From contig NC_134036.1 of NCBI RefSeq assembly GCF_964204645.1, positions 10,519,859 through 10,583,858 on the forward strand: a DNA stretch of 64,000 bases. Direction: 5' to 3'. Origin of the DNA: Tubulanus polymorphus (taxonomy: Eukaryota; Animalia; Nemertea). A program made the position numbers and the translations under genes. Shown piece after piece: positions 1-64,000 of the stretch (position 1 is the first letter of the stretch; every line of letters begins with the position of its first letter). The notes under the pieces are model-generated. The model worked only from the letters and a program-made list of their open reading frames with translations, did not search any database and was not told where the DNA came from.

Positions 1-3000
1 ACTAACGTTTCGATCTGTTGTTGATGTTTATGAGTTATAGGTCCGTTCTTAGATACATACATTATAACTCGACCTGTTCCAGTCAGTCTTATTATGTCTA
101 CAGATCTCATACCTTTGGATACTGCGCGTATTATTCCAGTAGTATGTACATCAATCGTATACTCGAGCCACGAAGTGTAACGCCAAAATATTGCGTTCAC
201 TTTATATACATGTGTTACAGTAGTAAGTAGTTAGTCGGTCACGCTAGGACCACGGTCAAATGTCCGACTCAGAAAAATTCCGATTATATTATGAGTAAGT
301 CGGGTTTTTGGGGTTTTCTAAGAAAAATCCGAGTTAGCTACTAATACTAAGACCCTAACCCTAACAAATGGGTGCACGGGGTCAATATTCTATTATATAG
401 CCGACTACGATTGCAAACATGTGTGTCCGTCAAAAGAAAAATCGATCTACCGGTGTATAATACGATGCGCGCCGGTTTCGATTTGTTTAGAAATAACTGA
501 AATTGGACGACTGACTTAGAGATTGAAAAATGCATTGCTTTGAAACCTTCGGAACATATATTCTAATTTCTAACTATGAGACAGATTTTGATAGGAAAAT
601 GAACTGAAAAAATCGGGTCCTTGGATTCGGCCGATTTTGCTGATTTTCCTATTTAAAGCCGTCCGACTTGGGCCAGGTCGACTGTAGTTGTCCGTGTGTC
701 TCACTCCGATACGTCGAGAGAATCGAGTAATTTGGAGTGTTCGGGAAATGTTTTATTGGTGTTAATTCCCCGTATATAAGTTCTGCAGGTTACATACTCT
801 GCATTGTCGTTTACTGCGGTATTGGATTTTGTGGTTACACATGTGATATTGTGTCCTTTATCAATGTTTATCATCCAACTTTTTACTAATCTGCTTGCCT
901 GGAACTTGTCTGTGGCCATCGGTATGTTCTGTATCATGTCATATTACCCCGATGATATATAATTAGCTGCATCACCCTCGTGATATCTGTATCTTATTCT
1001 TTTTGCACATAACATGCTTGCTATAAATATGTACTGCTTCTAGATATGTGAGATGGATATTGCCTGAATAATCCCTGTTATGCGGAAATGTGCTTTTGAG
1101 ACACCGTCCCGTCATTAAAGGTTTACTTACACATGCCATATTTTTCCATTCAAAGCGCCGCTTACTTTTCGTGTGCTGTATCTTTTTTTTCTGTTAAAGG
1201 ACAGTTAACATCTTGCCGTAGTGGTAATTTTCGGGACATAGAACCAATAACAATCATTAGTATCACAATCATATGATATCTTACCTTCAATGAGTAGAAA
1301 TCCGTGCAAATACACCCGTGAACACCTTAGAGGTGACTCGGACCATGTGCTCACTCTACAGCACCTGTCCACTCCCTCCATCTGGAGGCCACCATGCAAA
1401 CTACTGATGTACTAATAATGGAATAAATATATCATCATCTTATCAGTGCGCGATGACGCATCACAAATGTAGTAAAATTATCGAGCTGTTGATACAAACA
1501 TCGTGACTGAAGTACACTGTTAAAAATAAATTGGTAAATTAACCAAAAAAATTGGCAGGAAATTTGACCCATAGGTGTAGTAAAATTACGACATATAGTA
1601 AATTTACTGACTTAATCGTTATGCTTAAACACCAATGATAGTTAATTAACATACAGTAAGTAATTTTACATTACCTATATAGTAAATTTACTGGCTTAAT
1701 TGTCAATCTTAAACACCAATGATAAGCGAATTTACATACATAGAGCGAGTATATTTACATTATCATATAGTTAATTTACTTCTTTATAGGCAATGTTAAA
1801 TACAAATAATATGGTGTAAAACCAATTTTCATGGTCCTACTACCAATTTAAAGAACTGGTAAATGTACCCAATTATTTTAGTGTAAATCCAATGAAACCT
1901 CTAGAGTTACCACAAATCAGTGCAAAATAACAATAATAATATTTAAGTATCAAAACATCAACAAATGATTTTAGTGGGCCAAAAAATCATGACTGCCCAT
2001 TATAAACCTATAATCAAGATACAATTACATTGATTGCAAAACAAACCGACTTCTTTCAGGTATCCGATTACTCTATATTTCATATGCCCAAGTCTGAAGT
2101 GAATTTAAATTTTCTCAAAAAAATAGAAAAGAGAAGGAGCTGAAATTGTGCATGTCTCAATATTCTATGACATCAGATTTTTTTTAAACAGAGCTTGGAT
2201 ATCAAAAACATGCAACTAGGCATATCCCAGAAAAGGGCCAAAGCTGTTTACCGAAACAATTGATGAGCTAAATCAATTTGAGCTTAGGCAGTAAAATATG
2301 AGAAAATTCATAATAAAGCCCGACAAGTGAAATAGTTATATATTTACAACTAAAATCGAATACAAAACTCTCAACACAACGGTCTAAACTTGAACTCACA
2401 TGTGAAACTTTTACATGTAAATTACATATATTAAGACGAAGTACGAACTGCTAAGTACTGGTATGGCACAAAAACATCCAATATTAAAGCCTAAGATAAA
2501 TCTAATCTCTTTCGTGATTCAGCACAGCCTAAGAAGAACAAACATTTTTAAACTATTACAACGATAATATTTTAGAAAAAAGGTACTGCACTTCAGTCAA
2601 CTAGATATCAAGTAATATTGTATGAAAAACCTGTCAAAATTACTGTTAGTAGTTTTACACATCAAAATACCCAGTAGGCGTGATAATATGAAAGGTAAAT
2701 TAATTTTGACAGTTTTCCATGCTCAAAACACTTCAACTCAAAATATCATTTCAAACTACTTTTAATCTACTAACTCGCAGAAAAGTGACACACCTCGCGC
2801 CGATGGAATTAATTAATTAATTTGCTAAGTCAACGGAATATTTCCATTCAATCTCAAAATCTACCAGTTTATGGAAATGAAACAGCACTCTTCCACTTTC
2901 AATTCTAATATATCAAGTTTAGTCATAACCTCTGGTCATATTCAAACATAATTTGTAAAGATGAAATTCTTTTCAACAATGAAATTCAAGAACAAATCAG

Positions 3001-3098
3001 GGGAAACTGTCAAAATTATTTCAAAAGTAAAATGTAGTTTTACCAATCAAAATACCAAGAAGGCGTGCGACACGCAGAAATACGGAAGTGATGGGTTA

Positions 3099-3136
3099 AA
3101 CCATGGACGTATAAACTAGATTATACGTCCATGGTT
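3099..3136. repeat. Perfect 16-bp-stem palindrome
   Basis: AACCATGGACGTATAA-ACTAGA-TTATACGTCCATGGTT. Confidence 0.9.
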
Positions 3137-5211
3137 GAACTAACCGTCAAAATAGACAAATGATATATAAAAATAGGCCTAATGAAATGATGCGTACTAA
3201 TAGAAACAAATATTTCTTCAGTGTCTTTATAGCATGAGTCCATAGATTATTTCCAATACATTCCATGGAATTCCTGAATTAATTTTTAGGCCAGCCGTAG
3301 GCTGAGCCTATTACTATACAAATGGAGCGAATTTAAATGACATGGTTTCCACACAAAAGGCTCTTTTGCTTGCCAAGTGAGGGCATATTCGAACAAATCA
3401 CGTATTTAAGCGTAATCCATTCTCGGAATCGTAGCGAGCAGAATTTTGAAATAGGTTCTCATAAAAATGTTTTCTGCATTTTTCACAAAAGTTAAATCGG
3501 GAAAATTTCAATATTTATCAGCCAATCAGGAAGTTGTGTCTTCCCTGTGATTGGTTTATCTGAAAATATCAGCAGCTTTTCACGTGAATTATCGCGATTT
3601 CATTACTGGCGCTTTTGCGCATGACTTCATGTATCAACACGCGACAATACTTCCGCGTTCGCTACGTGTTCGCTGATTGGCCCATTTACTGGAAAATTCC
3701 ACAGAAGCCTAATGTGGTTTGTTACAAGCGCTGTGATTGGCCCGACCCGATTCTGGCACGGCTTTAGCTTAGTGGGTTCGAATCCCTTGACGGGTGAAGA
3801 TGATGGATCCTATCAATATCTATTGAAACTAATAAGTTTCCCGGTTGGGCAGCCGCGGATATCTACCGGAAGTATTCCGGTTCGATATTTCGAGGTTTCT
3901 TTGAATTTTGGAGTGATATTGAAATCCGGTAAATACCAGCGGTAGATTGTGAAAACCCATTGCATGATATTTGTATTACTTAATCAACGAAAAGCGTCGG
4001 GGGCCGCGCCAGGAGTTTTCGTGATTCAAGTAGCGCAATAGCCTACTTCTTCGTGTTCGTCCACCTCAATTTTCACTCCGCCGATCGCTGACACGGCTCT
4101 GTCCCCGTCGGCGCTGTGATTGCACTTTCGTACCACCAAAATTTTTCATTTCTATATCAGGGAGGTCTGGAGAATAAAAAAGTCAAAATTTGGATATCAC
4201 ATAGGCCTGATTTCATCGAATAACTCGACCATGGTCGTTACGTTTCCGTACTTATTACCACCTAAAACCTATTTCGTTTACAGAAATCAGGTGTTCACGT
4301 GAACCCGCGGTATCGTCTACTGTTTTACTTCCGGGTTTTATTTTAAGATTTAAAATTGTATTTCAAGATCGATTTCTATGAAATCTTTAGTTGATTTGGT
4401 GTTTGGGAGGAATTTTTATTTGCTCTACAGAAAATTCAACCTTGACAATTGCGCAAGGTTCGCGAAAAAAAAAGGTTTTACCAAATCGGGTGTATGACCT
4501 TGATATGCTAATTAGCCATGTGCCCGAATTGCAAATTCAATCAAATTTTATTCTGCCAAAAAAATGTTAAATACAATTCGCTTTCCGAGAGTTAATAGTA
4601 TGCTGCATGGAACAAAGTTGTTTTGAGATGGGTCTTGAAGCTATTTAGGTCGGGAGATAACCATATAGATAGTTCTTGAGAGTTCCAAAGTTTTGAAGAC
4701 GCTTCAAGGTAATGTCTTGATATTTGTTTTATACGTGTATCTACCCTGGACACATCTTCAGGCCAAAAACTGGCCCTGTCAGATTCAAGATGGCCGACTG
4801 GCAGCCATTGTTGTTCGCCAAAATCAGCACTTTTTACACATTTTTGAAGTTTTCGAGGGAAATTTTGAAGACACTTTTATCAATAACCTTGATCATTCGT
4901 ATATATTTGTATCCCCCGAGGGCCCATCGGCATGAGAAAAATTGGGTCGATCGGACTCAAGATGGCCGTACTGTAACCTTTTTTGTTCCCAAAAATGTCA
5001 ATTTTGGCCTGAATTCTGAGTACTGTAGCTTTCTAATGGTGTGCCATGTTTCATTGCAATTTGTAATGGGTATTCTTTGGAAAGGGATCTTTTATATATG
5101 AGAGGGTATTTTTGACCATGCAATTATGACGCACTTGGCGGCCATCTTGGGGTCATCGGTACTCATTCGTAGGTGGAAAAAAAGTTTTTCCACATCATAA
5201 TTGATACTTAA

Positions 5212-5511
5212 GCATATTTTGCTACTATAATCAATTGAAAAGTTGTAGCTCATGACATGTTCTATGATCGAGATGAGTTTCAAGCTCATTGGTTTTTGTT
5301 TATGGCCACCAGGGGGCGTTGAACAATACAATAACTTAGTATTTCTATATTACATTCGTACCTATGCATATTTTGCTACCATAATCAATTGGAAAGTTGT
5401 AGCTCATGACATGGTCTATGATCTTGGTGAGTTTCAAGCTCATTGGTTTTTGTATATGGCCACCAGGGGCGTTGAACAATACAATAACTTAGTATTTCTA
5501 TATTACATTCG
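5212..5511. repeat. ~155-bp tandem duplication within an interspersed repeat; contains a CTCF-like motif
   Basis: Two copies of GCATATTTTGCTAC...TGGCCACCAGGGG(G)CGTTG...TACATTCGT. Confidence 0.85.
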
Positions 5512-5689
5512 TTCCTGCTGTCTGTGTTAACATACGATTTTACTATGTAAATGATATTGAGCAGGGAGTGTATATTGATAAATATAACCCACAGATTACA
5601 TCATTTATAAAAAGCAAATCTGACAGGCTGGCCATTGTGCCCCTTGGGGCTCTTGTTAAAGTCAACAGGTTATTTCCCATTCACTCCTC

Positions 5690-5940
5690 AAATCTGCCCG
5701 CTTGCCGACAAGCAACACAACTCGCGTCGATGGACTTCTCGAATTAACACATTGTAAAGTCACCGCATGATAGCCAATCGGTCTCGAAATCTGCCCGCTT
5801 GCCGACAAGCAACACAACGCGCGTCGATGGACTTCTCGAATTAATAATGTCACATCATCAGATCATATGCAGTCGGTCTCGAAATCTGCCAGCTCAGGGA
5901 AGAGTGACACCACCCGTGGCGATGGACTTCCTGAATTAAT
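5690..5940. repeat. Three ~95-bp tandem repeats
   Basis: AAATCTGCC...GATGGACTT..GAATTAA units. Confidence 0.8.
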
Positions 5941-7510
5941 TGACAGGAAACATCTAAAAGAAAACAAAAGGAAATCATAACTTAAAAGGATTTTCAAAAA
6001 ACCTTAAAAAATAATTATACGCAAAAAAGTGAGTGTGTAATGACAGTACACTCGATGCGTTATATATTTCATAATACTAATAATTTGTGGTTTGAGTTAA
6101 ATGTCGTGAGTAGCCAAGTTTATCTGCATTGATGCTGTATATGCTTTTTTGTTTTTGCATATAAAACTGGCCCATGACCCGGTAATGCACCCTAACCACT
6201 AACAGAAGAAACAAGTATTTTTGCATAATTTCTTAAATTAATGGATTTGAATCAAATTCTTAAAAATTTGAACCAGTTTCTGATGTTTCTGAAAACTTAA
6301 AGGCCGATACACAAAGGCTGGAATTGAAAAATACATATTTGGATGAACCGAGGAATTGAAAATTTGCAGATATTGATACATGTATATTCCGACTGAATCC
6401 CAGTTGCTAATTAGTGTATGGAATTCTAATAAATGTATAGCCAGTTCAACATTCTAAGCCTTTGTGTATGCAGGTTTCGCCTAATATTTTTTTTTTCATC
6501 GTAAATTTACTTTCGATGATTGCAACAAAGAAAAGCTGACTGGAAATCAAAGAATGAGATGATCAAAATGTTACAAATTTTCAATGAAATATTTAATTAA
6601 AACGTTGTCATTTTTTAGTTGTCATTTTTTAGATGGGTCAAACACGTTCAAACATAACACTTTGTTCAAGGGTGTCCTCCATTTATTCATTCTGTAAGAA
6701 CATTTTTGCTGATGTTTGACCTGTTTGTGTACACATTCGTAAGCATTATAGTACATAGGAATGTTGGCACAATTTTGACTCCGTCCCCTATGTATAATAG
6801 AAAGAAGACTAACCTCTGAATAAACTCCAGTGTCTTTATCCAGTGTCTAGTGTCCCTGTGTATACTCGATATTGAACACAAAGAAACAGATGAATAGCAG
6901 TTTAACTGCATCATTGTAATCACTTATCATCATGCTCGAGAAACTGCACCATAAATAACAATATGTAGAACGTATCAGCTGCGAATGTGGAATCCCCTGT
7001 AAAAAGATGTTTAACTAGTTAAATCAGCTAAAAACATATATTAGATCTTTCATATACATTATGTACAAAATATTGCACACTTGTTAAGAGGGTTATCAAG
7101 CTGCTTATAAGAAAAAAAATGAAAAACAAAATCTTGAAGCAATTTTGAAGACATATTCATTCAAATTTAACCCCGTGTTGAATGGGAATCCTATAGCATC
7201 TAGGTTAACCTGGAATTATGGTTTGAGGACTTTGAGGACTGGTAGTTTGCTGGTGTTTACACTTACCCATAACAGCAATTAATGCCGTTAATGGTTTATT
7301 CTAGCCTTTGTTGATTTTGGCCTCATTGCCATCAATCTAAAAATTTAAACACAACAACAGATTAAAATTTTGCCAAATTTTGGGACTCGTATTTGCTGGC
7401 ATACTTAATTCCATTATTCAAAATGGAATACAGTAGAACTTGCCTACCTCAGAATTTGTTTGGCAGTAGACTTTTTCCGAGATAAGTGTTGTCAATCTAT
7501 TGAAAACTTA

Positions 7511-7585
7511 GCGAGTGAGTGAGTGAGTGAGTGAGCGAGCGAGCGACTGAGCGACTGAGCGACTGGGTCGGGTCGGGTCGGGTCG
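7511..7585. repeat. Compound (GAGT)n/(GAGC)n/(GGGTC)n microsatellite
   Basis: Visible runs. Confidence 0.9.
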
Positions 7586-7853
7586 AAGCGCTCGATAAAA
7601 ATTTACTTGAAACCAATGCTTCTGGGAGTCGGTTTCGACACCATTCGATTCGACTTCTTCCTCCTCCTCCTCCTCCTCCTCTTCTGTCCCCCTCCCTACC
7701 TCCCTATGAGAATTCCGTGTTCCTTCCTATTCCTTCCGATTCCTTCCTTTCTCGTAAACAAAAAAGAATACTCGAGATATAAAAATATATGATTAGGATT
7801 TATTTACATAATATATATATTGAAAATGAATTACTAAAATCTAAAACTAAAAA

Positions 7854-8600
7854 TTAAAACGACGCCATCGCTGCTGTGTATTCATCGGATTTTCGGTCGA
7901 GGCGGTGAAACTTAGTGTAGAGCAAATGCGGCCCGAGCCGGCTGACCTGACGGCCGCATAAAGGGCACGGACGCTGTAAAGGGGTGATCCGTGCCCTCAT
8001 CGAGTTGTCATATCGTCGTCTAGCTGATCGCGAATGCACCGTGTCAATGTGACGCGGTACATTTATAACTACACGCCCGCAAACCGGACACTGCCGCGGC
8101 GAGCGTACGCGTTTCTGAAAAGAAAAGAAAATTGAACGACGAATACAGATTACGATGCCTATAGAAATGCGCTTTTTCGTAACCGGTCGATAAGCGAGAA
8201 CACTTACGGCCGGCGGCATTTCTTCGGACGGCGGCGACGGCACTTCTTCGACGGCATTTCCATCGACGGACGGAATCTGAAAAGAAAATTGAACGACGAA
8301 TACAGATAACGATGCCTATAGAAATGCGCTTTTTCGTAACGCGAGAACACTGACTTTCAATTCGTCGCCGAAAATTTCACGGAGCGCCTCGTCAGCGTCG
8401 AATGACGAATTCTGAAAAGAAGAAACGTTAAAAATTAGAAAAAAATTCCTGCCGGTCGGTCCAGCGGTCAAGCGGTCGAAATGCGAGAAAGCTTACGTCG
8501 AACACCGGCGCTGGCCCGAAGGCCATTTCATATAAAGTGTCTATAAGTTCGCTGTCAGTTAACATCGTTACATCAATAACGCATGGGTGAACATACTGAA
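7854..8600 (-). CDS. Multi-exon C2H2 zinc-finger gene associated with the recombinase fragment
   Basis: CPVCGRVVINVPRHIDTVH and CPLCGRQVSRLGPHLL...H; repeated short TTTCAG/GTAAG exon units at 8110-8500. Confidence 0.6.
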
Positions 8601-9065
8601 TAAAGGCTGTTTTTATAGGTAGAAACAATAGGGCGATACGAACGGTACGCGATCGCGGGAAAAGGACGAAATAAAATCGAAAAAAAATTAACACGGCCTC
8701 GAAATCTCGGCTATACCCTTCGTCTATTTTTCCGAAAATTTAGCAACGAAAACGGGGCGTCGATATACCGACGAAGGCCCCAAATAGCCAAAAGTTGAGG
8801 TAGCCACTGCGCCTGTCGATGTAACCACTGACGCTGATTGACTTAATCACTGCAACTCGTTTCGTACGTATCAAAAAACGTAGACACAGCCTCGAAATCT
8901 CGGCTAGGCCCTTCGGATATTCCATCCAACGTTTAGCAACGAAAACGGGGCGTCGATATACGGACGAAGGCCCCAAATAGCCCAAAGTTTACGTTGTCAA
9001 TAACGTACGCTTCGCTTCACCGCGTACGATACGGGATGGGAGCGTGTGCTCGACTACCCGCCCGT

Positions 9066-9157
9066 AGTCAGCCAATCAGTCAGTCAGTCAGTCAGTCAAT
9101 CAGTCAGTCAGTCAGTCAGTCAGTCAGTCAGTCAGTCAGTCAGTCAGTCAGTCAGTC
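9066..9157. repeat. (CAGT)n microsatellite
   Basis: Visible tetranucleotide run. Confidence 0.95.
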
Positions 9158-9774
9158 TGGCGAAACATCTGGCTCGTGCGTGCGTTTCGGGCTTATTCAC
9201 TTTTTTGGCGTAGAATTCTCGGGGATCGGTCGGGTCGGGTATCGGGTATCGTGCATCGGGTCGGGTCGGTTAGGGTCGGGTCGAAACGCTCGCTAAGAAT
9301 GTACGTGAAACCACGGCGTGAAAGCAGTCCTTTCGAAAAAAGTCCCGACTTACAACAAATAAAACGTACGCGTTCTTCACCGTTATAGTATATAGTATGC
9401 GCGAATCGCATTTCTATTTTTCCGATCACATTTACATTTATCGTCGATTGTTTTGATCTTTCAGTTTTTTTAGTTTTAGAAGCTGCCACCGCCGCCGCCG
9501 CCGTCGCCGCCGTGGTGGTGGTCGTTTCGACAGTGGTGTTGGTGGTGGAAGTCGCGTTCGTCGAAGTCAATCGAGTGGAGGAACCGGCCGCCGCTGTCGA
9601 CGCTGTCGCCGCTGCCCCGGTCTTTCCGGTAGAAGAAGACACCGATCGCTACGAAAGTAAACAACAAAAACCACAGTTAGCATTCGCGAACAGAGCGGAC
9701 CGGACCGGACCGGGTCAGCTCGGGCCGGGCCGGGCCGACCGAACTAACCAACGAAGTAAAGCGCACGCTCGCTC

Positions 9775-10205
9775 ACCTTGAACGACTTGTGAAGTTTGTC
9801 CAACATGTCGACTCTCGCTCGTCTCTGGTTTGCCTGGTCGTACGTGGAATCCGCCGTTTTAAGCGAATGCGCCAGCTGCTTGGCCAGCACTTGCTGCTCT
9901 TCGCGCGAGCCACCCATTTCGCGCAGAGCCGACGTCAACAACTTCCGATTGTCGCTGGCGCGAAACCTCTGCTGCGAAACCTCTGCTTGTCCGGAAACAT
10001 ATCCGCCCAAATTTTGTTGTAGCACTTGCTCATGACCGACGACGAGAGAATCTGCCCCCTTCTCGTCGTGAAAACGTATTTGCTGCCCGAATCGCCGACG
10101 GCGTCGGCGATCATCAACGGACGAATATTTTTCACGTAGGACCGTGTCATCCTATAGATCTTTTTCGGCAGGATCACCGTGCACCGCTGGACGCTCTTTT
10201 TTTGC
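9775..10205 (-). pseudogene. 5'-truncated tyrosine recombinase C-terminal domain (second Crypton-like element), frameshifted
   Basis: YVKNIRP...YVFTTRRG...; SDNRK...LAKQLAHSLKTADSTY. Confidence 0.7.
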
Positions 10206-11830
10206 AAATATTATTGTATAATGCTATAGAACTCCCCTTTCCAGGTTCTGCTTTCTCTGCCCCCTGAAATTCAGATGCTAGCTAATATATCCATTAAAAA
10301 TGATAACCAAAATGCCAATGTTTTTTGTGAAAATGGAAATAAAAACCAATTTTTGGTAGAAGCACTGTTATAGGCTGAAATATTGGTGGGAAAAGGCAAC
10401 TGTGAAAAAACGTATTTGTGATGCTTTGTGTATATGTCATAAGTATTAAAGTGAAGCCTTGAAGGCAGAATTTTCAACTTATAAATAATTAATCATATCA
10501 ACAGGTTGTGTAGAATATCGCGAATGGCGATCTCAGAAAGCCACCTCCAAAACAGCTGAATGCACAGCAAATAATATTTAGGGAAGTCGTAGAAAGTACG
10601 ATAACATTTTTGAGACTTTATTATAAATGTTATCAAAACCTTAGTATAACAAGAGTATCTAATGAACACAGTCCTCTGCGTCAATAACAACTCGGTTTTT
10701 TCGCCGAAGTAAAGATTATTCATCTTAATTCCAACACTATAAGTATTAGAATTATTACAATAACTAGTAATGCAAATTAGTTATCAAATACTTTTAACAA
10801 CATAAAAAATTGTCACATTAAGCACTACCATTAACACCAACATCCACAGTGGCAAAGCTTATATTTTGATAACGAAGCAAAATCAACACAGCTGTATAAG
10901 CTCACTGGTAATTGATCATTCAAAACTTACAAAAAAAAACTTTCTTGTATACTCAGAAAAAAAATATCAAATTTTAGTTATTAGAAAACAAGTTATAAGC
11001 ATAAAGCTTTCATTGTTTCATCGCACAGAATAAAATTATTTTAGTCTGATTCTTTGCACTATGGCAACAAAAGTACGTTAACCAGTTTGGGACTAATTCT
11101 CCAACAAACAATGATCCCAGCACTTTTATGATTTATATTTACTATGGCAATGTATTGATATAAAAAAACAATAAAAAATGCATGAAACATAAATAAACCC
11201 ACAAATGTCAAATGGGATAACCATTATTATAACATTATACATGGTAGCTAGAAGAGGAACAAATCAGAATTTACTAATACATGTAGTCAGAAATATATAT
11301 GACACAAGATCATGCCAAATTATTTCTTTGTATCAAAGTATTCTAATAAACAGTTACAACAATTGGTTGGCTTAATAGACGAAAGTGAATACAATCACAG
11401 ATATAGATTCAGGGTACTCGTTACAAATTCATTAAGAAAACAACAGACAGTTCGAGGTAATTACTCAATTGGACACCAAATGATGTAATACATATGGATT
11501 GTTGAAACAATTACTTGCAAGGGATAAATTGACAGTAAGATTCATGAACAAAATATGAGATCTTGAGATGTTTTGAAGGAAACACTCGTTCATGTGAGTT
11601 ATCAACTGGAATGTGTTCATGTGTGGTAAGTGATTGGGAAGCTCAAAAAAGGCTGACACAAGGCTGACATATACATGTTACAGGATAAAAACCACTCATA
11701 GTGAAAAGACTGCAATTTTTGCTAATTTTGAGAATTGCATAAACGCGGCTCATTAATTGAGCTTATCGACTTGGGGCAAAACTTTTGTCGGAAAATTTAA
11801 AGGAACACTAGTTAAAGATTATAATGCATG

Positions 11831-11987
11831 GGGATCATTCATTTATTACGTACGCATAAAAATCTGAATTTTTCAACCCCCTCTGTACGCAAAATCGGCC
11901 ATTTTTCGTATACATTATGCATTACTGTACGCAATTGCACTGACCCCTCCCCCTACCCTAATGCGTACGTAATAAATGAATGACCCC
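11831..11987. mobile_element. Harbinger/Tourist-type MITE
   Basis: 27-bp TIRs GGG(A/G)TCATTCATTTATTACGTACGCAT; 3-bp TSD ATG on both sides. Confidence 0.88.
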
Positions 11988-13554
11988 ATGTAAATTTCTC
12001 TATACAATATTTCAGACAACTCACTATAATATCATTATGGAAAAGTATTTCAATAACTTAACCATCACAACAATGTTGTGGTGTACTAGGTTGTATGTTA
12101 ATTTAATTCATGAACTGAAAATAATAAAGGCAAAGGTTAGTATTTTTAAACAAAATAGCTGCTGGGGTCATGCCTCATGTGGACATGCAATAATTTGAAT
12201 TATTATTGGATGTCCAACTTTTTGAAAGACGAGTTTTGGAACGAGACTCTTTCTTTTCATTCCTGCTATTTTGAAGAGACGTTTCGGAACATACATTTTT
12301 CGCGTGATGTAGTAGCAACTGGTCTGCGTTCATGTGAGGAACGTGACGGGGATTCTTGATAAAGCGCTGATATCGGAGATGTAGGTTCAAGCGATGTTGA
12401 AGCACGAGTATTATGATGATCGCGAGTGGAATGCAACTGTGAATCTACGGTATGAGGATTGGGGTCGACATCTTCAAGTCGGTTAGCTATGTCAACAACA
12501 ACTTCACCTTTTTTACTTTTTTTAGCAGATCATTTGGAATCAATAATGTAAAACAGTTTGTTTCACCACCATGATTGACCAGAAAGCTTGTTGTTCTCCA
12601 AAATCTTTTCAATTGCAAGCAACTGGTAAGATTTGTTGATGATTGGTGCACACAAAGTCTGAAAAATATAATAAATTGATGGAAAGTATGCAGTAAATTA
12701 AAACTAGAGAAAGGTTCTATTCATGCCCAAAGGTATCTAGATCCTCTTGGACACCAGCATCAGTACTTGGACACGTGATTGTAAAATTGTTTAAATGAAC
12801 GTGCCTCTATGATTACACTATTATAAGGAATCAAATAACTCAGCAGTGCTATAAAGGAAACTGCTAAAAAAGATCTATATGGGAAACAAATTATGAATAC
12901 AAATTTTTAAAGCAGATATGTAATATAACCCTTCCTTGGTTTATCACATTGCTGAAAATTTCTAGGGTGGACAATTTAACACTCAGAGCCCACCAGTCAA
13001 TATACCTAACCAATCAGATGCATTGTTTTTACTGGCATGTTGTTCCATAAAAAACCCAACTGTTTGGCTACATATATAGACTGGTGGGCGTGAATAATCT
13101 TGGGCGATGTAGTAGACCAATGAAGGGTTTGTGCTCAGGGTTTTTGTTGATGTGATTCTTGGTGGACAAAATCAAACCCTGGCAATTGAGGATGACTGTA
13201 GAGCAGCTTTTCAAATATTTTTGCAAATCTGGTTTAAATGAGGTTCCACTTTATTAAACAAAGATTTGAGAATATAGTCAATATACAATGCAAATTTTAA
13301 AGTATACAGATGTATCAAGGTGAGACGACATACTACGTATCGTTGTCCTAAAATCTAATGCAACAATGTTAAAATTTGAAACTTATATTCACCATATGCA
13401 AAATATGAGGCTATGAAAATCAACCAATAATTTGAAATTCTTATATTTAAGCATTGTGCTGTAAGCGATTGACGAGACCAGTGACCAACGGCTTAAACCA
13501 TTCGGCAACTACACCTCTCTAGGGAAAATGTTTGATAGGACTAATAAGAGCATT

Positions 13555-13906
13555 TACCTGTACGATTGTTCCCTGCACTGAAACTTTGGTTTTGGAGGGC
13601 TTATTGTAGCTTCTTTGATTGTTATAACTTTTGGCGCAGGGGGATGTAACAATGCCAGCGCATCAATCATGATATTTTGGGGAACAACTGGAGCCGACGT
13701 CACACGAAAATGACATATTTCTTTGCGCAAAAGTTTCTGATCATTACACCTGAATTCTTCTCAAATTTGTGATTTGTGTATACCATTGCTTTAATACAGC
13801 CAGTGGAATCCGCTAGAGAGAACTGCTTACGATTTAGATCCTCCTCAATTATTTGAACTTTTAATGGCTTGGAATAAGGAAGCATTTGCTTCCGTTGCTG
13901 CAACAA
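13555..13906 (-). pseudogene. OB-fold-like (RPA-like) protein fragment
   Basis: FSLADSTGCIKAMVY...VMIRNF and, after a frameshift, PPAPKV...KVSVQGTIVQ followed by a GT donor. Confidence 0.5.
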
Positions 13907-13917
13907 CTGAGCTACTT

Positions 13918-14190
13918 AGAGCGAGCGGGAGGGATTAAACCCGAACATAACTCTATGGTTAGTACCATAGAGTTGCTCAATTCCCATTCACTTCTCTACT
14001 GCCAGAAATACATATAGACAGACGGACAGACGGCACACTGTAAACATTAAAATATAAAATAATCCGACGGTAGAGCGAGCGGGAGGGATTAAACCCGAAC
14101 ATAACCCTATGGTTAGTACCATAGAGTTGCCCAATTCCCATCCACTACTCTACTGCCAGAAATACATATAGACAGACAGACAGACAGCCG
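13918..14190 (-). repeat. Two copies of the homologous hairpin unit, 3' of the other RAG-like transposase
   Basis: Reverse complement CAGTAGAGTAGTGGATGGGAATTGGGCAACTCTATGGTACTAACCATAG(A/G)GTT...TCCCTCCCGCTCGCTCT. Confidence 0.9.
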
Positions 14191-14239
14191 TAAATCATGT
14201 TATACATGCAAGACTAATGTATGTTTGCAATATTTAAAC

Positions 14240-17010
14240 ATAATTTACAAGAACTTGTGTCTCCATTTTTTTTTAGAAGCCTCCACAAAAACATTTTCGT
14301 GTAACGCGGACATCGGTTTTGGACTTAGTACTATACAAACCCTGGTTGATAAACATCAGTTTCGCTCGTGTCACTTTATTTCTCAAGCATGAATAAACGC
14401 GGACATCCCTATTCATGCTAGCGTGCTTGCTTTCCAAGCCTTGTTCCCCGAACATTCCTGGAGAACGCCAGATGTTGACAAATTTAGGCACATGAAAAAT
14501 TAACATAACCATTTTGGGTGTTATTGTTTGTTCCGGGAAAGTTCTTGGAAACCAAGCACCGAAATCCTTACATAAGGTTTCCAAATCTGCCACTTCTTCA
14601 TCTGATAAAAATCTACATGCAGAATACAGTTTGTACATTTGTGCGAACCGTAGAAATAATTCTTTGTATATGAGCTGGATGTCTGGATGATCTGATGGTA
14701 CAGATAGTAGTTAAACCGCGTTGTTTATTCCTTTTTCGGGATTTACACTCAACAGCTAGTTGATATGATTACCATTGAACGAAAGAGAATGGTATGCTTG
14801 TCTGTCTATTCCAATTTCATGGAATTTTTCATTGAGCGCTGACTGTAGTGGACCCATTTTACATTTGTCTTCGACCATATCATAGATTTTTAGTCCGACA
14901 CCTAATGTAATGTGAAGAAGAGGTGGTACCAGGTGTTCTAAATCAAGTGGCCTATACAGCATAGGGCCACAAATACTGTGCGACGACGGGCCAATCATGG
15001 TTGGTGCCGCCTCGATTAATTTAGAACTTTCGATATAGTGGTTAATACTACGGTTTTGATAAGTGTTCGCAGAATGAGACGTGCCATCTTTTTTTCTCAG
15101 ATCTTCAAGAGGCACCATGCACTTAAGACATGGATAAGATGCTGTTGAGCCCTGATGACCCATCATTGTACTATGATATGCAAGATCCCCAATGAAAAAA
15201 GTTCGAGCTTGTATTGTTTTTTCATCTAGAATAATTGTAAATGGGGTTTCCAATGCCTCTTTTAATGGCCCAAAAATCATCTTCAAGTTTTCAGCATTAT
15301 CAGTTGCTTCAAAATAACCGACCAATTCACAACTATCGGGGCTATTGGCAGACAGTCCATTGACTATCGAGAAAACCATTTTTGTACTCCGACCCCCCTC
15401 ATCAATTCCTGTCTTAATCCATATTTCATCGTAAAAGTTTGGATGGAATTGGAGATTTCCAATTTCGTGCAGATGTTTTGCATGCCTCTGAGCTTGTGCA
15501 TGAAAACCATCTATGATTACATAGGGCGCAAGTTTTCTTTCGTGAGTACGGGAATTAATCTCTAGGATTTCTTCACCCGCAATAACGTAAAGGGCAAATG
15601 ACATTTCTGTTTTTTATTTCAGTTTTTAGTTTTTCAGAATTTCTGCCACAGTTGGAAATACAGGAATGTCAAAGTTTTTTAAATCTCTCTTCAAATCAAG
15701 AAGACGAATCATTGGCATTCGTTGCCTCAACTTAATGTCGGGGTGAGCATGTGGAACAGTTTGATATCGTCTTCACGTAAGGCTGCATTCGTTAACCGTG
15801 GGATAACTTTTGAAAAATTTTGCGAGTGTACAAGCAGAATCTTGGATATTACTTTCTGATGATGATATTCCTTCAACAAAATCTTTCAATTTATCGGGGC
15901 GACTATTAAGCATGTTTCTTGATGCCGACACTGACGGGGTACGGATTACTGGTCCATTTGATTTTAATTGACATTGTAACGAAGAAATAGTTATATTTTG
16001 CTGATTGATTTTTTTGTCTTTTTCTGTTATTTGATTTCTCAAAGTTGAAACTTCATTTTCCAATTCAATGATTCTTGTTGAGTCAGACTTTTGCCAGAAA
16101 TTTGATTCTTCGTCAGTTGTAATGCTTATAGTATCTAAGCATGGGTCTGCTAAAGTTGACTCATCTTTATGGGGTGGAGAATTTATGAACTCCAGTTTTT
16201 TCTTACCTAGGCAAATTGAAGTTGAAGATGAGTAAGAGTGAAGAAGATAAGAGGCAAAAACAATTCGTAATTCCAGTGTAATTGACCAATAATTGAATGT
16301 ATTTTAATTACATTACTATTAAGTGCAAGTTTTTCTATATCTTATTATATCTCAGTGAAATAAATCGTCATAATTGATAAAATTCAGTACATGTATGACA
16401 TTCGTTACTAATCATTTGAAGCTTGATCTGTACAATTTTATTCGAGTTCATTTCTACTCCAGGGCTGGGTTTCAGAGATGTAGAAGCAAAATAGTTTCGA
16501 AAATTTAGAATTTAGAAATTTGCCGATTGAGGATTTACCCTAGGGGTACTCAGTCTATGAATCCGGGCCCAGGATATTCAAAGTTTTATTTATATAATCT
16601 ATTTTCCCCAAAAAATATCACTACGTGACTACATCCCCAAGGCAATATGGATTTTCTAATCCCTTAAATTATGACCTCACCCTGGATTCCCATGAACTGA
16701 AATGTATTGACATGTATCTTTTTATAAGAGTAGCTTTCTGGATTGAATAACAAATTCAAGGTTACTGAAAATCTAGAACTTACTAATGCATGATCACTCA
16801 TGTGTGAAACACGAACCAGAAACCATTCGAAGAAATAAAATGCAGTGAATGAATTAAAGAACAATGAATATCAATATCTTTAGGAATTCTTTATTAGTAT
16901 TAAAAAGCAAACGAGAGTTTTTCATGAAATGTAGACTCACAATTTCTTCTTTTTTGGCCGAAACGTCGTTTTTTCCCACCGGCGCCAACTTTTGAACCGA
17001 GCGACCCCCC
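14240..17010 (-). pseudogene. Second, diverged RAG1-core/Transib-like transposase (frameshifted, no PHD insert)
   Basis: KTGIDEGG, FIGD, YPCLKC, PLLHITLGVG, FNGNH, ITPKM....H, GMFGEQGLESKH; upstream exon ~16940-17010 (GSKVGAGGKKRRFG) resembles exon 1 of the other copy. Confidence 0.85.
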
Positions 17011-17119
17011 CCCGAAAAAAAAAGAAATAGCAATGTTTTTAAAGATCTGTCAATTTCATCTATATGACCTAAAAAATTATTTTTCTTGTTGTGACATTTT
17101 GAACAGTTGTAGAAGTCGA

Positions 17120-17995
17120 CAAGAAAATATATTTGGAAAAATCAGCTTCATGCAGCTTGGCATTTTAGACAATTTTTGATTTCTGATTAGTAATACTAAC
17201 TGAAGCTACGACAAAATTATGAGCAAGTATCCGAATTCAAAGAGCGATAGATGAAAAAGCCTTCTGACTGATGAAGATGAAATGGCCTACCGACCGACGA
17301 GAAACTGAAAATATATTTGGAAAAAATCAGCTCCATGTAACTTTTATAGACAATTTCTGATTAGTAATAGAATACTTACCGAGCGACGACAAAATTTTGT
17401 GCAACTGTCTAAATTCAAACAGCGATAGATGAAATGGCCTACCGACCAGAAATAGCCTACCGACCGACGAGAAACTGAAATATATTTGGAAAAATCAGCT
17501 CCATGTAACTTTTATAGACCATTTCTGATTTGTAATAGAATACTTACCGAGCGACGACAAAATTTTGTGCAACTGTCTAAATTTAAACAGCGATAGATGA
17601 AATGGCCTACCGACCAGAAATAGCCTACCGACCGACGAGAAACTGAAAATATATTTGGAAAAATCAGCTCCATGTAACTTTGCATTTTACAGACAATTTC
17701 CGATAAGTAATATAATACTTACCGAGCGACGAAAAAATTTTGTGCAACCGTCTAAATTCAAACAGCGATAGATGAAATGGCCTACCGATCAGAAATAGCC
17801 TACCGACTGACGAGAAACTGAAAATATATTTGGAAAAAGCAGCTTCATATAGGCCTAGTTGTGCTCTTCATAAACAATTTCTGATTAGGAATACTAACTG
17901 GAGCGACAACAAAGATTGAGTAAGGGGCTGAATTCGAACTCCGACCGACGTTCGTAATAGCCTTATAGCCTACCAATCAACAAGAAACTGAAAAT
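17120..17995 (-). repeat. ~175-185-bp tandem exon-intron-like units upstream of the minus-strand transposase
   Basis: On the minus strand, recurrent TATTTTCAG|TTTCTCGTCGG...GTCGCTCG|GTAAGTATT. Confidence 0.8.
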
Positions 17996-19195
17996 GATAC
18001 CGGAAAAACCTACGTATTAGACATGTTAGTGGCCTGGCCTAGATTATTTGAAAGAATAATACTTGCCCAATGAGTGACACAGATCTTAAGGCCTTTTGGT
18101 ATGACGGTCGATCCGGAAAGTGAAGAAGTGTTGGCTTGTAGAACAGGTAAATAGCCTAATGCGATGCGTTTGCATTTCGTGTGGCCTAGCCTGGGCCTAC
18201 GCTACAGCCGAGTCGGGTTTTGAGCTCCACTTGTTCTCCCATCATCGATAGGGAAGACCGACGTTTTATACATCAAAATAAAGCTAAAGCTCATATAGTT
18301 CATAGACAATAATTTTAAACGATCCATCGTACTATATTTTCAATATATAAAGAATCTTACCAAAGACTTGTATCGCCCGAGTCATTAAATTTTCTGTCTA
18401 TTTTGAAGCGGTCCGGCGGCAAAAGAGTCGAAGATAAATGGCGTTTAATACCCTTACGAACTAGTCTATATACTCAAGAAGCTGCTACAGGGGATTGCAT
18501 CAAGTCAACTTCGTTCGTGTTTCACACTAAGGGAGCTAGGAAAAACCGTTAGATCGCGTACTTAAGCATTTGGAGCATAGGCGCGATGGTCACGTGACCG
18601 CACCGTGGATCAATAATCGCTATTGACAATCAAAGCGAAACACCGTACAGCCGTGAAAGAGATATTAGAAGATAGAGGGGGTCATTCTGAATCCGAGGAT
18701 ATGCGACACGAGGGGGTAGACCCCAGGGCTTGGGCGCCGGGGACGCTCGAAAAAGTGCCTAAAATGACCGAACGCAATGATGCATGTTTAGGGGTCTAGA
18801 AAACCCCTTAAAAGCACGGAGACAACGACAGGATCCTATAGGCCGGTAAACAGGGCTATGGACCAGGGTCCTATTATATCGATTTTGGCCAAAGGTTGGA
18901 TCGCACCGATGTTGAGCGCTCTGAACACGGGCCCAAGGCATTAAAATTTCAAAGTTACGAGTGCGCATAAGCCAAAGAGACTCGGACGCTTAACCCTAGC
19001 GCCCGAAGGCCACTTTTAGGCCCTTGTAGCGTATGCTATAAGGGTTCAGTTAAACTGCTCACTAGTTTTGCATTGGGCACCAAAGGATGGCCAACAAAGG
19101 GCTGGAGACGAATAGTCTGTACGACCTCCTGAAGCTTAAGCTCGAAGGTTTGAAAATGGAACAATGCTCTTAAAACATGTCGTTAGATAGAGATA

Positions 19196-19545
19196 AGAGA
19201 TACGTGCCCATAAGCCAAAGTGATAGGGTAGGGGTAAATATTGTTAGATTTGAGACAAGAGATACGTGCCCATAAGGCTAAGTGATAGGGTAAGGGTTAG
19301 GCTAGTCAGGTTCGAATCCCGAAATTATTAAAAAATTTTTTCAAGCCTAACATGCTTACAAACTATCATTTTGATGATGTATCGCGTTTTAGTGATGGAC
19401 TCCTCGTTTTTAGCATGTCGCCCTTTTCGCCAAGCCCAAGAATATTACATACTACTTGGGATACGTGCCCATAAGCCAAAGTGATAGGGTAGGGGTAAAT
19501 ATTGTTAGATTTGAGACAAGAGATACGTGCCCATAAGCCAAAGTT
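19196..19545. repeat. Four copies of GATACGTGCCCATAAG(CCAAAG)...
   Basis: Direct repeats near 19199, 19261, 19460 and 19522. Confidence 0.8.
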
Positions 19546-20612
19546 GTCGTGGGATTCTACAATTCGGTTCTTCCCAGGAAATCCATAGTATAAACGACGA
19601 GACGTCCGCTCTGTTACACAGAATTTATTAAACTGACAAAACTACTCGTACGTGCACCCCCACGTGACACGTGTACAAAAGAACAATAAAGCATTATAAT
19701 AAACGGACTGTATCAAAGAGAAATTGACATGCACGTATAATTCTGCCGTATAGGCATACATTTCACAACAAAAGTGATAGGGTCATGCTTAAGGCAATCA
19801 GGTTCGAATCCCAAAATAATACTTTTTTTACAAACTTTCTTCTCTTTGTAGTGGATCTTGTATTTTGCATGCGATCCTCTTCGCCCAGTCATCCTTAATA
19901 AATACTAAGTCTCCTGATGCATCCTCGTCCTTCCTTGCATGAATTACTCCTCGTCAACCACAAGAATAAATATGGTAAGAATTAAATTCTATTCTAATCG
20001 AAGGTTTATTTAATGAAACGAAATTCCACAGAATTGAAAATCTATTTCTCGAAATTCCTCAGATATTGCCTGAGCTTTTCGACACCATTTGGATAAGCAA
20101 CGATGATTTTCTTTATGTCTTCGATCTTTTTCGCAACTTTTCGAATTTTTTCTGCTGGTACATATTGATGGAAGACTTTCTCGATTTGCTCTTTTTCCTC
20201 ATTGCTGTACCGTTTTCTTTTTCGACAGGGCATGGACTATAAGAAGAACAAAAACGGATGAATCATGATGTAGAAACTAGTTGGAAACAGTGAACTCAGT
20301 GAAACCTATGTGGATGTACTTACAGGAATATCTACCGGCCTTTCTCCAGGCTCATCATCACTTGAATTATGCTGAAAAGGGCAGTAACATGAATGATTAT
20401 TGTGAACTGAGAATCATGCGGAATAGAAATGTTAACGTTCTTACATCTTGTGGACGTGAAGGCTCATACTCCACTGGTTCAGGTGCCGCGTCAGAACTAC
20501 TCGTTGTTGGCTGAGGCTCTGCCAATGGAGCCGGCTGCGAACACGACTGAGGCTCTGCCAATGGAGCCGGCTGCGAACACGACGAAACTGTTGATAAAAC
20601 GCCGCAGTCCAT

Positions 20613-20909
20613 CTACAAGAAACAACCAACTGAACCAACTGAATTACATAAAGACTCTATACTTGTACATACCGCTAGGGATTTGTGAAACGTTTTCCGA
20701 ATGTTCATTGTTTTTTCATGCCCTTTGTCCATGTCGTAGTAGCGCTGGGCAGTGCTTGGGTTGTGTAGCATGTATCGCGCCAAAGGTTTTAGACTTTTGT
20801 CGTCGCTATCACTCATAGCAGTCATTATAGATTTTCTGAGAAGCGTTGGTGTCACGTGCTTCTCCGGAATTGTAAGCTGAACAAACGCTCGTAATGGTCT
20901 GACAAACAA
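20613..20909 (-). pseudogene. Tyrosine recombinase C-terminal catalytic exon
   Basis: VTPTLLRKS...LARYMLHNPSTAQRYYD (R, H, Y catalytic pattern). Confidence 0.8.
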
Positions 20910-20939
20910 TATTTTAGTTCATGATCTACAATTATTTAA

Positions 20940-21190
20940 ATGGGTCCATGCTTGCTGGGGTAGTGATGGGTCCATGCTTGTTGGGGTAGTGACGGAGTAC
21001 AAAGTTTAACGATAATTCATGTGCAACCATAATGTGTTGATACAAAGTTTTACGATAATTCATGTGCAACCATGTATGTAGATACTAAGTTTAGTGATAA
21101 TTTATGTGCATCCATATATGTAGATACTAAGTTGAACGATAATTTGTGCAACCATATATGTCTATACTAAGTTTAACGATAATTTATATG
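20940..21190. repeat. Short tandem repeats (26-bp duplication and ~41-bp units)
   Basis: AAGTTTAACGATAATT..TGTGCAACCAT repeats. Confidence 0.8.
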
Positions 21191-21326
21191 GGTACATACT
21201 TATTCACAGGCGTTTTAACGAGCAACCGATTTTTGCGATCTATTTCGTGAACGATTTGCGTCGATCGTGCGATCGAATCGAATGTTCGTAAATACGACGA
21301 TTTTAGACTTATCACATGACACAAAT

Positions 21327-22700
21327 ATGGCGACGCGGAAGAGAAAGGTTGCGGCCCTAATAACTTTACTTGAAGATGGATTCTCGTCGTCTTGCCTGAT
21401 AACTCATTGCGTTAATGAGCTCCGGCAACAGTGTCTGATCGGAGCTGACCAATCTGAAGCAGGACTCCCTTTGACCTGTGCTGAACTGTTAAAATACATG
21501 AAATCGGATACAAAACCGCGCATCATGGACTACATGACTGTAACTGTTCCAAAATATGAGCCAGACAATTTCAGAGCGCACTTTCGGATAACTAGGGCAG
21601 CGTTTAGTATTCTTCTTGAACATATTACACCGTTTGTTATAATGCATAATGATCGGAACAGATCAACAAATACGGATACCTATTGACAAACAGCCGTTGG
21701 TTTTTTATATATTATGCTTCTTCAACTGAGCCACTTATGAGAATTGGTGATATCTTTGGCATTTGTGAAGCCTCTGTGTATAACATTGTTGGTAAGTCAT
21801 GTAAGTCCAACATTTGTTCTCTTCTCTCATACATCATATTTATTCCAAACGAGATTAATCAATTTACTTTAATGTAAATTGATTAAAGTAAATTGATTAA
21901 TCTTGTTTGGAAGCCAAAAACTGGTTCAATTCCAATGCTAAAAACTAAATACTACACAAATATTATGCTTTCTTTTAGGATTTATTGCGAAGATTATCGA
22001 TGAAGATATCAAAAAGAAGATTGTCAAATGTCCATCACATAACCGTTTCAATGAAGTTATCAGTGGTTTTCAGAAAAGACAAGGCTTTCCACATGTTTTG
22101 GGCGCTGTAGATGGTACACATATTCCGATAAAAAGTCCTGTTGACAGTTCTGAAACGCACATGAATCGTAAAAAGTTTCATTCTATTAATGTGTGCGCAG
22201 TTTGTGACCACGAGTATAAGTTTACGCATACATATGTTGGATGGCCGGGATCATCACACGACTCGCGTGTTTTCAAAAACTCTCCATTAGCTATCGCAGC
22301 GGAAGACTTGCAACAGGGATATAAATTATTTCCTCAGAACTCTCATATTTCAGGTGACTCTGCTTATGAGCTTACCGAGTATTTGTTAGTACCATTTAAG
22401 GACTTTGGAAATATGAATAACACTGAAGTTACCTACAATACCAAACATAGCCAAACTAGAGTATTTATCGAAAATGCCTTCGGCATACTGAAGGGTCGTT
22501 TACGCCGAAATATGTTGACATGCATAGATTGGATCGACGCGTTTCTTTCATAAGCAGTTGTTTCGTAGTGCATAATATTTGTTTGGAGGTTGAGGAGACA
22601 CTAGACGATTTATTAAGTGAAGGCCAGGAACTAGTCATCAGGGATGACACTCATGATTTGGAAAACTGTGCTGTAGGTGTTACCCTACTGCGGTTGGTAA
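21327..22700 (+). pseudogene. Harbinger (HARBI1-like) DDE transposase, frameshifted, probable intron ~21793-21979
   Basis: FRAHFRIT; GAVDGTHIPI; GWPGSSHDSRVF; GDSAY; YNTKHSQTRVFIENAFGILKGR. Confidence 0.9.
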
Positions 22701-23741
22701 AAGAATGGCAATTGCTGTTTTGCTCAGTGACTAAAAAGTATGCACAAGTGAATTGACTCGTCTGTTGGTCAACAAGAATTAATAAATAAGAAAAGTACCT
22801 TATCAATAAATTTCTATATTTTGTTATTTTTGTTGGCATATGTGATTTGGTTCTTCTGGTATTTCTCTCTATCAAATAAGTGGTATGCATATCTTTTTGC
22901 ACATACAAGCATGAACATGTATCAGTTGCAGTGGCAGATCCAGGGTTTGCCCGGACACCCCCATCCCCTTAAAGTACGAGGCCCCTTAGAAATACCAGAC
23001 AAAAATAAGCATGAAAAAATATAAAAATTAGGCTAAACAAAAATGATAACATGTTTCTCCGCAGCTGCCGGGTCTGTTATGGTAACACTGATCACGATTT
23101 AAAAAAAAAAGTAATGTACAGGGTAGATAGGCGGCCAGCCGGGTCAACCTTTGAGAAAGGTATCATTTTTTTAGCCTTAGGTCCTCAACTTCTAGACAAA
23201 TTTTTGATCCCTGATCTGCCTTAGAGTTGAATTAATCAGGTAGACTACAAATTGGCCCGATACTGGGTATCGAAAGGCTGAAAGGTAATCATTGCATCTC
23301 TCTAGCAACAAAATAGTCCCAATTTCATTCTTAAGAAAATACAACATCCTGAAGAGAAGAGAACAAGGTCCATGCTTCATTGCTGCTTACCAATGTTGGT
23401 AACTACTTCTATGATCTTAAGAACAATCCAAACTCTCAATCACCACGAAACAGTGCTTAAAAAGCACAATTGCAACTTTATTTCTTAGACTTAAAAAAAA
23501 AATTAATACACATTTCAACAAAAATATGTATTAAGTCCTTTAACAATTGACTTAAAAGTCCCCACAGTAAATGCATTTTATATCTGATGGGTTCAACTTA
23601 TACTCACAAACGTGATATAAAGTATGGAAAATAAAACGTAACTCTAAATTACCAATTAGGGCTGTTTGATAATAATAATAATAGATAATTCCGCAACTTG
23701 CCGATGAAAAAGTACTCCACCAAAGAGTGTGTTAAACAAAA

Positions 23742-24960
23742 CTAAAACTTGTTCAGAAGTTGTTTCATAACATCAATTTTTTCTTCTTCTATTTTCTTCA
23801 AAGATTCATATTGTTTATTCATTTCAACAAGAAATCGTTCATTATAATCTCTTCTTGCTTCTTCACTTTCTCTTAACATTTTAAAAATCTTACTCTGACG
23901 ATCTGTCATACGAAATTGTTTTCTCTTCTTAGAAGGATTAGATGTAGCGGAGCCCCTCCCCTTACTCGAAGAAGTACCTTCCGACTCTGATGTTTCGAAA
24001 TCTGTATCTTCATCACTTGTTGCATCAGTTGGTAAACTAGAAGCTGATAATACCACAGGTCGACTGTTCGGTTTATTGGCTAGGTACTCATTTAGTTAAT
24101 CGAAATACGGACATGTTTTCGGATCATTACCCGTCTTATTATTGTGATCCCGTGTCTTTCTATAATTGTTTAACAAATTTCCCCATTTATTTTTGATTTG
24201 GTCCCAACTGAAATTAAATCCCTTTTCAGCTAACAACGACGATATTTTTTCCCATACGCGTTTTTTAACTGTTTTTTTGTCTTCAAATTTTCCACGATTC
24301 ATCTGATGGAAGCTGATCAACCAAAGTACTGCAGCCCTTGGCCATTCCCTTGATTCTGAAAAGAAATGCAGAAAATAAACACATAGCAAAATTTCTTTGA
24401 GGAATATACAGCCTATTTCGTAAGACATGAAGGCAAGCTAAACAAGAAAAACTACAATAGCTAAGAACGAATAATTGATATGTAAGACATATTTATCAAT
24501 ACTTGTGGAGGTACACTTACGAGAAGATTCTGCTGGTGTTTCATCAATCCGTGAAGATGCTGATGGTGTATGAGTATCACGAGGACGAATCAGAGAGGTA
24601 GATGCTGATGGCGTATGAGTATCACGAGGACGAATCAGAGAGGTAGATGCTACTGATGTTTCATCAGTCTAAGGAGAGGTAGAAGTGGAAGCTAGAGAAT
24701 CAGGAATATCTTGTAGACCAATATGTTTGTAACTCTCAACCAAAGAGCTGATAATCTCAGCATCTACAAAAGAACATAAATGATTAAAATGAACCAGCAA
24801 AGAATTGTTGAGCTTTCTCAACTGCGTACTATCCAAATTGATTTTTTGCCAAATACCACAATAATTTTGAATGAAGGCGTACTTACCACCAGCTATTGCC
24901 TTTGAATAAGTTGGCAGATCTAGCGTAAACGATACCATCACGGCATCTATTTCGATTGAA
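23742..24960 (-). pseudogene. Harbinger Myb/SANT-like (trihelix) DNA-binding protein, multi-exon
   Basis: WPRAAVLWLI...KKRVWEKIS...SWDQIKNKWGNLLNNY...CPYFD followed by a Ser-rich linker and coiled coil. Confidence 0.85.
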
Positions 24961-25510
24961 AACTCTCTGTAATACGACCTACAAAAGGTGAATCAACAAT
25001 ATATTGCCTTATCTTCATCCTTTGAATATCATGTATATAAGTCAAGTGCCTGTATCGCTCTTAGTCTGACTTATCATGAATTGTAAAATGCCACAATTGA
25101 TATAACGACTAACTAAAGTAAAAAGACTGGAGAATGCCGGAAGGAACGGGATAAATTGAAGTGACATTATTGAATGGACCCTACTACCATGTTATTCTTG
25201 CGTCTTGTCGATATAAAATGTATCATCTATGATATAAATGATATAAATATATTAGGCCTAGCGCTGGTGCGGTTTGATGGGAAAATTATCAAAATATCGC
25301 CTCAATCCACTCACACTGTCTGCGTCGTGGGCGCCGCCATCTTGGAAATCAAATCGCCAAATCACTCGCCGAGCGAGTTGGTCGATTTCAAAAATCGATC
25401 GGAAAATCGTGTTCGTAAAAACGCCGATCGTGAAATCGATCGCGAAAATCGGTGCTCGTAAATGCGTTCCTACGATCGATCGCAAAAATCGGATGCTCGT
25501 AAAAACGCCT

Positions 25511-26410
25511 CATGTAATTCGGCGGAAGGAGACCACCATCATGTTGGCGCCATATAGTTACATCCGGCTTATTCCGGCAGAATCTCTCCGCGAATGTCTT
25601 AAGAGAGTTGAACGGGATGCTAAGTGGATATATCCCGCTCCATGGGTCGACGTTGTTTTGTGCATAACGATCTTGATCGTATACAGCCCCGTTGTTTCGT
25701 CGAATTTCGCGTGTTTGATCTTGTTATACGTAATACCGATTTTAAGTGAGGGTCGGCTCGTCCCTAACATTGTTACGGTGAACAATAAATAGTTCTTTAC
25801 GAGACGGTACTCTTCTGGAGTTAGTAGATAATTATTGGCGGTTAAGAGTTTCACAGCAGTTTCGGAGATTTCGCTCTCCAATATCTTCTTTATATCAGCG
25901 GCGTTAAGAAGGTGGCCTCCATGGGTATAAAAGGTTATTCGTATGAAGTATTTATATTCGTTCGAAAGCACTAGCATGAAAACTCGCCTCGCTGCGCATC
26001 GTGAACTTCATATAGCCGTCGCATATACTCTTTACCTATCGACTTACTCATGCACTCTAACTCCGCGTTGATTTGATTCAACTTTACATCCGTCATACCG
26101 CATTTCTCCAAGCCGTGCTGTTAATTGGAAGTATCAGTATACACTGTCGGGACAGAAACAAGCATTGTAAATCGAATTTATACTCATATAACGTATGAAC
26201 TTTAACAATCGGTTACGTATTGTGAAAATGTATGCCTTTATTGTCGTAGGCTGTTTTGTTTCCTTTTCATTCGTAAGCCATTTAAGTACGGTTTGCTGGG
26301 TAAGATTAAAATGGCAAGATGCAAGGAGACGCATACAATCACGTATATAGCATTCAGCTTCTCTTACGTCATCAATGATTGGTCTCAAGTATTTGAGGAA
26401 TTCGGCCTCA
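25511..26410 (-). pseudogene. Tyrosine recombinase core-binding domain and first half of the catalytic domain
   Basis: PTTIKAYIFTIRNRLLKF; MLGTSRPS (catalytic R); IVMHKTTSTHG (catalytic K). Confidence 0.75.
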
Positions 26411-26996
26411 AACTGCTGAGCAACTTATTCATGCCTTCATAACTACGCGTTTGGATTACTGTAATTCTTTGTTATATGGCTTCCCAACTGTCTCATTGCT
26501 AAATTACAGAGTGTGCAAAATGCAGCGGCATGGGTTGTTACAAGAAATGGAAATTACTGTAGGATCACCCCTATTTTTTATTCACTTCATTGGTTACCAG
26601 TCAAATACCGTGTGCTATTCAAAATTCTGGTCATAACATACAAATGTCTTCATTCTCTAGCACCTCATTATCTGCAGTCCCTTGTGACTATAAAGCCAGC
26701 TGTGCGTCACCTTAGATCCTCAAACCAATTGCTTTTAATTCAACCAAGAGCCAATCTTTTATCCGCTGGTCATAGGGCCTTTTATTGCTGTGCTCCATAT
26801 CTTTGGAATAAATTGCCACCATATTTACATTTTAATCCAGGTCTAGATTCTTTTAAATCTCAACTTAAGACGTATCTTTTTAATATTGCTTACTCTTAGT
26901 CATAATGTCATCTATGTATCTACTTTTAAATTTTGTAAGCCATAGAGCATATTTTATATGGATTTTCGGCAATGAAATATTATTATTATTATTATT
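26411..26996 (+). mobile_element. 5'-truncated L2/CR1-group LINE (RT C-terminus, 3' UTR, (TAT)n tail)
   Basis: IHAFITTRLDYCNSLLYG...VQNAAA...LHWLPV..R..FKIL...AP.LWN.LP...FK..LKTYLF; TATTATTAT tail at ~26980-26996. Confidence 0.92.
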
Positions 26997-27560
26997 AAAT
27001 TCTACAAGAAAACTAACTCATACAATATTGGGAACATGAGACGGCATCATTGAGGAAATATGTTTGACTTACCTTCCGTCATCATTGGGTTTATTTCACC
27101 AGGGAAGTGTGATGAGATGGAATACGGACGCTATTGTGCAGCTCTTGTCGAATGTGCGTTGTAATTGCCCTAAAGCCGACAACGGTTCGTTGGCGAGCGC
27201 TTTGTTACGTAACGCGCCGATAAGCGATAACCAGCGAGATCGGGAATCTCCGTAATAATTCAGTTGTTTCCGAATATCGGTTTTTCATCCCACAATAAAC
27301 TTATATAAGAATTCCTCAGTAAACTGGTTAAACTCAACACCTGATTTCCCCTCATCAATTTTAGTCAATCAACTTGTATTTACAATTGTCTTAAATTTAA
27401 GTGCCCCCCTAGTTTGTCTCTTAACTGCTTCTCTTTAATCTGTTTTAGCGTGTAACTGTTTCTACGTTAATTTTCCTTTAGTTAGTATCATCTCTGATTA
27501 CTTGAATTAGTCTCTTTGTCTCTGGATTGTATATATCTCTCATAATTTCTGTAGTATTCA

Positions 27561-27606
27561 TTATTTCTGAAGATGACTATTAGGACATAGACGAAACGTT
27601 GAATAA
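27561..27606 (+). ncRNA. Minimal type I hammerhead-ribozyme-like motif (Penelope-like repeat remnant)
   Basis: TTATTT-CTGAAGA-TG-a-CTAT..ATAG-a-C-GAAA-CGTT-GAATAA: core CUGANGA/GAAA, stems I and II, palindromic ACGT stem III. Confidence 0.55.
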
Positions 27607-27609
27607 ACT

Positions 27610-28188
27610 AGTAATAGGGGTTTAGTTGTTTCAGATCAAAGGTCGAACGGTCGAGCTCATTAAAAAACAAAATATTAAAAGTAATTAAAAAACTATAATA
27701 TATTTTCATAACCGCGTTCATTTTATATCAAAACTAAATATTTATTATAAGATATTAATAATATAAAAAGCATATTGTATTAAATCAATTGGTCGCTCCG
27801 CTTCGCTATCGCTCCGCTCCACGACCAATTGATTTAATTACAATACACAAATTTAAATAATCAAATATATTCAAATGATAATAATTATTCTATTATTCAA
27901 CCGAAATACACGCGGTTATGAAAATATATTATAGTTTTTTAATTACTTTTAATATTTTGTTTTTTAATGAGCTCGATCATTAAACCTTTAACCCGAAACA
28001 ACTAAACCCCTATTACTCTTAAAATATTCACATATATATGAATAACATTTAAATCATTGAACTTCTAAAATCAATTTTAATAAAAAATATAGTATTAAAA
28101 TGGAAGCAAATAAATACTACTGCCCAACATGTAATATCGATATAGACAAGTCTCAAAAAGCAAGACACAATAAAACTATAACACATTT
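27610..28188 (+). repeat. Left TIR of the Polinton (579 bp), includes the first ~29 codons of polB
   Basis: Reverse complement of 47037-47615; only two mismatches noticed by eye, both in the central GC-rich loop. Confidence 0.95.
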
Positions 28189-31100
28189 AGAGAATAAATT
28201 GAAACTAGAGTATAAGGATGATATATTAGAAACTAAATTAGAAGAATTAAAGAATGAAAAAGAAACATACAAATGTGTTACATGTAATCAATCATTCAGT
28301 GATAAAAGATATTATAAAGAACATTTAAAATCTATAAGTCATATTAGAAATAAGAATAATGATATTTTAGGTGAAGATTATTTTGATAATGATAACGATA
28401 AGAAACAGAAGACAATTAAAAGAATAAAAAATAAATTAAACAATAAAAGACCATACATGGAAGATGTAAGAAATTATATTAATTCATTAGATAATAAAAA
28501 AGATATAGAGATAACCGAAGCATTTAAAAGTGATATTGGTCCAGCAGCTATCGAGTTTAAATTTCATAAAGGTAAAACATTAGAAGAAAATAAAAAACAT
28601 TTAGAAAATATGAAAGAAATAATAAAAATAATTACAGATGTTGAATATCCTAAAATAAGTATATCAGTTAAAGTTAAATTCATAAAATCTGAAGATAAAC
28701 CAATATATAATATAAATTCTCATTCACAACATATTATATCTAAACAACATATAGATGATAAATTAAATAAATGTTATAATGAAATAAAAACTAAAATAGA
28801 AGAGAAATATTTTGAAGGATCTGGTTTAATATTTGATGAAATAATATTTATGACTTTACATGTTTATAACACAAAATATAATAAGTTAACTAAATCAAAA
28901 CCAATTGATGAAAATAACTTATCATATAATAAAGAACCAGATATTGATGCATCAAGTTATATTAAACTACCATTTAAAACTAATGCTGTAATAAATATAC
29001 AAAATGAAGATGATAAATGTTTTCTATGGGCTATAATAAGTTGTTTACATCCTGCAACTTATAATATTTGTAGATTAACTCATTATAAACCATTTGAAAA
29101 TAATTATAAGATAGATAAGTATCCTGTTAGAATTAAAAATATTCCAAAAATAGAAAGAGATAATAATATAAAGATAAATGTATTTGATTTAATTAAATTA
29201 CCAAATACAAAAGGAAATAATATTAAACATTATACATTAGAACCTTTATACCTATCAAAAGATTATGATTCAAATGATGTTATAGATATACTATATTATG
29301 AGAATCATTATATGTGGATTAAAAGAATTGATTTATTTTTCAAATCAGAAAATGATTTTGATAATAAAATATATCTATGTAGAAAATGTTTACATAAATT
29401 CAGAACTGAAGGTGCATTATTAAATCATAAACAATTATGTGATAATCATGATTATTGTAAATTAGTTTTACCAAATGAAAAAGATAAAATATTAGAATTC
29501 AAAAAATATGATTACAAAAATAAAGTACCATTTGTAATATATGGAGATTTTGAATCATTAAATAAAGAATTAACAGATAAAGATAGAAAAGATATATATT
29601 ATAAAAGAAAGAAATTAAATTCTAATGAAAGTGATTATTCAGAAGAACCACCAATAACAAATACTATTAAAAAGATTCATCAATCAGCTGCTGCTTTCGG
29701 GTTATATATAAAATCTGATTATCCAGAACTAATTGAAAGTGAATATTATCATTATAGAAATGAAAATGTTATCAATCATTTTTGTGACTTATTAATTGAA
29801 TATGAAATAAGATTTAGTAAATTATTGAATACAAATAAAGAAATAATTATGACAGAAGAAGATAAAGAAGTATTTGAGTTTACAGATAAATGTTATTATT
29901 GTGAAAAGATATTTAATTATAAAGATAAAAAAGTAAGAGACCATGATCATTTGAATGGAAAGTTTAGAGGCGCTGCACATGAGAATTGTAACTTACAAGC
30001 TAAGAAAATTAACTTTGTACCAGTTATATTTCATAACCTATCAGGATATGATGCACATTTATTTATCAAACAGCTATGCCATAAAATAGAAGAAATCAAT
30101 AATGAAATAGAAATATTAAATTCAAATAGATCAAAAGATAAAATACCAACTTATAAATTTAGAATGTTAGCTAAAACATCTGAGAATTATATATCATTCC
30201 AATTTGGTTGTTTAAGATTTATAGATTCATATAGATTTTTAAATAGTTCATTAGATAACTTATCAAAATCATTAGTTGATGATGAATTAAAGATATTAAA
30301 AGAATATTACCCAAATTATGATGATTTTAAATTAATGAGATATAAAGGAGCGATTCCATATTCTTTCTATAAAAATCATAATGATTTTAAAATAACTGAA
30401 TTATTGAAAGAACAATTCTATGATGAATTAAAAAATGAATATGTTAAAGATGAAGTTTATAATAGAACATTGAATATTTGGAATCATTTTGAAATTAAAA
30501 ATCATGGACAATTAGTAGATTTATATTTAAAATCAGATGTATTATTATTAACCGATATATTCGAAAGGTTTAGAGATGTAAACCTAAAATATTTTAACAT
30601 TGATCCATGTCATTGTTATTCATCACCAGGATTAACATGGGATTGTGGATTAAAATTTACAGATATAAAAATGGATTTGTTAACAAATATAGATCAATTA
30701 CTATTATTTGAAAAATCTATAAGAGGAGGTGTTTCAGGTGTATTGGGTGATAGATATTTCAATGTAAATGATAATCCTGGATATAAATTATTATACATAG
30801 ATGCAAATAATCTTTATGGTTGGGCAATGATGGAACCACAACCTTATGGGATGTTTGAAATAACTGAAGTTTTACAAATTGATAAATTTGATTGGAAGAA
30901 AAGAATCCTAGATATTGCAGATGATTCAGATATTGGTTACTTCTTTGTTGTAGATTTAGAATACCCCGAAAATATTAAATTCAAATCTAGAAATCTAGCA
31001 TATTGTCCCGAACATAAAATTGTTAAACATGAAGAATTATCAAATTATCAAAAAAGAATTAAACCCGATAACCATATTCATACAGAAAAGTTAATGGTAA

Positions 31101-32125
31101 CTCAAGAAGATAAATATAATTATGTTGTGCATTATAGAATGTTAAAATTCTATTTGAATCAAGGAATGATATTTAAAAAAGTACATAGATATATTTCATT
31201 TAATCAATCTAAGTGGTTAGAAAAATATATAGATTTTAATACTACACAGAGAACTAAATCTAAAACTGATTTTGAAAAAGATTATTTTAAACTAATGAAC
31301 AATGCGTTCTATGGTAAGACTTGTGAAAACATAAGAAATAGAAGTGATATTGAGTTAGTTAGTAATTGTAAAAGAATTAGACATTTACAATCGTATCCGA
31401 AATTCATAGGTAACAGAATATTTGATGAAAATTTAGCAGCAGTTAAAATGAGAAGAACAAGTATGAAATTTAATAAACCAATTTATGTTGGTGCATCGGT
31501 TTTAGAGTTATCAAAGCTATTGATGTATAAATTTTATTATAACATATTACAACCCCATTTTGGAGAAAAAAATATAGAAATATTATATCTAGATACTGAC
31601 AGTTATATATTAAAGATAAAAAGTGATAATATAAATGATGATTTAAAAATATTAAAATACCATTTTGATTTTAGTAACTATCCAAAAAATCATGAATTGT
31701 TTAGCAATGATAATAAAAAAGTTCCAGGGAAGTTTAAAGATGAATTAGGTGGTGAAGAAATGATAGAGTTCATTGGTATTAGATCTAAAATGTATAGTTA
31801 TAAAACTAAAGAACATGAAGCTAAAAAGTTAAAAGGAATAACTAAAAGTGTAGTAGAAAAGAATATTCATTTCAAAGATTACATCAATTGAATATTTAAT
31901 GAAGAAGTTAGAAAGCATAAAATGAAATGTTTAAGATCTGAAGATCATGAAATGTATATTGAAGAGATAGAGAAGATAAGTCTAAACCCATTTGATGATA
32001 AAAGATATATTTTAGATGATGGAATCCACACAGTCGCCTATGGTTGCAATTTAGATGAATATATAAAATTCAAAAGAGAAGAAACAAAAGAAAATGAAAT
32101 TATGAAAAGGATTCTAACGTGTTAA
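28100..32125 (+). CDS. polB: Protein-primed family B DNA polymerase with N-terminal C2H2 fingers and an endonuclease-VII-like insertion; premature TGA at 31889-31891
   Basis: Exo motifs YGDFES, FHNLSGYD, YLKSDV; polymerase motifs YIDANNLYG, KLMNNAFYGK, YLDTDS; CYYC..RDHDH..GKFRGAAH..CN; ORF 31922-32125 continues in the same frame after a single stop. Confidence 0.95.
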
Positions 32126-32153
32126 TCAATTTCAATAAAAATTTGTATAATAA

Positions 32154-32495
32154 ATGGAGAGTAAACAAGTACACAATGAATTCTTAGATAGAATTAAAGA
32201 TACCACAAATGTAAAATCTGTAGATTATAAATTCAAAAAGTTAACAGAATTAACAATTCACAAGAAATATTTAATTACAAATATTGTTACAGTTACTAAC
32301 AAATATGGAGATAAATTAGTTATACACTTAGAATATGAAGGATTAAAAGGAAATAAATATAAATTCAGAACTTATTTACCAGATAGATTTCATAGATTAT
32401 CAAGTGAAGATCTAGAAGAATTATGTTCTGGAGATTTCTATTTCGTATACAAAGGTAAGAATGAAAAAGGACACCATGAAATAGATTACGAATAA
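32154..32495 (+). CDS. Polinton small protein (113 aa), possibly OB-fold/ssDNA-binding
   Basis: Intact ORF directly after polB, TAAATG start, beta-strand-like pattern (TNKYGDKLVIHL..YLPDRF); function is a guess. Confidence 0.6.
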   Translation: MESKQVHNEFLDRIKDTTNVKSVDYKFKKLTELTIHKKYLITNIVTVTNKYGDKLVIHLEYEGLKGNKYKFRTYLPDRFHRLSSEDLEELCSGDFYFVYKGKNEKGHHEIDYE

Positions 32496-32512
32496 GAAAA
32501 TATGTAAAATAA

Positions 32513-33271
32513 ATGGCGGAATTAAAAGAATACAGAATATTTGTTGATTCTAGAAGGCTTACAAATTATAAATCACATAATTTACTAGTACAATTAGACA
32601 GAGAATTTAAGAATTGTGTAGATTTAAAATTAGTAAATATAAGTTTATGTAATTCTTTTTACAATGTATCGGATAAGTCTATTGAACATAGAGTCTTTTT
32701 AATTTATGATAGAAATAAAAGTAAATGGTTTCATCTTTATCTTAAACCAGGATTATATAATTTAGAAACATTAGCTCAAGAAATTAATAGAAGAGCTCGG
32801 TTGAAAATGGGTCCATCTGCTGGATTTGGATTAAGACTGATTAAAAGTGATAGTTCTGATAAAATAAGAATAAAATTAGGTAATGAAGATCAACATCAAT
32901 TTCTAGTTAAAAAACCCTTAGCTAAAATTTTAGGAATAACCCCAGATGTAAGGATACGCAATGCTGATGCTACACCAAATATAATGCCTTTTACACATTT
33001 TTATATTTATTGCAATTTAATCGATCCTACAAAAACATTTGAAGCAACTAAAGATATAACTTGTAATTCTGGTTTACTAAACATTTTACCATTGAAGAAT
33101 GTTAAAGAATTTGGAACGCAAATAAATTATAATTTAACAGAATGTGATTTCAAACCATGCATTCCTCGTTTTAATAATTTTAGATTAGAAATTAGAAATC
33201 ATAATGGATACTTAATTGATTTAAATAACTTTCCTGTAATTTATGAATTAGTTATAAGATGTAAAGAGTAA
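32513..33271 (+). CDS. Minor capsid protein (penton, single jelly-roll)
   Basis: 252 aa; N-terminal IFVDSR and C-terminal FRLEIRNHNGYLIDLNNFPVIYELVI strands typical of polinton/virophage pentons; FYIYCNLI motif. Confidence 0.8.
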   Translation: MAELKEYRIFVDSRRLTNYKSHNLLVQLDREFKNCVDLKLVNISLCNSFYNVSDKSIEHRVFLIYDRNKSKWFHLYLKPGLYNLETLAQEINRRARLKMGPSAGFGLRLIKSDSSDKIRIKLGNEDQHQFLVKKPLAKILGITPDVRIRNADATPNIMPFTHFYIYCNLIDPTKTFEATKDITCNSGLLNILPLKNVKEFGTQINYNLTECDFKPCIPRFNNFRLEIRNHNGYLIDLNNFPVIYELVIRCKE

Positions 33272-33287
33272 TTTTTCACCTATATAA

Positions 33288-33629
33288 ATGAATATAACTG
33301 TTGGACCGAGTATATGTTTTGGGTTTGATTTTAAACATGGTAAAGAAATGAGAATTAAACTAAATGATGTAATTACTGATATAAAAAGTAAATCATTTAA
33401 CAATGTGTCAATGATTGATAAAGAAAATTATAATATAGAAAAAGTCATTGATTTAATTAAATCACCTTTAGAATATTATGAATTAAATGAAGATGGAATT
33501 ATTGATGATATTAAAAACATATTATCCAAAATATATGATAATCATAAAAGTAGTAATGAAATAAATGTTGAATTAATCATAAATAAGTTAACTAAATATT
33601 TTGATGATAGTAATTTTTTTGATAAATAA
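33288..33629 (+). CDS. Polinton hypothetical protein (113 aa)
   Basis: Intact ORF in the tightly packed gene run, TAAATG start. Confidence 0.7.
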   Translation: MNITVGPSICFGFDFKHGKEMRIKLNDVITDIKSKSFNNVSMIDKENYNIEKVIDLIKSPLEYYELNEDGIIDDIKNILSKIYDNHKSSNEINVELIINKLTKYFDDSNFFDK

Positions 33630-33851
33630 ATGAGTGATAATAAGTGGATAATAACTGGATTATATAATGGCGCATTACTATCAGTTGGAACTGTTGGTTA
33701 TTCAATGGTATTAAAAAAAGTATTCAAAATGGGAAGTGTTAATGTTGATAGATTTGATATAAATGATATTTTAAAGTTAACATTAGCAGTTACTTTATCT
33801 AATTTAACTATTGATTATTTGGAAAAACAAAAATATATTCCTCCCATATAA
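33630..33851 (+). CDS. Small hydrophobic/membrane protein (73 aa)
   Basis: Two hydrophobic segments; start abuts the previous stop (TAAATG). Confidence 0.7.
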   Translation: MSDNKWIITGLYNGALLSVGTVGYSMVLKKVFKMGSVNVDRFDINDILKLTLAVTLSNLTIDYLEKQKYIPPI

Positions 33852-33875
33852 ATGCATAATTTTTTTGCTAAATAA

Positions 33876-34298
33876 ATGGCTTCTGCAATTATAACTATTA
33901 TAGGATCGGCAATTGTTAACGCTTTAGCATTTACTGGTGGTGGTTATTTATTTAAACATATTGATAAAAATAGTTCATTAGGAGAACAAAGAAGACATAA
34001 CTTAGCGTTAGAGAAATACAATAAAGCTGCAGAAGAATATAGAGAAAAGAGACAAAACTATATGGATTACATCAATAAAGAATTATATGATCAGAAGATT
34101 TCACACAGAGATTTTCAATCAGTTGATGATGCAATGAGTTTATATAACGCAGTAACAAATAAAGAAAAATTACATCTATACAAACCTAAATTATCAGATT
34201 ATTATACCCCAAGTAAAGAACAACAGAAATATGAAATAATATGGATTTTAGGTGGAACTGTTATTGTTATATTTGTAGCTTATAAGTTTACTAATTAG
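33876..34298 (+). CDS. Membrane protein (140 aa) with hydrophobic ends and a central coiled coil
   Basis: MASAIITIIGSAIVNALAFTGGGYLF... IIWILGGTVIVIFVAY. Confidence 0.75.
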   Translation: MASAIITIIGSAIVNALAFTGGGYLFKHIDKNSSLGEQRRHNLALEKYNKAAEEYREKRQNYMDYINKELYDQKISHRDFQSVDDAMSLYNAVTNKEKLHLYKPKLSDYYTPSKEQQKYEIIWILGGTVIVIFVAYKFTN

Positions 34299-34317
34299 TA
34301 ATTTTTATTCTAAATAA

Positions 34318-34752
34318 ATGGAAGATAAAGTTGATAGTATTGATATTATTCCTCATGATATAAATAAAACTAAATTAAAAATATATTTAGAAAAACAAAT
34401 ATTAGAATTTGAAAGTGACTTAAAGATAAAATAGAAAAAATATTTAAAAAGTAAAATTATATATTATTTGATTATAAGTGGTTCGGTTACAATTAGTTCT
34501 GTAATAACATTTCTAGCAATATTCAGTCCATTAACACCTTTAGCTATATCAATTGGTGTATTAGGATTAAGTTCAAGTGTTTTAACTGGTATAAGTTCAA
34601 AATTAAATATAAAAAGTAATAAAGAAAAAATCAAAACTAATATAAAAGAAATTAATAAATTAAAGAACACACTAGATTATATAATAAGTTTAAATGGTCA
34701 TATAACAGTTGAAGAACAAGATAAATTATTAAAAGAATTAATAAACTATTAA
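34318..34752 (+). pseudogene. Two-TM membrane protein interrupted by an in-frame TAG (34432-34434)
   Basis: TAAATG start at 34318 is in frame with the ORF 34468-34752; hydrophobic hairpin followed by a coiled coil. Confidence 0.75.
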
Positions 34753-34768
34753 TTTTTTAATTATATAA

Positions 34769-36157
34769 ATGGTAGATAGTTTTCCAAAAGCTTTCCGATA
34801 TAATAAATCAATTAAATATAATATTCCAGCAATAGATTTTAATAATGATATTACATATAGAAATGAAGTTTTAGATTCATTAACTAATTTAGAAATTTAT
34901 GTTACTGAAACTAATAATTTTAATGCAAAGATGGAAAATATATTTCATGTATATTTAATTTATTTTAAAAAATTAAAAGATGAAAAACAATGGTTATTAA
35001 AATCTAATATGAAGTATTGGCAGAATCAATTAAATTTTGCTGTTTATTGTGCAACAACAGGTTGTGGAATTAGTTGGAATGATCATTTGAATAATTCTAA
35101 ATATAAATTAATTCAAAGTTTATTTAGATTTCATACATACTTTCAAACCAGAATAATATTAAATGAATTAGAGTGCGCTTTACCAGGATCTAGGTATTTC
35201 AAAGAATTAGATAATAATATTAATTTATCTAAGTTTCATAAAATTTGCAATGAATTTAATATAGATATAAATAATTCTGATTTTAGAATAAAAATTGGAA
35301 CAATAAGATCACTTCCTTGCCCTAAAAAGATTGCAGAATATTGTGCACTTCCCATACCATCGAATAGTTTTTATAATATCTATAATAAAAAATTAGGTTA
35401 TGGTAAAATAGAAACAAAGGATTTAGAAACATTAAATTTCAATAAATTACCGAAATTTTATGATAATTTAAAACAAGAAAACAATAATGGTTGGGTTTAT
35501 TTTCTTTTAGAAAATAGTGAAGGTTTTACAAAATCAGGTATACAAAGAATAAATCAATCTATTAGAACTTATTTGATTTGTATTCTAGGTGCGCAAGTTG
35601 AAACAAGATCACCGATAATTGGAAATTTGAATACATCATTCGATACACAAAAACAGTTTAAAGTTTTATTTGAAGATTCAATTCATAATGATAAAAATAG
35701 ATCGATTCCAGAAAACATTATAAGATATCAAAATTATTTAGATAAATCTCATGTAAGACTAAATTATTGTATAGGCCCTAATCTATTAATTATTTCTAAT
35801 GATTTAGTATTAAAGATGGGAAATATAATTGGTTATAATAATCTAATTAAAACTGCAACAATAAATAATTCATTTGGATTGAATGATATAAATAAAAAGA
35901 TTATTACTGCTCCAAAATTAATGGAAGGTGAAAAAAATAAAAAACACATTCAATCAACAGAAACTAAAACTAAGAATATTAAATTAAATAATGATTCTAA
36001 AATAAAAGATTACAATACATCAGAAAATAATAGAACTGATATAATTCAACATGATATAATTAAAACTGATAATGATAATAAATCACATGAAAATACTAAA
36101 TTAGCTATAACTTGTATAGGAATTGTAATCGGAGGAATATTATATTTTAAATTTTAA
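34769..36157 (+). CDS. Polinton protein of unknown function (462 aa) with C-terminal TM anchor
   Basis: Intact ORF; WQNQLNFAVYCATTGCGIS block; C-terminal LAITCIGIVIGGILYF. Confidence 0.8.
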   Translation: MVDSFPKAFRYNKSIKYNIPAIDFNNDITYRNEVLDSLTNLEIYVTETNNFNAKMENIFHVYLIYFKKLKDEKQWLLKSNMKYWQNQLNFAVYCATTGCGISWNDHLNNSKYKLIQSLFRFHTYFQTRIILNELECALPGSRYFKELDNNINLSKFHKICNEFNIDINNSDFRIKIGTIRSLPCPKKIAEYCALPIPSNSFYNIYNKKLGYGKIETKDLETLNFNKLPKFYDNLKQENNNGWVYFLLENSEGFTKSGIQRINQSIRTYLICILGAQVETRSPIIGNLNTSFDTQKQFKVLFEDSIHNDKNRSIPENIIRYQNYLDKSHVRLNYCIGPNLLIISNDLVLKMGNIIGYNNLIKTATINNSFGLNDINKKIITAPKLMEGEKNKKHIQSTETKTKNIKLNNDSKIKDYNTSENNRTDIIQHDIIKTDNDNKSHENTKLAITCIGIVIGGILYFKF

Positions 36158-36173
36158 TTTTTTTATTATGTAA

Positions 36174-37643
36174 ATGGATGTAGAAGGTGGAGAAGATTAT
36201 GAAATGGGAGAAATGGGAAATGATAATGAAGGATATATTGATGATGATTATAATGATGCAGAAACTAATATTGATAATGATGATGAATCAGCATATAATT
36301 CTAATTTAGCAGATAGTGGTTCTAAAGGTCAATCAACAGATGAATTTGATAGAAGAACTAGATCGAGAATAAATCCTGAAAATGAAAATCCAGATTTAGT
36401 AAAACAAAATTTAGAATATAATGAATTTATGTATGATTTTCAACATGTATTTAAAGATTCTGGATATAATATAAATACCAGAGGCGCTAGACTTTTAGTA
36501 CAAGAATTAAAGTTTTTAGATGGTGAATATTATTATCGTTTGAAAGATGATTACTATATTGATATCTCTTATAAAAAACAAAACAAAATATTAGCAGAAT
36601 CAACTTTGCTTAAGTTTGACTCATTACTATCTAGAATTAAAAGAATAAGAAATAGTAATGAAATAGAAGATGTAACACAAGAAGAAATTATTAAAAATGA
36701 AAGAGTATTTAAACAAAGAATTAATGAATTATTTGAAACAATCGATAATAATTTAGAACCAGAAACAAGTTCTGAACAGAATATAACTTCCAAAACTAGT
36801 AAACTTAAATCAAACACTGAAGTTCAAACTGAAAAACTTTTACCGAATGGATTACTTGATGCAACAGATCAAGAAATAGAAGCTTTAAGTATGTTTTCTA
36901 AAAAAACAATTAGAGAAATAATAAGTATACGAGATGAAGCTGATAAAATTGCTCGCGAAAAACATATTAGATATAATAAAATTAAACCTTTAGAAAATAA
37001 ATTATTTGACACCAGAAAAGAATTAGAACAATTAAAATTAGATAGAGAATTTAAAGTTATTGAAGAAATTGATTTTAAAAAAAGAAATGCATATTTAGAA
37101 AAAGAAATTGATGATTTAGAATATAACATAGAATTTCAGAAAGAAAAAATGAAATTATTATTAAAATCATACGATTATTGTATCAATAGATTAAAAGTTG
37201 TTGTTAAAGAGTTAATACTAAAACCAAATTCTGACATATCACTAAAAGACAGAATAAAATTATTATTTAAGTTTGAAGGAATAACAATTCTTTCAATTCT
37301 AACAGCTGTAACTATGTTATTTACAACAATTGGTTTAGCTATATCAAATGCTTTAAAATCTACTCCTACTCCCAATAAACCAGATAAACCTCCAGGTAAT
37401 AATTCTATACAAGATAAAGTTAAAGATGGTTTAAAGAAATTAGCAAAATATTTATGGGAACTATCAAAGAAATCTGCTGCAGCATTACCAGGAGTTATTG
37501 CATCAATTGTTGGTTTTATATTGAAATCTGCAGGAAACATTATTAACTTTGCTGCTGAACATATTATTTTATTTTTAATTACAGTTGTAAGTGCTATTAT
37601 TTTTGGTTTAGTAAATATGATATCAAAAAATATCAAAAAATAA
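36174..37643 (+). CDS. Acidic/coiled-coil protein (489 aa) with C-terminal TM helices
   Basis: Acidic N-terminus, heptad-rich middle, 2-3 hydrophobic helices at the C-terminus. Confidence 0.8.
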   Translation: MDVEGGEDYEMGEMGNDNEGYIDDDYNDAETNIDNDDESAYNSNLADSGSKGQSTDEFDRRTRSRINPENENPDLVKQNLEYNEFMYDFQHVFKDSGYNINTRGARLLVQELKFLDGEYYYRLKDDYYIDISYKKQNKILAESTLLKFDSLLSRIKRIRNSNEIEDVTQEEIIKNERVFKQRINELFETIDNNLEPETSSEQNITSKTSKLKSNTEVQTEKLLPNGLLDATDQEIEALSMFSKKTIREIISIRDEADKIAREKHIRYNKIKPLENKLFDTRKELEQLKLDREFKVIEEIDFKKRNAYLEKEIDDLEYNIEFQKEKMKLLLKSYDYCINRLKVVVKELILKPNSDISLKDRIKLLFKFEGITILSILTAVTMLFTTIGLAISNALKSTPTPNKPDKPPGNNSIQDKVKDGLKKLAKYLWELSKKSAAALPGVIASIVGFILKSAGNIINFAAEHIILFLITVVSAIIFGLVNMISKNIKK

Positions 37644-37667
37644 ATAATTAATTTTTTTGTTAAATAA

Positions 37668-38916
37668 ATGAGTGGGAGTTATATAAGTCCTTCTAAGATT
37701 TCTAGAATATCTAATGCTATTAAAGCAGAAAGATCACATCATATAATTACTCATAACCCTTCAAATATTAATCCCGATGAAACTTTATACGTTAGAATCC
37801 CTCGATTAACACAAAATACTTTTTACGTTCCAAACAGTATTTATTTATCAGCTGATATAAAAGTAATCGGTAATAATAATAATTATGTCGTTGATAATGT
37901 TGGAAGATATTTGATTAAAAAGTTAACAATAAAGATTGGTCCAGAAACAGTTTTCTCATTAGATGATTATAATTTATTTATGCATTATAAAGATTTATGA
38001 TTAACAAAAGAAAATAGAAATAATATGATATTTCAGGGTATTCAATCAGAAAACCAAAATAAATTAAGATCAGAAGCTAATAGCGCAATATTAACTAATG
38101 ATGTAGATAAATTGATAAAAAGTATATATGGAAGCAAATATAAAATTCCATTAGACTTTGAATTGATAAATAATAATGCACCTTTATATAAATACGCAAT
38201 TCAAGAAGATATTATATTTGAGATAACATTTGCTCCTGTAAATGAAATTGTATTATCTAGCGTTAATAAAGATATGAGTTATAAATTATCGAATATATGT
38301 TTAGAATATGATACAGTAACTGATGAAAATATTGCTAGAACAATTCAAACTCAATACAATCAAGGGTTTTCATTATTATATGATTATATTGATAAATTTA
38401 AAACTGTAACTATTAATGCAAATGATGAAATAATTAATGAGAATATTAACTTTCCTAGAAGATCTATTAAAGGTATATTAATATTTTTTACTATTGGAAC
38501 GTATACTAATGGCGCAATAAATGTTGACAATTATTATAATCCTGAAATAACAAAAGTAGAAATAACTATCGAAGGAATAGCAAATAAAATATTTTGTCAA
38601 GGAATGAGAATGATAGATCAATGGGTAGAAATTAAAAAACATTTTATGAATGAAAAAGTAAAATCATTTGAAAATTGTAACATTAATCAAATTGACTATT
38701 ATACCGGTAATAAATTTGCATTATGGTTAGATTTTAGAACAACAGAAGATAATTCATTACATGGTTCTGGAAAAAAAACTACAGAACACTAAAGATGGAA
38801 TACAATTATTCATGAAAAAGAATAAGGGAATCAAAAATTTTAAAATGCACATTTATATTATATCTGACGCGCAATTATATATTGTAAATTCACAATTAGA
38901 TAGTGTTATGTATTAA
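37668..38916 (+). pseudogene. Major capsid protein (double jelly-roll), disrupted by TGA at 37998-38000 and a +1 frameshift in an A-run near 38775
   Basis: Size (~415 codons), beta-rich sequence and Polinton context; the paralog at 60630-61729 has TGG and an open frame at these positions. Confidence 0.8.
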
Positions 38917-40760
38917 AATTTTAACTTTAATAAAAATATATATAATAAATGGAAGGTAAAGTATATGAAAGAATCAAAGCTGATAAAGAAATAAATGATG
39001 ATTTGTATTATGTAATACCTTATAAAAGAATAAATGAATATATTGGAACATTTTTATTAAATGAATTAAATCAATACAAAGAATATTTAATTGAACGTAA
39101 TAATAATATTGAAACAAAAATAGAAGATAATATTGAAACAAAAATAGATAATAATATTGAAACAAAAATAGAAGATAATATTGAAACAAAAATAGAAGAT
39201 AATGTTATACCTTCTACATCGAATGATGATAAGATTGAAACAAAAATAGAACATAATATTGAACCTAAAATAGAAAAATCAAATGTTCAACCAAAAGATA
39301 ACATTAGATGTATGTATTGTGAAGAAGATTTTGATAATTATAATGATTATTTATTACACATCAAAAAAGATGAACATATTTTACAATTAGTAAAAACATA
39401 TGCCAATATATATAAAGATAAATGTAAAGAGGATCAGAATTATTGTGCTTTCTGTAATGAATGTATAACAAAGGCTAATTGGGAAGATATTATATTTGAG
39501 ATAACATTTGCTCCTGTAAATGAAATTGTATTATCTAGCGTTAATAAAGATATGAGTTATAAATTATCGAATATATGTTTAGAATATGATACAGTAACTG
39601 ATGAAAATATTGCTAGAACAATTCAAACTCAATACAATCAAGGGTTTTCATTATTATATGATTATATTGATAAATTTAAAACTGTAACTATTAATGCAAA
39701 TGATGAAATAATTAATGAGAATATTAACTTTCCTAGAAGATCTATTAAAGGTATATTAATATTTTTTACTATTGGAACGTATACTAATGGCGCAATAAAT
39801 GTTGACAATTATTATAATCCTGAAATAACAAAAGTAGAAATAACTATCGAAGGAATAGCAAATAAAATATTTTGTCAAGGAATGAGAATGATAGATCAAT
39901 GGGTAGAAATTAAAAAACATTTTATGAATGAAAAAGTAAAATCATTTGAAAATTGTAACATTAATCAAATTGACTATTATACCGGTAATAAATTTGCATT
40001 ATGGTTAGATTTTAGAACAACAGAAGATAATTCATTACATGGTTCTGGAAAAAAAACTACAGAACACTAAAGATGGAATACAATTATTCATGAAAAAGAA
40101 TAAGGGAATCAAAAATTTTAAAATGCACATTTATATTATATCTGACGCGCAATTAAATATTGTAAATTCACAATTAGATAGTGTTATGTATTAAAATTTT
40201 AACTTTAATAAAAATATATATAATAAATGGAAGGTAAAGTATATGAAAGAATCAAAGCTGATAAAGAAATAAATGATGATTTGTATTATGTAATACCTTA
40301 TAAAAGAATAAATGAATATATTGGAACATTTTTATTAAATGAATTAAATCAATACAAAGAATATTTAATTGAACGTAATAATAATATTGAAACAAAAATA
40401 GAAGATAATATTGAAACAAAAATAGATAATAATATTGAAACAAAAATAGAAGATAATATTGAAACAAAAATAGAAGATAATGTTATACCTTCTACATCGA
40501 ATGATGATAAGATTGAAACAAAAATAGAACATAATATTGAACCTAAAATAGAAAAATCAAATGTTCAACCAAAAGATAACATTAGATGTATGTATTGTGA
40601 AGAAGATTTTGATAATTATAATGATTATTTATTACACATCAAAAAAGATGAACATATTTTACAATTAGTAAAAACATATGCCAATATATATAAAGATAAA
40701 TGTAAAGAGGATCAGAATTATTGTGCTTTCTGTAATGAATGTATAACAAAGGCTAATTGG
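38205..40760 (+). repeat. 1278-bp direct tandem duplication (38205-39482 / 39483-40760)
   Basis: Copies essentially identical (one substitution seen near 38878/40156); junction GGCTAATTGG|GAAGATATT. Confidence 0.95.
38949..40070 (+). CDS. Chimeric ORF made by the duplication: zinc-finger protein N-terminus fused in frame to the MCP C-terminal half
   Basis: Translation switches from ...CITKANW to EDIIFEITFAP... at the junction. Confidence 0.85.
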   Translation: MEGKVYERIKADKEINDDLYYVIPYKRINEYIGTFLLNELNQYKEYLIERNNNIETKIEDNIETKIDNNIETKIEDNIETKIEDNVIPSTSNDDKIETKIEHNIEPKIEKSNVQPKDNIRCMYCEEDFDNYNDYLLHIKKDEHILQLVKTYANIYKDKCKEDQNYCAFCNECITKANWEDIIFEITFAPVNEIVLSSVNKDMSYKLSNICLEYDTVTDENIARTIQTQYNQGFSLLYDYIDKFKTVTINANDEIINENINFPRRSIKGILIFFTIGTYTNGAINVDNYYNPEITKVEITIEGIANKIFCQGMRMIDQWVEIKKHFMNEKVKSFENCNINQIDYYTGNKFALWLDFRTTEDNSLHGSGKKTTEH

Positions 40761-41285
40761 GCAAAACATTATAAATTAAAAACAAAAGGTGGAAATGATT
40801 CAGCCCATGCAATACAAGTATTTAAATCTTGGTGTGAAAAATGTAAAGAATATGTAATATATGATAAACAATTGAATCATAAATACTCAATTAAACATAT
40901 TGGTACAGATAATGTAATAGAAGATCCAACAGTTATAAATCCAAAATTTAATGATAATAATATATTAGATTATCGGTGGTATAGAAAAACATTTATAGAT
41001 TATTTCTCGAGTGATGATATAGTTACCATATTGAAAAAGTTAGATAACTTTAAACCAAATGTAAGTTATGCAATGAACTTATTTGAACTTAAATATGATG
41101 ATTTTAGAGAATTTTTAAATAAACATCCATCTAAAACTGAAATCGAAAATTATATTCCAAAAATATTTTCAAGAAAAACATTCAATAAATATAAATTTAG
41201 AAATCATTCAGGAATTATAACAATGAAAATGAAAAGGGATATATATTTAGAATACAATAAGCTTAAAGAAAAATATGAAAATTAA
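40227..41285 (+). CDS. Zinc-finger protein (352 aa) with IETKIEDN repeats
   Basis: CxxC...H..H motifs (CMYC, CAFC, CEKC); 24-bp tandem repeats. Confidence 0.8.
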   Translation: MEGKVYERIKADKEINDDLYYVIPYKRINEYIGTFLLNELNQYKEYLIERNNNIETKIEDNIETKIDNNIETKIEDNIETKIEDNVIPSTSNDDKIETKIEHNIEPKIEKSNVQPKDNIRCMYCEEDFDNYNDYLLHIKKDEHILQLVKTYANIYKDKCKEDQNYCAFCNECITKANWAKHYKLKTKGGNDSAHAIQVFKSWCEKCKEYVIYDKQLNHKYSIKHIGTDNVIEDPTVINPKFNDNNILDYRWYRKTFIDYFSSDDIVTILKKLDNFKPNVSYAMNLFELKYDDFREFLNKHPSKTEIENYIPKIFSRKTFNKYKFRNHSGIITMKMKRDIYLEYNKLKEKYEN

Positions 41286-41297
41286 AATTAAAAAGAT

Positions 41298-41793
41298 TAT
41301 ATAATTGACTGTATATTGATGGATGAATGGATGAGTTGGAAGAGTTGGATGAATTGGATGAGTGGAAGAGTGAATGAGTATAATAATATATATATTTTAC
41401 TTTTTAACACATAAATTGGAAGAATAGTATGAGTATAAATATAATATTTTTATTCTTTATTAAATTTAACACAATATATATTTATTATTATATGACATTT
41501 ATTATCTGTCATTTTATTATTTTATAAAAATATATTTATTATTTATCATTTTATTATTTATTATTTTATGAAAATATATTTATTATTATATGACATTTAT
41601 TATCTGTCATTTTATTATTTTATAAAAATATATTTATTATTATATGACATCTTCAAATCAAACTCTTACTGTTTTAAAAATTAAAAACATATGTAAATTA
41701 TATATTATTACACTCTTCCATTCATCCACTCTTCCAATTCATCCAATTCATCCAATTCATCCATTCATCCATCAATATACAGTCAATTATATA
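41298..41793. repeat. Inverted repeat with GGATGA/TCATCC sub-repeats between the convergent gene blocks
   Basis: TATATAATTGACTGTATATTGATGGATGAATGGATGA at 41298 and its reverse complement ending at 41793; AT-rich direct repeats in between. Confidence 0.85.
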
Positions 41794-41806
41794 GGTATAC
41801 AAATAG

Positions 41807-42418
41807 TTATTTTATGAATTTATATTCATATGGAAATTGTAATCTCATTAATAATTTTGAACCTTTATTATTTTTTAATTTATTCATATATTCATCATGT
41901 AATTCAGTAGGTATAATTTGATTTTCTTCTAATGATTGTTGCATAGATTTTCTATCTTTGTTGTAGAATAAAACTAGAAATCTTATATTCTCCCTAAAGT
42001 CTTTAACAATTGAATTATATTTCTGATTTAAAACCCATGTTGTTATCCCAAAATGTCTTCCAGAGAAAGCTAAATAACATAACTCACTTTCTCTAATTTT
42101 AGAATCATGTAAATTTGCGCAATCATCAATAATAAATAATGTATTTGATCCTTTATAAATATCTAATACAATTTTTATACAATTATCTAAATTTTCTTTT
42201 ACTGTTTTAGGGTCTAATATAATAAACATTTTTATTTTAACTATATCTCTAATATATGTTTTATTCATTTCATATGTAGGACAGAATAATATTATATTAT
42301 CAAAATGATTTTTATAAATAGTTTCTAACAAATCTAATATGAAATGTGTTTTACCACAATTTGTAACTCCAGTAACTAACATATTATGTGGTTCAAATAT
42401 AAATAAATCTTTATTCAT
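41807..42418 (-). CDS. A32/FtsK-like genome packaging ATPase
   Basis: Walker A GVTNCGKT, Walker B FIIDD, GRHFGIT..LNQ motif. Confidence 0.92.
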   Translation of the reverse strand: MNKDLFIFEPHNMLVTGVTNCGKTHFILDLLETIYKNHFDNIILFCPTYEMNKTYIRDIVKIKMFIILDPKTVKENLDNCIKIVLDIYKGSNTLFIIDDCANLHDSKIRESELCYLAFSGRHFGITTWVLNQKYNSIVKDFRENIRFLVLFYNKDRKSMQQSLEENQIIPTELHDEYMNKLKNNKGSKLLMRLQFPYEYKFIK

Positions 42419-43498
42419 TTATTCTTTTAATTTTACTAGATAAAATCCATTCATTAAATTTATCATCATATCCTTTATATTTCACCAAAGAATACTTTTT
42501 TCCTTTAAGAGTTTTTGTTTTCAATACTTTTTCTATTTTGTATTCTATTTCATCTGGATTTGGTACTAATGATAATTCTTGTTCATAAAAATAACCTAAT
42601 ATTTCTTCATCTTTTAAATCAAACAATTTATAAACAAATGGTTTAGTTAATATTATCTTTTTAATTTTAAATATTTCTTCTGTAAAATTAGGGGTATAAC
42701 CTTTATAAAATGTTTTTCGATATTTAGAAATTCTAACGTGTTGTCCTATTTTAAATTTAGGTTCTCCAAAATCATGTGTAACAAATGCTCCATATAAATT
42801 ATTCCAAACTATTTCTGAATTTTCTTCTTTTCTAGCTTCTATAGGTTTCATATTTATAGAACTATGTTTAGAATTATTATAACCTTTAACTAAATCATCT
42901 AATACATTGATATATTTATATGTTTCATTAGCGGTGAAATATTTCCACATTCTAGTTTTCAATGTTTTATTAAATCTTTCTATAACAGATGCTTTTTATC
43001 TGAATGTGTTGAAAAATATTCTACTTCGTTATCAGATAATAGTTTTTTAAAATGTTTGTTATAAAATTCTTTACCTTCATCAAATTGTATCTTATCTGGA
43101 ATAGCTTCTTTAAATATAGATTTAAAAGCATTTGTTACTTCTATTCCAGTTTTATTTTTAATCGGGATACTCCATGCGTATCGACTGAATATATCTATAA
43201 CATTCAGTATCCAGAAATATCCTTTGTTGTATTCTTCTAAGTTTTTCATATCAATTAAATCAGCTTGCCATTGTTGGTCAATATATGAAACCATTACTTT
43301 TCTTGTTAAATATTTTTTATCCATCTTTTTATGAATTTGATATGTGGGTTGATTTTGTAACCATGATTTTAATTCACTATATTTTATATTGCTATTATCG
43401 GATTTAATTTTATTCCATAATTCTGAAACGTTAGAATATGAAACTTCACTTTCTGGGTTGTAATATAACTCTCTTAAATATTGTTCTTTTTTCATCAT
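42411..43498 (-). pseudogene. int: Retroviral-type (rve) integrase with C-terminal chromodomain; 1-bp deletion near 42993
   Basis: WQADLID, VIDIFSRYAW, QFDEGKEF; restoring one A gives KKASVIERFNKTLK; chromodomain YKIEKVL...LVKYKGY..KFNEW. Confidence 0.93.
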
Positions 43499-43501
43499 AT
43501 T

Positions 43502-43879
43502 TTAATCCATTAATAATATTTTAGATTTATTTTCATTTGATTTATTTTCTGTTATAATAGGTTTACTGTCTGTACACGGATAACTAAGTTTCCGATCATC
43601 ATTGGAATCATCTTTATCGTCAGATTTGAATTTTGATTTATATATTACACCAGATAATATAATAATTGTGATTAACCCAATTGTAATATATAAGTAATTA
43701 TTTCTTCCACTATTAGAAGAATTAGATGGATTATTATTTGAATCAATACCATCAGATTCATTTATATCAGATAATTTCTTTTTCTTAGCTTTTTTTAATT
43801 CTGATGATCTTTTACCTAATTCTCTTGCCCATTTAATTTGTTTCTCGGATCTAGGCTTTTTCTTAACTCCATCACTCAT
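43502..43879 (-). CDS. Basic protein with one TM helix (125 aa)
   Basis: KKKPRSEKQ basic N-terminus; YITIGLITIIILSGVIY. Confidence 0.7.
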   Translation of the reverse strand: MSDGVKKKPRSEKQIKWARELGKRSSELKKAKKKKLSDINESDGIDSNNNPSNSSNSGRNNYLYITIGLITIIILSGVIYKSKFKSDDKDDSNDDRKLSYPCTDSKPIITENKSNENKSKILLMD

Positions 43880-44477
43880 TTATTTTAGTTAATTTTTGTT
43901 CTGATTCATCTTCTGTTTCGACGTTTGGTTGTAGTACATCTGTTTCGTTCTTACCTGATTTATATTCCATAGGTTTGATGTTCGAAAATGTTATGACACC
44001 AGTAGAAATCAATGTCATAACCGATCCTAATTGGAATGAAGCATAACCGACCCATTTTTGTAATTCAGTCATAACTAAATAGTCATTTTTCAAATCATTA
44101 TATAATTTATTTTCATCATCAATTGGTATTAGCCGGTTACATAATTTTGAATAACATTTGATAATACCATCACTTATAGAGTCGTTTATTCTAGCTAATC
44201 TTGACTCTTCATAAATCTTAAAATATTTGATTACTTTTTCTTTGTTCATATTATCTAATTCTTGAAAAGTTATTGTTTTACCAATAAACTCTTTAGTTTT
44301 TCCACTCGCAATCAATAGTTCTAGATGATGCTTACAATATAAATAGTATTCATAATCAATATTACTATCAATTTTATTATCACATTTAGTTGCCACATTA
44401 TCATTATCATCTGTTAGACCTAAATCTTCCAAAGTTTTTTCAACTTTAATATTATTCTTATTCGATTTCTTAGACAT
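43872..44477 (-). CDS. Polinton hypothetical protein (201 aa)
   Basis: Intact ORF, TAAATG start, weakly hydrophobic C-terminal segment. Confidence 0.7.
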   Translation of the reverse strand: MSKKSNKNNIKVEKTLEDLGLTDDNDNVATKCDNKIDSNIDYEYYLYCKHHLELLIASGKTKEFIGKTITFQELDNMNKEKVIKYFKIYEESRLARINDSISDGIIKCYSKLCNRLIPIDDENKLYNDLKNDYLVMTELQKWVGYASFQLGSVMTLISTGVITFSNIKPMEYKSGKNETDVLQPNVETEDESEQKLTKINE

Positions 44478-44725
44478 TTATATTAGAGAAATTTAATAAG
44501 AATAGTATTATAAGTATTCTTCAAATAATACCAGTATCTCTTTAGATTAATACTAGCTAGTTAAAGTTAAAGAATTCTAGTATTAGTTATTGTTTTTTTT
44601 AGTATTTTTTATTTGTGATATAAAGTATTCTCTTTTGAAAAGAAAATATTAAAAATTAAAATAGAAATAATAGATAGTTGAAGGTATGTAATTTTTATTA
44701 TATTTTATTTGAGATATATTATTCT

Positions 44726-45403
44726 TTAACCACTCATTAAAGACTCAACGTATTGTTCATTATGTGTTGAGTTCCATAATTCAATAAATTTCTTTGCTTT
44801 TGTTAACTGTTCCAAATATAACTGTAAATCTAGTTTATTAGATTTGATTTGATTTTCTTTCTTTTCTAAAGGCCTTAGATTCTTCCAATTCCAAATAAGT
44901 TTTTTATTGTATTCATCATTCATGTTAAATTTAGATATTGGTAACACGTGATCAATGTGGTAATAATCCCCATAATTATCTATATTCATTTTATCATCGA
45001 ATTGATATATTATCCATGATTTAAAAAATTCATCTGAACAACCCAATATATTAGACAATGTAACTGAATGTGTTTCATTACTAAATAATTGTGATAATCT
45101 AGTATTTAAACATTGTTTCATTTTAAAATTAAAATCTGTTTGATACCTTTTCTTTCGATAATTATTTTGATACTCATTATAATATTCACGATGATCTTCT
45201 CGATAATCTGGATTATTTTCTTGCCATTGTTTGGTGTATAGTTTAGTACAAGTTTTACAACAATATTGAAAACCATCTTTGCTAATCTTACGCTTACTAA
45301 ATTCTGTTAATGATTTATCTAATTCACATTTAGAACATGTCTTCTGATATATATTTATTACAACATTATTGTTTATATTTATAGCTTGTGATTGTTCCTC
45401 CAT
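44726..45403 (-). CDS. HNH-family endonuclease with N-terminal C4 zinc ribbon
   Basis: KTCSKC...CKTC; YHIDHVLP...NWKNLRPL...NQIKSNK. Confidence 0.8.
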   Translation of the reverse strand: MEEQSQAININNNVVINIYQKTCSKCELDKSLTEFSKRKISKDGFQYCCKTCTKLYTKQWQENNPDYREDHREYYNEYQNNYRKKRYQTDFNFKMKQCLNTRLSQLFSNETHSVTLSNILGCSDEFFKSWIIYQFDDKMNIDNYGDYYHIDHVLPISKFNMNDEYNKKLIWNWKNLRPLEKKENQIKSNKLDLQLYLEQLTKAKKFIELWNSTHNEQYVESLMSG

Positions 45404-45539
45404 TTATAATATATATTTTTATTAAAATTGGTTAATATTTTAGAATCCTCTTCCATTTCTTCGATCAACGTCATCCTTTTTCATTCCTCGCTGCTTTTGA
45501 TAAGTTGTTTCGATTCCTTGATATCTAAATAATACCACT

Positions 45540-46015
45540 GGGCAAAACCGCGCATTCGTGCGCGCTTTTGCTTAATGCGCATGCGTTAATCATAATTATA
45601 TATTCATTCTGTAAATTCTGTAAAATAGAAACGACCGAACACAGAAAATATCAAAACGTGTTCACATTAGGTAAAACCGCGCATTCGTGCGCGCTTTTGA
45701 TCAATGCGCATGCGCTAATCATAATTATATATTCATTCTGTGAAATAGAAACAACTGAACATAGAAAATTCAAACACATATGCACTAGGCAAAACCGCTC
45801 TTATAGGAGCGCTTTTGCTTAATGCGCATGCGCTAATTATAATTATATTTACATAATGAATATATAATTATGTAAATAGAAACGACCGACATAAAATATC
45901 AAAACGTGTTCGCATTAGGCAAAACCGCTCTTATAGGAGCGCTTTTGCTTAATGCGCATGCGCTAATTATTATTATATATTCATTCTAGAAATAGAAACG
46001 ACCGAACATAAAAAT
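45540..46015. repeat. Four ~120-130-bp tandem repeats with GC-rich hairpins
   Basis: GG(C/T)AAAACCGC...GCGCTTTTG.TTAATGCGCATGCG units near 45541, 45670, 45788 and 45918. Confidence 0.9.
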
Positions 46016-46951
46016 TCATCAATCAGATTTACACAATACATTATACAAGTTGTTCGGCCGTTTCTTCCAATACATCATTTGATTTCTATAAATACAATTT
46101 ATAATTACAAACATTTTTTTCAATTGCTGGTAAATATTTAACTACATCAACAAATGTTAAACTTAATCATTGGAGTCTTAATGTTTTTGAAATTCTTATA
46201 TTTCTTCTTCGATCTTTTGGTGATTCTATTGGTTTGATATCCATTGTTGTTGATTCCTCAGGCAGAAAGAGTATCTTGAGTTTCTCTATCGCTTCTTGAT
46301 GTGTATGACGTTTTATTAACCTAAAAGATATTAGCGGTAACTCTAGCAATCTAAAAGATATTCTAAATACGCTTAAATATATCTAAAGGTTTCGTATTTA
46401 ATAGCCTTAATAACTACAACAAACAGTACTTACATTTAGATTTATAATTGTAAACTATAAACTCCTAATTTCGTTTCGAAAGATAGAATATCCTGAGCAC
46501 AATATTACAGCGTATATCCCGTCATCTAGTTCCTGCGCGCCTTTCTAGAATATTCTCTACACGTTTCTGATTATGACGCGTCATCTCTATTCAGAGTTCC
46601 AGCACAGTTTGTAATATTATGAGTCATAATGTCTCGTTGTTATAGTAACAACTGTAACAGCTGCGAATTTATAGATTTATTCTATGGCTCTGTATATTGA
46701 ATGTATATAGGCTCAAATAGAATCATGTTCTTGTATAAACATCTAGAATAAGCGTGTTGAGATTTGTAAATTATGAGATTTGTGATTCGCTACGTCCGCT
46801 GTATACACAACGTGTTGAAGTTGAAAAAAACAATAATAAAAGCATTTAGATTAATGAAATTAATTAACTCTTTACAATTGAAATATAAGCTGGTAACATA
46901 TGTTTACTAGAGCTAATACAACCAACTATATAGCTGAGTATTATCGGGTGT

Positions 46952-47125
46952 TTATAACGATTCAACATATTTTTCACCATGTGTTGAGTTCCTTAATTCG
47001 ATAAATGTCTTTGCTTTAACCAACTGGACTAAAAACAAATGTGTTATAGTTTTATTGTGTCTTGCTTTTTGAGACTTGTCTATATCGATATTACATGTTG
47101 GGCAGTAGTATTTATTTGCTTCCAT
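46952..47125 (-). CDS. 57-aa chimeric mini-ORF: PolB N-terminal finger plus an HNH-protein-like C-terminal tail
   Basis: Own translation MEANKYYCPTCNIDIDKSQKARHNKTITHLFLVQLVKAKTFIELRNSTHGEKYVESL*; tail resembles LYLEQLTKAKKFIELWNSTHNEQYVESL of ORF 44726-45403. Confidence 0.6.
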   Translation of the reverse strand: MEANKYYCPTCNIDIDKSQKARHNKTITHLFLVQLVKAKTFIELRNSTHGEKYVESL

Positions 47126-47615
47126 TTTAATACTATATTTTTTATTAAAATTGATTTTAGAAGTTCAATGATTTAAATGTTATTCATATATATGTGAATA
47201 TTTTAAGAGTAATAGGGGTTTAGTTGTTTCGGGTTAAAGGTTTAATGATCGAGCTCATTAAAAAACAAAATATTAAAAGTAATTAAAAAACTATAATATA
47301 TTTTCATAACCGCGTGTATTTCGGTTGAATAATAGAATAATTATTATCATTTGAATATATTTGATTATTTAAATTTGTGTATTGTAATTAAATCAATTGG
47401 TCGTGGAGCGGAGCGATAGCGAAGCGAAGCAACCAATTGATTTAATACAATATGCTTTTTATATTATTAATATCTTATAATAAATATTTAGTTTTGATAT
47501 AAAATGAACGCGGTTATGAAAATATATTATAGTTTTTTAATTACTTTTAATATTTTGTTTTTTAATGAGCTCGACCGTTCGACCTTTGATCTGAAACAAC
47601 TAAACCCCTATTACT
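47037..47615 (-). repeat. Right TIR of the Polinton (579 bp)
   Basis: Reverse complement of 27610-28188. Confidence 0.95.
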
Positions 47616-48327
47616 TAAACTACTAACATTTTTGGACTTTTTCGTTATCATTGTGGGATTCTCTCTACATCGCTTCAGATGGATATAGTGTTTTATCAAT
47701 CGTGATATCGGTTCTTTCCGCTGTATTAAAATGGCAACGGTTGTCAACGAAATTATAAATGATGACGATTTTGACTATCTATTCTTTGATAGTGACGAAT
47801 TGGTTCAGATCGATACGGAAATATTACGGGAATCCTCTGGATCAGGATCAACTAATTCGGCCGATTCTAGTGAGTGTTATTCCTTTTGAATCAATGAAAT
47901 ATCGGAATAGTTTCCACTTAATTGCAGGCACTTTATTCTTTCCTTTTCTTTTTCATATTGGTACTTCTCAGGCTCAGCTGACCAGAGACTGCGATCTGAA
48001 CACGAGAAAACACACATAAAGGTATTTTTTACATTTATTTTTATAATCAATACAATCCTTTTAGGTTATAAAATAATAAACGAATACAGAAAATAATATA
48101 TAAACATAATATAAAAAATGCAGATAAGTACATGTTAAAATAATAATCATTATTATTATTTTCGCAAGAACACTATATATTTGGAAAAGGCTATGACTGA
48201 AGTGATTAACCATCGAGTATTTGAATTCAGTTCAAATGGAATGGCAGCAGTACATTATGGAAAATCGATCGATAAAATTTTGACTACAAATACGTCGCCG
48301 TCCAGACTTGGAATTAACCAGTGGTAG

Positions 48328-48537
48328 TCACAGGGACAGTTTTTTAACGTTTTTGTTCTTACGCCATTTTTTTAATTTGACACGACACATATTACAGATA
48401 TATATCGGGTACTGTTCAGTATCATCATCAAAATCAATGTTAAACAACTACTTCACATGGCTTTTGAAATTCTTTTTATCGATAGGACGACGATCCGGAG
48501 GTTTCGCATTTTTTCCACACAATCGACAAAGATCCAT
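48328..48537 (-). pseudogene. C4 zinc-finger remnant resembling the RAG1 N-terminal/Chapa/zf-AD domains
   Basis: Own translation MDLCRLCGK...VK*LFNIDFDDDTEQYPIYICNMCRVKL. Confidence 0.6.
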
Positions 48538-51500
48538 GACTAAAACAAGAAAAGGTTAATTAAATGAGATTGCTGATGCTATTTAGGCAACTTGGTTTAT
48601 ATGGGGGACAATAATTTGTAGGCCTAATGTAAGCGTTATTAAGTAACATTATTATGTAGTAAATACACATTTTAAAGATCATACTTCGTGTATATGTTTG
48701 TGTCGTAACATAGCAACATGACGTCAGAAACGAAAGCTGCGCGAGTCTGGGCCGAAATATTTGACATCTTCAAGGCCCAAATAACGCTAAACCCGGAATC
48801 GGAACGAATTGGCAAAAACATATGTTTAACCCATAAAAACAGACTTTAATCACAATATAAATACTTAATGTTCCGATACCGGGTTTCGGAGATATAGAAG
48901 AATAAAAATACATACCTTTTGGACAAATTTTACGAGAAATTGTTGAATTTCAACCGATTTTCTAAAGAAAAATATGTGTATACACAGCTACTTCCACGTT
49001 GTTCAATGAACTGCAGTGCGCATGCGTAGTATCGATCGCAGAACATTTATCGGGCTAAAACTATTGCGGGTTGATCTGCGACCGAATCAAAGTTGATGTT
49101 GACTGGTGTTCAGCTGGTAACACACACTCGATAAGCGTAGCTTACTGCTGTTGCGGTAACCTTTGATGTACGGGCTGAATTGAATAGCCTACATCCGGCA
49201 ATTAAAAGCGTCCGTATTCCATCTCATCACACTTCCCTGATTTCACCTAGTATAGGAATGGCGTCGTCGTCATTTTCGTCACCTGAGGTTTCTTGACGTA
49301 ATGCAACTTTCTGCGATTTCTTCCTTGGTACAGTCTTGCCTTTCACTAACGACTTACCCCGCTTCTTTTACCGTTCTTCCGCGTTTTTTCTGGATCCGAT
49401 TCGTCGTCATTTTCGTCACCGGAGGTTTCCTGACGTGACGTCTTCCTTTGTACAGTCTTGCCTTTCGCTAACGACTTACCGCGTTTCTTTTTTCGTTCGA
49501 CTGAATGCGATTCGCAACTGTCTGTTGATGTGATCTCATCCGGAGTGGTTTTCTTCGGCGTAGAGTGCCGCCGTGAATCGTCTGAACTGTCAGACTCCGA
49601 TGAAGATGACGAAACTATGGAGAAACCTATTACACTTCAAATCCTAGCCAGTTGCAAAAGTAAGAGCAAAATGATAGAGTTAGAACCCTGACCTCGCTCA
49701 CACTTTGTGTGGAATTCTAACCGTCGATAATAAAAACTACATTGCTTGCATTTGCGCATTTTTCTTCTTTTCCTGCCTTCTTTCAATGTCCTTTTGGCAT
49801 CCCAGCCTTCACTGTGCTTACATTACCGACTCCAGTTCCTTGCCGTCGTTCTCTTTCACTTGTGCTTCACCCTCAGATGTTCTGGCATGTGTGTAATGAG
49901 TCTCCTGCAGACGGGACAGGGGTGCTGAAATAAATGTTTATGAAACATTGTAACAATAAAAGGGCATGATAAAGGTGAACACATACTTTTCCCGGTGCTC
50001 TTTTTTTCGCTTCTTTTTCTGAAGTGGCGAGTTGTCACTCGATTCGTCGGCACTTCCCGGAGCTGGTTCCGTCTGTGGTTCTTCTCTTCGGATTGCTTCT
50101 GTGGTGCTTCTTTTTGGGTTTCCTGTGGTGTTTCTGTTATGGTTTCAACTTCGTCCTGTGGTGCTGATTGTCTTTTCTCTGGAGTTAGCTTAGTCGGGAT
50201 CGACTGACTATTCGTCAGTAACGAAGTATTCCCGAATTTCTCGTCGAGATCGTGTATGTACTGGTGGTTTATCTCTACAATGAGGAGAATTGTTTAAGTA
50301 TTGTACAAAAATCAAACCACATTCACAAGATGTAAAGCAATACATACCGATCAAAGAACCAGCGACCAGTTTGTCTTTCATGCGCTCCATCACTGAAACG
50401 ATTGTGAAATGTTATTTTGCCGGGCCATTACCGACTTTTTGGAACATCGCTATGTGCACATGTGCAACAATCCAATAATAAAATTTGGCTCCGCGTCATT
50501 GAAAATGCTATAGTCCTTGTGAACAAAATTAAAGTAGATGAAAATTGATTAAAAAATCGTCGTAGTGCTGATAGATTCATGTTGTGGCTGTCTTTCTGCG
50601 TCGGATGGACTAATTTTGAAGAATATCTAACGCATTCTACACTTTTACTTTTGATTATGAAAAAAAGGACAGAAATCCTTTCACATTTGCAAGAAACCCA
50701 TGAAATTTCATGCTTTCGGTACGATTTCCAAGCGTTATTGAAAGACAATAGAGTATGATAGAGTTAACGTGCTTATAGATTCTGTAAATATAAGATATTT
50801 TTTACCAATCCCCGCTGAAATTGAGAAAATCAAGATAATTTTCATCATTTACATTTAACCGTGAACTTTAGACAAATTTGAGAGTTGGCCCGAGGATAGC
50901 ACGCGCTGTATTATATATAATCTACTCAAAGACTCTTATATGAATGAAAACTTCAGAACATTTCCAACAAGTTTCTCCCTGGTTGTGATGGTCTATCTTG
51001 AAAAATAAAAAAAGTTCTACACTGGTGAATATTTTCAAGTCACGTTTTTTTCTAAAAAGTGACTTAAAAAAATCACTCTAATTTGAAAATAACGGACCAT
51101 TGTTGCTATGCTACAAGGTCCGCAACAATTGAAAACAAATCAATGGCAGTCCGTGCAGCGGCCAGATATTACACTATTATGACCGAAATAGTTGGTAATG
51201 GAAAAAACAGTACAATGAAGTTTCACTTTGCTTTCAACTTATACTCACAGTCTTCATTATCATCATTGTAATATCTTTCCAATTTGGCTAGAGCGCTGGG
51301 AATTTTAGGTTTTATATCCGTTACTGAAAATTAAGTGTTATAGTGTATTGCAGTTAAATGTTATAAGTAATGCGTGCCCAAATGCCATGAATCTATTGTC
51401 TATAGCCCCAATGGTCTCTGGACCCACTGAATTGGGTTGCTAGCATCGATAAAACCTTCGTATGCAAATGTTTATCGACTCACGAAGGTACGTCTAAAAT

Positions 51501-52419
51501 CAAATGCAACCAAGTCGAACAATATGACGTAGTGCGCGCCTATTGGTTCATTCAATTGTTGCGCTAAAAATAACCGCGCACCTGCACAGCGCGACTTGCT
51601 GCATGCTGACTGAATACGGCACGGAACCCGGACTAATGTCACGTTTTTAGGTACAGAATAAATGGGATTCGAACCGAAACCTAAATAGAACGAAAATAAA
51701 CGTCTTTTAGCGTTTAGCTATGTTGCAACATTCTTCCTTTTTGACCTTATTGCGAGCAGACGGTTAGTCTAAAAACCCGGAAATGTATCGAACATTTTCG
51801 ATTTTTACGGCCTCAAAAACCTCTCGATTTCGAAGGAATCCAAGGTAGATCACAAGCTATCATTAAATGAAAACATAATTGGCTGATGAAGCACTCGATA
51901 ACGATTGAAACGATGTGTCATATACCTATATTCCTTCGGGATTGAAATGAGTAATCATCGATCTTCGTTGTTGGTAACACCCACGACATTTATCGCTGAT
52001 TTGGATTTTGTTTGAATTGTGTTAGATTTCACACACTAGCTACTCAAATACGACAAATTTTATGTAAAATATGAAAACATACGTAACTAGCATTTTTTCT
52101 GCTTTAAATTTTGATGTATAATTCATCTATTCACCTCAAGAGTATACAATTGAAATCGTGTCATCCGTGGCGCTGACCGTCGTAGATGGTGTGATGAAGG
52201 CCTAATATATAACAGTTAGTGGCTACTCACAAAATACTTGAGCCTAACCTAAAAAATATGAACGCTTAAAATACTGATTTTAAGTCAACGAATAGGCCTA
52301 TATTCATTGAACTTGTCTTTGGGAAGTGAATTAGGCCTAGATGTGGTTATCAAGCACGCAGGCCTAGTACTAAGGCTAGGTTGCCTGAGCCGTATAGGCC
52401 CCCCAATCTAATGGCTCCG

Positions 52420-53330
52420 TCCCTGCCTGAAAGTATTAGACCGGCCAGTATAATGAGACAATATCTTCATATTTTAGGGTCGTGTTGTAGCTGATTGTCG
52501 CTGCTCGTGGATCCCGCCGTTTAATTTGCACCTGTGGTGCTCGCGGTAAGTTACACATTGCTCCCCCCCCCCTAAATATGTGGATCCATGCCTGAAAGTA
52601 TTAGACCGGCCAGTATAATGAGACAATATCTTCATATTTTAGGGTCGTGTCATAGACGATTGGTCTCTGTCCGTGGATCCAGCCATTTTTCTCGCACCTG
52701 TGGTGCTCGCTTTAAGTTTCACATTGCTCCTCTCCGTATATTATAAACAAAAACACATCTAATAAGATCTTTTTTTTAGGGTCAAATCGTCTGTTCAGTT
52801 GCTTTTCCTGAGGGTCCCGCTGTTTATGTAGCACTGTGGTGCTCGCGGTAAGTTTACACATTGCCCCCACCCTTAATATGTGGATTAAGCGCTTACATGC
52901 CTGATATTATAGGAATAAAAACACCTCTAACAAGACTGTTATTTGTTTTTTAGGGTCACTTCGCCTGTTCAGTCGCTGATCTCTTGGATCCTTTTCGTAT
53001 TCAGTCGATTATTTCTCATTTTTACCCTTATAACATGACAGTCTTTTCTTTTTAGAGTCAATTCATAGGCTTTGCTGTTAGCTCCGCGGATCCCGCCGTT
53101 TAATTTGCACCTGTGGTGCTCGCGGTAAGTTACACATTGCTCCCCCCCTAAATATGTGGATCCATGCCCGATAAGTATAAGACCGGCCAGTATAATGAGA
53201 CAATATCTTCATATTTTAGGGTCGTGTTGTAGCTGATTTGGTCGCTGCTCGTGGATCCCGTAGTTAATTTGGCACCTGTGGTGGTCGCGGTAAGATAAAC
53301 ATTGCTCCTCCTCCCTAAAAAATTTGCCTG
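52420..53330 (+). repeat. Tandem exon-intron-like repeat units upstream of the transposase
   Basis: Recurrent TTTTAG|GGTC...~68 nt...GCTCGCG|GTAAGT. Confidence 0.8.
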
Positions 53331-53527
53331 CAATGCACCGAAAACCAGTTTTTTATATCTTTTCAGGACCAGTTTTTGTCATGTAGATGTCTCCTTAAGA
53401 TCTTCAGATATCTATATCTATCAGACAACCAAAAGTAAGTAGCTTCGGCAATTATTTAGTGCGATACATGTATCAAGAATCACTTATGCAACTGCTTTCT
53501 AATCATTGTCATGTTTTCATTGTGTAG

Positions 53528-56500
53528 ATGGCTAGCACACCAACTATAGGCTCCAAGGGAAAATCAGGAAAAAGGAAATTGTATTTCGGTTCTCGGTCTA
53601 AGTCAGCAAAGTGCAAAGTTAAAGTGGCTAAAATGTTATCTGCACGTAAGTCTCTTATCAATTTATATTGTCAAGTTTGTTGAAAATAAACATAATTTTC
53701 TGTTACATTTATTGTTTTGAATTGTTAATTTAAGTAAGTCAAATTCGCTTAAGCTGGGACTATCACTAAATTGTCAATGACTATGCACGTACTAGAATTA
53801 AAAATACAAATATTGACAAAAAAAATAGTGACGACATTAGTAAGGTGACGACTTATATCCGATGACAACGAGTTTGACTGTACATTATTAATCAAATATG
53901 GCAAAATGAAGGTACAGGCCTAAATTGGTAAGTTAGTTCTGTATACTACACAAACGTTGATTTTAATTTCATTGAAAACAACACAAGTTCTGTCCATTCT
54001 GCCACAACTAAAGTGCCAATCTGTAAACATCAAGTATTTTTGATATATAACAATCATTGATTTAAATGAGATAAGAAGGAATGTATGTGATTCATGTTAT
54101 TTGTAATTGCTTTTCTTCATATGTAGCACTTTTCATTGTTAGGAAAAACATCGGTCGAACCTGAAACTGATATTTTAAACGAGGATACTACTAATACAAT
54201 TCCAGTTGCATCACTTGAGAGTCTTGCACCTATTTCCTTGGAGTCACCCACGTCTACAGATACTAAAGTAGAAATCCTTCACAAAATTATTCAGGAAAAA
54301 GACATTTTGATTGAAGAACTAAAAGTGAAGTTTTCACATATGGAACAAGAATTTATTAAATGTCAAGAGTTGTTAAAAGAGAGAGATAAAATCATAGAAC
54401 AAAAGGTTACAGAAAATGAGTTGTTAACATCAAATCTAGAAAAGGCAAATGAAAAGGTTTCATATTGTAAAAATTCAAATCTACTTAGAGTAGTCGATGG
54501 GTCAACGAAATCTACTTTTACAGCCGTATCATGTGCGACAGTACCTGCAAGGTTGACTACATACACTAGATTAGAATCTCCTGTTGTCAATTTATCGGTT
54601 GCTAGTCTTCGGACTCTCGAAGAGCGGGCATCTAAAATGAAATACATCGTAGACATTATTTCTTCAAAAGAAGGTCCTTGTATAAATGATAGTTCCTCAT
54701 CTGTTTGTCAGTTTTTATTGCAATATCCTGATTTAGCAAAAGCAGCCCTGCTTAAGTCGAATTTCATGTCTAAGATATTAACCCCTAGTCAATGTGTCGA
54801 TTTAAAACTACATCTCCGTCTTCCAACAAAACGACTTTTACGGATGAAAAGTATTCTTGATTCCATGGGGTTCCCTATTCTCGCGCCTGTTGCCCATATC
54901 CGTCAAGAACTGAATAACCGCAGTAAGGAACTTGTGCCCTATATTGAAGCAGGAGAAACTATTTTACAGGTAAATAGCGGAACGCATGAGAAGAAATTAG
55001 CACCCTTTGTTGTACTGAATGAACCAAAGAAGCAAATTGAAAGAGCTTGTATTCACTTGTCTGAAAACAATCGGCTGCATGATAATGATCAATTCACGAA
55101 TGAAATCTGGGTGAAAATCGGCGTAGACAAAGGTGGAAAAAGTACAAAGATGGTATTTTCCATCATTAATGGTCATTCTCCAAATAGCCCAGATTCAACC
55201 GATTTGTTAGTTTATTTTGAGGCAATAGACAGCCCTGAAAATCTTTAGATAGTCTTCGAAAAATTCCGTGATGAATTTGATACTATCTCCTATGTATCCA
55301 TAGAATTTAAGCAACACCCTGTACGCATCTTTTTCATCGGAGACATCCACTACTTATGTAGCATGATGGGGCATCAAGGCTGTTCAGCCTCATTCCCATG
55401 TCTCTGGTGTTACATAACACTCGATGACCTGCGTAACAAGAAAGGACTGCCTCATAGTCCAAAAAATGTCATTTATCCACTCCGTGACATAAACACATAC
55501 CTACATGACCTAAACGTGATGAATTCCAATGGATCAGCTGGACCACGGAGTCACAGCATAAATCGACCCATGCTTTTCCGACCATTGGACATTGCTCATT
55601 TAGTACCCCCACCCCTTCATATTTCCCCAGGAATTGGATTACAGATTTTTCAATTAGTTGAATAGCGTTGCCAAGAACTAGACAAAACAATCTTAAATGA
55701 GAGAGACCCACTCTTGTATGAACAATGGGCAAACATCTCAGAAAAAGTGTCTCAACCTGAAGACCAGCTAGCTGATCTTAATTCGAAATTAACTTCTTCG
55801 GTAAAACTCACAAAAATGCTATCTACTGCAATGAAAAAAGGTTCTAGTCCCTTAAACTGTTCAGCCGCTATATGTTTGACCAGAGTCATAGATGATCCAA
55901 AAGCGAGTCAATATGTGCACTGCACGAAGTGTGATGCGCCACATCATGAACAATGTATTCTTATTCACCAGGGCAGTAGTCATGCGTTTCACTGCCATCA
56001 ATGTACTACTGGCAAACGAATTTCACCGACTATGGTCATGAAATCTCAAACCAAAGTTCAGGATGATTTAAAATTTGATATCGAAGCCATTAAAATTCGT
56101 TTATTGCCTGCTCGATCATCTTTGAAGTCAATTCATTCAGAAATTCAATCAAATATGGGTCCTCTACAAAATGCACTCGATAACAAGTTACATGAAATTG
56201 GTATTGATCGACAGGCATATCATTCTAATAGTTTCATCGGTAACCATATTCAAAAGCTATTGAAAATTGATGACCACAGTAACAATCCCTCGAAGTTATT
56301 AAGTGTTTTGAATCAATTTCCACAAGAAAAAGCCAAATTACTTACGCTTTTCACAAAATTTAGCGAAATATATGCACTGTACACAGCATGCCGCTTTTTA
56401 TCTCAAGATGAGATCAACAGATTAGAACATCTTTGTCATGACTTTGGAGAATGGTTTCCGACAATGTTTACTGAGTCAACAATAACTCCAAAAATGCATA

Positions 56501-56799
56501 TCCTCGTATATCATGTTGCGGAGTTTGTTAAGACCTGGCAATCACTCGGGCTCTTTGGTGAACAAGGCCTTGAGAGCAAACATGCAATCATGAATGAAGA
56601 TTGTCGAACCTATAGCACTGTGCGCAATCAGGTTCTACGCACTAAACTCATGTTTGTCAATCAAGGTCTGTATTCCAGTAGAAACATTGTGTCCTTGCCA
56701 GTTACAGTGCGAAAGTGTAGTTGTGGTGGCTTTTTCCGTAAATCCCCTTCTAATGAAACAAGACGCTGTCAAGTATGTCTTAAAGATGAATCCATTTAG
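53528..56799 (+). pseudogene. RAG1-core/Transib-like DDE transposase with internal PHD finger; predicted exons 53528-53645 and 54143-56799; two in-frame TAG stops
   Basis: KIGVDKGG, PNS, FIGD, PCLWC, PLH..GIG, FIGNH, ITPKMH...H, GLFGEQGLES align with RAG1 core motifs; ORFs 54136, 55363 and 55714 share one frame; GT-AG junction keeps the frame. Confidence 0.85.
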
Positions 56800-56840
56800 A
56801 CCGCTGAAAAAGAAAAATATCTTGCGTCAATCACATAATT

Positions 56841-57895
56841 TGACAGTAGAGCAGTGGATGGGAAATGGGCAATTCTATGGTGACTGTGGAATTATGACAG
56901 GATAAAAATCGCTCCCGCTCACTACTGTCAGTTATATCCATCACGTAATATGTGTATATAAATGTAAACTGTCTCTCTTGTCTGTAAGTGGTATTGTCTG
57001 TCAGTAGAGCAGTGGATGGGAAATGGGCAATTCTATGGTAACTGTAGAATTATGACAGGATAAAAATCCCTCCCGCTCACTCTACTGTCAGTTATATCCA
57101 TCACGTAATATGTGTATATATATGTAAACTGTCTGTCTTATCTGTAAGTGGTATTGTCTGTCAGTAGAGCAGTGGATGGGAAATGGGCAATTCTATGGTA
57201 ACTGTAGAATTATGACAGGATAAAAATCCCTCCCGCTCACTCTACTGTCAGTTATATCCATCACGTAATATGTGTATGTAAACTGTCTGTCTTGTCTGTA
57301 AGTGGTATTGTCTGTCAGTAGAGCAGTGGATGGGAAATGGGCAATTCTATGGTAACTGTAGAATTATGACAGGATAAAAATCCCTCCCGCTCACTCTACT
57401 GTCAGTTATATCCATCACGTAATATGTGTATATATATGTAAACTGTCTGTCTCGTCTGCAAGTGGTATTGTCTGTCAGTAGAGCAGTGGATGGGAAATGG
57501 GCAATTCTATGGTAACTGTAGAATTATGACAGGATAAAATCCCTCCCGCTCACTCTACTGTCAGTTATATCCATCACGTAATATGTGTATATAAATGTAA
57601 ACTGTCTGTCTTGTCTGTAAGTGGTATTGTCTGTCAGTAGAGCAGTGGATGGGAAATGGGCAATTCTATGGTAACTGTAGAATTATGACAGGATAAAAAT
57701 CCCTCCCGCTCACTCTACTGTCAGTTATATCCATCACGTAATATATGTATATATATATGTAAACTGTCTGTCTTGTCTGTAAGTGGTATTGTCTGTCAGT
57801 AGAGCAGTGGATGGGAAATGGGCAATTCTATGGTAACTGTAGAATTATGACAGGATAAAATCCATCCCGCTCACTCTACTGTCAGTAATATCCAT
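56841..57895 (+). repeat. Seven-copy ~158-bp tandem array of a hairpin-forming unit, 3' of the transposase
   Basis: CAGTAGAGCAGTGGATGGGA...AATTCTATGG TAA CTGTAGAATT...TCCCTCCCGCTCACTCTACTG repeated 7 times. Confidence 0.95.
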
Positions 57896-57933
57896 CAAAA
57901 TATTCGTAAACTCCGCCTTATTGAGTATCATAA

Positions 57934-59000
57934 GGACTGCTGTAAATATTTCATTGAGAATTAAAGAACTTGGGCACATTTGGACTGTAAATATTTCATG
58001 GAGTTGACAGGCAGGGAACTTGGTAGCATTTGAACTGTCAATATTTCACTCAGTTGAGAATCAATATACTCGGGAGAGTTGAGACTGTTGTAAATATTTC
58101 ACTGATTTGACAGCCAGGGAACTCGGTGTCATTAGAACTGTCAATATTTCGCTGAGTTGAGAATCAATATACTCGGGAGGGTTGAGACTTGTTGTAAATA
58201 TTTCACTGATTTGACAGCCAGGGAACTCGGTAGCATGTCAATAGAAAACTGTCAATATTTCACTGAGTTGAGAATCAATATACTCGGGAGTGTTGAGACT
58301 GTTGTAAATATTTCACTGATTTGACAGCCAGGGAACTCAGTAGCATGTCAATAGAAAACTGTTAATATTTCACTGAGTTGAGGATCAATGAAGTTGGTAG
58401 TGTTGAGACTTGTAAATATTTCACCGAATTTGAGAGTCAGGGAACTCAGTAGTGTTGAGACTGCTGTAAATATTTCACCGAGTTGACAATCAGGGAAATC
58501 GGTAGTGTTGAGAGTGCTGTAAATATTTCACCGAGTTGAGAATCAGGGAACTCGGTAGCGTTGAGACTGCTGTAAATATTTCACCGAGTTGACAATCAGG
58601 GGTCAGTTGCACAGTCGTGACTTAAGTCAAAAAGTGGTCTTAAATCTTAAGACTGGTCTTAAGTTGTTAGATTGGCTATAGAACTAAGTTGGTCTTAGAC
58701 TGGTCTTAACTCTAAGCCATGACTATGTAACTGGTCTCCGGGAACTCGCTAGCATTTTGATTGCTGTAATTATTTCACCGAGTTGACAGTCAGGGAACTC
58801 AGTAGCGTTGAGACTGTTGTGAATATTTCACTAAGATGAGAATCAGTTAACTCGGTAGCATTTCGATTACTGTAAATATTTCACCGAGTTGACAATCAGG
58901 GAACTCGGTAGTGTTTTGACTTTTTAAATTTCATCGAGTTGACAATCAGGGAACTCGGTAGTATTTTGACCTTTTATATTTCAACGAGTTTACGATCGGG
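57934..59000. repeat. ~50-bp minisatellite
   Basis: GACTGCTGTAAATATTTCACCGAGTTGACAATCAGGGAACTCGGTAG variants in tandem. Confidence 0.9.
58599..58738. mobile_element. MITE (Harbinger-like TIR), copy 1, inserted in the minisatellite
   Basis: GGGGTCAGTTGCACAGTC...GACTATGTAACTGGTCTC; homologous to 63588-63726. Confidence 0.8.
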
Positions 59001-60629
59001 AAATAGAGAAGATTTTTCCGAATGATTTTTCAAATTCACCAATACTAGCTGTATTAAATAAGGAGGAATCTACTGTATATGTGTAAACTATCTGTCTGTG
59101 GCAATGACATTCACTCTACATTCAGTCCAGTTAGGCCTAAAGTCAAACTCGCTTAAATCGCCAAAGTCGGGGTACCGATTGTGATATCAGACTTCCAGGA
59201 ACTGCTACTAAATTAGATATGAAATTGGAATCATTTATAGTGATGACGAATTAAAAACGAGTTTGACTGTATATGTAAATTTACTTACTGGGTTCCTCTA
59301 GTCGACAGTGCATCGAAATTCCTGTGGTCCATCATTTATTCACTGTAGGCCTAAATGAAAATGAGACAAGATCATTTAGTTTTCAAACTTAGACGAATGA
59401 AATAAAGTTCAAAATCCATGAATATAAAATGTTCTCTTCATTGATTTACGTATTTGTTCTGGTGATACAGCATAGGATAGGACTTGGATTTATAATGTCT
59501 CAACACTTCATGAAAACTTCTAATACGAAACATAAGTTATGAACATATTGAGTCAAGACTAGATAGGCCTAATAAATTGGATTCCCGTCTATAGATTAGC
59601 CAAATAGTGAGCTGTTCAGGAAGACCCTTCAGCGTTGTTGAAAAATTCAAGTCCACTCCAAGGATGGTTGAACCAATGAAACTCCTTCTCCACCCCCCCC
59701 CCCCCCCCCGAGGACAGGTGGTCAGTGCCCAATGCATCAGCTTTATGTCCCGGTAGCCTACAGGCCTAGGCCTATATGAAGCTTATCATGTGACCACCGC
59801 TTGCTAGAATAGCCCAAGGTTCATTCCCTGACAGCTTTACTAACCTAAGGACAAGACAAGATGTGTGGTTAGGTAGGGACATGCAATCTGATCATGATGG
59901 TGGGTAGGCCTACCGCTCGCTGCTGATCACCAAATCAAATCAAATCATGAGTTCTTTAGCCTATTACTTGCCAACTATCGTCGCTTTCGCGAAGATAGAG
60001 TAATTGGATGTTCGTTTAACAATATGGCGTACCTTTTAAGACTTACCTTAATATTTTTCTCCTCTCTGACTGACGACGGCAAGTCAGACTAACAAATCTT
60101 GAATTGAATTGGTTCCACTGTCGGCTGATTTAGGCATAATAGCTTGCAAATCGAACCCATTTTAGGTACTATTAGGTACTAGTTTCCAAAGGTTAGAACC
60201 GAATATGCTGTCTGAAGATGGGTTTTGTACTCTTCGACATATAAAATGCCATTTATGACGCGATTTACTGCGCATTTACATTTTATGCGCAAAGAAGACG
60301 AACACGCACAATGCATTCAGCCATTTTGATAAAAAACAAGGGAATGATTGACGCAACCTATCAAGTTTATAATTAGATTTATTGTTAAGCATCTAATTCA
60401 ATTGTTACTTAAACTACTATCTCTTATTTTGCAAACCATTTTAATAAATGATGACGGTCATTTGAAAATCATCGCGAAATAGATTTTTAAACAAATTCAC
60501 GCGCTAGCCGCGAGTTCAAACGTTGTTGTTTTCTAGAGTATTATGACGTCATACGCATGAGTGCCGCTGATGCAAGTGCGCGATTTCAGGTTCAAGGTCG
60601 CTAAACACTGCGGCTCTGTACCTTCGTGA

Positions 60630-61729
60630 GATTAACACAAAATACTTTTTATGTTCCAAATAGTATTTATTTATCAGCCGATATAAAAGTAATCGGTAAT
60701 AATAATAATTATGTTGTTGATAATGTTGGAAGATATTTGATTAAAAAATTAACTATAAAGATTGGTCCAGAAACAGTTTTCTCATTAGATGATTATAATT
60801 TATTTATGCATTATAAAGATTTATGGTTAACTAAAGAAAATAGAAATAATATGATATTTCAAGGCATCCAATCAGAAAACCAAAATAAATTAGCTAATAG
60901 CGCAATATTAACTAATGCTGTAGATAAATTGATAAAAAGTATATATGGAAGCAAATATAAAATTCCATTAGATTTTGAATTGATAAATAATAATGCACCT
61001 TTATATAAATACGCAATTCAAGAAGATATTATATTTGAAATAACATTTGCTCCTGTAAATGAAATTGTATTATCTGGCGTTGTTAAAGATATGGGTTATA
61101 AATTATCGAATATATGTTTAGAATATGATACAGTAACTGATGAAAATATTTCAAGTATAATTCAAACTCAATACAATCAAGGATTTTCATTATTATATGA
61201 TTATATTGATAAATTTAAAACTGTAACTATTAATGCAAATGATGAAATAATTAATGAGAATATTAACTTCCCAAGAAGATCTATTAAAGGTATATTAATA
61301 TTTTTTACCATTGCAACATATACTAATGGCGCAATAAATGTTGATAATTATTATAATCCTGAAATAACAAAAGTAGAAATAACTATCGAAGGAATAGCAA
61401 ATAAAATATTTTGTCAAGGAATGAGAATGATAGATCAATGGCCAGAAATTAGAAAACATTTTATGAATGAAAAAGTAAAATCATCTGAAAATTGTAATAT
61501 TAATCAAATTGATTATTATACCGGCAATAGATATGCATTATGGTTAGATTTTAGAACAACAGAGGATAATTCATTACATGGTTCTGGAAAAAAATTACAA
61601 AACACTAAAGATGGAATACAATTATTCATGACAAAGAAAAAGGGAAGCCTAAATTTCAAAATGCATATTTATATTATATCTGACGCGCAATTAAATATTG
61701 AATTCACAATTAGATAGTGTTATGTATTA
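60630..61729 (+). pseudogene. Major capsid protein, 5'-truncated, with a 2-nt deletion near the C-terminus
   Basis: Direct comparison with the first copy. Confidence 0.8.
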
Positions 61730-61762
61730 AAATTTTAACTTTAATAAATATTTATATAATAA

Positions 61763-62641
61763 ATGGAAGGTGGTAAAGTATATAAACATATTCCATACAT
61801 CGATACACATGAAAATAATGATGGTTTATATTATGTAATACCTTGTAATATAGCTTTGATATTTGATCCTATTTTCAAAATTTATAAAACTAAACTAATA
61901 GAAATCGATAATAATAAAAGTGAAGTTGTTGATAATTTATGTAATGTAATTGATAATAATGTAATACCTACCACATCTAATAATGTAATACCTTCTACAT
62001 CTAATAATGTAATACCTTCTACATCTAATAATGTAATACCTTCTACATCTAATAATGAAATAATATTAAATGTTAGTGAAAATAGAAATTACTGTGATTA
62101 TTGTAAAGGCGAATTTTCAAACGCTCCATCAAATTGGAATAAACATATGAATACAAAGGTACATATTACTAATGTTATAAAACGTGTTGGTTTAAGAGAA
62201 TTTATAGAACACCCATTTAGATATATTACAAAATTTGTTTCAAATAAAAAAGTAAATGGTAAAGAATTATATGAAGATTTTTTATTAGCAACGCCTAACA
62301 AAGATGAATTAGATTTAACCGATGCTAATAAAATATTAGGATCAAACACTGTAAATGAAATATTAGGAGCAAACACTAATAAAGATGATAATGAAAATGG
62401 TGCCGTATGGTACCCACATGGTGATATAGTTACAGATAAGCATATTGATATTAAAGATTCTATGAAACATAAAGTAGAAAAAAATGATAAATTTGATTGG
62501 ATGAATAAGCATAACAATGAAACAACTATTGATGATGCGGTAAAAAGGGTGAAGAATAAGTATAAAAATAATGAAGAATTAGAAGAAGATTCGGTAGAGA
62601 AATTGAATAGATTGTTAGGGTCTGATAGTGAAAGTGATTAA
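61763..62641 (+). CDS. Variable Polinton protein (292 aa) with NVIPSTSN repeats and one C2H2 finger
   Basis: TAAATG start; shares MEG.KVY, LYYVIP and NVIPSTSN with ORF 40227-41285; CDYC..WNKH...KVH. Confidence 0.8.
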   Translation: MEGGKVYKHIPYIDTHENNDGLYYVIPCNIALIFDPIFKIYKTKLIEIDNNKSEVVDNLCNVIDNNVIPTTSNNVIPSTSNNVIPSTSNNVIPSTSNNEIILNVSENRNYCDYCKGEFSNAPSNWNKHMNTKVHITNVIKRVGLREFIEHPFRYITKFVSNKKVNGKELYEDFLLATPNKDELDLTDANKILGSNTVNEILGANTNKDDNENGAVWYPHGDIVTDKHIDIKDSMKHKVEKNDKFDWMNKHNNETTIDDAVKRVKNKYKNNEELEEDSVEKLNRLLGSDSESD

Positions 62642-62866
62642 GATATTAATTATATTTAACTAAAATAATAATAAAGGTTGAAAATTGTGAAAATAATAGT
62701 AAATAAAAAAGGGGGTTTTAAGTATTTAAGGTATCTAATACATGTATAATACAATCTCATACAATCTAATACATAAAATATCTTATTTTATAAACTGATA
62801 TTCATATGGAAATTGAAACCTCAGTAATAATAAATAACCTTAATTATTTTCAAACTTATTCATATC

Positions 62867-63100
62867 CCATGTAGCAAATAAACGTTAAATGGACGTTATA
62901 AGAAGGTTTAATTACAACATTGTAACGTTTGAATAAAACGTTACCAGAACGTTTGTATAACATCCATTTGTTAAGTTTTTTAGCTGTTAAATCAACGTTT
63001 CACTACAACGTTAAATGAACGTTGTCAAAGGAATCTTTATAACATTTCCAGAACGATTATCGAAATCCAAATAAAACCTTTCCTACACATAAAATGGACG
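62867..63100. repeat. AACGTT-rich MITE-like repeat truncating the Polinton fragment
   Basis: CCCATGTAGCAAA start followed by many AACGTT motifs. Confidence 0.5.
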
Positions 63101-63587
63101 CTGAAAATGTCAAATTATATATATAAGAAAATTTATTTCATTTTTCTTTTACAATAATTATAAGTTTTTTGTTGAATACATTTAAATCATCTCGAATCTT
63201 GAATAACGAATTAGAATGAACCCATACACTTTTTGAATATGAATGCATTTAAATAATCTAAATCAATAACGACCACATACACTTTTTAAGTATAGTGTAA
63301 ATACATAAAAATGACATTACTAAATTTGTAAAACTCAAAAATTTACGCGTGCACTCTTATTACGTCCAGTTATTGCATTTAATGTTCCTATTAATTATCC
63401 TACAGTAGACTCCGCTTAACTCATTTTCAATTATTGCTGATTAACGTCAGGTTCATCAATATCAGATTCAAACACATGACGATCTACTACCAAAGCAGCT
63501 GCTGCAGGGTTCTACAACACAATCATGACAAAGATGTAGAATTATGGCAATACTGATGAGTAAGAGAAGGAAGAACCTAGAATACTC

Positions 63588-63726
63588 GGGCCAGTTGCAC
63601 AGTCGTGACTCAAGTCCACAAGTGGTCTTATATCTTAAGACTAGTCTTAAGTTGTTAGATTGGCTATAGAACTAAATTGGTCTTAGACTGGTCTTAAATA
63701 TAAGCAATGACTGTGCAACTGGCCCC
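63588..63726. mobile_element. MITE, copy 2
   Basis: GGGCCAGTTGCACAGTC...GACTGTGCAACTGGCCC. Confidence 0.8.
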
Positions 63727-64000
63727 TGGTCACTGGGTTGATGGCATACTAGTAATGGAACAGGCTTGTACTTGATAAAACTTTTAATTAAACTTATTTG
63801 ATGCCAACACTTAAAATCTACCAAAGAATTGAAAAAAAATAAATAATAACACGTTCTTCATAAAATCTTCCTAGTCTGTTGAAAAAATCAGATCTCAGGA
63901 CCTGCTAGACTAGGGGTTCAGGGACACCATGCCCGCTTGGGAAGTGTTTGAAATGCTCAACAATCAGAAAATTTCAATATTCAACGCCCCCTGGTGAATA

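What the first reader, a model, noticed from the sequence alone, without database searches (positions are those of the whole stretch)
32148..45410. Poxvirus-late-promoter-like TAAATG at 14 of 16 Polinton genes: candidate hyperparasite of a cytoplasmic large DNA virus
Seen: the ATG lies in TAAATG at 32154, 32513, 33288, 33630, 33876, 34318, 34769, 36174, 37668, 38949/40227 and minus-strand 45403, 44477, 43879, 42418 (also 61763). Many have an AATTTTT run shortly upstream. Two upstream genes both end in INE* because the motif is embedded in their last codons. The only exceptions are polB and integrase, the expected early genes. No introns are evident and intergenic gaps are tiny. Known: TAAAT(G) preceded by a T-run is the poxvirus late promoter; the virophage mavirus shares a late promoter with its helper virus; polinton-like viruses associated with entomopoxviruses have been reported. 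Inference: this provirus may be transcribed by a pox-like or other NCLDV RNA polymerase and act as an endogenous virophage.
Basis: partly seen in the sequence, partly recalled or inferred. Interest (0 to 1): 0.88.

Follow-up and report, generated by a model that had tools for sequence, protein, structure and literature searches.

The report
Polinton provirus with poxvirus-style promoters
A 20-kb virus-like element, present in many copies in what is probably an animal genome, starts 14 of its 16 genes at a signal that matches poxvirus late-stage promoters in sequence and spacing, so it is likely transcribed by a co-infecting poxvirus-type virus that has not yet been found.

Summary
Observation confirmed. 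Window 27610-47615 is a Maverick/Polinton provirus (579-nt TIRs, 6-bp TSD, PolB, integrase, A32 ATPase, jelly-roll capsid; no RNA polymerase found). 14 of 16 genes start in TAAATG, against 6% of other ATGs. Seven consecutive genes carry TAATTTTT-N8-TAAATG; polB and three others share a fixed A-run motif. Relatives keep TAAATG (57 of 75 starts against 3.8%), also at 37-45% GC. A profile trained only on chordopoxvirus TAAATG starts scores the element's upstream DNA in register (3.7 bits against -0.1 shuffled; 0 of 5000), but not unrelated viral starts. Most likely it is transcribed by the post-replicative machinery of a poxvirus-type helper, as mavirus is by CroV. Not shown: transcripts, start sites, a helper. 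One non-pox giant-virus bin also favours TAAATG, host gene starts could not be tested, and this copy is broken. polB and integrase carry TAAA and are probably not 'early'. Entomopoxvirus-associated PLVs are published, without promoter analysis in the main text; this scan reported the same reading in another animal genome (e1-8580207).

The parts
27604..27609 (+). Left target-site duplication TAAACT (6 bp); repeated at 47616-47621
27610..28188 (+). Left terminal inverted repeat, 579 nt, begins AGTAAT; its first 408 nt form a long imperfect hairpin; holds the polB promoter and first codons
   Evidence: 99.7% to the right TIR; -118 kcal/mol, z -22
28100..32125 (+). Family B DNA polymerase with zinc fingers and an endonuclease VII domain; interrupted near its C-terminus (ORFs 28100-31891 and 31922-32125). 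Start TAAAATG with the A-run motif at 28073
   Evidence: polymerase motifs read by eye, recalled; PF02945
32154..32495 (+). 113-aa protein, possible ssDNA-binding protein (weak lead); TAAATG, A-run class
   Evidence: (look-alike clusters mostly in arthropod genomes; Phi29 SSB cluster at 0.85, lead only)
32513..33271 (+). 252-aa protein, probably the penton (inferred from size and Maverick gene content; untested); TAAATG with an A-rich upstream
   Evidence: orthologue in L001 has the A-run motif
33269..37670 (+). Seven late-type sites TAATTTTT-N8-TAAATG at 33269, 33611, 33857, 34299, 34750, 36155, 37649
   Evidence: 7 found, 0.02 expected; pox-profile scores 3.3-6.7 bits
33288..34752 (+). Four small genes: 113 aa (33288), 73 aa hydrophobic (33630), 140 aa with hydrophobic ends (33876), and a frameshift-broken gene (34318 to about 34752); probably virion or membrane proteins
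   Evidence: orthologues in the same order in L001
34769..36157 (+). 462-aa conserved Maverick protein with a C-terminal hydrophobic tail; T-run class
36174..37643 (+). 489-aa coiled-coil protein with C-terminal hydrophobic helices, resembling GasderminX of Beta adintoviruses (resemblance recalled, not tested); T-run class
   Evidence: description in PMC8502044
37668..38916 (+). Double-jelly-roll major capsid protein, broken into pieces 37668-38000, 38025-38792, 38761-38916; T-run class
   Evidence: weak Capsid_N; model of the intact orthologue in L001, pLDDT 86.7, matches iridovirus, PBCV-1 and mavirus capsids
38205..40773 (+). 1278-bp tandem duplication (99.7%) that makes the chimeric ORF 38949-40070; real or an assembly artefact, not resolved
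40227..41285 (+). 352-aa zinc-finger accessory protein; TAAATG, A-run class; this variant has low read depth, unlike the core genes
41807..42418 (-). A32-like packaging ATPase; its TAAATG lies in the integrase's last codons (INE*)
   Evidence: PF04665, 5.5e-11
42411..43498 (-). rve integrase with chromodomain, broken into 42980-43498 and 42411-42950; start TAAAATATG
   Evidence: PF00665, PF00385
43502..44477 (-). Conserved 125-aa (43879) and 201-aa (44477) genes; the second ends INE* over the first's TAAATG; 44477 is T-run-like
   Evidence: all-helical model
44726..45403 (-). 225-aa zinc-ribbon/HNH (endonuclease VII-like) nuclease; TAAATG, A-run class
   Evidence: phrog_1035, 6.9e-19
47037..47615 (-). 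Right terminal inverted repeat
60630..62641 (+). Second, partial copy: capsid-gene fragment (93% identical) and a different zinc-finger gene starting in TAAATG at 61763

Best explanation
This is a Maverick/Polinton provirus whose genes carry poxvirus-type post-replicative promoter sequences and are likely transcribed by the RNA polymerase of a co-infecting poxvirus-type cytoplasmic virus, which would make the family a virophage-like parasite of that virus. Shown: the element's anatomy, two start classes, their conservation in relatives, and their in-register match to chordopoxvirus TAAATG starts. Inferred: naked element DNA in a virus factory would be read by the helper's intermediate factors at the A-run class (polB, putative SSB, penton, zinc-finger, nuclease) and by its late factors at the T-run class (capsid and membrane genes); initiation would fall in the AAA of TAAAT and give non-templated 5' poly(A) leaders and no real 5' UTR; the integrase would put copies into host chromosomes. 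How an integrated nuclear copy meets a cytoplasmic polymerase is unexplained. The copy in the window is broken and is probably inert by itself.
For: 14 of 16 starts TAAATG against 6.3%. 57 of 75 homologous starts in 25 related loci against 124 of 3270 other ATGs; 15 of 21 in loci with GC 37-55%. Vaccinia late promoters have TAAAT(G) over the start codon and a conserved T 10 nt upstream among other Ts; intermediate ones have TAAA, lack that T and are A/T-rich 15-19 nt upstream (PMC11980589). A profile from 183 distinct TAAATG-start contexts in 44 chordopoxvirus loci scores the element's 14 contexts 3.71 bits against -0.07 (sd 0.64) for shuffles, 0 of 5000 reaching it, and the score falls when shifted 1-5 nt; 66 contexts from relatives 2.95 against -0.38 (0 of 2000); 32 from unrelated viral contigs -1.36 against -1.59 (635 of 2000). 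T at -9 in 14 of 14. The class follows the gene: T at -10 in 19 of 23 orthologues of T-run genes against 12 of 26 others (P 0.016). The motif is kept inside upstream coding sequence. AATAAA is not purged from coding strands (69 against 68.3 expected). No RNA polymerase domain or DxDGD motif. Precedents: mavirus/CroV shared late promoter (PMC8547959); PLVs in entomopoxvirus occlusion bodies (PMC11296320).
Against: No helper virus, transcript or start site was seen. A non-pox giant-virus bin (G001) also starts 4 of 21 ORFs in L147 and 3 of 6 in L061 with TAAATG; its profile score is ambiguous (0.89, 138 of 2000). The element's exact TAATTTTT at -16 is in 0 of 183 pox contexts and the A-run heptamer in 2, so no sampled chordopoxvirus is the model. 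polB scores -3.3. T at -10 alone is not significant over all starts (9 of 14 against 18 of 50, P 0.07). The training set is two gene blocks of related chordopoxviruses and holds no entomopoxvirus that I could identify. Five loci (L016, L017, L023-L025) have 0 of 12 TAAATG starts. No gene shared with a poxvirus was found beyond the A32 family common to all Mavericks. The AATAAA test has no adequate nuclear-gene control.
Confidence: 0.62

Rival explanations
1. The helper is a non-pox nucleocytoplasmic large DNA virus whose post-replicative promoters also use a TAAAT initiator over the start codon; the element is still a virophage-like parasite.
For: Giant-virus bin G001 (type II topoisomerase; no pox-specific Pfam family among 19 proteins scanned) has TAAATG at 4 of 21 and TAAAATG at 3 of 21 ORF starts in L147 against 26 of 849 ATGs overall, and one exact match to the element's 22-nt late pattern at a gene start in L061. 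TAAAT-like motifs are reported for ranavirus DNA polymerase promoters (PMC5294985).
Against: G001's upstream contexts fit the pox profile only weakly (n=6, 138 of 2000), the element's strongly; the two-class structure matches the poxvirus description. Only about 25 kb of G001 was read.
Confidence: 0.2
2. The element is an autonomous nuclear virus or transposon transcribed by host Pol II; TAAATG and the upstream runs are a compact element-specific core promoter, or the AATAAA of the A-run class is the poly(A) signal of the preceding gene.
For: It integrates into nuclear DNA and has spread to many copies. AATAAA lies within 40 nt after or over the stop in 9 of 16 gene ends examined. Adintoviruses are presented as animal viruses with no mention of a helper (0 occurrences of 'helper' or 'promoter' in PMC8502044).
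Against: The A-run motif sits at one fixed distance from TAAA and also precedes polB and the 45403 gene, which have no gene upstream; the two converging gene ends have no AATAAA. Gaps of 0-32 nt leave no room for ordinary UTRs. T at -3 is a poor animal initiation context (recalled). The in-register match to pox contexts is not expected.
Confidence: 0.1
3. TAAATG is a translation signal (stop-start coupling on polycistronic RNA) or a by-product of 77% AT content.
For: At 33627-33632 the TAA is the upstream gene's stop; two other starts overlap upstream genes by 8 nt. Core GC is 22.7%.
Against: The TAA is the upstream stop at only 1 of 14 starts; first genes of clusters have it too. The background is 6% in the same DNA, and relatives at 37-45% GC keep it. 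Neither explains T at -9 or the T-run.
Confidence: 0.03
4. The promoters are a relic of an ancestral helper-dependent life, or serve a polymerase supplied by sister elements or a cytoplasmic linear plasmid, and no free helper virus is involved today.
For: Yeast pGKL elements encode a pox-related polymerase and use a TAAAN initiator (PMC6211774). An unchecked scan note says some copies of another such Polinton carry a poxvirus polymerase subunit (e1-8580207).
Against: The pGKL upstream element ATNTGA lies 20-40 nt before 0 of 16 starts (three matches at 49-53 nt). The motif is kept across relatives with ATPases down to 44% identity, which suggests continued selection. No polymerase subunit among 19 element ORFs and 24 ORFs of relatives by Pfam.
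Confidence: 0.05

Closest known systems
Mavericks/Polintons of animals (Polintoviricetes; Beta 'adintoviruses' of Starrett et al., PMC8502044)
   Same: About 20 kb, TIRs, 6-bp TSD, PolB, rve integrase, packaging ATPase, double-jelly-roll capsid; PolB without a PF03175 hit and a GasderminX-like gene fit the Beta type.
   Different: No promoter or helper is mentioned for them in that paper's main text. No adenain protease was detected here. Beta membership was not tested by a tree.
Entomopoxvirus-associated PLVs AHEV_PLV1/2, CBEV_PLV1 (Barth et al. 2024, PMC11296320)
   Same: Polinton-type viruses proposed as hyperparasites of poxviruses; PolB or helicase, A32 ATPase, capsid.
   Different: Those are about 12 kb, were co-sequenced with the helper, have a cysteine protease, and use a tyrosine recombinase or no known integrase. 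This one is a 20-kb integrated rve-type Maverick with no known helper; the paper's main text has 0 occurrences of 'promoter', 'TAAAT' or 'motif'.
Mavirus and endogenous mavirus-like elements with CroV (PMC8547959)
   Same: Works like it: integrating PolB + rve virus, no RNA polymerase, genes under the helper's late promoter.
   Different: Different capsid lineage and host (protist), motif TCTA rather than TAAAT, one class rather than two; helper dependence is proven there and only inferred here.
Vaccinia intermediate and late promoters (PMC11980589, PMC12917281, PMC5294985)
   Same: TAAAT(G) over the start codon, T at -9/-10, T-rich late against A-rich intermediate upstream, TAAAATG variant.
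   Different: The element's T-run is much more stereotyped (7 of 14 starts against 19 of 183 pox contexts) and its TAAT prefix is absent from the sampled chordopoxviruses.
Yeast cytoplasmic virus-like elements pGKL1/2 (PMC6211774)
   Same: Linear, AT-rich, TIR-bounded, PolB, TAAAN initiator with poly(A) leaders.
   Different: They encode their own polymerase and need the ATNTGA upstream element, absent here at the right distance; no capsid or integrase.

Membership tests
Maverick/Polinton | Terminal inverted repeats, 15-25 kb, 6-bp target-site duplication | tested here: met
   579-nt TIRs, 20,006 bp, TAAACT on both sides
Maverick/Polinton | Family B (protein-primed type) DNA polymerase | tested here: inconclusive
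   1263-aa ORF with family B motifs read by eye; no Pfam polymerase or PDB hit; protein priming not testable
Maverick/Polinton | rve integrase | tested here: met
   PF00665 6.4e-10 plus chromodomain; broken in this copy
Maverick/Polinton | A32-like packaging ATPase and double-jelly-roll capsid protein | tested here: met
   PF04665; model of the L001 orthologue matches DJR capsids at E 2.5e-16
Maverick/Polinton | Adenain-type maturation protease (usual, not universal) | tested here: not met
   No hit among 19 element ORFs in Pfam
Beta adintovirus | Beta-class PolB, hexon and GasderminX clustering with the Terrapene exemplar | not tested
   No reference sequences were reachable; resemblance only
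Poxvirus post-replicative promoter | TAAAT(G) initiator overlapping the start codon | tested here: met
   14 of 16; 57 of 75 in relatives
Poxvirus post-replicative promoter | Upstream T at about -10 with T-run (late) or A/T-rich core at -15..-19 (intermediate), in register | tested here: met
   Pox-trained profile 3.71 against -0.07, 0 of 5000; lost on shifting; polB does not fit (-3.3)
Poxvirus post-replicative promoter | Initiation in the AAA with non-templated 5' poly(A) leader; activity only with viral polymerase | not testable with these tools
   No RNA reads of the element were available
Virophage-like hyperparasite (functional class) | No own RNA polymerase | tested here: met
   Pfam and motif level only
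Virophage-like hyperparasite (functional class) | Replication depends on, and lowers the yield of, a co-infecting large DNA virus | not testable with these tools
   No helper identified; no host genome held
Virophages proper (Maveriviricetes/Lavidaviridae) | Virophage-type capsid protein and cysteine protease | tested here: not met
   Mavirus capsid ranks below iridovirus and PBCV-1 capsids at 8-11% identity; no protease. It works like a virophage but is not filed as one.

The most novel reading that the evidence does not exclude
A whole clade of integrating animal Mavericks are endogenous 'poxvirophages': they mimic both the intermediate and the late poxvirus promoter so that their replication genes fire before their capsid genes inside the factory of an undiscovered invertebrate poxvirus, and the many chromosomal copies are an inducible antiviral reserve like mavirus in Cafeteria. 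The promoter then predicts the helper's existence and its late consensus.
Probability: 0.4. Interest if true: 0.92.

Novelty: new variant of a known kind. Interest (0 to 1): 0.76.

Why it matters
How animal Mavericks are expressed and spread is open: they encode capsids but are treated as autonomous nuclear elements, and the papers read here name no promoter or helper for them. A poxvirus-type two-class promoter system gives a direct test (5' ends, reporters in infected cells), explains why they might be silent in healthy tissue, extends the virophage life style to integrating elements of animals, and lets promoter sequence point to an unseen helper virus.

Tried and rejected
Host gene starts: no genome is held; only 4 transposon-like ORFs of the flanks could be read, 0 with TAAATG, too few to count. 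Expression: no RNA holder listed; the one run guessed to be RNA had 1 record on the stretch; no evidence either way. Reads were laid on 26600-41290 only, so the integrase-ATPase block and right TIR have no read check. Relatives in IMG/VR: none by ATPase or capsid; none in the phage collection; none in genome contigs by ATPase, 3 by capsid. Helper by shared gene: a deoxynucleoside kinase in relative L001 gave 4 unnamed homologues at E<=1e-20 and one 37% viral hit without TAAATG usage (1 of 16 starts): uninformative. Helper by promoter scan: the 22-nt late pattern gave 112 viral loci, 10 at an ORF start; the only contig with two matches is an orthopoxvirus, but both lie in its terminal repeats (one site, not at a gene), so I give it little weight. 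A scan with the poxvirus RNA polymerase motif found 36 records, all with isolate-type ids, none from a metagenome. RNA polymerase subunit in the element, prompted by e1-8580207: none; the 201-aa model was not fold-searched. TTTTTNT is mildly depleted in coding strands (6 against 12.6) but similarly in pox late genes (13 against 19.9): not diagnostic. A resolution-type T6-N7-9-YAAAW sequence (recalled motif) is absent from the TIR. Baculovirus-type TAAG (4 of 16), CroV-type TCTA (5 of 16) and TATA box (1 of 16) show no fixed pattern upstream (motifs TAAG and TATA recalled). No Rfam family in the window.


Full report
ANATOMY. The finding lies inside a 20,006-bp element, window 27610-47615, bounded by 579-nt inverted repeats (99.7% identical) and a 6-bp target-site duplication TAAACT. 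Its core is 22.7% GC in flanks of 38.3%. It encodes a family B polymerase (motifs read by eye; only the embedded endonuclease VII domain hits Pfam), an rve integrase with chromodomain, an A32-type ATPase and a double-jelly-roll capsid protein: the intact orthologue in L001 models at pLDDT 86.7 and matches iridovirus, PBCV-1 and mavirus capsids. It is a Maverick/Polinton. No RNA polymerase domain or DxDGD motif was found. This copy is broken in polB, the 34318 gene, the capsid gene and the integrase and has a 1278-bp tandem duplication. In raw reads of run X6 (same species label, about 12% of the run read), 21 of 22 bins between 28070 and 38849 have depth 250 or more against 23 in one flank bin, and most reads are 90-99% alike, so this is a diverse multi-copy family (the baseline is a single bin). 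The flanks are transposon debris. That the host is an animal is inferred from that context, from arthropod-rich look-alike clusters and from the statement that adintovirus virion genes are restricted to animals (PMC8502044); it was not shown.

THE OBSERVATION. All coordinates are right. 14 of 16 genes start in TAAATG against 6.3% of the element's other ATGs (P 1.5e-15). The upstream DNA falls into two classes. Seven consecutive genes, 33288 to the capsid gene at 37668, have exactly TAATTTTT-N8-TAAATG (7 in the window, 0.02 expected), in one case inside the previous gene's codons; 44477 is a looser eighth. None of 50 internal TAAATG sites has such a run. polB, 32154, 38949/40227 and 45403 share AA[TC]TT[TC]AATAAAAA-N9-TAAA at one fixed distance (the last two are near-identical over 31 nt, so not independent). 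polB reads TAAAATG and the integrase TAAAATATG, so all 16 have TAAA within 6 nt of the ATG.

RELATIVES. An ATPase alignment fetched 22 metagenome loci and a capsid alignment 3 more. With a fixed rule (ORF of 60 aa or more, BLAST hit to a window protein, not open at the 5' end), 57 of 75 starts are TAAATG (55 of 67 after dropping 8 that look truncated) against 124 of 3270 other ATGs. L005 and L006 are near-duplicates. Loci at 37-55% GC give 15 of 21, so AT content is not the cause. Five loci give 0 of 12, three of these starts being TAAAATG. Orthologues tend to keep their class: T at -10 in 19 of 23 orthologues of T-run genes against 12 of 26 others (P 0.016); the 113-aa gene switches class in L001.

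IS IT POXVIRUS-LIKE BEYOND THE HEXAMER? Vaccinia late promoters have TAAAT, usually with G, over the start codon and a conserved T 10 nt upstream among weaker Ts; intermediate promoters have TAAA, lack that T and are A/T-rich 15-19 nt upstream (PMC11980589, passages); the intermediate G8R promoter ends TAAAATG (PMC12917281, passages). I fetched 44 chordopoxvirus stretches. In L143, 10 of 24 ORFs start in TAAATG; mapped to vaccinia genes by order from G8R, all 10 are late or intermediate and none of 8 early genes has it. Over all 44 loci 344 of 783 starts are TAAATG; T peaks at -10 (0.78) and -9 (0.68). A log-odds profile of positions -20..-1, trained on 183 distinct pox start contexts against 529 internal ones and never shown the element, gives the element's 14 contexts a mean of 3.71 bits; shuffles of the same 20-mers give -0.07 (sd 0.64; 0 of 5000 reach it); 42 distinct internal sites have median -1.4 (P 9e-7); shifting 1-5 nt gives 1.8, 0.2, 0.8, -0.7, -1.9. 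Either gene block alone gives the same answer. 66 contexts from relatives score 2.95 against -0.38, the 33 more distant ones 1.68 against -1.04 (both 0 of 2000); 32 TAAATG starts of unrelated viral contigs score at chance (635 of 2000). T at -9 is present in 14 of 14 element starts and 55 of 66 in relatives.

AGAINST. The training set is two blocks of orthologous genes in related viruses, and starts are called mechanically. The element's TAATTTTT at -16 is in 0 of 183 pox contexts. polB scores -3.3 and the integrase 0.7, so their intermediate-like reading rests on the shared motif only. T at -10 by itself is not significant (9 of 14 against 18 of 50). A non-pox giant-virus bin, G001, also favours TAAATG (4 of 21 starts in L147, 3 of 6 in L061, one of them the match that selected it) with an ambiguous profile score (138 of 2000). 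AATAAA follows or overlaps 9 of 16 gene ends, as a Pol II poly(A) signal would, though it is not purged from coding strands (69 against 68.3) and is missing at the two converging ends. No helper, no transcript and no host gene set were available.

MECHANISM. Shown: anatomy, two start classes, conservation, in-register pox match, no polymerase detected. Inferred: the element is read by a poxvirus-type helper's post-replicative machinery, which acts on naked DNA in the factory (established for vaccinia; recalled). A parasite that packages no early transcription apparatus would need such promoters on all genes, polB included, which is what is seen. The A-run class (polB, putative SSB, penton, zinc-finger, nuclease) would fire before the T-run class (capsid and membrane genes). 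Initiation in TAAAT would give 5' poly(A) leaders by slippage, as in vaccinia and yeast pGKL elements (PMC6211774, passages). The integrase keeps the family in the host genome, as for mavirus, whose promoter matches the CroV late motif (PMC8547959, passages). How a chromosomal copy is reached by a cytoplasmic polymerase is unexplained. I put 0.62 on a poxvirus-type helper, 0.20 on another large DNA virus, 0.10 on host Pol II, 0.08 on the rest.

WHAT IS KNOWN. Barth et al. (PMC11296320; abstract, section 5 and passages read, supplements not seen) report about 12-kb PLVs in entomopoxvirus occlusion bodies as the first poxvirus hyperparasites; the main text has no 'promoter', 'TAAAT' or 'motif'. 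Starrett et al. (PMC8502044, passages) has no 'promoter' or 'helper'; a 2026 survey (10.64898/2026.10.13.758929, passages) has no 'promoter'; 10.64898/2026.07.28.741278 (passages) finds CroV-like motifs in protist virophages; PMC5294985 (passages) reviews NCLDV promoters. Searches for polinton or maverick with TAAAT(G), late promoter, promoter motif or helper virus listed nothing that, by title and abstract start, describes poxvirus-type promoters in an animal Maverick; one search returned 0 papers; the three hits were seen as listings only. The library lacks most subscription journals, and unseen supplements may bear on this. This scan's note e1-8580207 reports the same reading for a Polinton in another animal genome; I met it after recording my own reading, it is unchecked, and its claim of a polymerase subunit could not be matched here. 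A sequence look-up found no look-alike of this element among earlier findings.

VERDICT. A real, lineage-wide feature: a Maverick clade with poxvirus-type intermediate- and late-like promoters. It is a member of the Mavericks and probably works like a virophage; it is not a member of the virophage family. New variant of a known kind; interest 0.76.

Noticed in passing
window 27610-28017 and 47208-47615: Each TIR begins with a 408-nt imperfect hairpin (-118 kcal/mol, z -22). It recalls poxvirus or parvovirus hairpin ends; palindromes in TIRs are noted for protist elements in 10.64898/2026.07.28.741278. Unexplained for a supposedly protein-primed element.
   Followed up: partly
window 41298-41392 and 41699-41793: The two converging gene blocks are each followed, 13 nt after the stop, by the same 95-nt sequence (an inverted repeat). 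Relatives L002, L005 and L006 have 39-51-nt inverted repeats of other sequence at the same junction. Possible shared 3'-end signal.
   Followed up: partly
L001 10340-10981 (minus): A close relative carries a deoxynucleoside kinase (PF01712, 1.7e-31) under a T-run promoter, a gene typical of large DNA viruses.
   Followed up: partly
L061, L147 (G001): An unclassified giant-virus bin with many TAAATG, TAAAATG and AAAATG starts; its lineage may use a pox-like initiator.
   Followed up: partly
window 27090-27610: The left flank is itself a high-copy repeat (about 800x in run X6), and many reads leave the window's sequence at the TIR edge: several insertion sites or empty sites, perhaps a target preference.
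   Followed up: no
window 45512-45997: Four copies of a GC-richer repeat of about 109 nt in the non-coding stretch inside the right TIR.
   Followed up: no
window 14273-16303 (minus) and 54127-56799 (plus): Two decayed DUF1280 transposon-like elements with related terminal repeats; a Harbinger-type DDE transposase at 21942-22553.
   Followed up: no
L023, L024: More distant relatives (capsid 33-37% identical) start 3 of 5 homologous genes with TAAAATG rather than TAAATG: the initiator variant may mark a different helper.
   Followed up: no

What the first reader, a model, noticed from the sequence alone, without database searches (positions are those of the whole stretch)
56841..57895. RAG-like transposase followed by an array of structured repeats: candidate transposase-plus-RNA-array system
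Seen: about 40 bp after the stop codon begin seven ~158-bp units. Each has a ~90-nt nested fold-back (outer CAGTAGAG/CTCTACTG, middle GGGA/TCCC, inner 10-bp hairpin) and a TG/TA-rich linker. A homologous unit with compensatory changes follows the other transposase at 13918-14190. Inference: a conserved cis element or a processed small-RNA array belonging to this family (regulation, transposase binding or targeting). Linkers are nearly identical, so it is not a CRISPR-like memory.
Basis: partly seen in the sequence, partly recalled or inferred. Interest (0 to 1): 0.82.

Follow-up and report, generated by a model that had tools for sequence, protein, structure and literature searches.

The report
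Hairpin repeat cassette in Chapaev transposons
A dead copy of a RAG1-related (Chapaev) jumping gene in a ribbon worm carries, right after its transposase gene, seven tandem copies of a ~90-nt hairpin that selection has kept in several transposon lineages of this genome, most likely as a structured RNA, although nothing yet shows that it is transcribed.

Summary
Seven hairpin cores with a ~160-bp period start about 40 bp after the stop of a broken transposase. Two diverged units follow a second broken copy on the other strand. The genome is Tubulanus polymorphus, a ribbon worm. The gene is a Chapaev transposase: Pfam DUF1280, RAG1/Transib-like fold, CAC-type ends and 4-bp target duplications in intact relatives.

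A covariance model finds the hairpin at 27 loci. Of these, 21 lie directly after a transposase C-terminus in sense orientation.

Transposase genes of different lineages are only ~60% identical in DNA, yet the two basal arms of the hairpin are 94-98% identical. Linkers and the apical stem drift, and the apical stem drifts with compensatory changes. Mismatches are almost all G-U on the sense strand. This points to a selected, strand-specific structure, most likely RNA in the 3' UTR.

The cassette varies from 2.6 to 13.6 units between near-identical copies. It was recently swapped between two lineages and is absent from two active sister lineages.

No transcript, small-RNA or cross-species evidence could be obtained. 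It is not a guide or memory array.

The scan had already noted this cassette on other DNA of the same genome (s1-492714).

The parts
54136..56799 (+). Broken Chapaev transposase frame (B copy). It is three in-frame pieces, 54136-55248, 55363-55665 and 55714-56799, separated by stop codons at 55246-55248 and 55663-55665.
   Evidence: ORF list and in-frame translation. Pfam DUF1280, E 3e-22. Homologs with open frames of 844-964 aa elsewhere in the genome.
56839..57897 (+). Hairpin array: seven ~90-nt fold-back cores and six ~70-nt TG/TA-rich linkers, period 154-161 bp. The first and last cores carry stem-breaking changes.
57960..57965 (+). First canonical poly(A)-type hexamer after the stop codon, about 60 nt beyond the array. 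The whole array would then lie in a 3' UTR.
   Evidence: Hexamer scan, (weak, inferred).
57985..59002 (+). Second, unrelated array (53/110-bp period) that follows the hairpin array in this element type only. It is split by a ~130-bp insert at about 58604-58735.
   Evidence: also present in the 97% relative L050.
14273..16063 (-). Broken transposase frame of the second copy (A), a decayed relative of the 844-aa lineage.
13911..14160 (-). Two diverged hairpin units of copy A (14063-14160 and 13911-14006). The second lacks the end of its 3' arm.
18645..18655 (-). 5' terminal inverted repeat of copy A, an exact match to the terminus of the intact 844-aa elements.

Best explanation
The array is an optional internal cassette of Chapaev DNA transposons of Tubulanus polymorphus. 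It consists of n copies of an imperfect ~90-100-nt hairpin joined by fast-drifting linkers, and it sits 40-140 nt after the transposase stop in the sense orientation. Shown: the cassette travels with the transposon, its basal arms are under purifying selection, pairing is preserved by compensatory changes, and the pairing is better on the sense strand. Inferred: it acts as structured RNA in the 3' UTR of the transposase transcript and tunes that transcript after transcription. It could do so either as a Drosha/Dicer-type hairpin that yields small RNAs and cuts the mRNA, or as a repeated protein-binding stability or export element. Array length changes by slippage or unequal exchange, and whole arrays can be exchanged between transposon lineages. 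The copy in this window is a relic: its transposase is broken and its outer hairpins are damaged.
For: Linkage: 21 of 27 model hits lie directly downstream of a transposase C-terminus on the same strand. Selection: between lineages the last 1080 nt of the ORF are 59-63% identical (45-56% in protein), while the 49 arm positions are 94-98% identical, or 78-82% against the 935-aa lineage, and linkers are 63-88%. Within arrays, 4 of 90 core columns vary against 12 of 71 and 15 of 75 linker columns. Structure: 32 pairs, 97.4% of cells paired, 6 pairs with changes on both sides, reached by 0 of 500 shuffles; slid controls pair only 39-54%. The fold of the intact lineage is -51.3 kcal/mol, z -8.2. 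Strand: 97.4% canonical cells on the sense strand against 91.1% on the antisense strand. G-U occurs at 9 pair positions (49 cells), one of them fixed in all lineages. A-C occurs in 4 single cells, mostly in dead copies or at the outermost pairs. Position: in two of three types there is no poly(A)-type hexamer between the stop and the end of the array, and one follows 23-63 nt later.
Against: There is no transcript or small-RNA evidence. Searches of public protein-derived contigs gave no expressed fragment. Both strands fold almost equally well. The covariation rests on only about five lineages from one genome. The 844-aa type has ATTAAA inside every linker, and the 935-aa type has one before its hairpins. 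There is no Rfam match. Two active sister lineages do without the cassette. The 5' arm weakly resembles the transposon terminus, which fits a DNA-level role.
Confidence: 0.55

Rival explanations
1. DNA-level element. Each unit is a pair of inverted, terminus-like sites (pseudo-ends) bound by the transposase or a host protein, and the array acts as an internal enhancer or sink for transposition.
For: The reverse complement of the first 13 nt of the unit matches the 13-nt terminus of a sister lineage at 11/13 in the B unit (11 of 1000 shuffles) and at 10/13 in the other two types (about 6%). Repeated internal or subterminal binding sites are common in DNA transposons (general knowledge).
Against: The arrays lie 1.1-1.5 kb from the 3' end. 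No 9-mer of the core recurs near the termini. The asymmetry between the arms (a fixed wobble pair, fixed internal loops) is conserved, which a homodimer site does not require. The apical stem covaries without sequence conservation. The mismatch bias is strand-specific. Active lineages lack the array.
Confidence: 0.2
2. Neutral passenger. The array is a palindromic minisatellite that arose once in the 3' region, hitch-hikes with the transposon, and looks conserved because of concerted evolution and arm-to-arm templated repair.
For: Copy number differs widely between 99%-identical element copies. The 844-aa and 921-aa lineages share 95%-identical whole units while their flanks do not align, so exchange does happen. 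Transposon-borne tandem repeats are a known kind (PMC4079207, PMC3879986). An orphan array of ~27 units exists.
Against: Exchange gives uniform identity, yet between the B and 844-aa types the arms are 96% identical, the linkers 63%, and the apex has diverged. Templated palindrome correction should erase the fixed wobble pair and internal loops, which instead persist in all lineages.
Confidence: 0.15
3. Guide or targeting RNA array that serves the transposase, a transposase-plus-RNA system in the manner of omega-RNA/TnpB or CRISPR-associated transposons.
For: A structured repeat immediately 3' of the enzyme's gene is the layout of the omega-RNA of TnpB/Fanzor (PMC10055086, analogy only).
Against: There is no variable segment: linkers are near-identical within arrays. 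The enzyme is a DDE-type RAG1-fold transposase with no RuvC-type nuclease. No extended complementarity of the hairpin to element bodies beyond shuffled controls, and no copies of the conserved 19-mer outside the arrays.
Confidence: 0.04
4. Self-cleaving ribozyme satellite, with multimeric transcripts cut into monomers.
For: A ~160-nt tandem unit with a conserved structured core resembles hammerhead-bearing satellites (general knowledge).
Against: No match to any Rfam ribozyme family even at E up to 1 on 7 kb. The hammerhead core motifs are not present on reading the unit.
Confidence: 0.03

Closest known systems
Tandem repeats carried inside DNA transposons (Tetris foldback element of Drosophila virilis, PMC4079207; DTC84 repeat-containing MITEs of the clam Donax, PMC3879986)
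   Same: A short array of ~150-170-bp units lies inside the element's boundaries. Unit number varies between copies. There is possible seeding of free arrays, here the orphan ~27-unit array.
   Different: Here the unit is an imperfect hairpin whose arms are better conserved than the transposase gene and whose stems covary. It sits at a fixed place and orientation after the stop codon of an autonomous element. It is shared by lineages with about 47% protein identity.
Clustered animal pri-miRNA hairpins, including hairpins in 3' UTRs whose cropping destabilises the host mRNA
   Same: Tandem ~90-100-nt imperfect hairpins. Both arms are conserved and the apex is free to vary or be lost. The 935-aa type has a stem of about 34 nt per arm with an 8-nt loop.
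   Different: No small-RNA data and no match to a known miRNA family. The 844-aa type is longer than a canonical substrate, with a 4-nt terminal loop. Seed positions differ between lineages.
Subterminal transposase-binding repeats of CACTA/En-Spm and related elements
   Same: Repeated short motifs in direct and inverted orientation inside a CAC-ended DNA transposon of a related group.
   Different: The array is not subterminal, its motif is not shared with the ends, and it is optional among close lineages.
Omega-RNA of TnpB/IscB/Fanzor elements
   Same: A structured non-coding element encoded directly 3' of the element's enzyme.
   Different: There is no guide segment and no RNA-guided nuclease. 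It is a tandem array rather than a single scaffold.

Membership tests
Chapaev clade of the Transib/RAG1 transposon superfamily | Transposase matches the Chapaev family model (Pfam DUF1280) | tested here: met
   E 3e-22 for the window piece and 2e-24 for intact relatives. DUF1280 is equated with Chapaev in PMC3985635.
Chapaev clade of the Transib/RAG1 transposon superfamily | RAG1/Transib-like catalytic fold | tested here: met
   A profile of five lineages hits RAG1L 6b40_A at E 1e-3. All 43 Foldseek matches at E<=1e-3 are RAG1, RAG1L or Transib. The model is poor, however (mean pLDDT 51; TM by target 0.35-0.47).
Chapaev clade of the Transib/RAG1 transposon superfamily | CAC-starting terminal inverted repeats and a short target-site duplication | tested here: met
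   Intact relatives have 11-12-bp ends starting CACGGCTGTAC and a 4-bp duplication at 8 of 8 insertions read. Copy A keeps its 5' end. The ends of copy B could not be found.
Chapaev clade of the Transib/RAG1 transposon superfamily | Intact DDE catalytic residues | not tested
   Residues were not mapped. The window copies are broken by stop codons in any case.
Animal miRNA cluster | Hairpin with a stem of about 35 bp, conserved arms and a variable apex | tested here: inconclusive
   The arm/apex pattern is met. Stem length fits in the 935-aa type but is longer in the 844-aa type, and weaker in the B type.
Animal miRNA cluster | Small RNAs of about 22 nt from both arms with 2-nt 3' overhangs | not testable with these tools
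   No small-RNA data are available here.
Animal miRNA cluster | Homology to a described miRNA family | tested here: not met
   No Rfam hit at E<=1.
Transposon-borne tandem repeat (Tetris/DTC84 kind) | Array inside element boundaries, with unit number variable among copies | tested here: met
   The array lies between the ORF and the 3' end. There are 2.7-12.7 units in the 844-aa lineage, 2.6-13.6 in the 921-aa lineage, and 6.6 against 2.6 in the B type.
CRISPR-like or guide-RNA array | Unique spacers or a guide segment next to an RNA-guided nuclease | tested here: not met
   Linkers are near-identical. The enzyme is a DDE transposase.
Self-cleaving ribozyme satellite | Match to a ribozyme covariance model | tested here: not met
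tRNA-derived SINE-like unit | tRNA-like fold or gene | tested here: not met
   ARAGORN and Rfam find nothing. An A-box-like stretch seen by eye is not matched by a conserved B box.

The most novel reading that the evidence does not exclude
A RAG1-superfamily transposon encodes its own polycistronic hairpin-RNA (miRNA-like) cluster in the 3' UTR of the transposase mRNA. The cluster is a dosage-tunable module that limits or protects transposase expression, and it is passed as a cassette between competing transposon lineages.
Probability: 0.25. Interest if true: 0.8.

Novelty: new variant of a known kind. Interest (0 to 1): 0.55.

Why it matters
Tandem repeats inside DNA transposons are usually treated as junk that may seed satellites. 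In this case a non-coding module is conserved better than the transposase gene beside it. It keeps an imperfect, strand-biased structure and moves between transposon lineages. If it acts as RNA, it would be a rare example of a eukaryotic cut-and-paste transposon that carries its own post-transcriptional control element or small-RNA cluster. The transposon group concerned is the one related to the ancestor of the V(D)J recombinase. Because array length varies naturally, the genome offers a built-in dose series for testing this.

Tried and rejected
1. Known RNA families: Rfam on the whole window at gathering scores and on 53000-60000 at E<=1 gave nothing, and ARAGORN gave nothing. Known RNA families, ribozymes and tRNA origin are dropped.

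2. Free MITE or satellite: BLAST and the covariance model find the unit only in about 27 places, mostly beside the transposase. A linker-phased mini-element is not dispersed.

3. siRNA-like targets: there are no extra copies of the conserved 19-mer outside the arrays. Complementarity to element bodies does not exceed shuffled controls.

4. Shared motifs with the element ends: no common 9-mers. There is only a marginal 13-mer resemblance.

5. Other species: the nearest relatives outside this genome are echinoderm and unnamed metagenome proteins at 32-34% identity. Their downstream DNA has no model hit. An exact-motif scan of metagenome contigs gave only chance matches.

6. Transcript evidence: two word-index protein searches found no expressed fragment.

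I did not try to read them by another route, so six model hits remain unread.

8. Ends of copy B: not found.

It was redone from files.

Full report
**The observation.**
The array is real. Tandem Repeats Finder reports 56844-57897 with period 160, 6.6 copies and 96% matches. A covariance model built later places seven hairpin cores between 56839 and 57886. The transposase frame ends at 56799, about 40 bp upstream. Two related units lie on the minus strand at 14063-14160 and 13911-14006, just after a second broken frame.

**Organism and gene.**
The window is part of a 268-Mb assembly. Proteins of the same family are named Tubulanus polymorphus by NCBI. They sit on contigs of 14,301,023 and 11,548,486 bases, which are the lengths of contigs C10 and C12 here. 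The host is therefore this ribbon worm.

The frame before the array is three in-frame pieces broken by two stop codons. The pieces match Pfam DUF1280, which Majorek et al. equate with Chapaev transposases and place next to RAG1 (PMC3985635). Kapitonov and Koonin count Chapaev as a clade of the Transib superfamily (PMC4411706).

A profile of five lineages hits amphioxus RAG1L at E 1e-3. A low-confidence model (pLDDT 51) finds only RAG1, RAG1L and Transib among its 43 significant Foldseek matches. 'RAG-like' is therefore fair at superfamily level.

**Element anatomy.**
The genome holds about 95 matches to the C-terminal piece. They include lineages with open frames of 844, 865, 921-923, 935 and 964 aa. 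Copies within a lineage are 99-99.9% identical, and the point where their similarity ends defines the element boundaries. The ends are 11-12 bp starting CACGGCTGTAC, and a 4-bp target duplication was seen at all eight insertions read. Elements are 4.9-6.9 kb with one long frame.

Copy A of the window keeps the exact 5' end at 18645-18655. It is a decayed relative of the 844-aa lineage. The ends of copy B could not be found.

**Linkage.**
BLAST with one unit finds arrays at 19 loci. The covariance model R1 finds 27 loci. Comparison with the transposase coordinates shows that 21 of them begin 45-190 bp after the C-terminal match, always on the same strand.

Six loci have no transposase beside them. 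One of these is an array of about 27 units with a ~215-bp period at C12:11097282-11102983.

**Selection and structure.**
Between the B, 844-aa and 921-aa lineages:
- The last 1080 nt of the ORF are 59-62% identical (46-48% in protein).
- The 49 positions of the two basal arms are 94-98% identical.
- The linkers are 63-88% identical.
- The apical part has diverged.

Against the 935-aa lineage, whose unit lacks the apical hairpin, the arms are still 78-82% identical. Identity this uneven within one unit cannot come from recent transfer alone.

Within arrays of the two intact lineages, 4 of 90 core columns vary, all in the apical part. In the linkers 12 of 71 and 15 of 75 columns vary. The linkers are rich in a 4-nt microrepeat, which inflates their rate.

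On 23 distinct units the consensus fold has 32 pairs, and 97.4% of cells are paired. Six pairs show changes on both sides, a count that 0 of 500 shuffles reach. Slid controls pair only 39-54%. Three of the double changes lie in the outer stems of the 935-aa type. The others are in the apical stem, including one series from C-G through U-G to U-A.

**Strand.**
Counted on the same pairs, 97.4% of cells are canonical on the sense strand and 91.1% on the antisense strand. G-U occurs at nine pair positions, one of them fixed in every lineage. The opposite kind of mismatch (A-C) occurs in four single cells, mostly in dead copies or at the outermost pairs. The two arms also differ from each other at fixed internal loops.

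These features fit a single-stranded sense molecule better than a double-stranded protein site. The number of independent events is small, roughly 9 to 11 against 4.

**Dynamics.**
Unit number ranges from 2.7 to 12.7 in the 844-aa lineage and from 2.6 to 13.6 in the 921-aa lineage. It is 6.6 here against 2.6 in the 97% relative L050.

The 844-aa and 921-aa arrays are 95% identical over whole units. Their homology starts at the first hairpin and stops at the last, and the flanking DNA does not align. A whole array was therefore exchanged recently.

On a protein tree the T. polymorphus lineages form one clade. Array-bearing and array-less lineages are interleaved within it. The 964-aa and 865-aa lineages have copies 99.5-99.9% identical and no unit. 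The cassette is thus dispensable for transposition.

**Mechanism.**
I rank a sense-strand RNA role first, at about 0.55. The element lies directly after the stop. In two of three types the first poly(A)-type hexamer comes 23-63 nt after the last hairpin. The structure shows RNA-like constraints.

Within this reading, two functions remain open:
- A Drosha/Dicer-type substrate. This fits the conserved arms and the free apex, and the 935-aa unit has pri-miRNA dimensions.
- A repeated protein-binding element for stability or export of an apparently intronless message.

A DNA-level pseudo-end or binding site comes second, at about 0.2. Its only support is an 11/13 and 10/13 resemblance of the 5' arm to a transposon terminus. 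A neutral palindromic minisatellite is third, at about 0.15. A guide-RNA or memory role and a ribozyme are unlikely.

**Comparison and limits.**
Tandem repeats inside DNA transposons are known, for example Tetris (PMC4079207) and DTC84 (PMC3879986). I found no paper describing a conserved hairpin cassette behind a Chapaev or Transib transposase. That search covers open-access text only.

The nearest relatives outside this genome are at 32-34% identity (brittle star, feather star, unnamed metagenome eukaryotes) and show no model hit downstream. Motif scans of metagenome contigs gave only chance matches. All evidence therefore comes from one genome and about five lineages. Nothing shows transcription.

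An earlier follow-up of this scan reached the same reading on another stretch of this chromosome (s1-492714). My tests were made independently on this window and on other copies. They add the strand bias, the arm/linker/ORF contrast, the interleaving on the tree, the orphan arrays and the terminus resemblance.

Noticed in passing
window 28000-47200: AT-rich block (GC 0.21-0.24, strong GC and AT skew that flips near 42000), which other notes call a Polinton. A 3.2-kb stretch (28008-31208) is 95% identical to DNA that directly follows the B-type relative in L050 (6794-10000).
   Followed up: no
window 57985-58601 and 58740-59002: A second array with a 53/110-bp period follows the hairpin array in the B-type element and in L050. 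It is split by a ~130-bp insert whose left edge reads like a CAC-type terminus (58609-58619).
   Followed up: partly
G000:C12:11097282-11102983: Orphan array of about 27 hairpin units with a ~215-bp period and no transposase match beside it. It may be a transposon-borne unit turning into a satellite.
   Followed up: partly
window 56841-56853 and each later unit start: The reverse complement of the first 13 nt of the unit matches the 13-nt 5' terminus of the array-less 964-aa lineage at 11 of 13 positions (11 of 1000 shuffles).
   Followed up: partly
window 17123-17848: A 168-bp tandem repeat (4.2 copies) in the 5' non-coding part of copy A. The matching region of intact 844-aa elements holds fewer copies.
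   Followed up: no
L058:10045-10154: In a brittle-star (Amphiura filiformis) Chapaev locus, a single ~100-nt near-perfect hairpin (-39 kcal/mol) lies about 200 bp after the gene end, followed by a 19-bp x 38 array. It is unrelated in sequence to the ribbon-worm unit.
   Followed up: partly
L039:6431-6530: The array-less 964-aa lineage has a single GC-rich structured stretch about 460-560 nt after its stop (-43.9 kcal/mol, z -5.3).
   Followed up: no
G000:C8:6786180-6796943: Five transposase C-terminal matches (33-34% identity) spaced about 2.2 kb apart on one strand, which looks like a tandem array of a diverged fragment.
   Followed up: no
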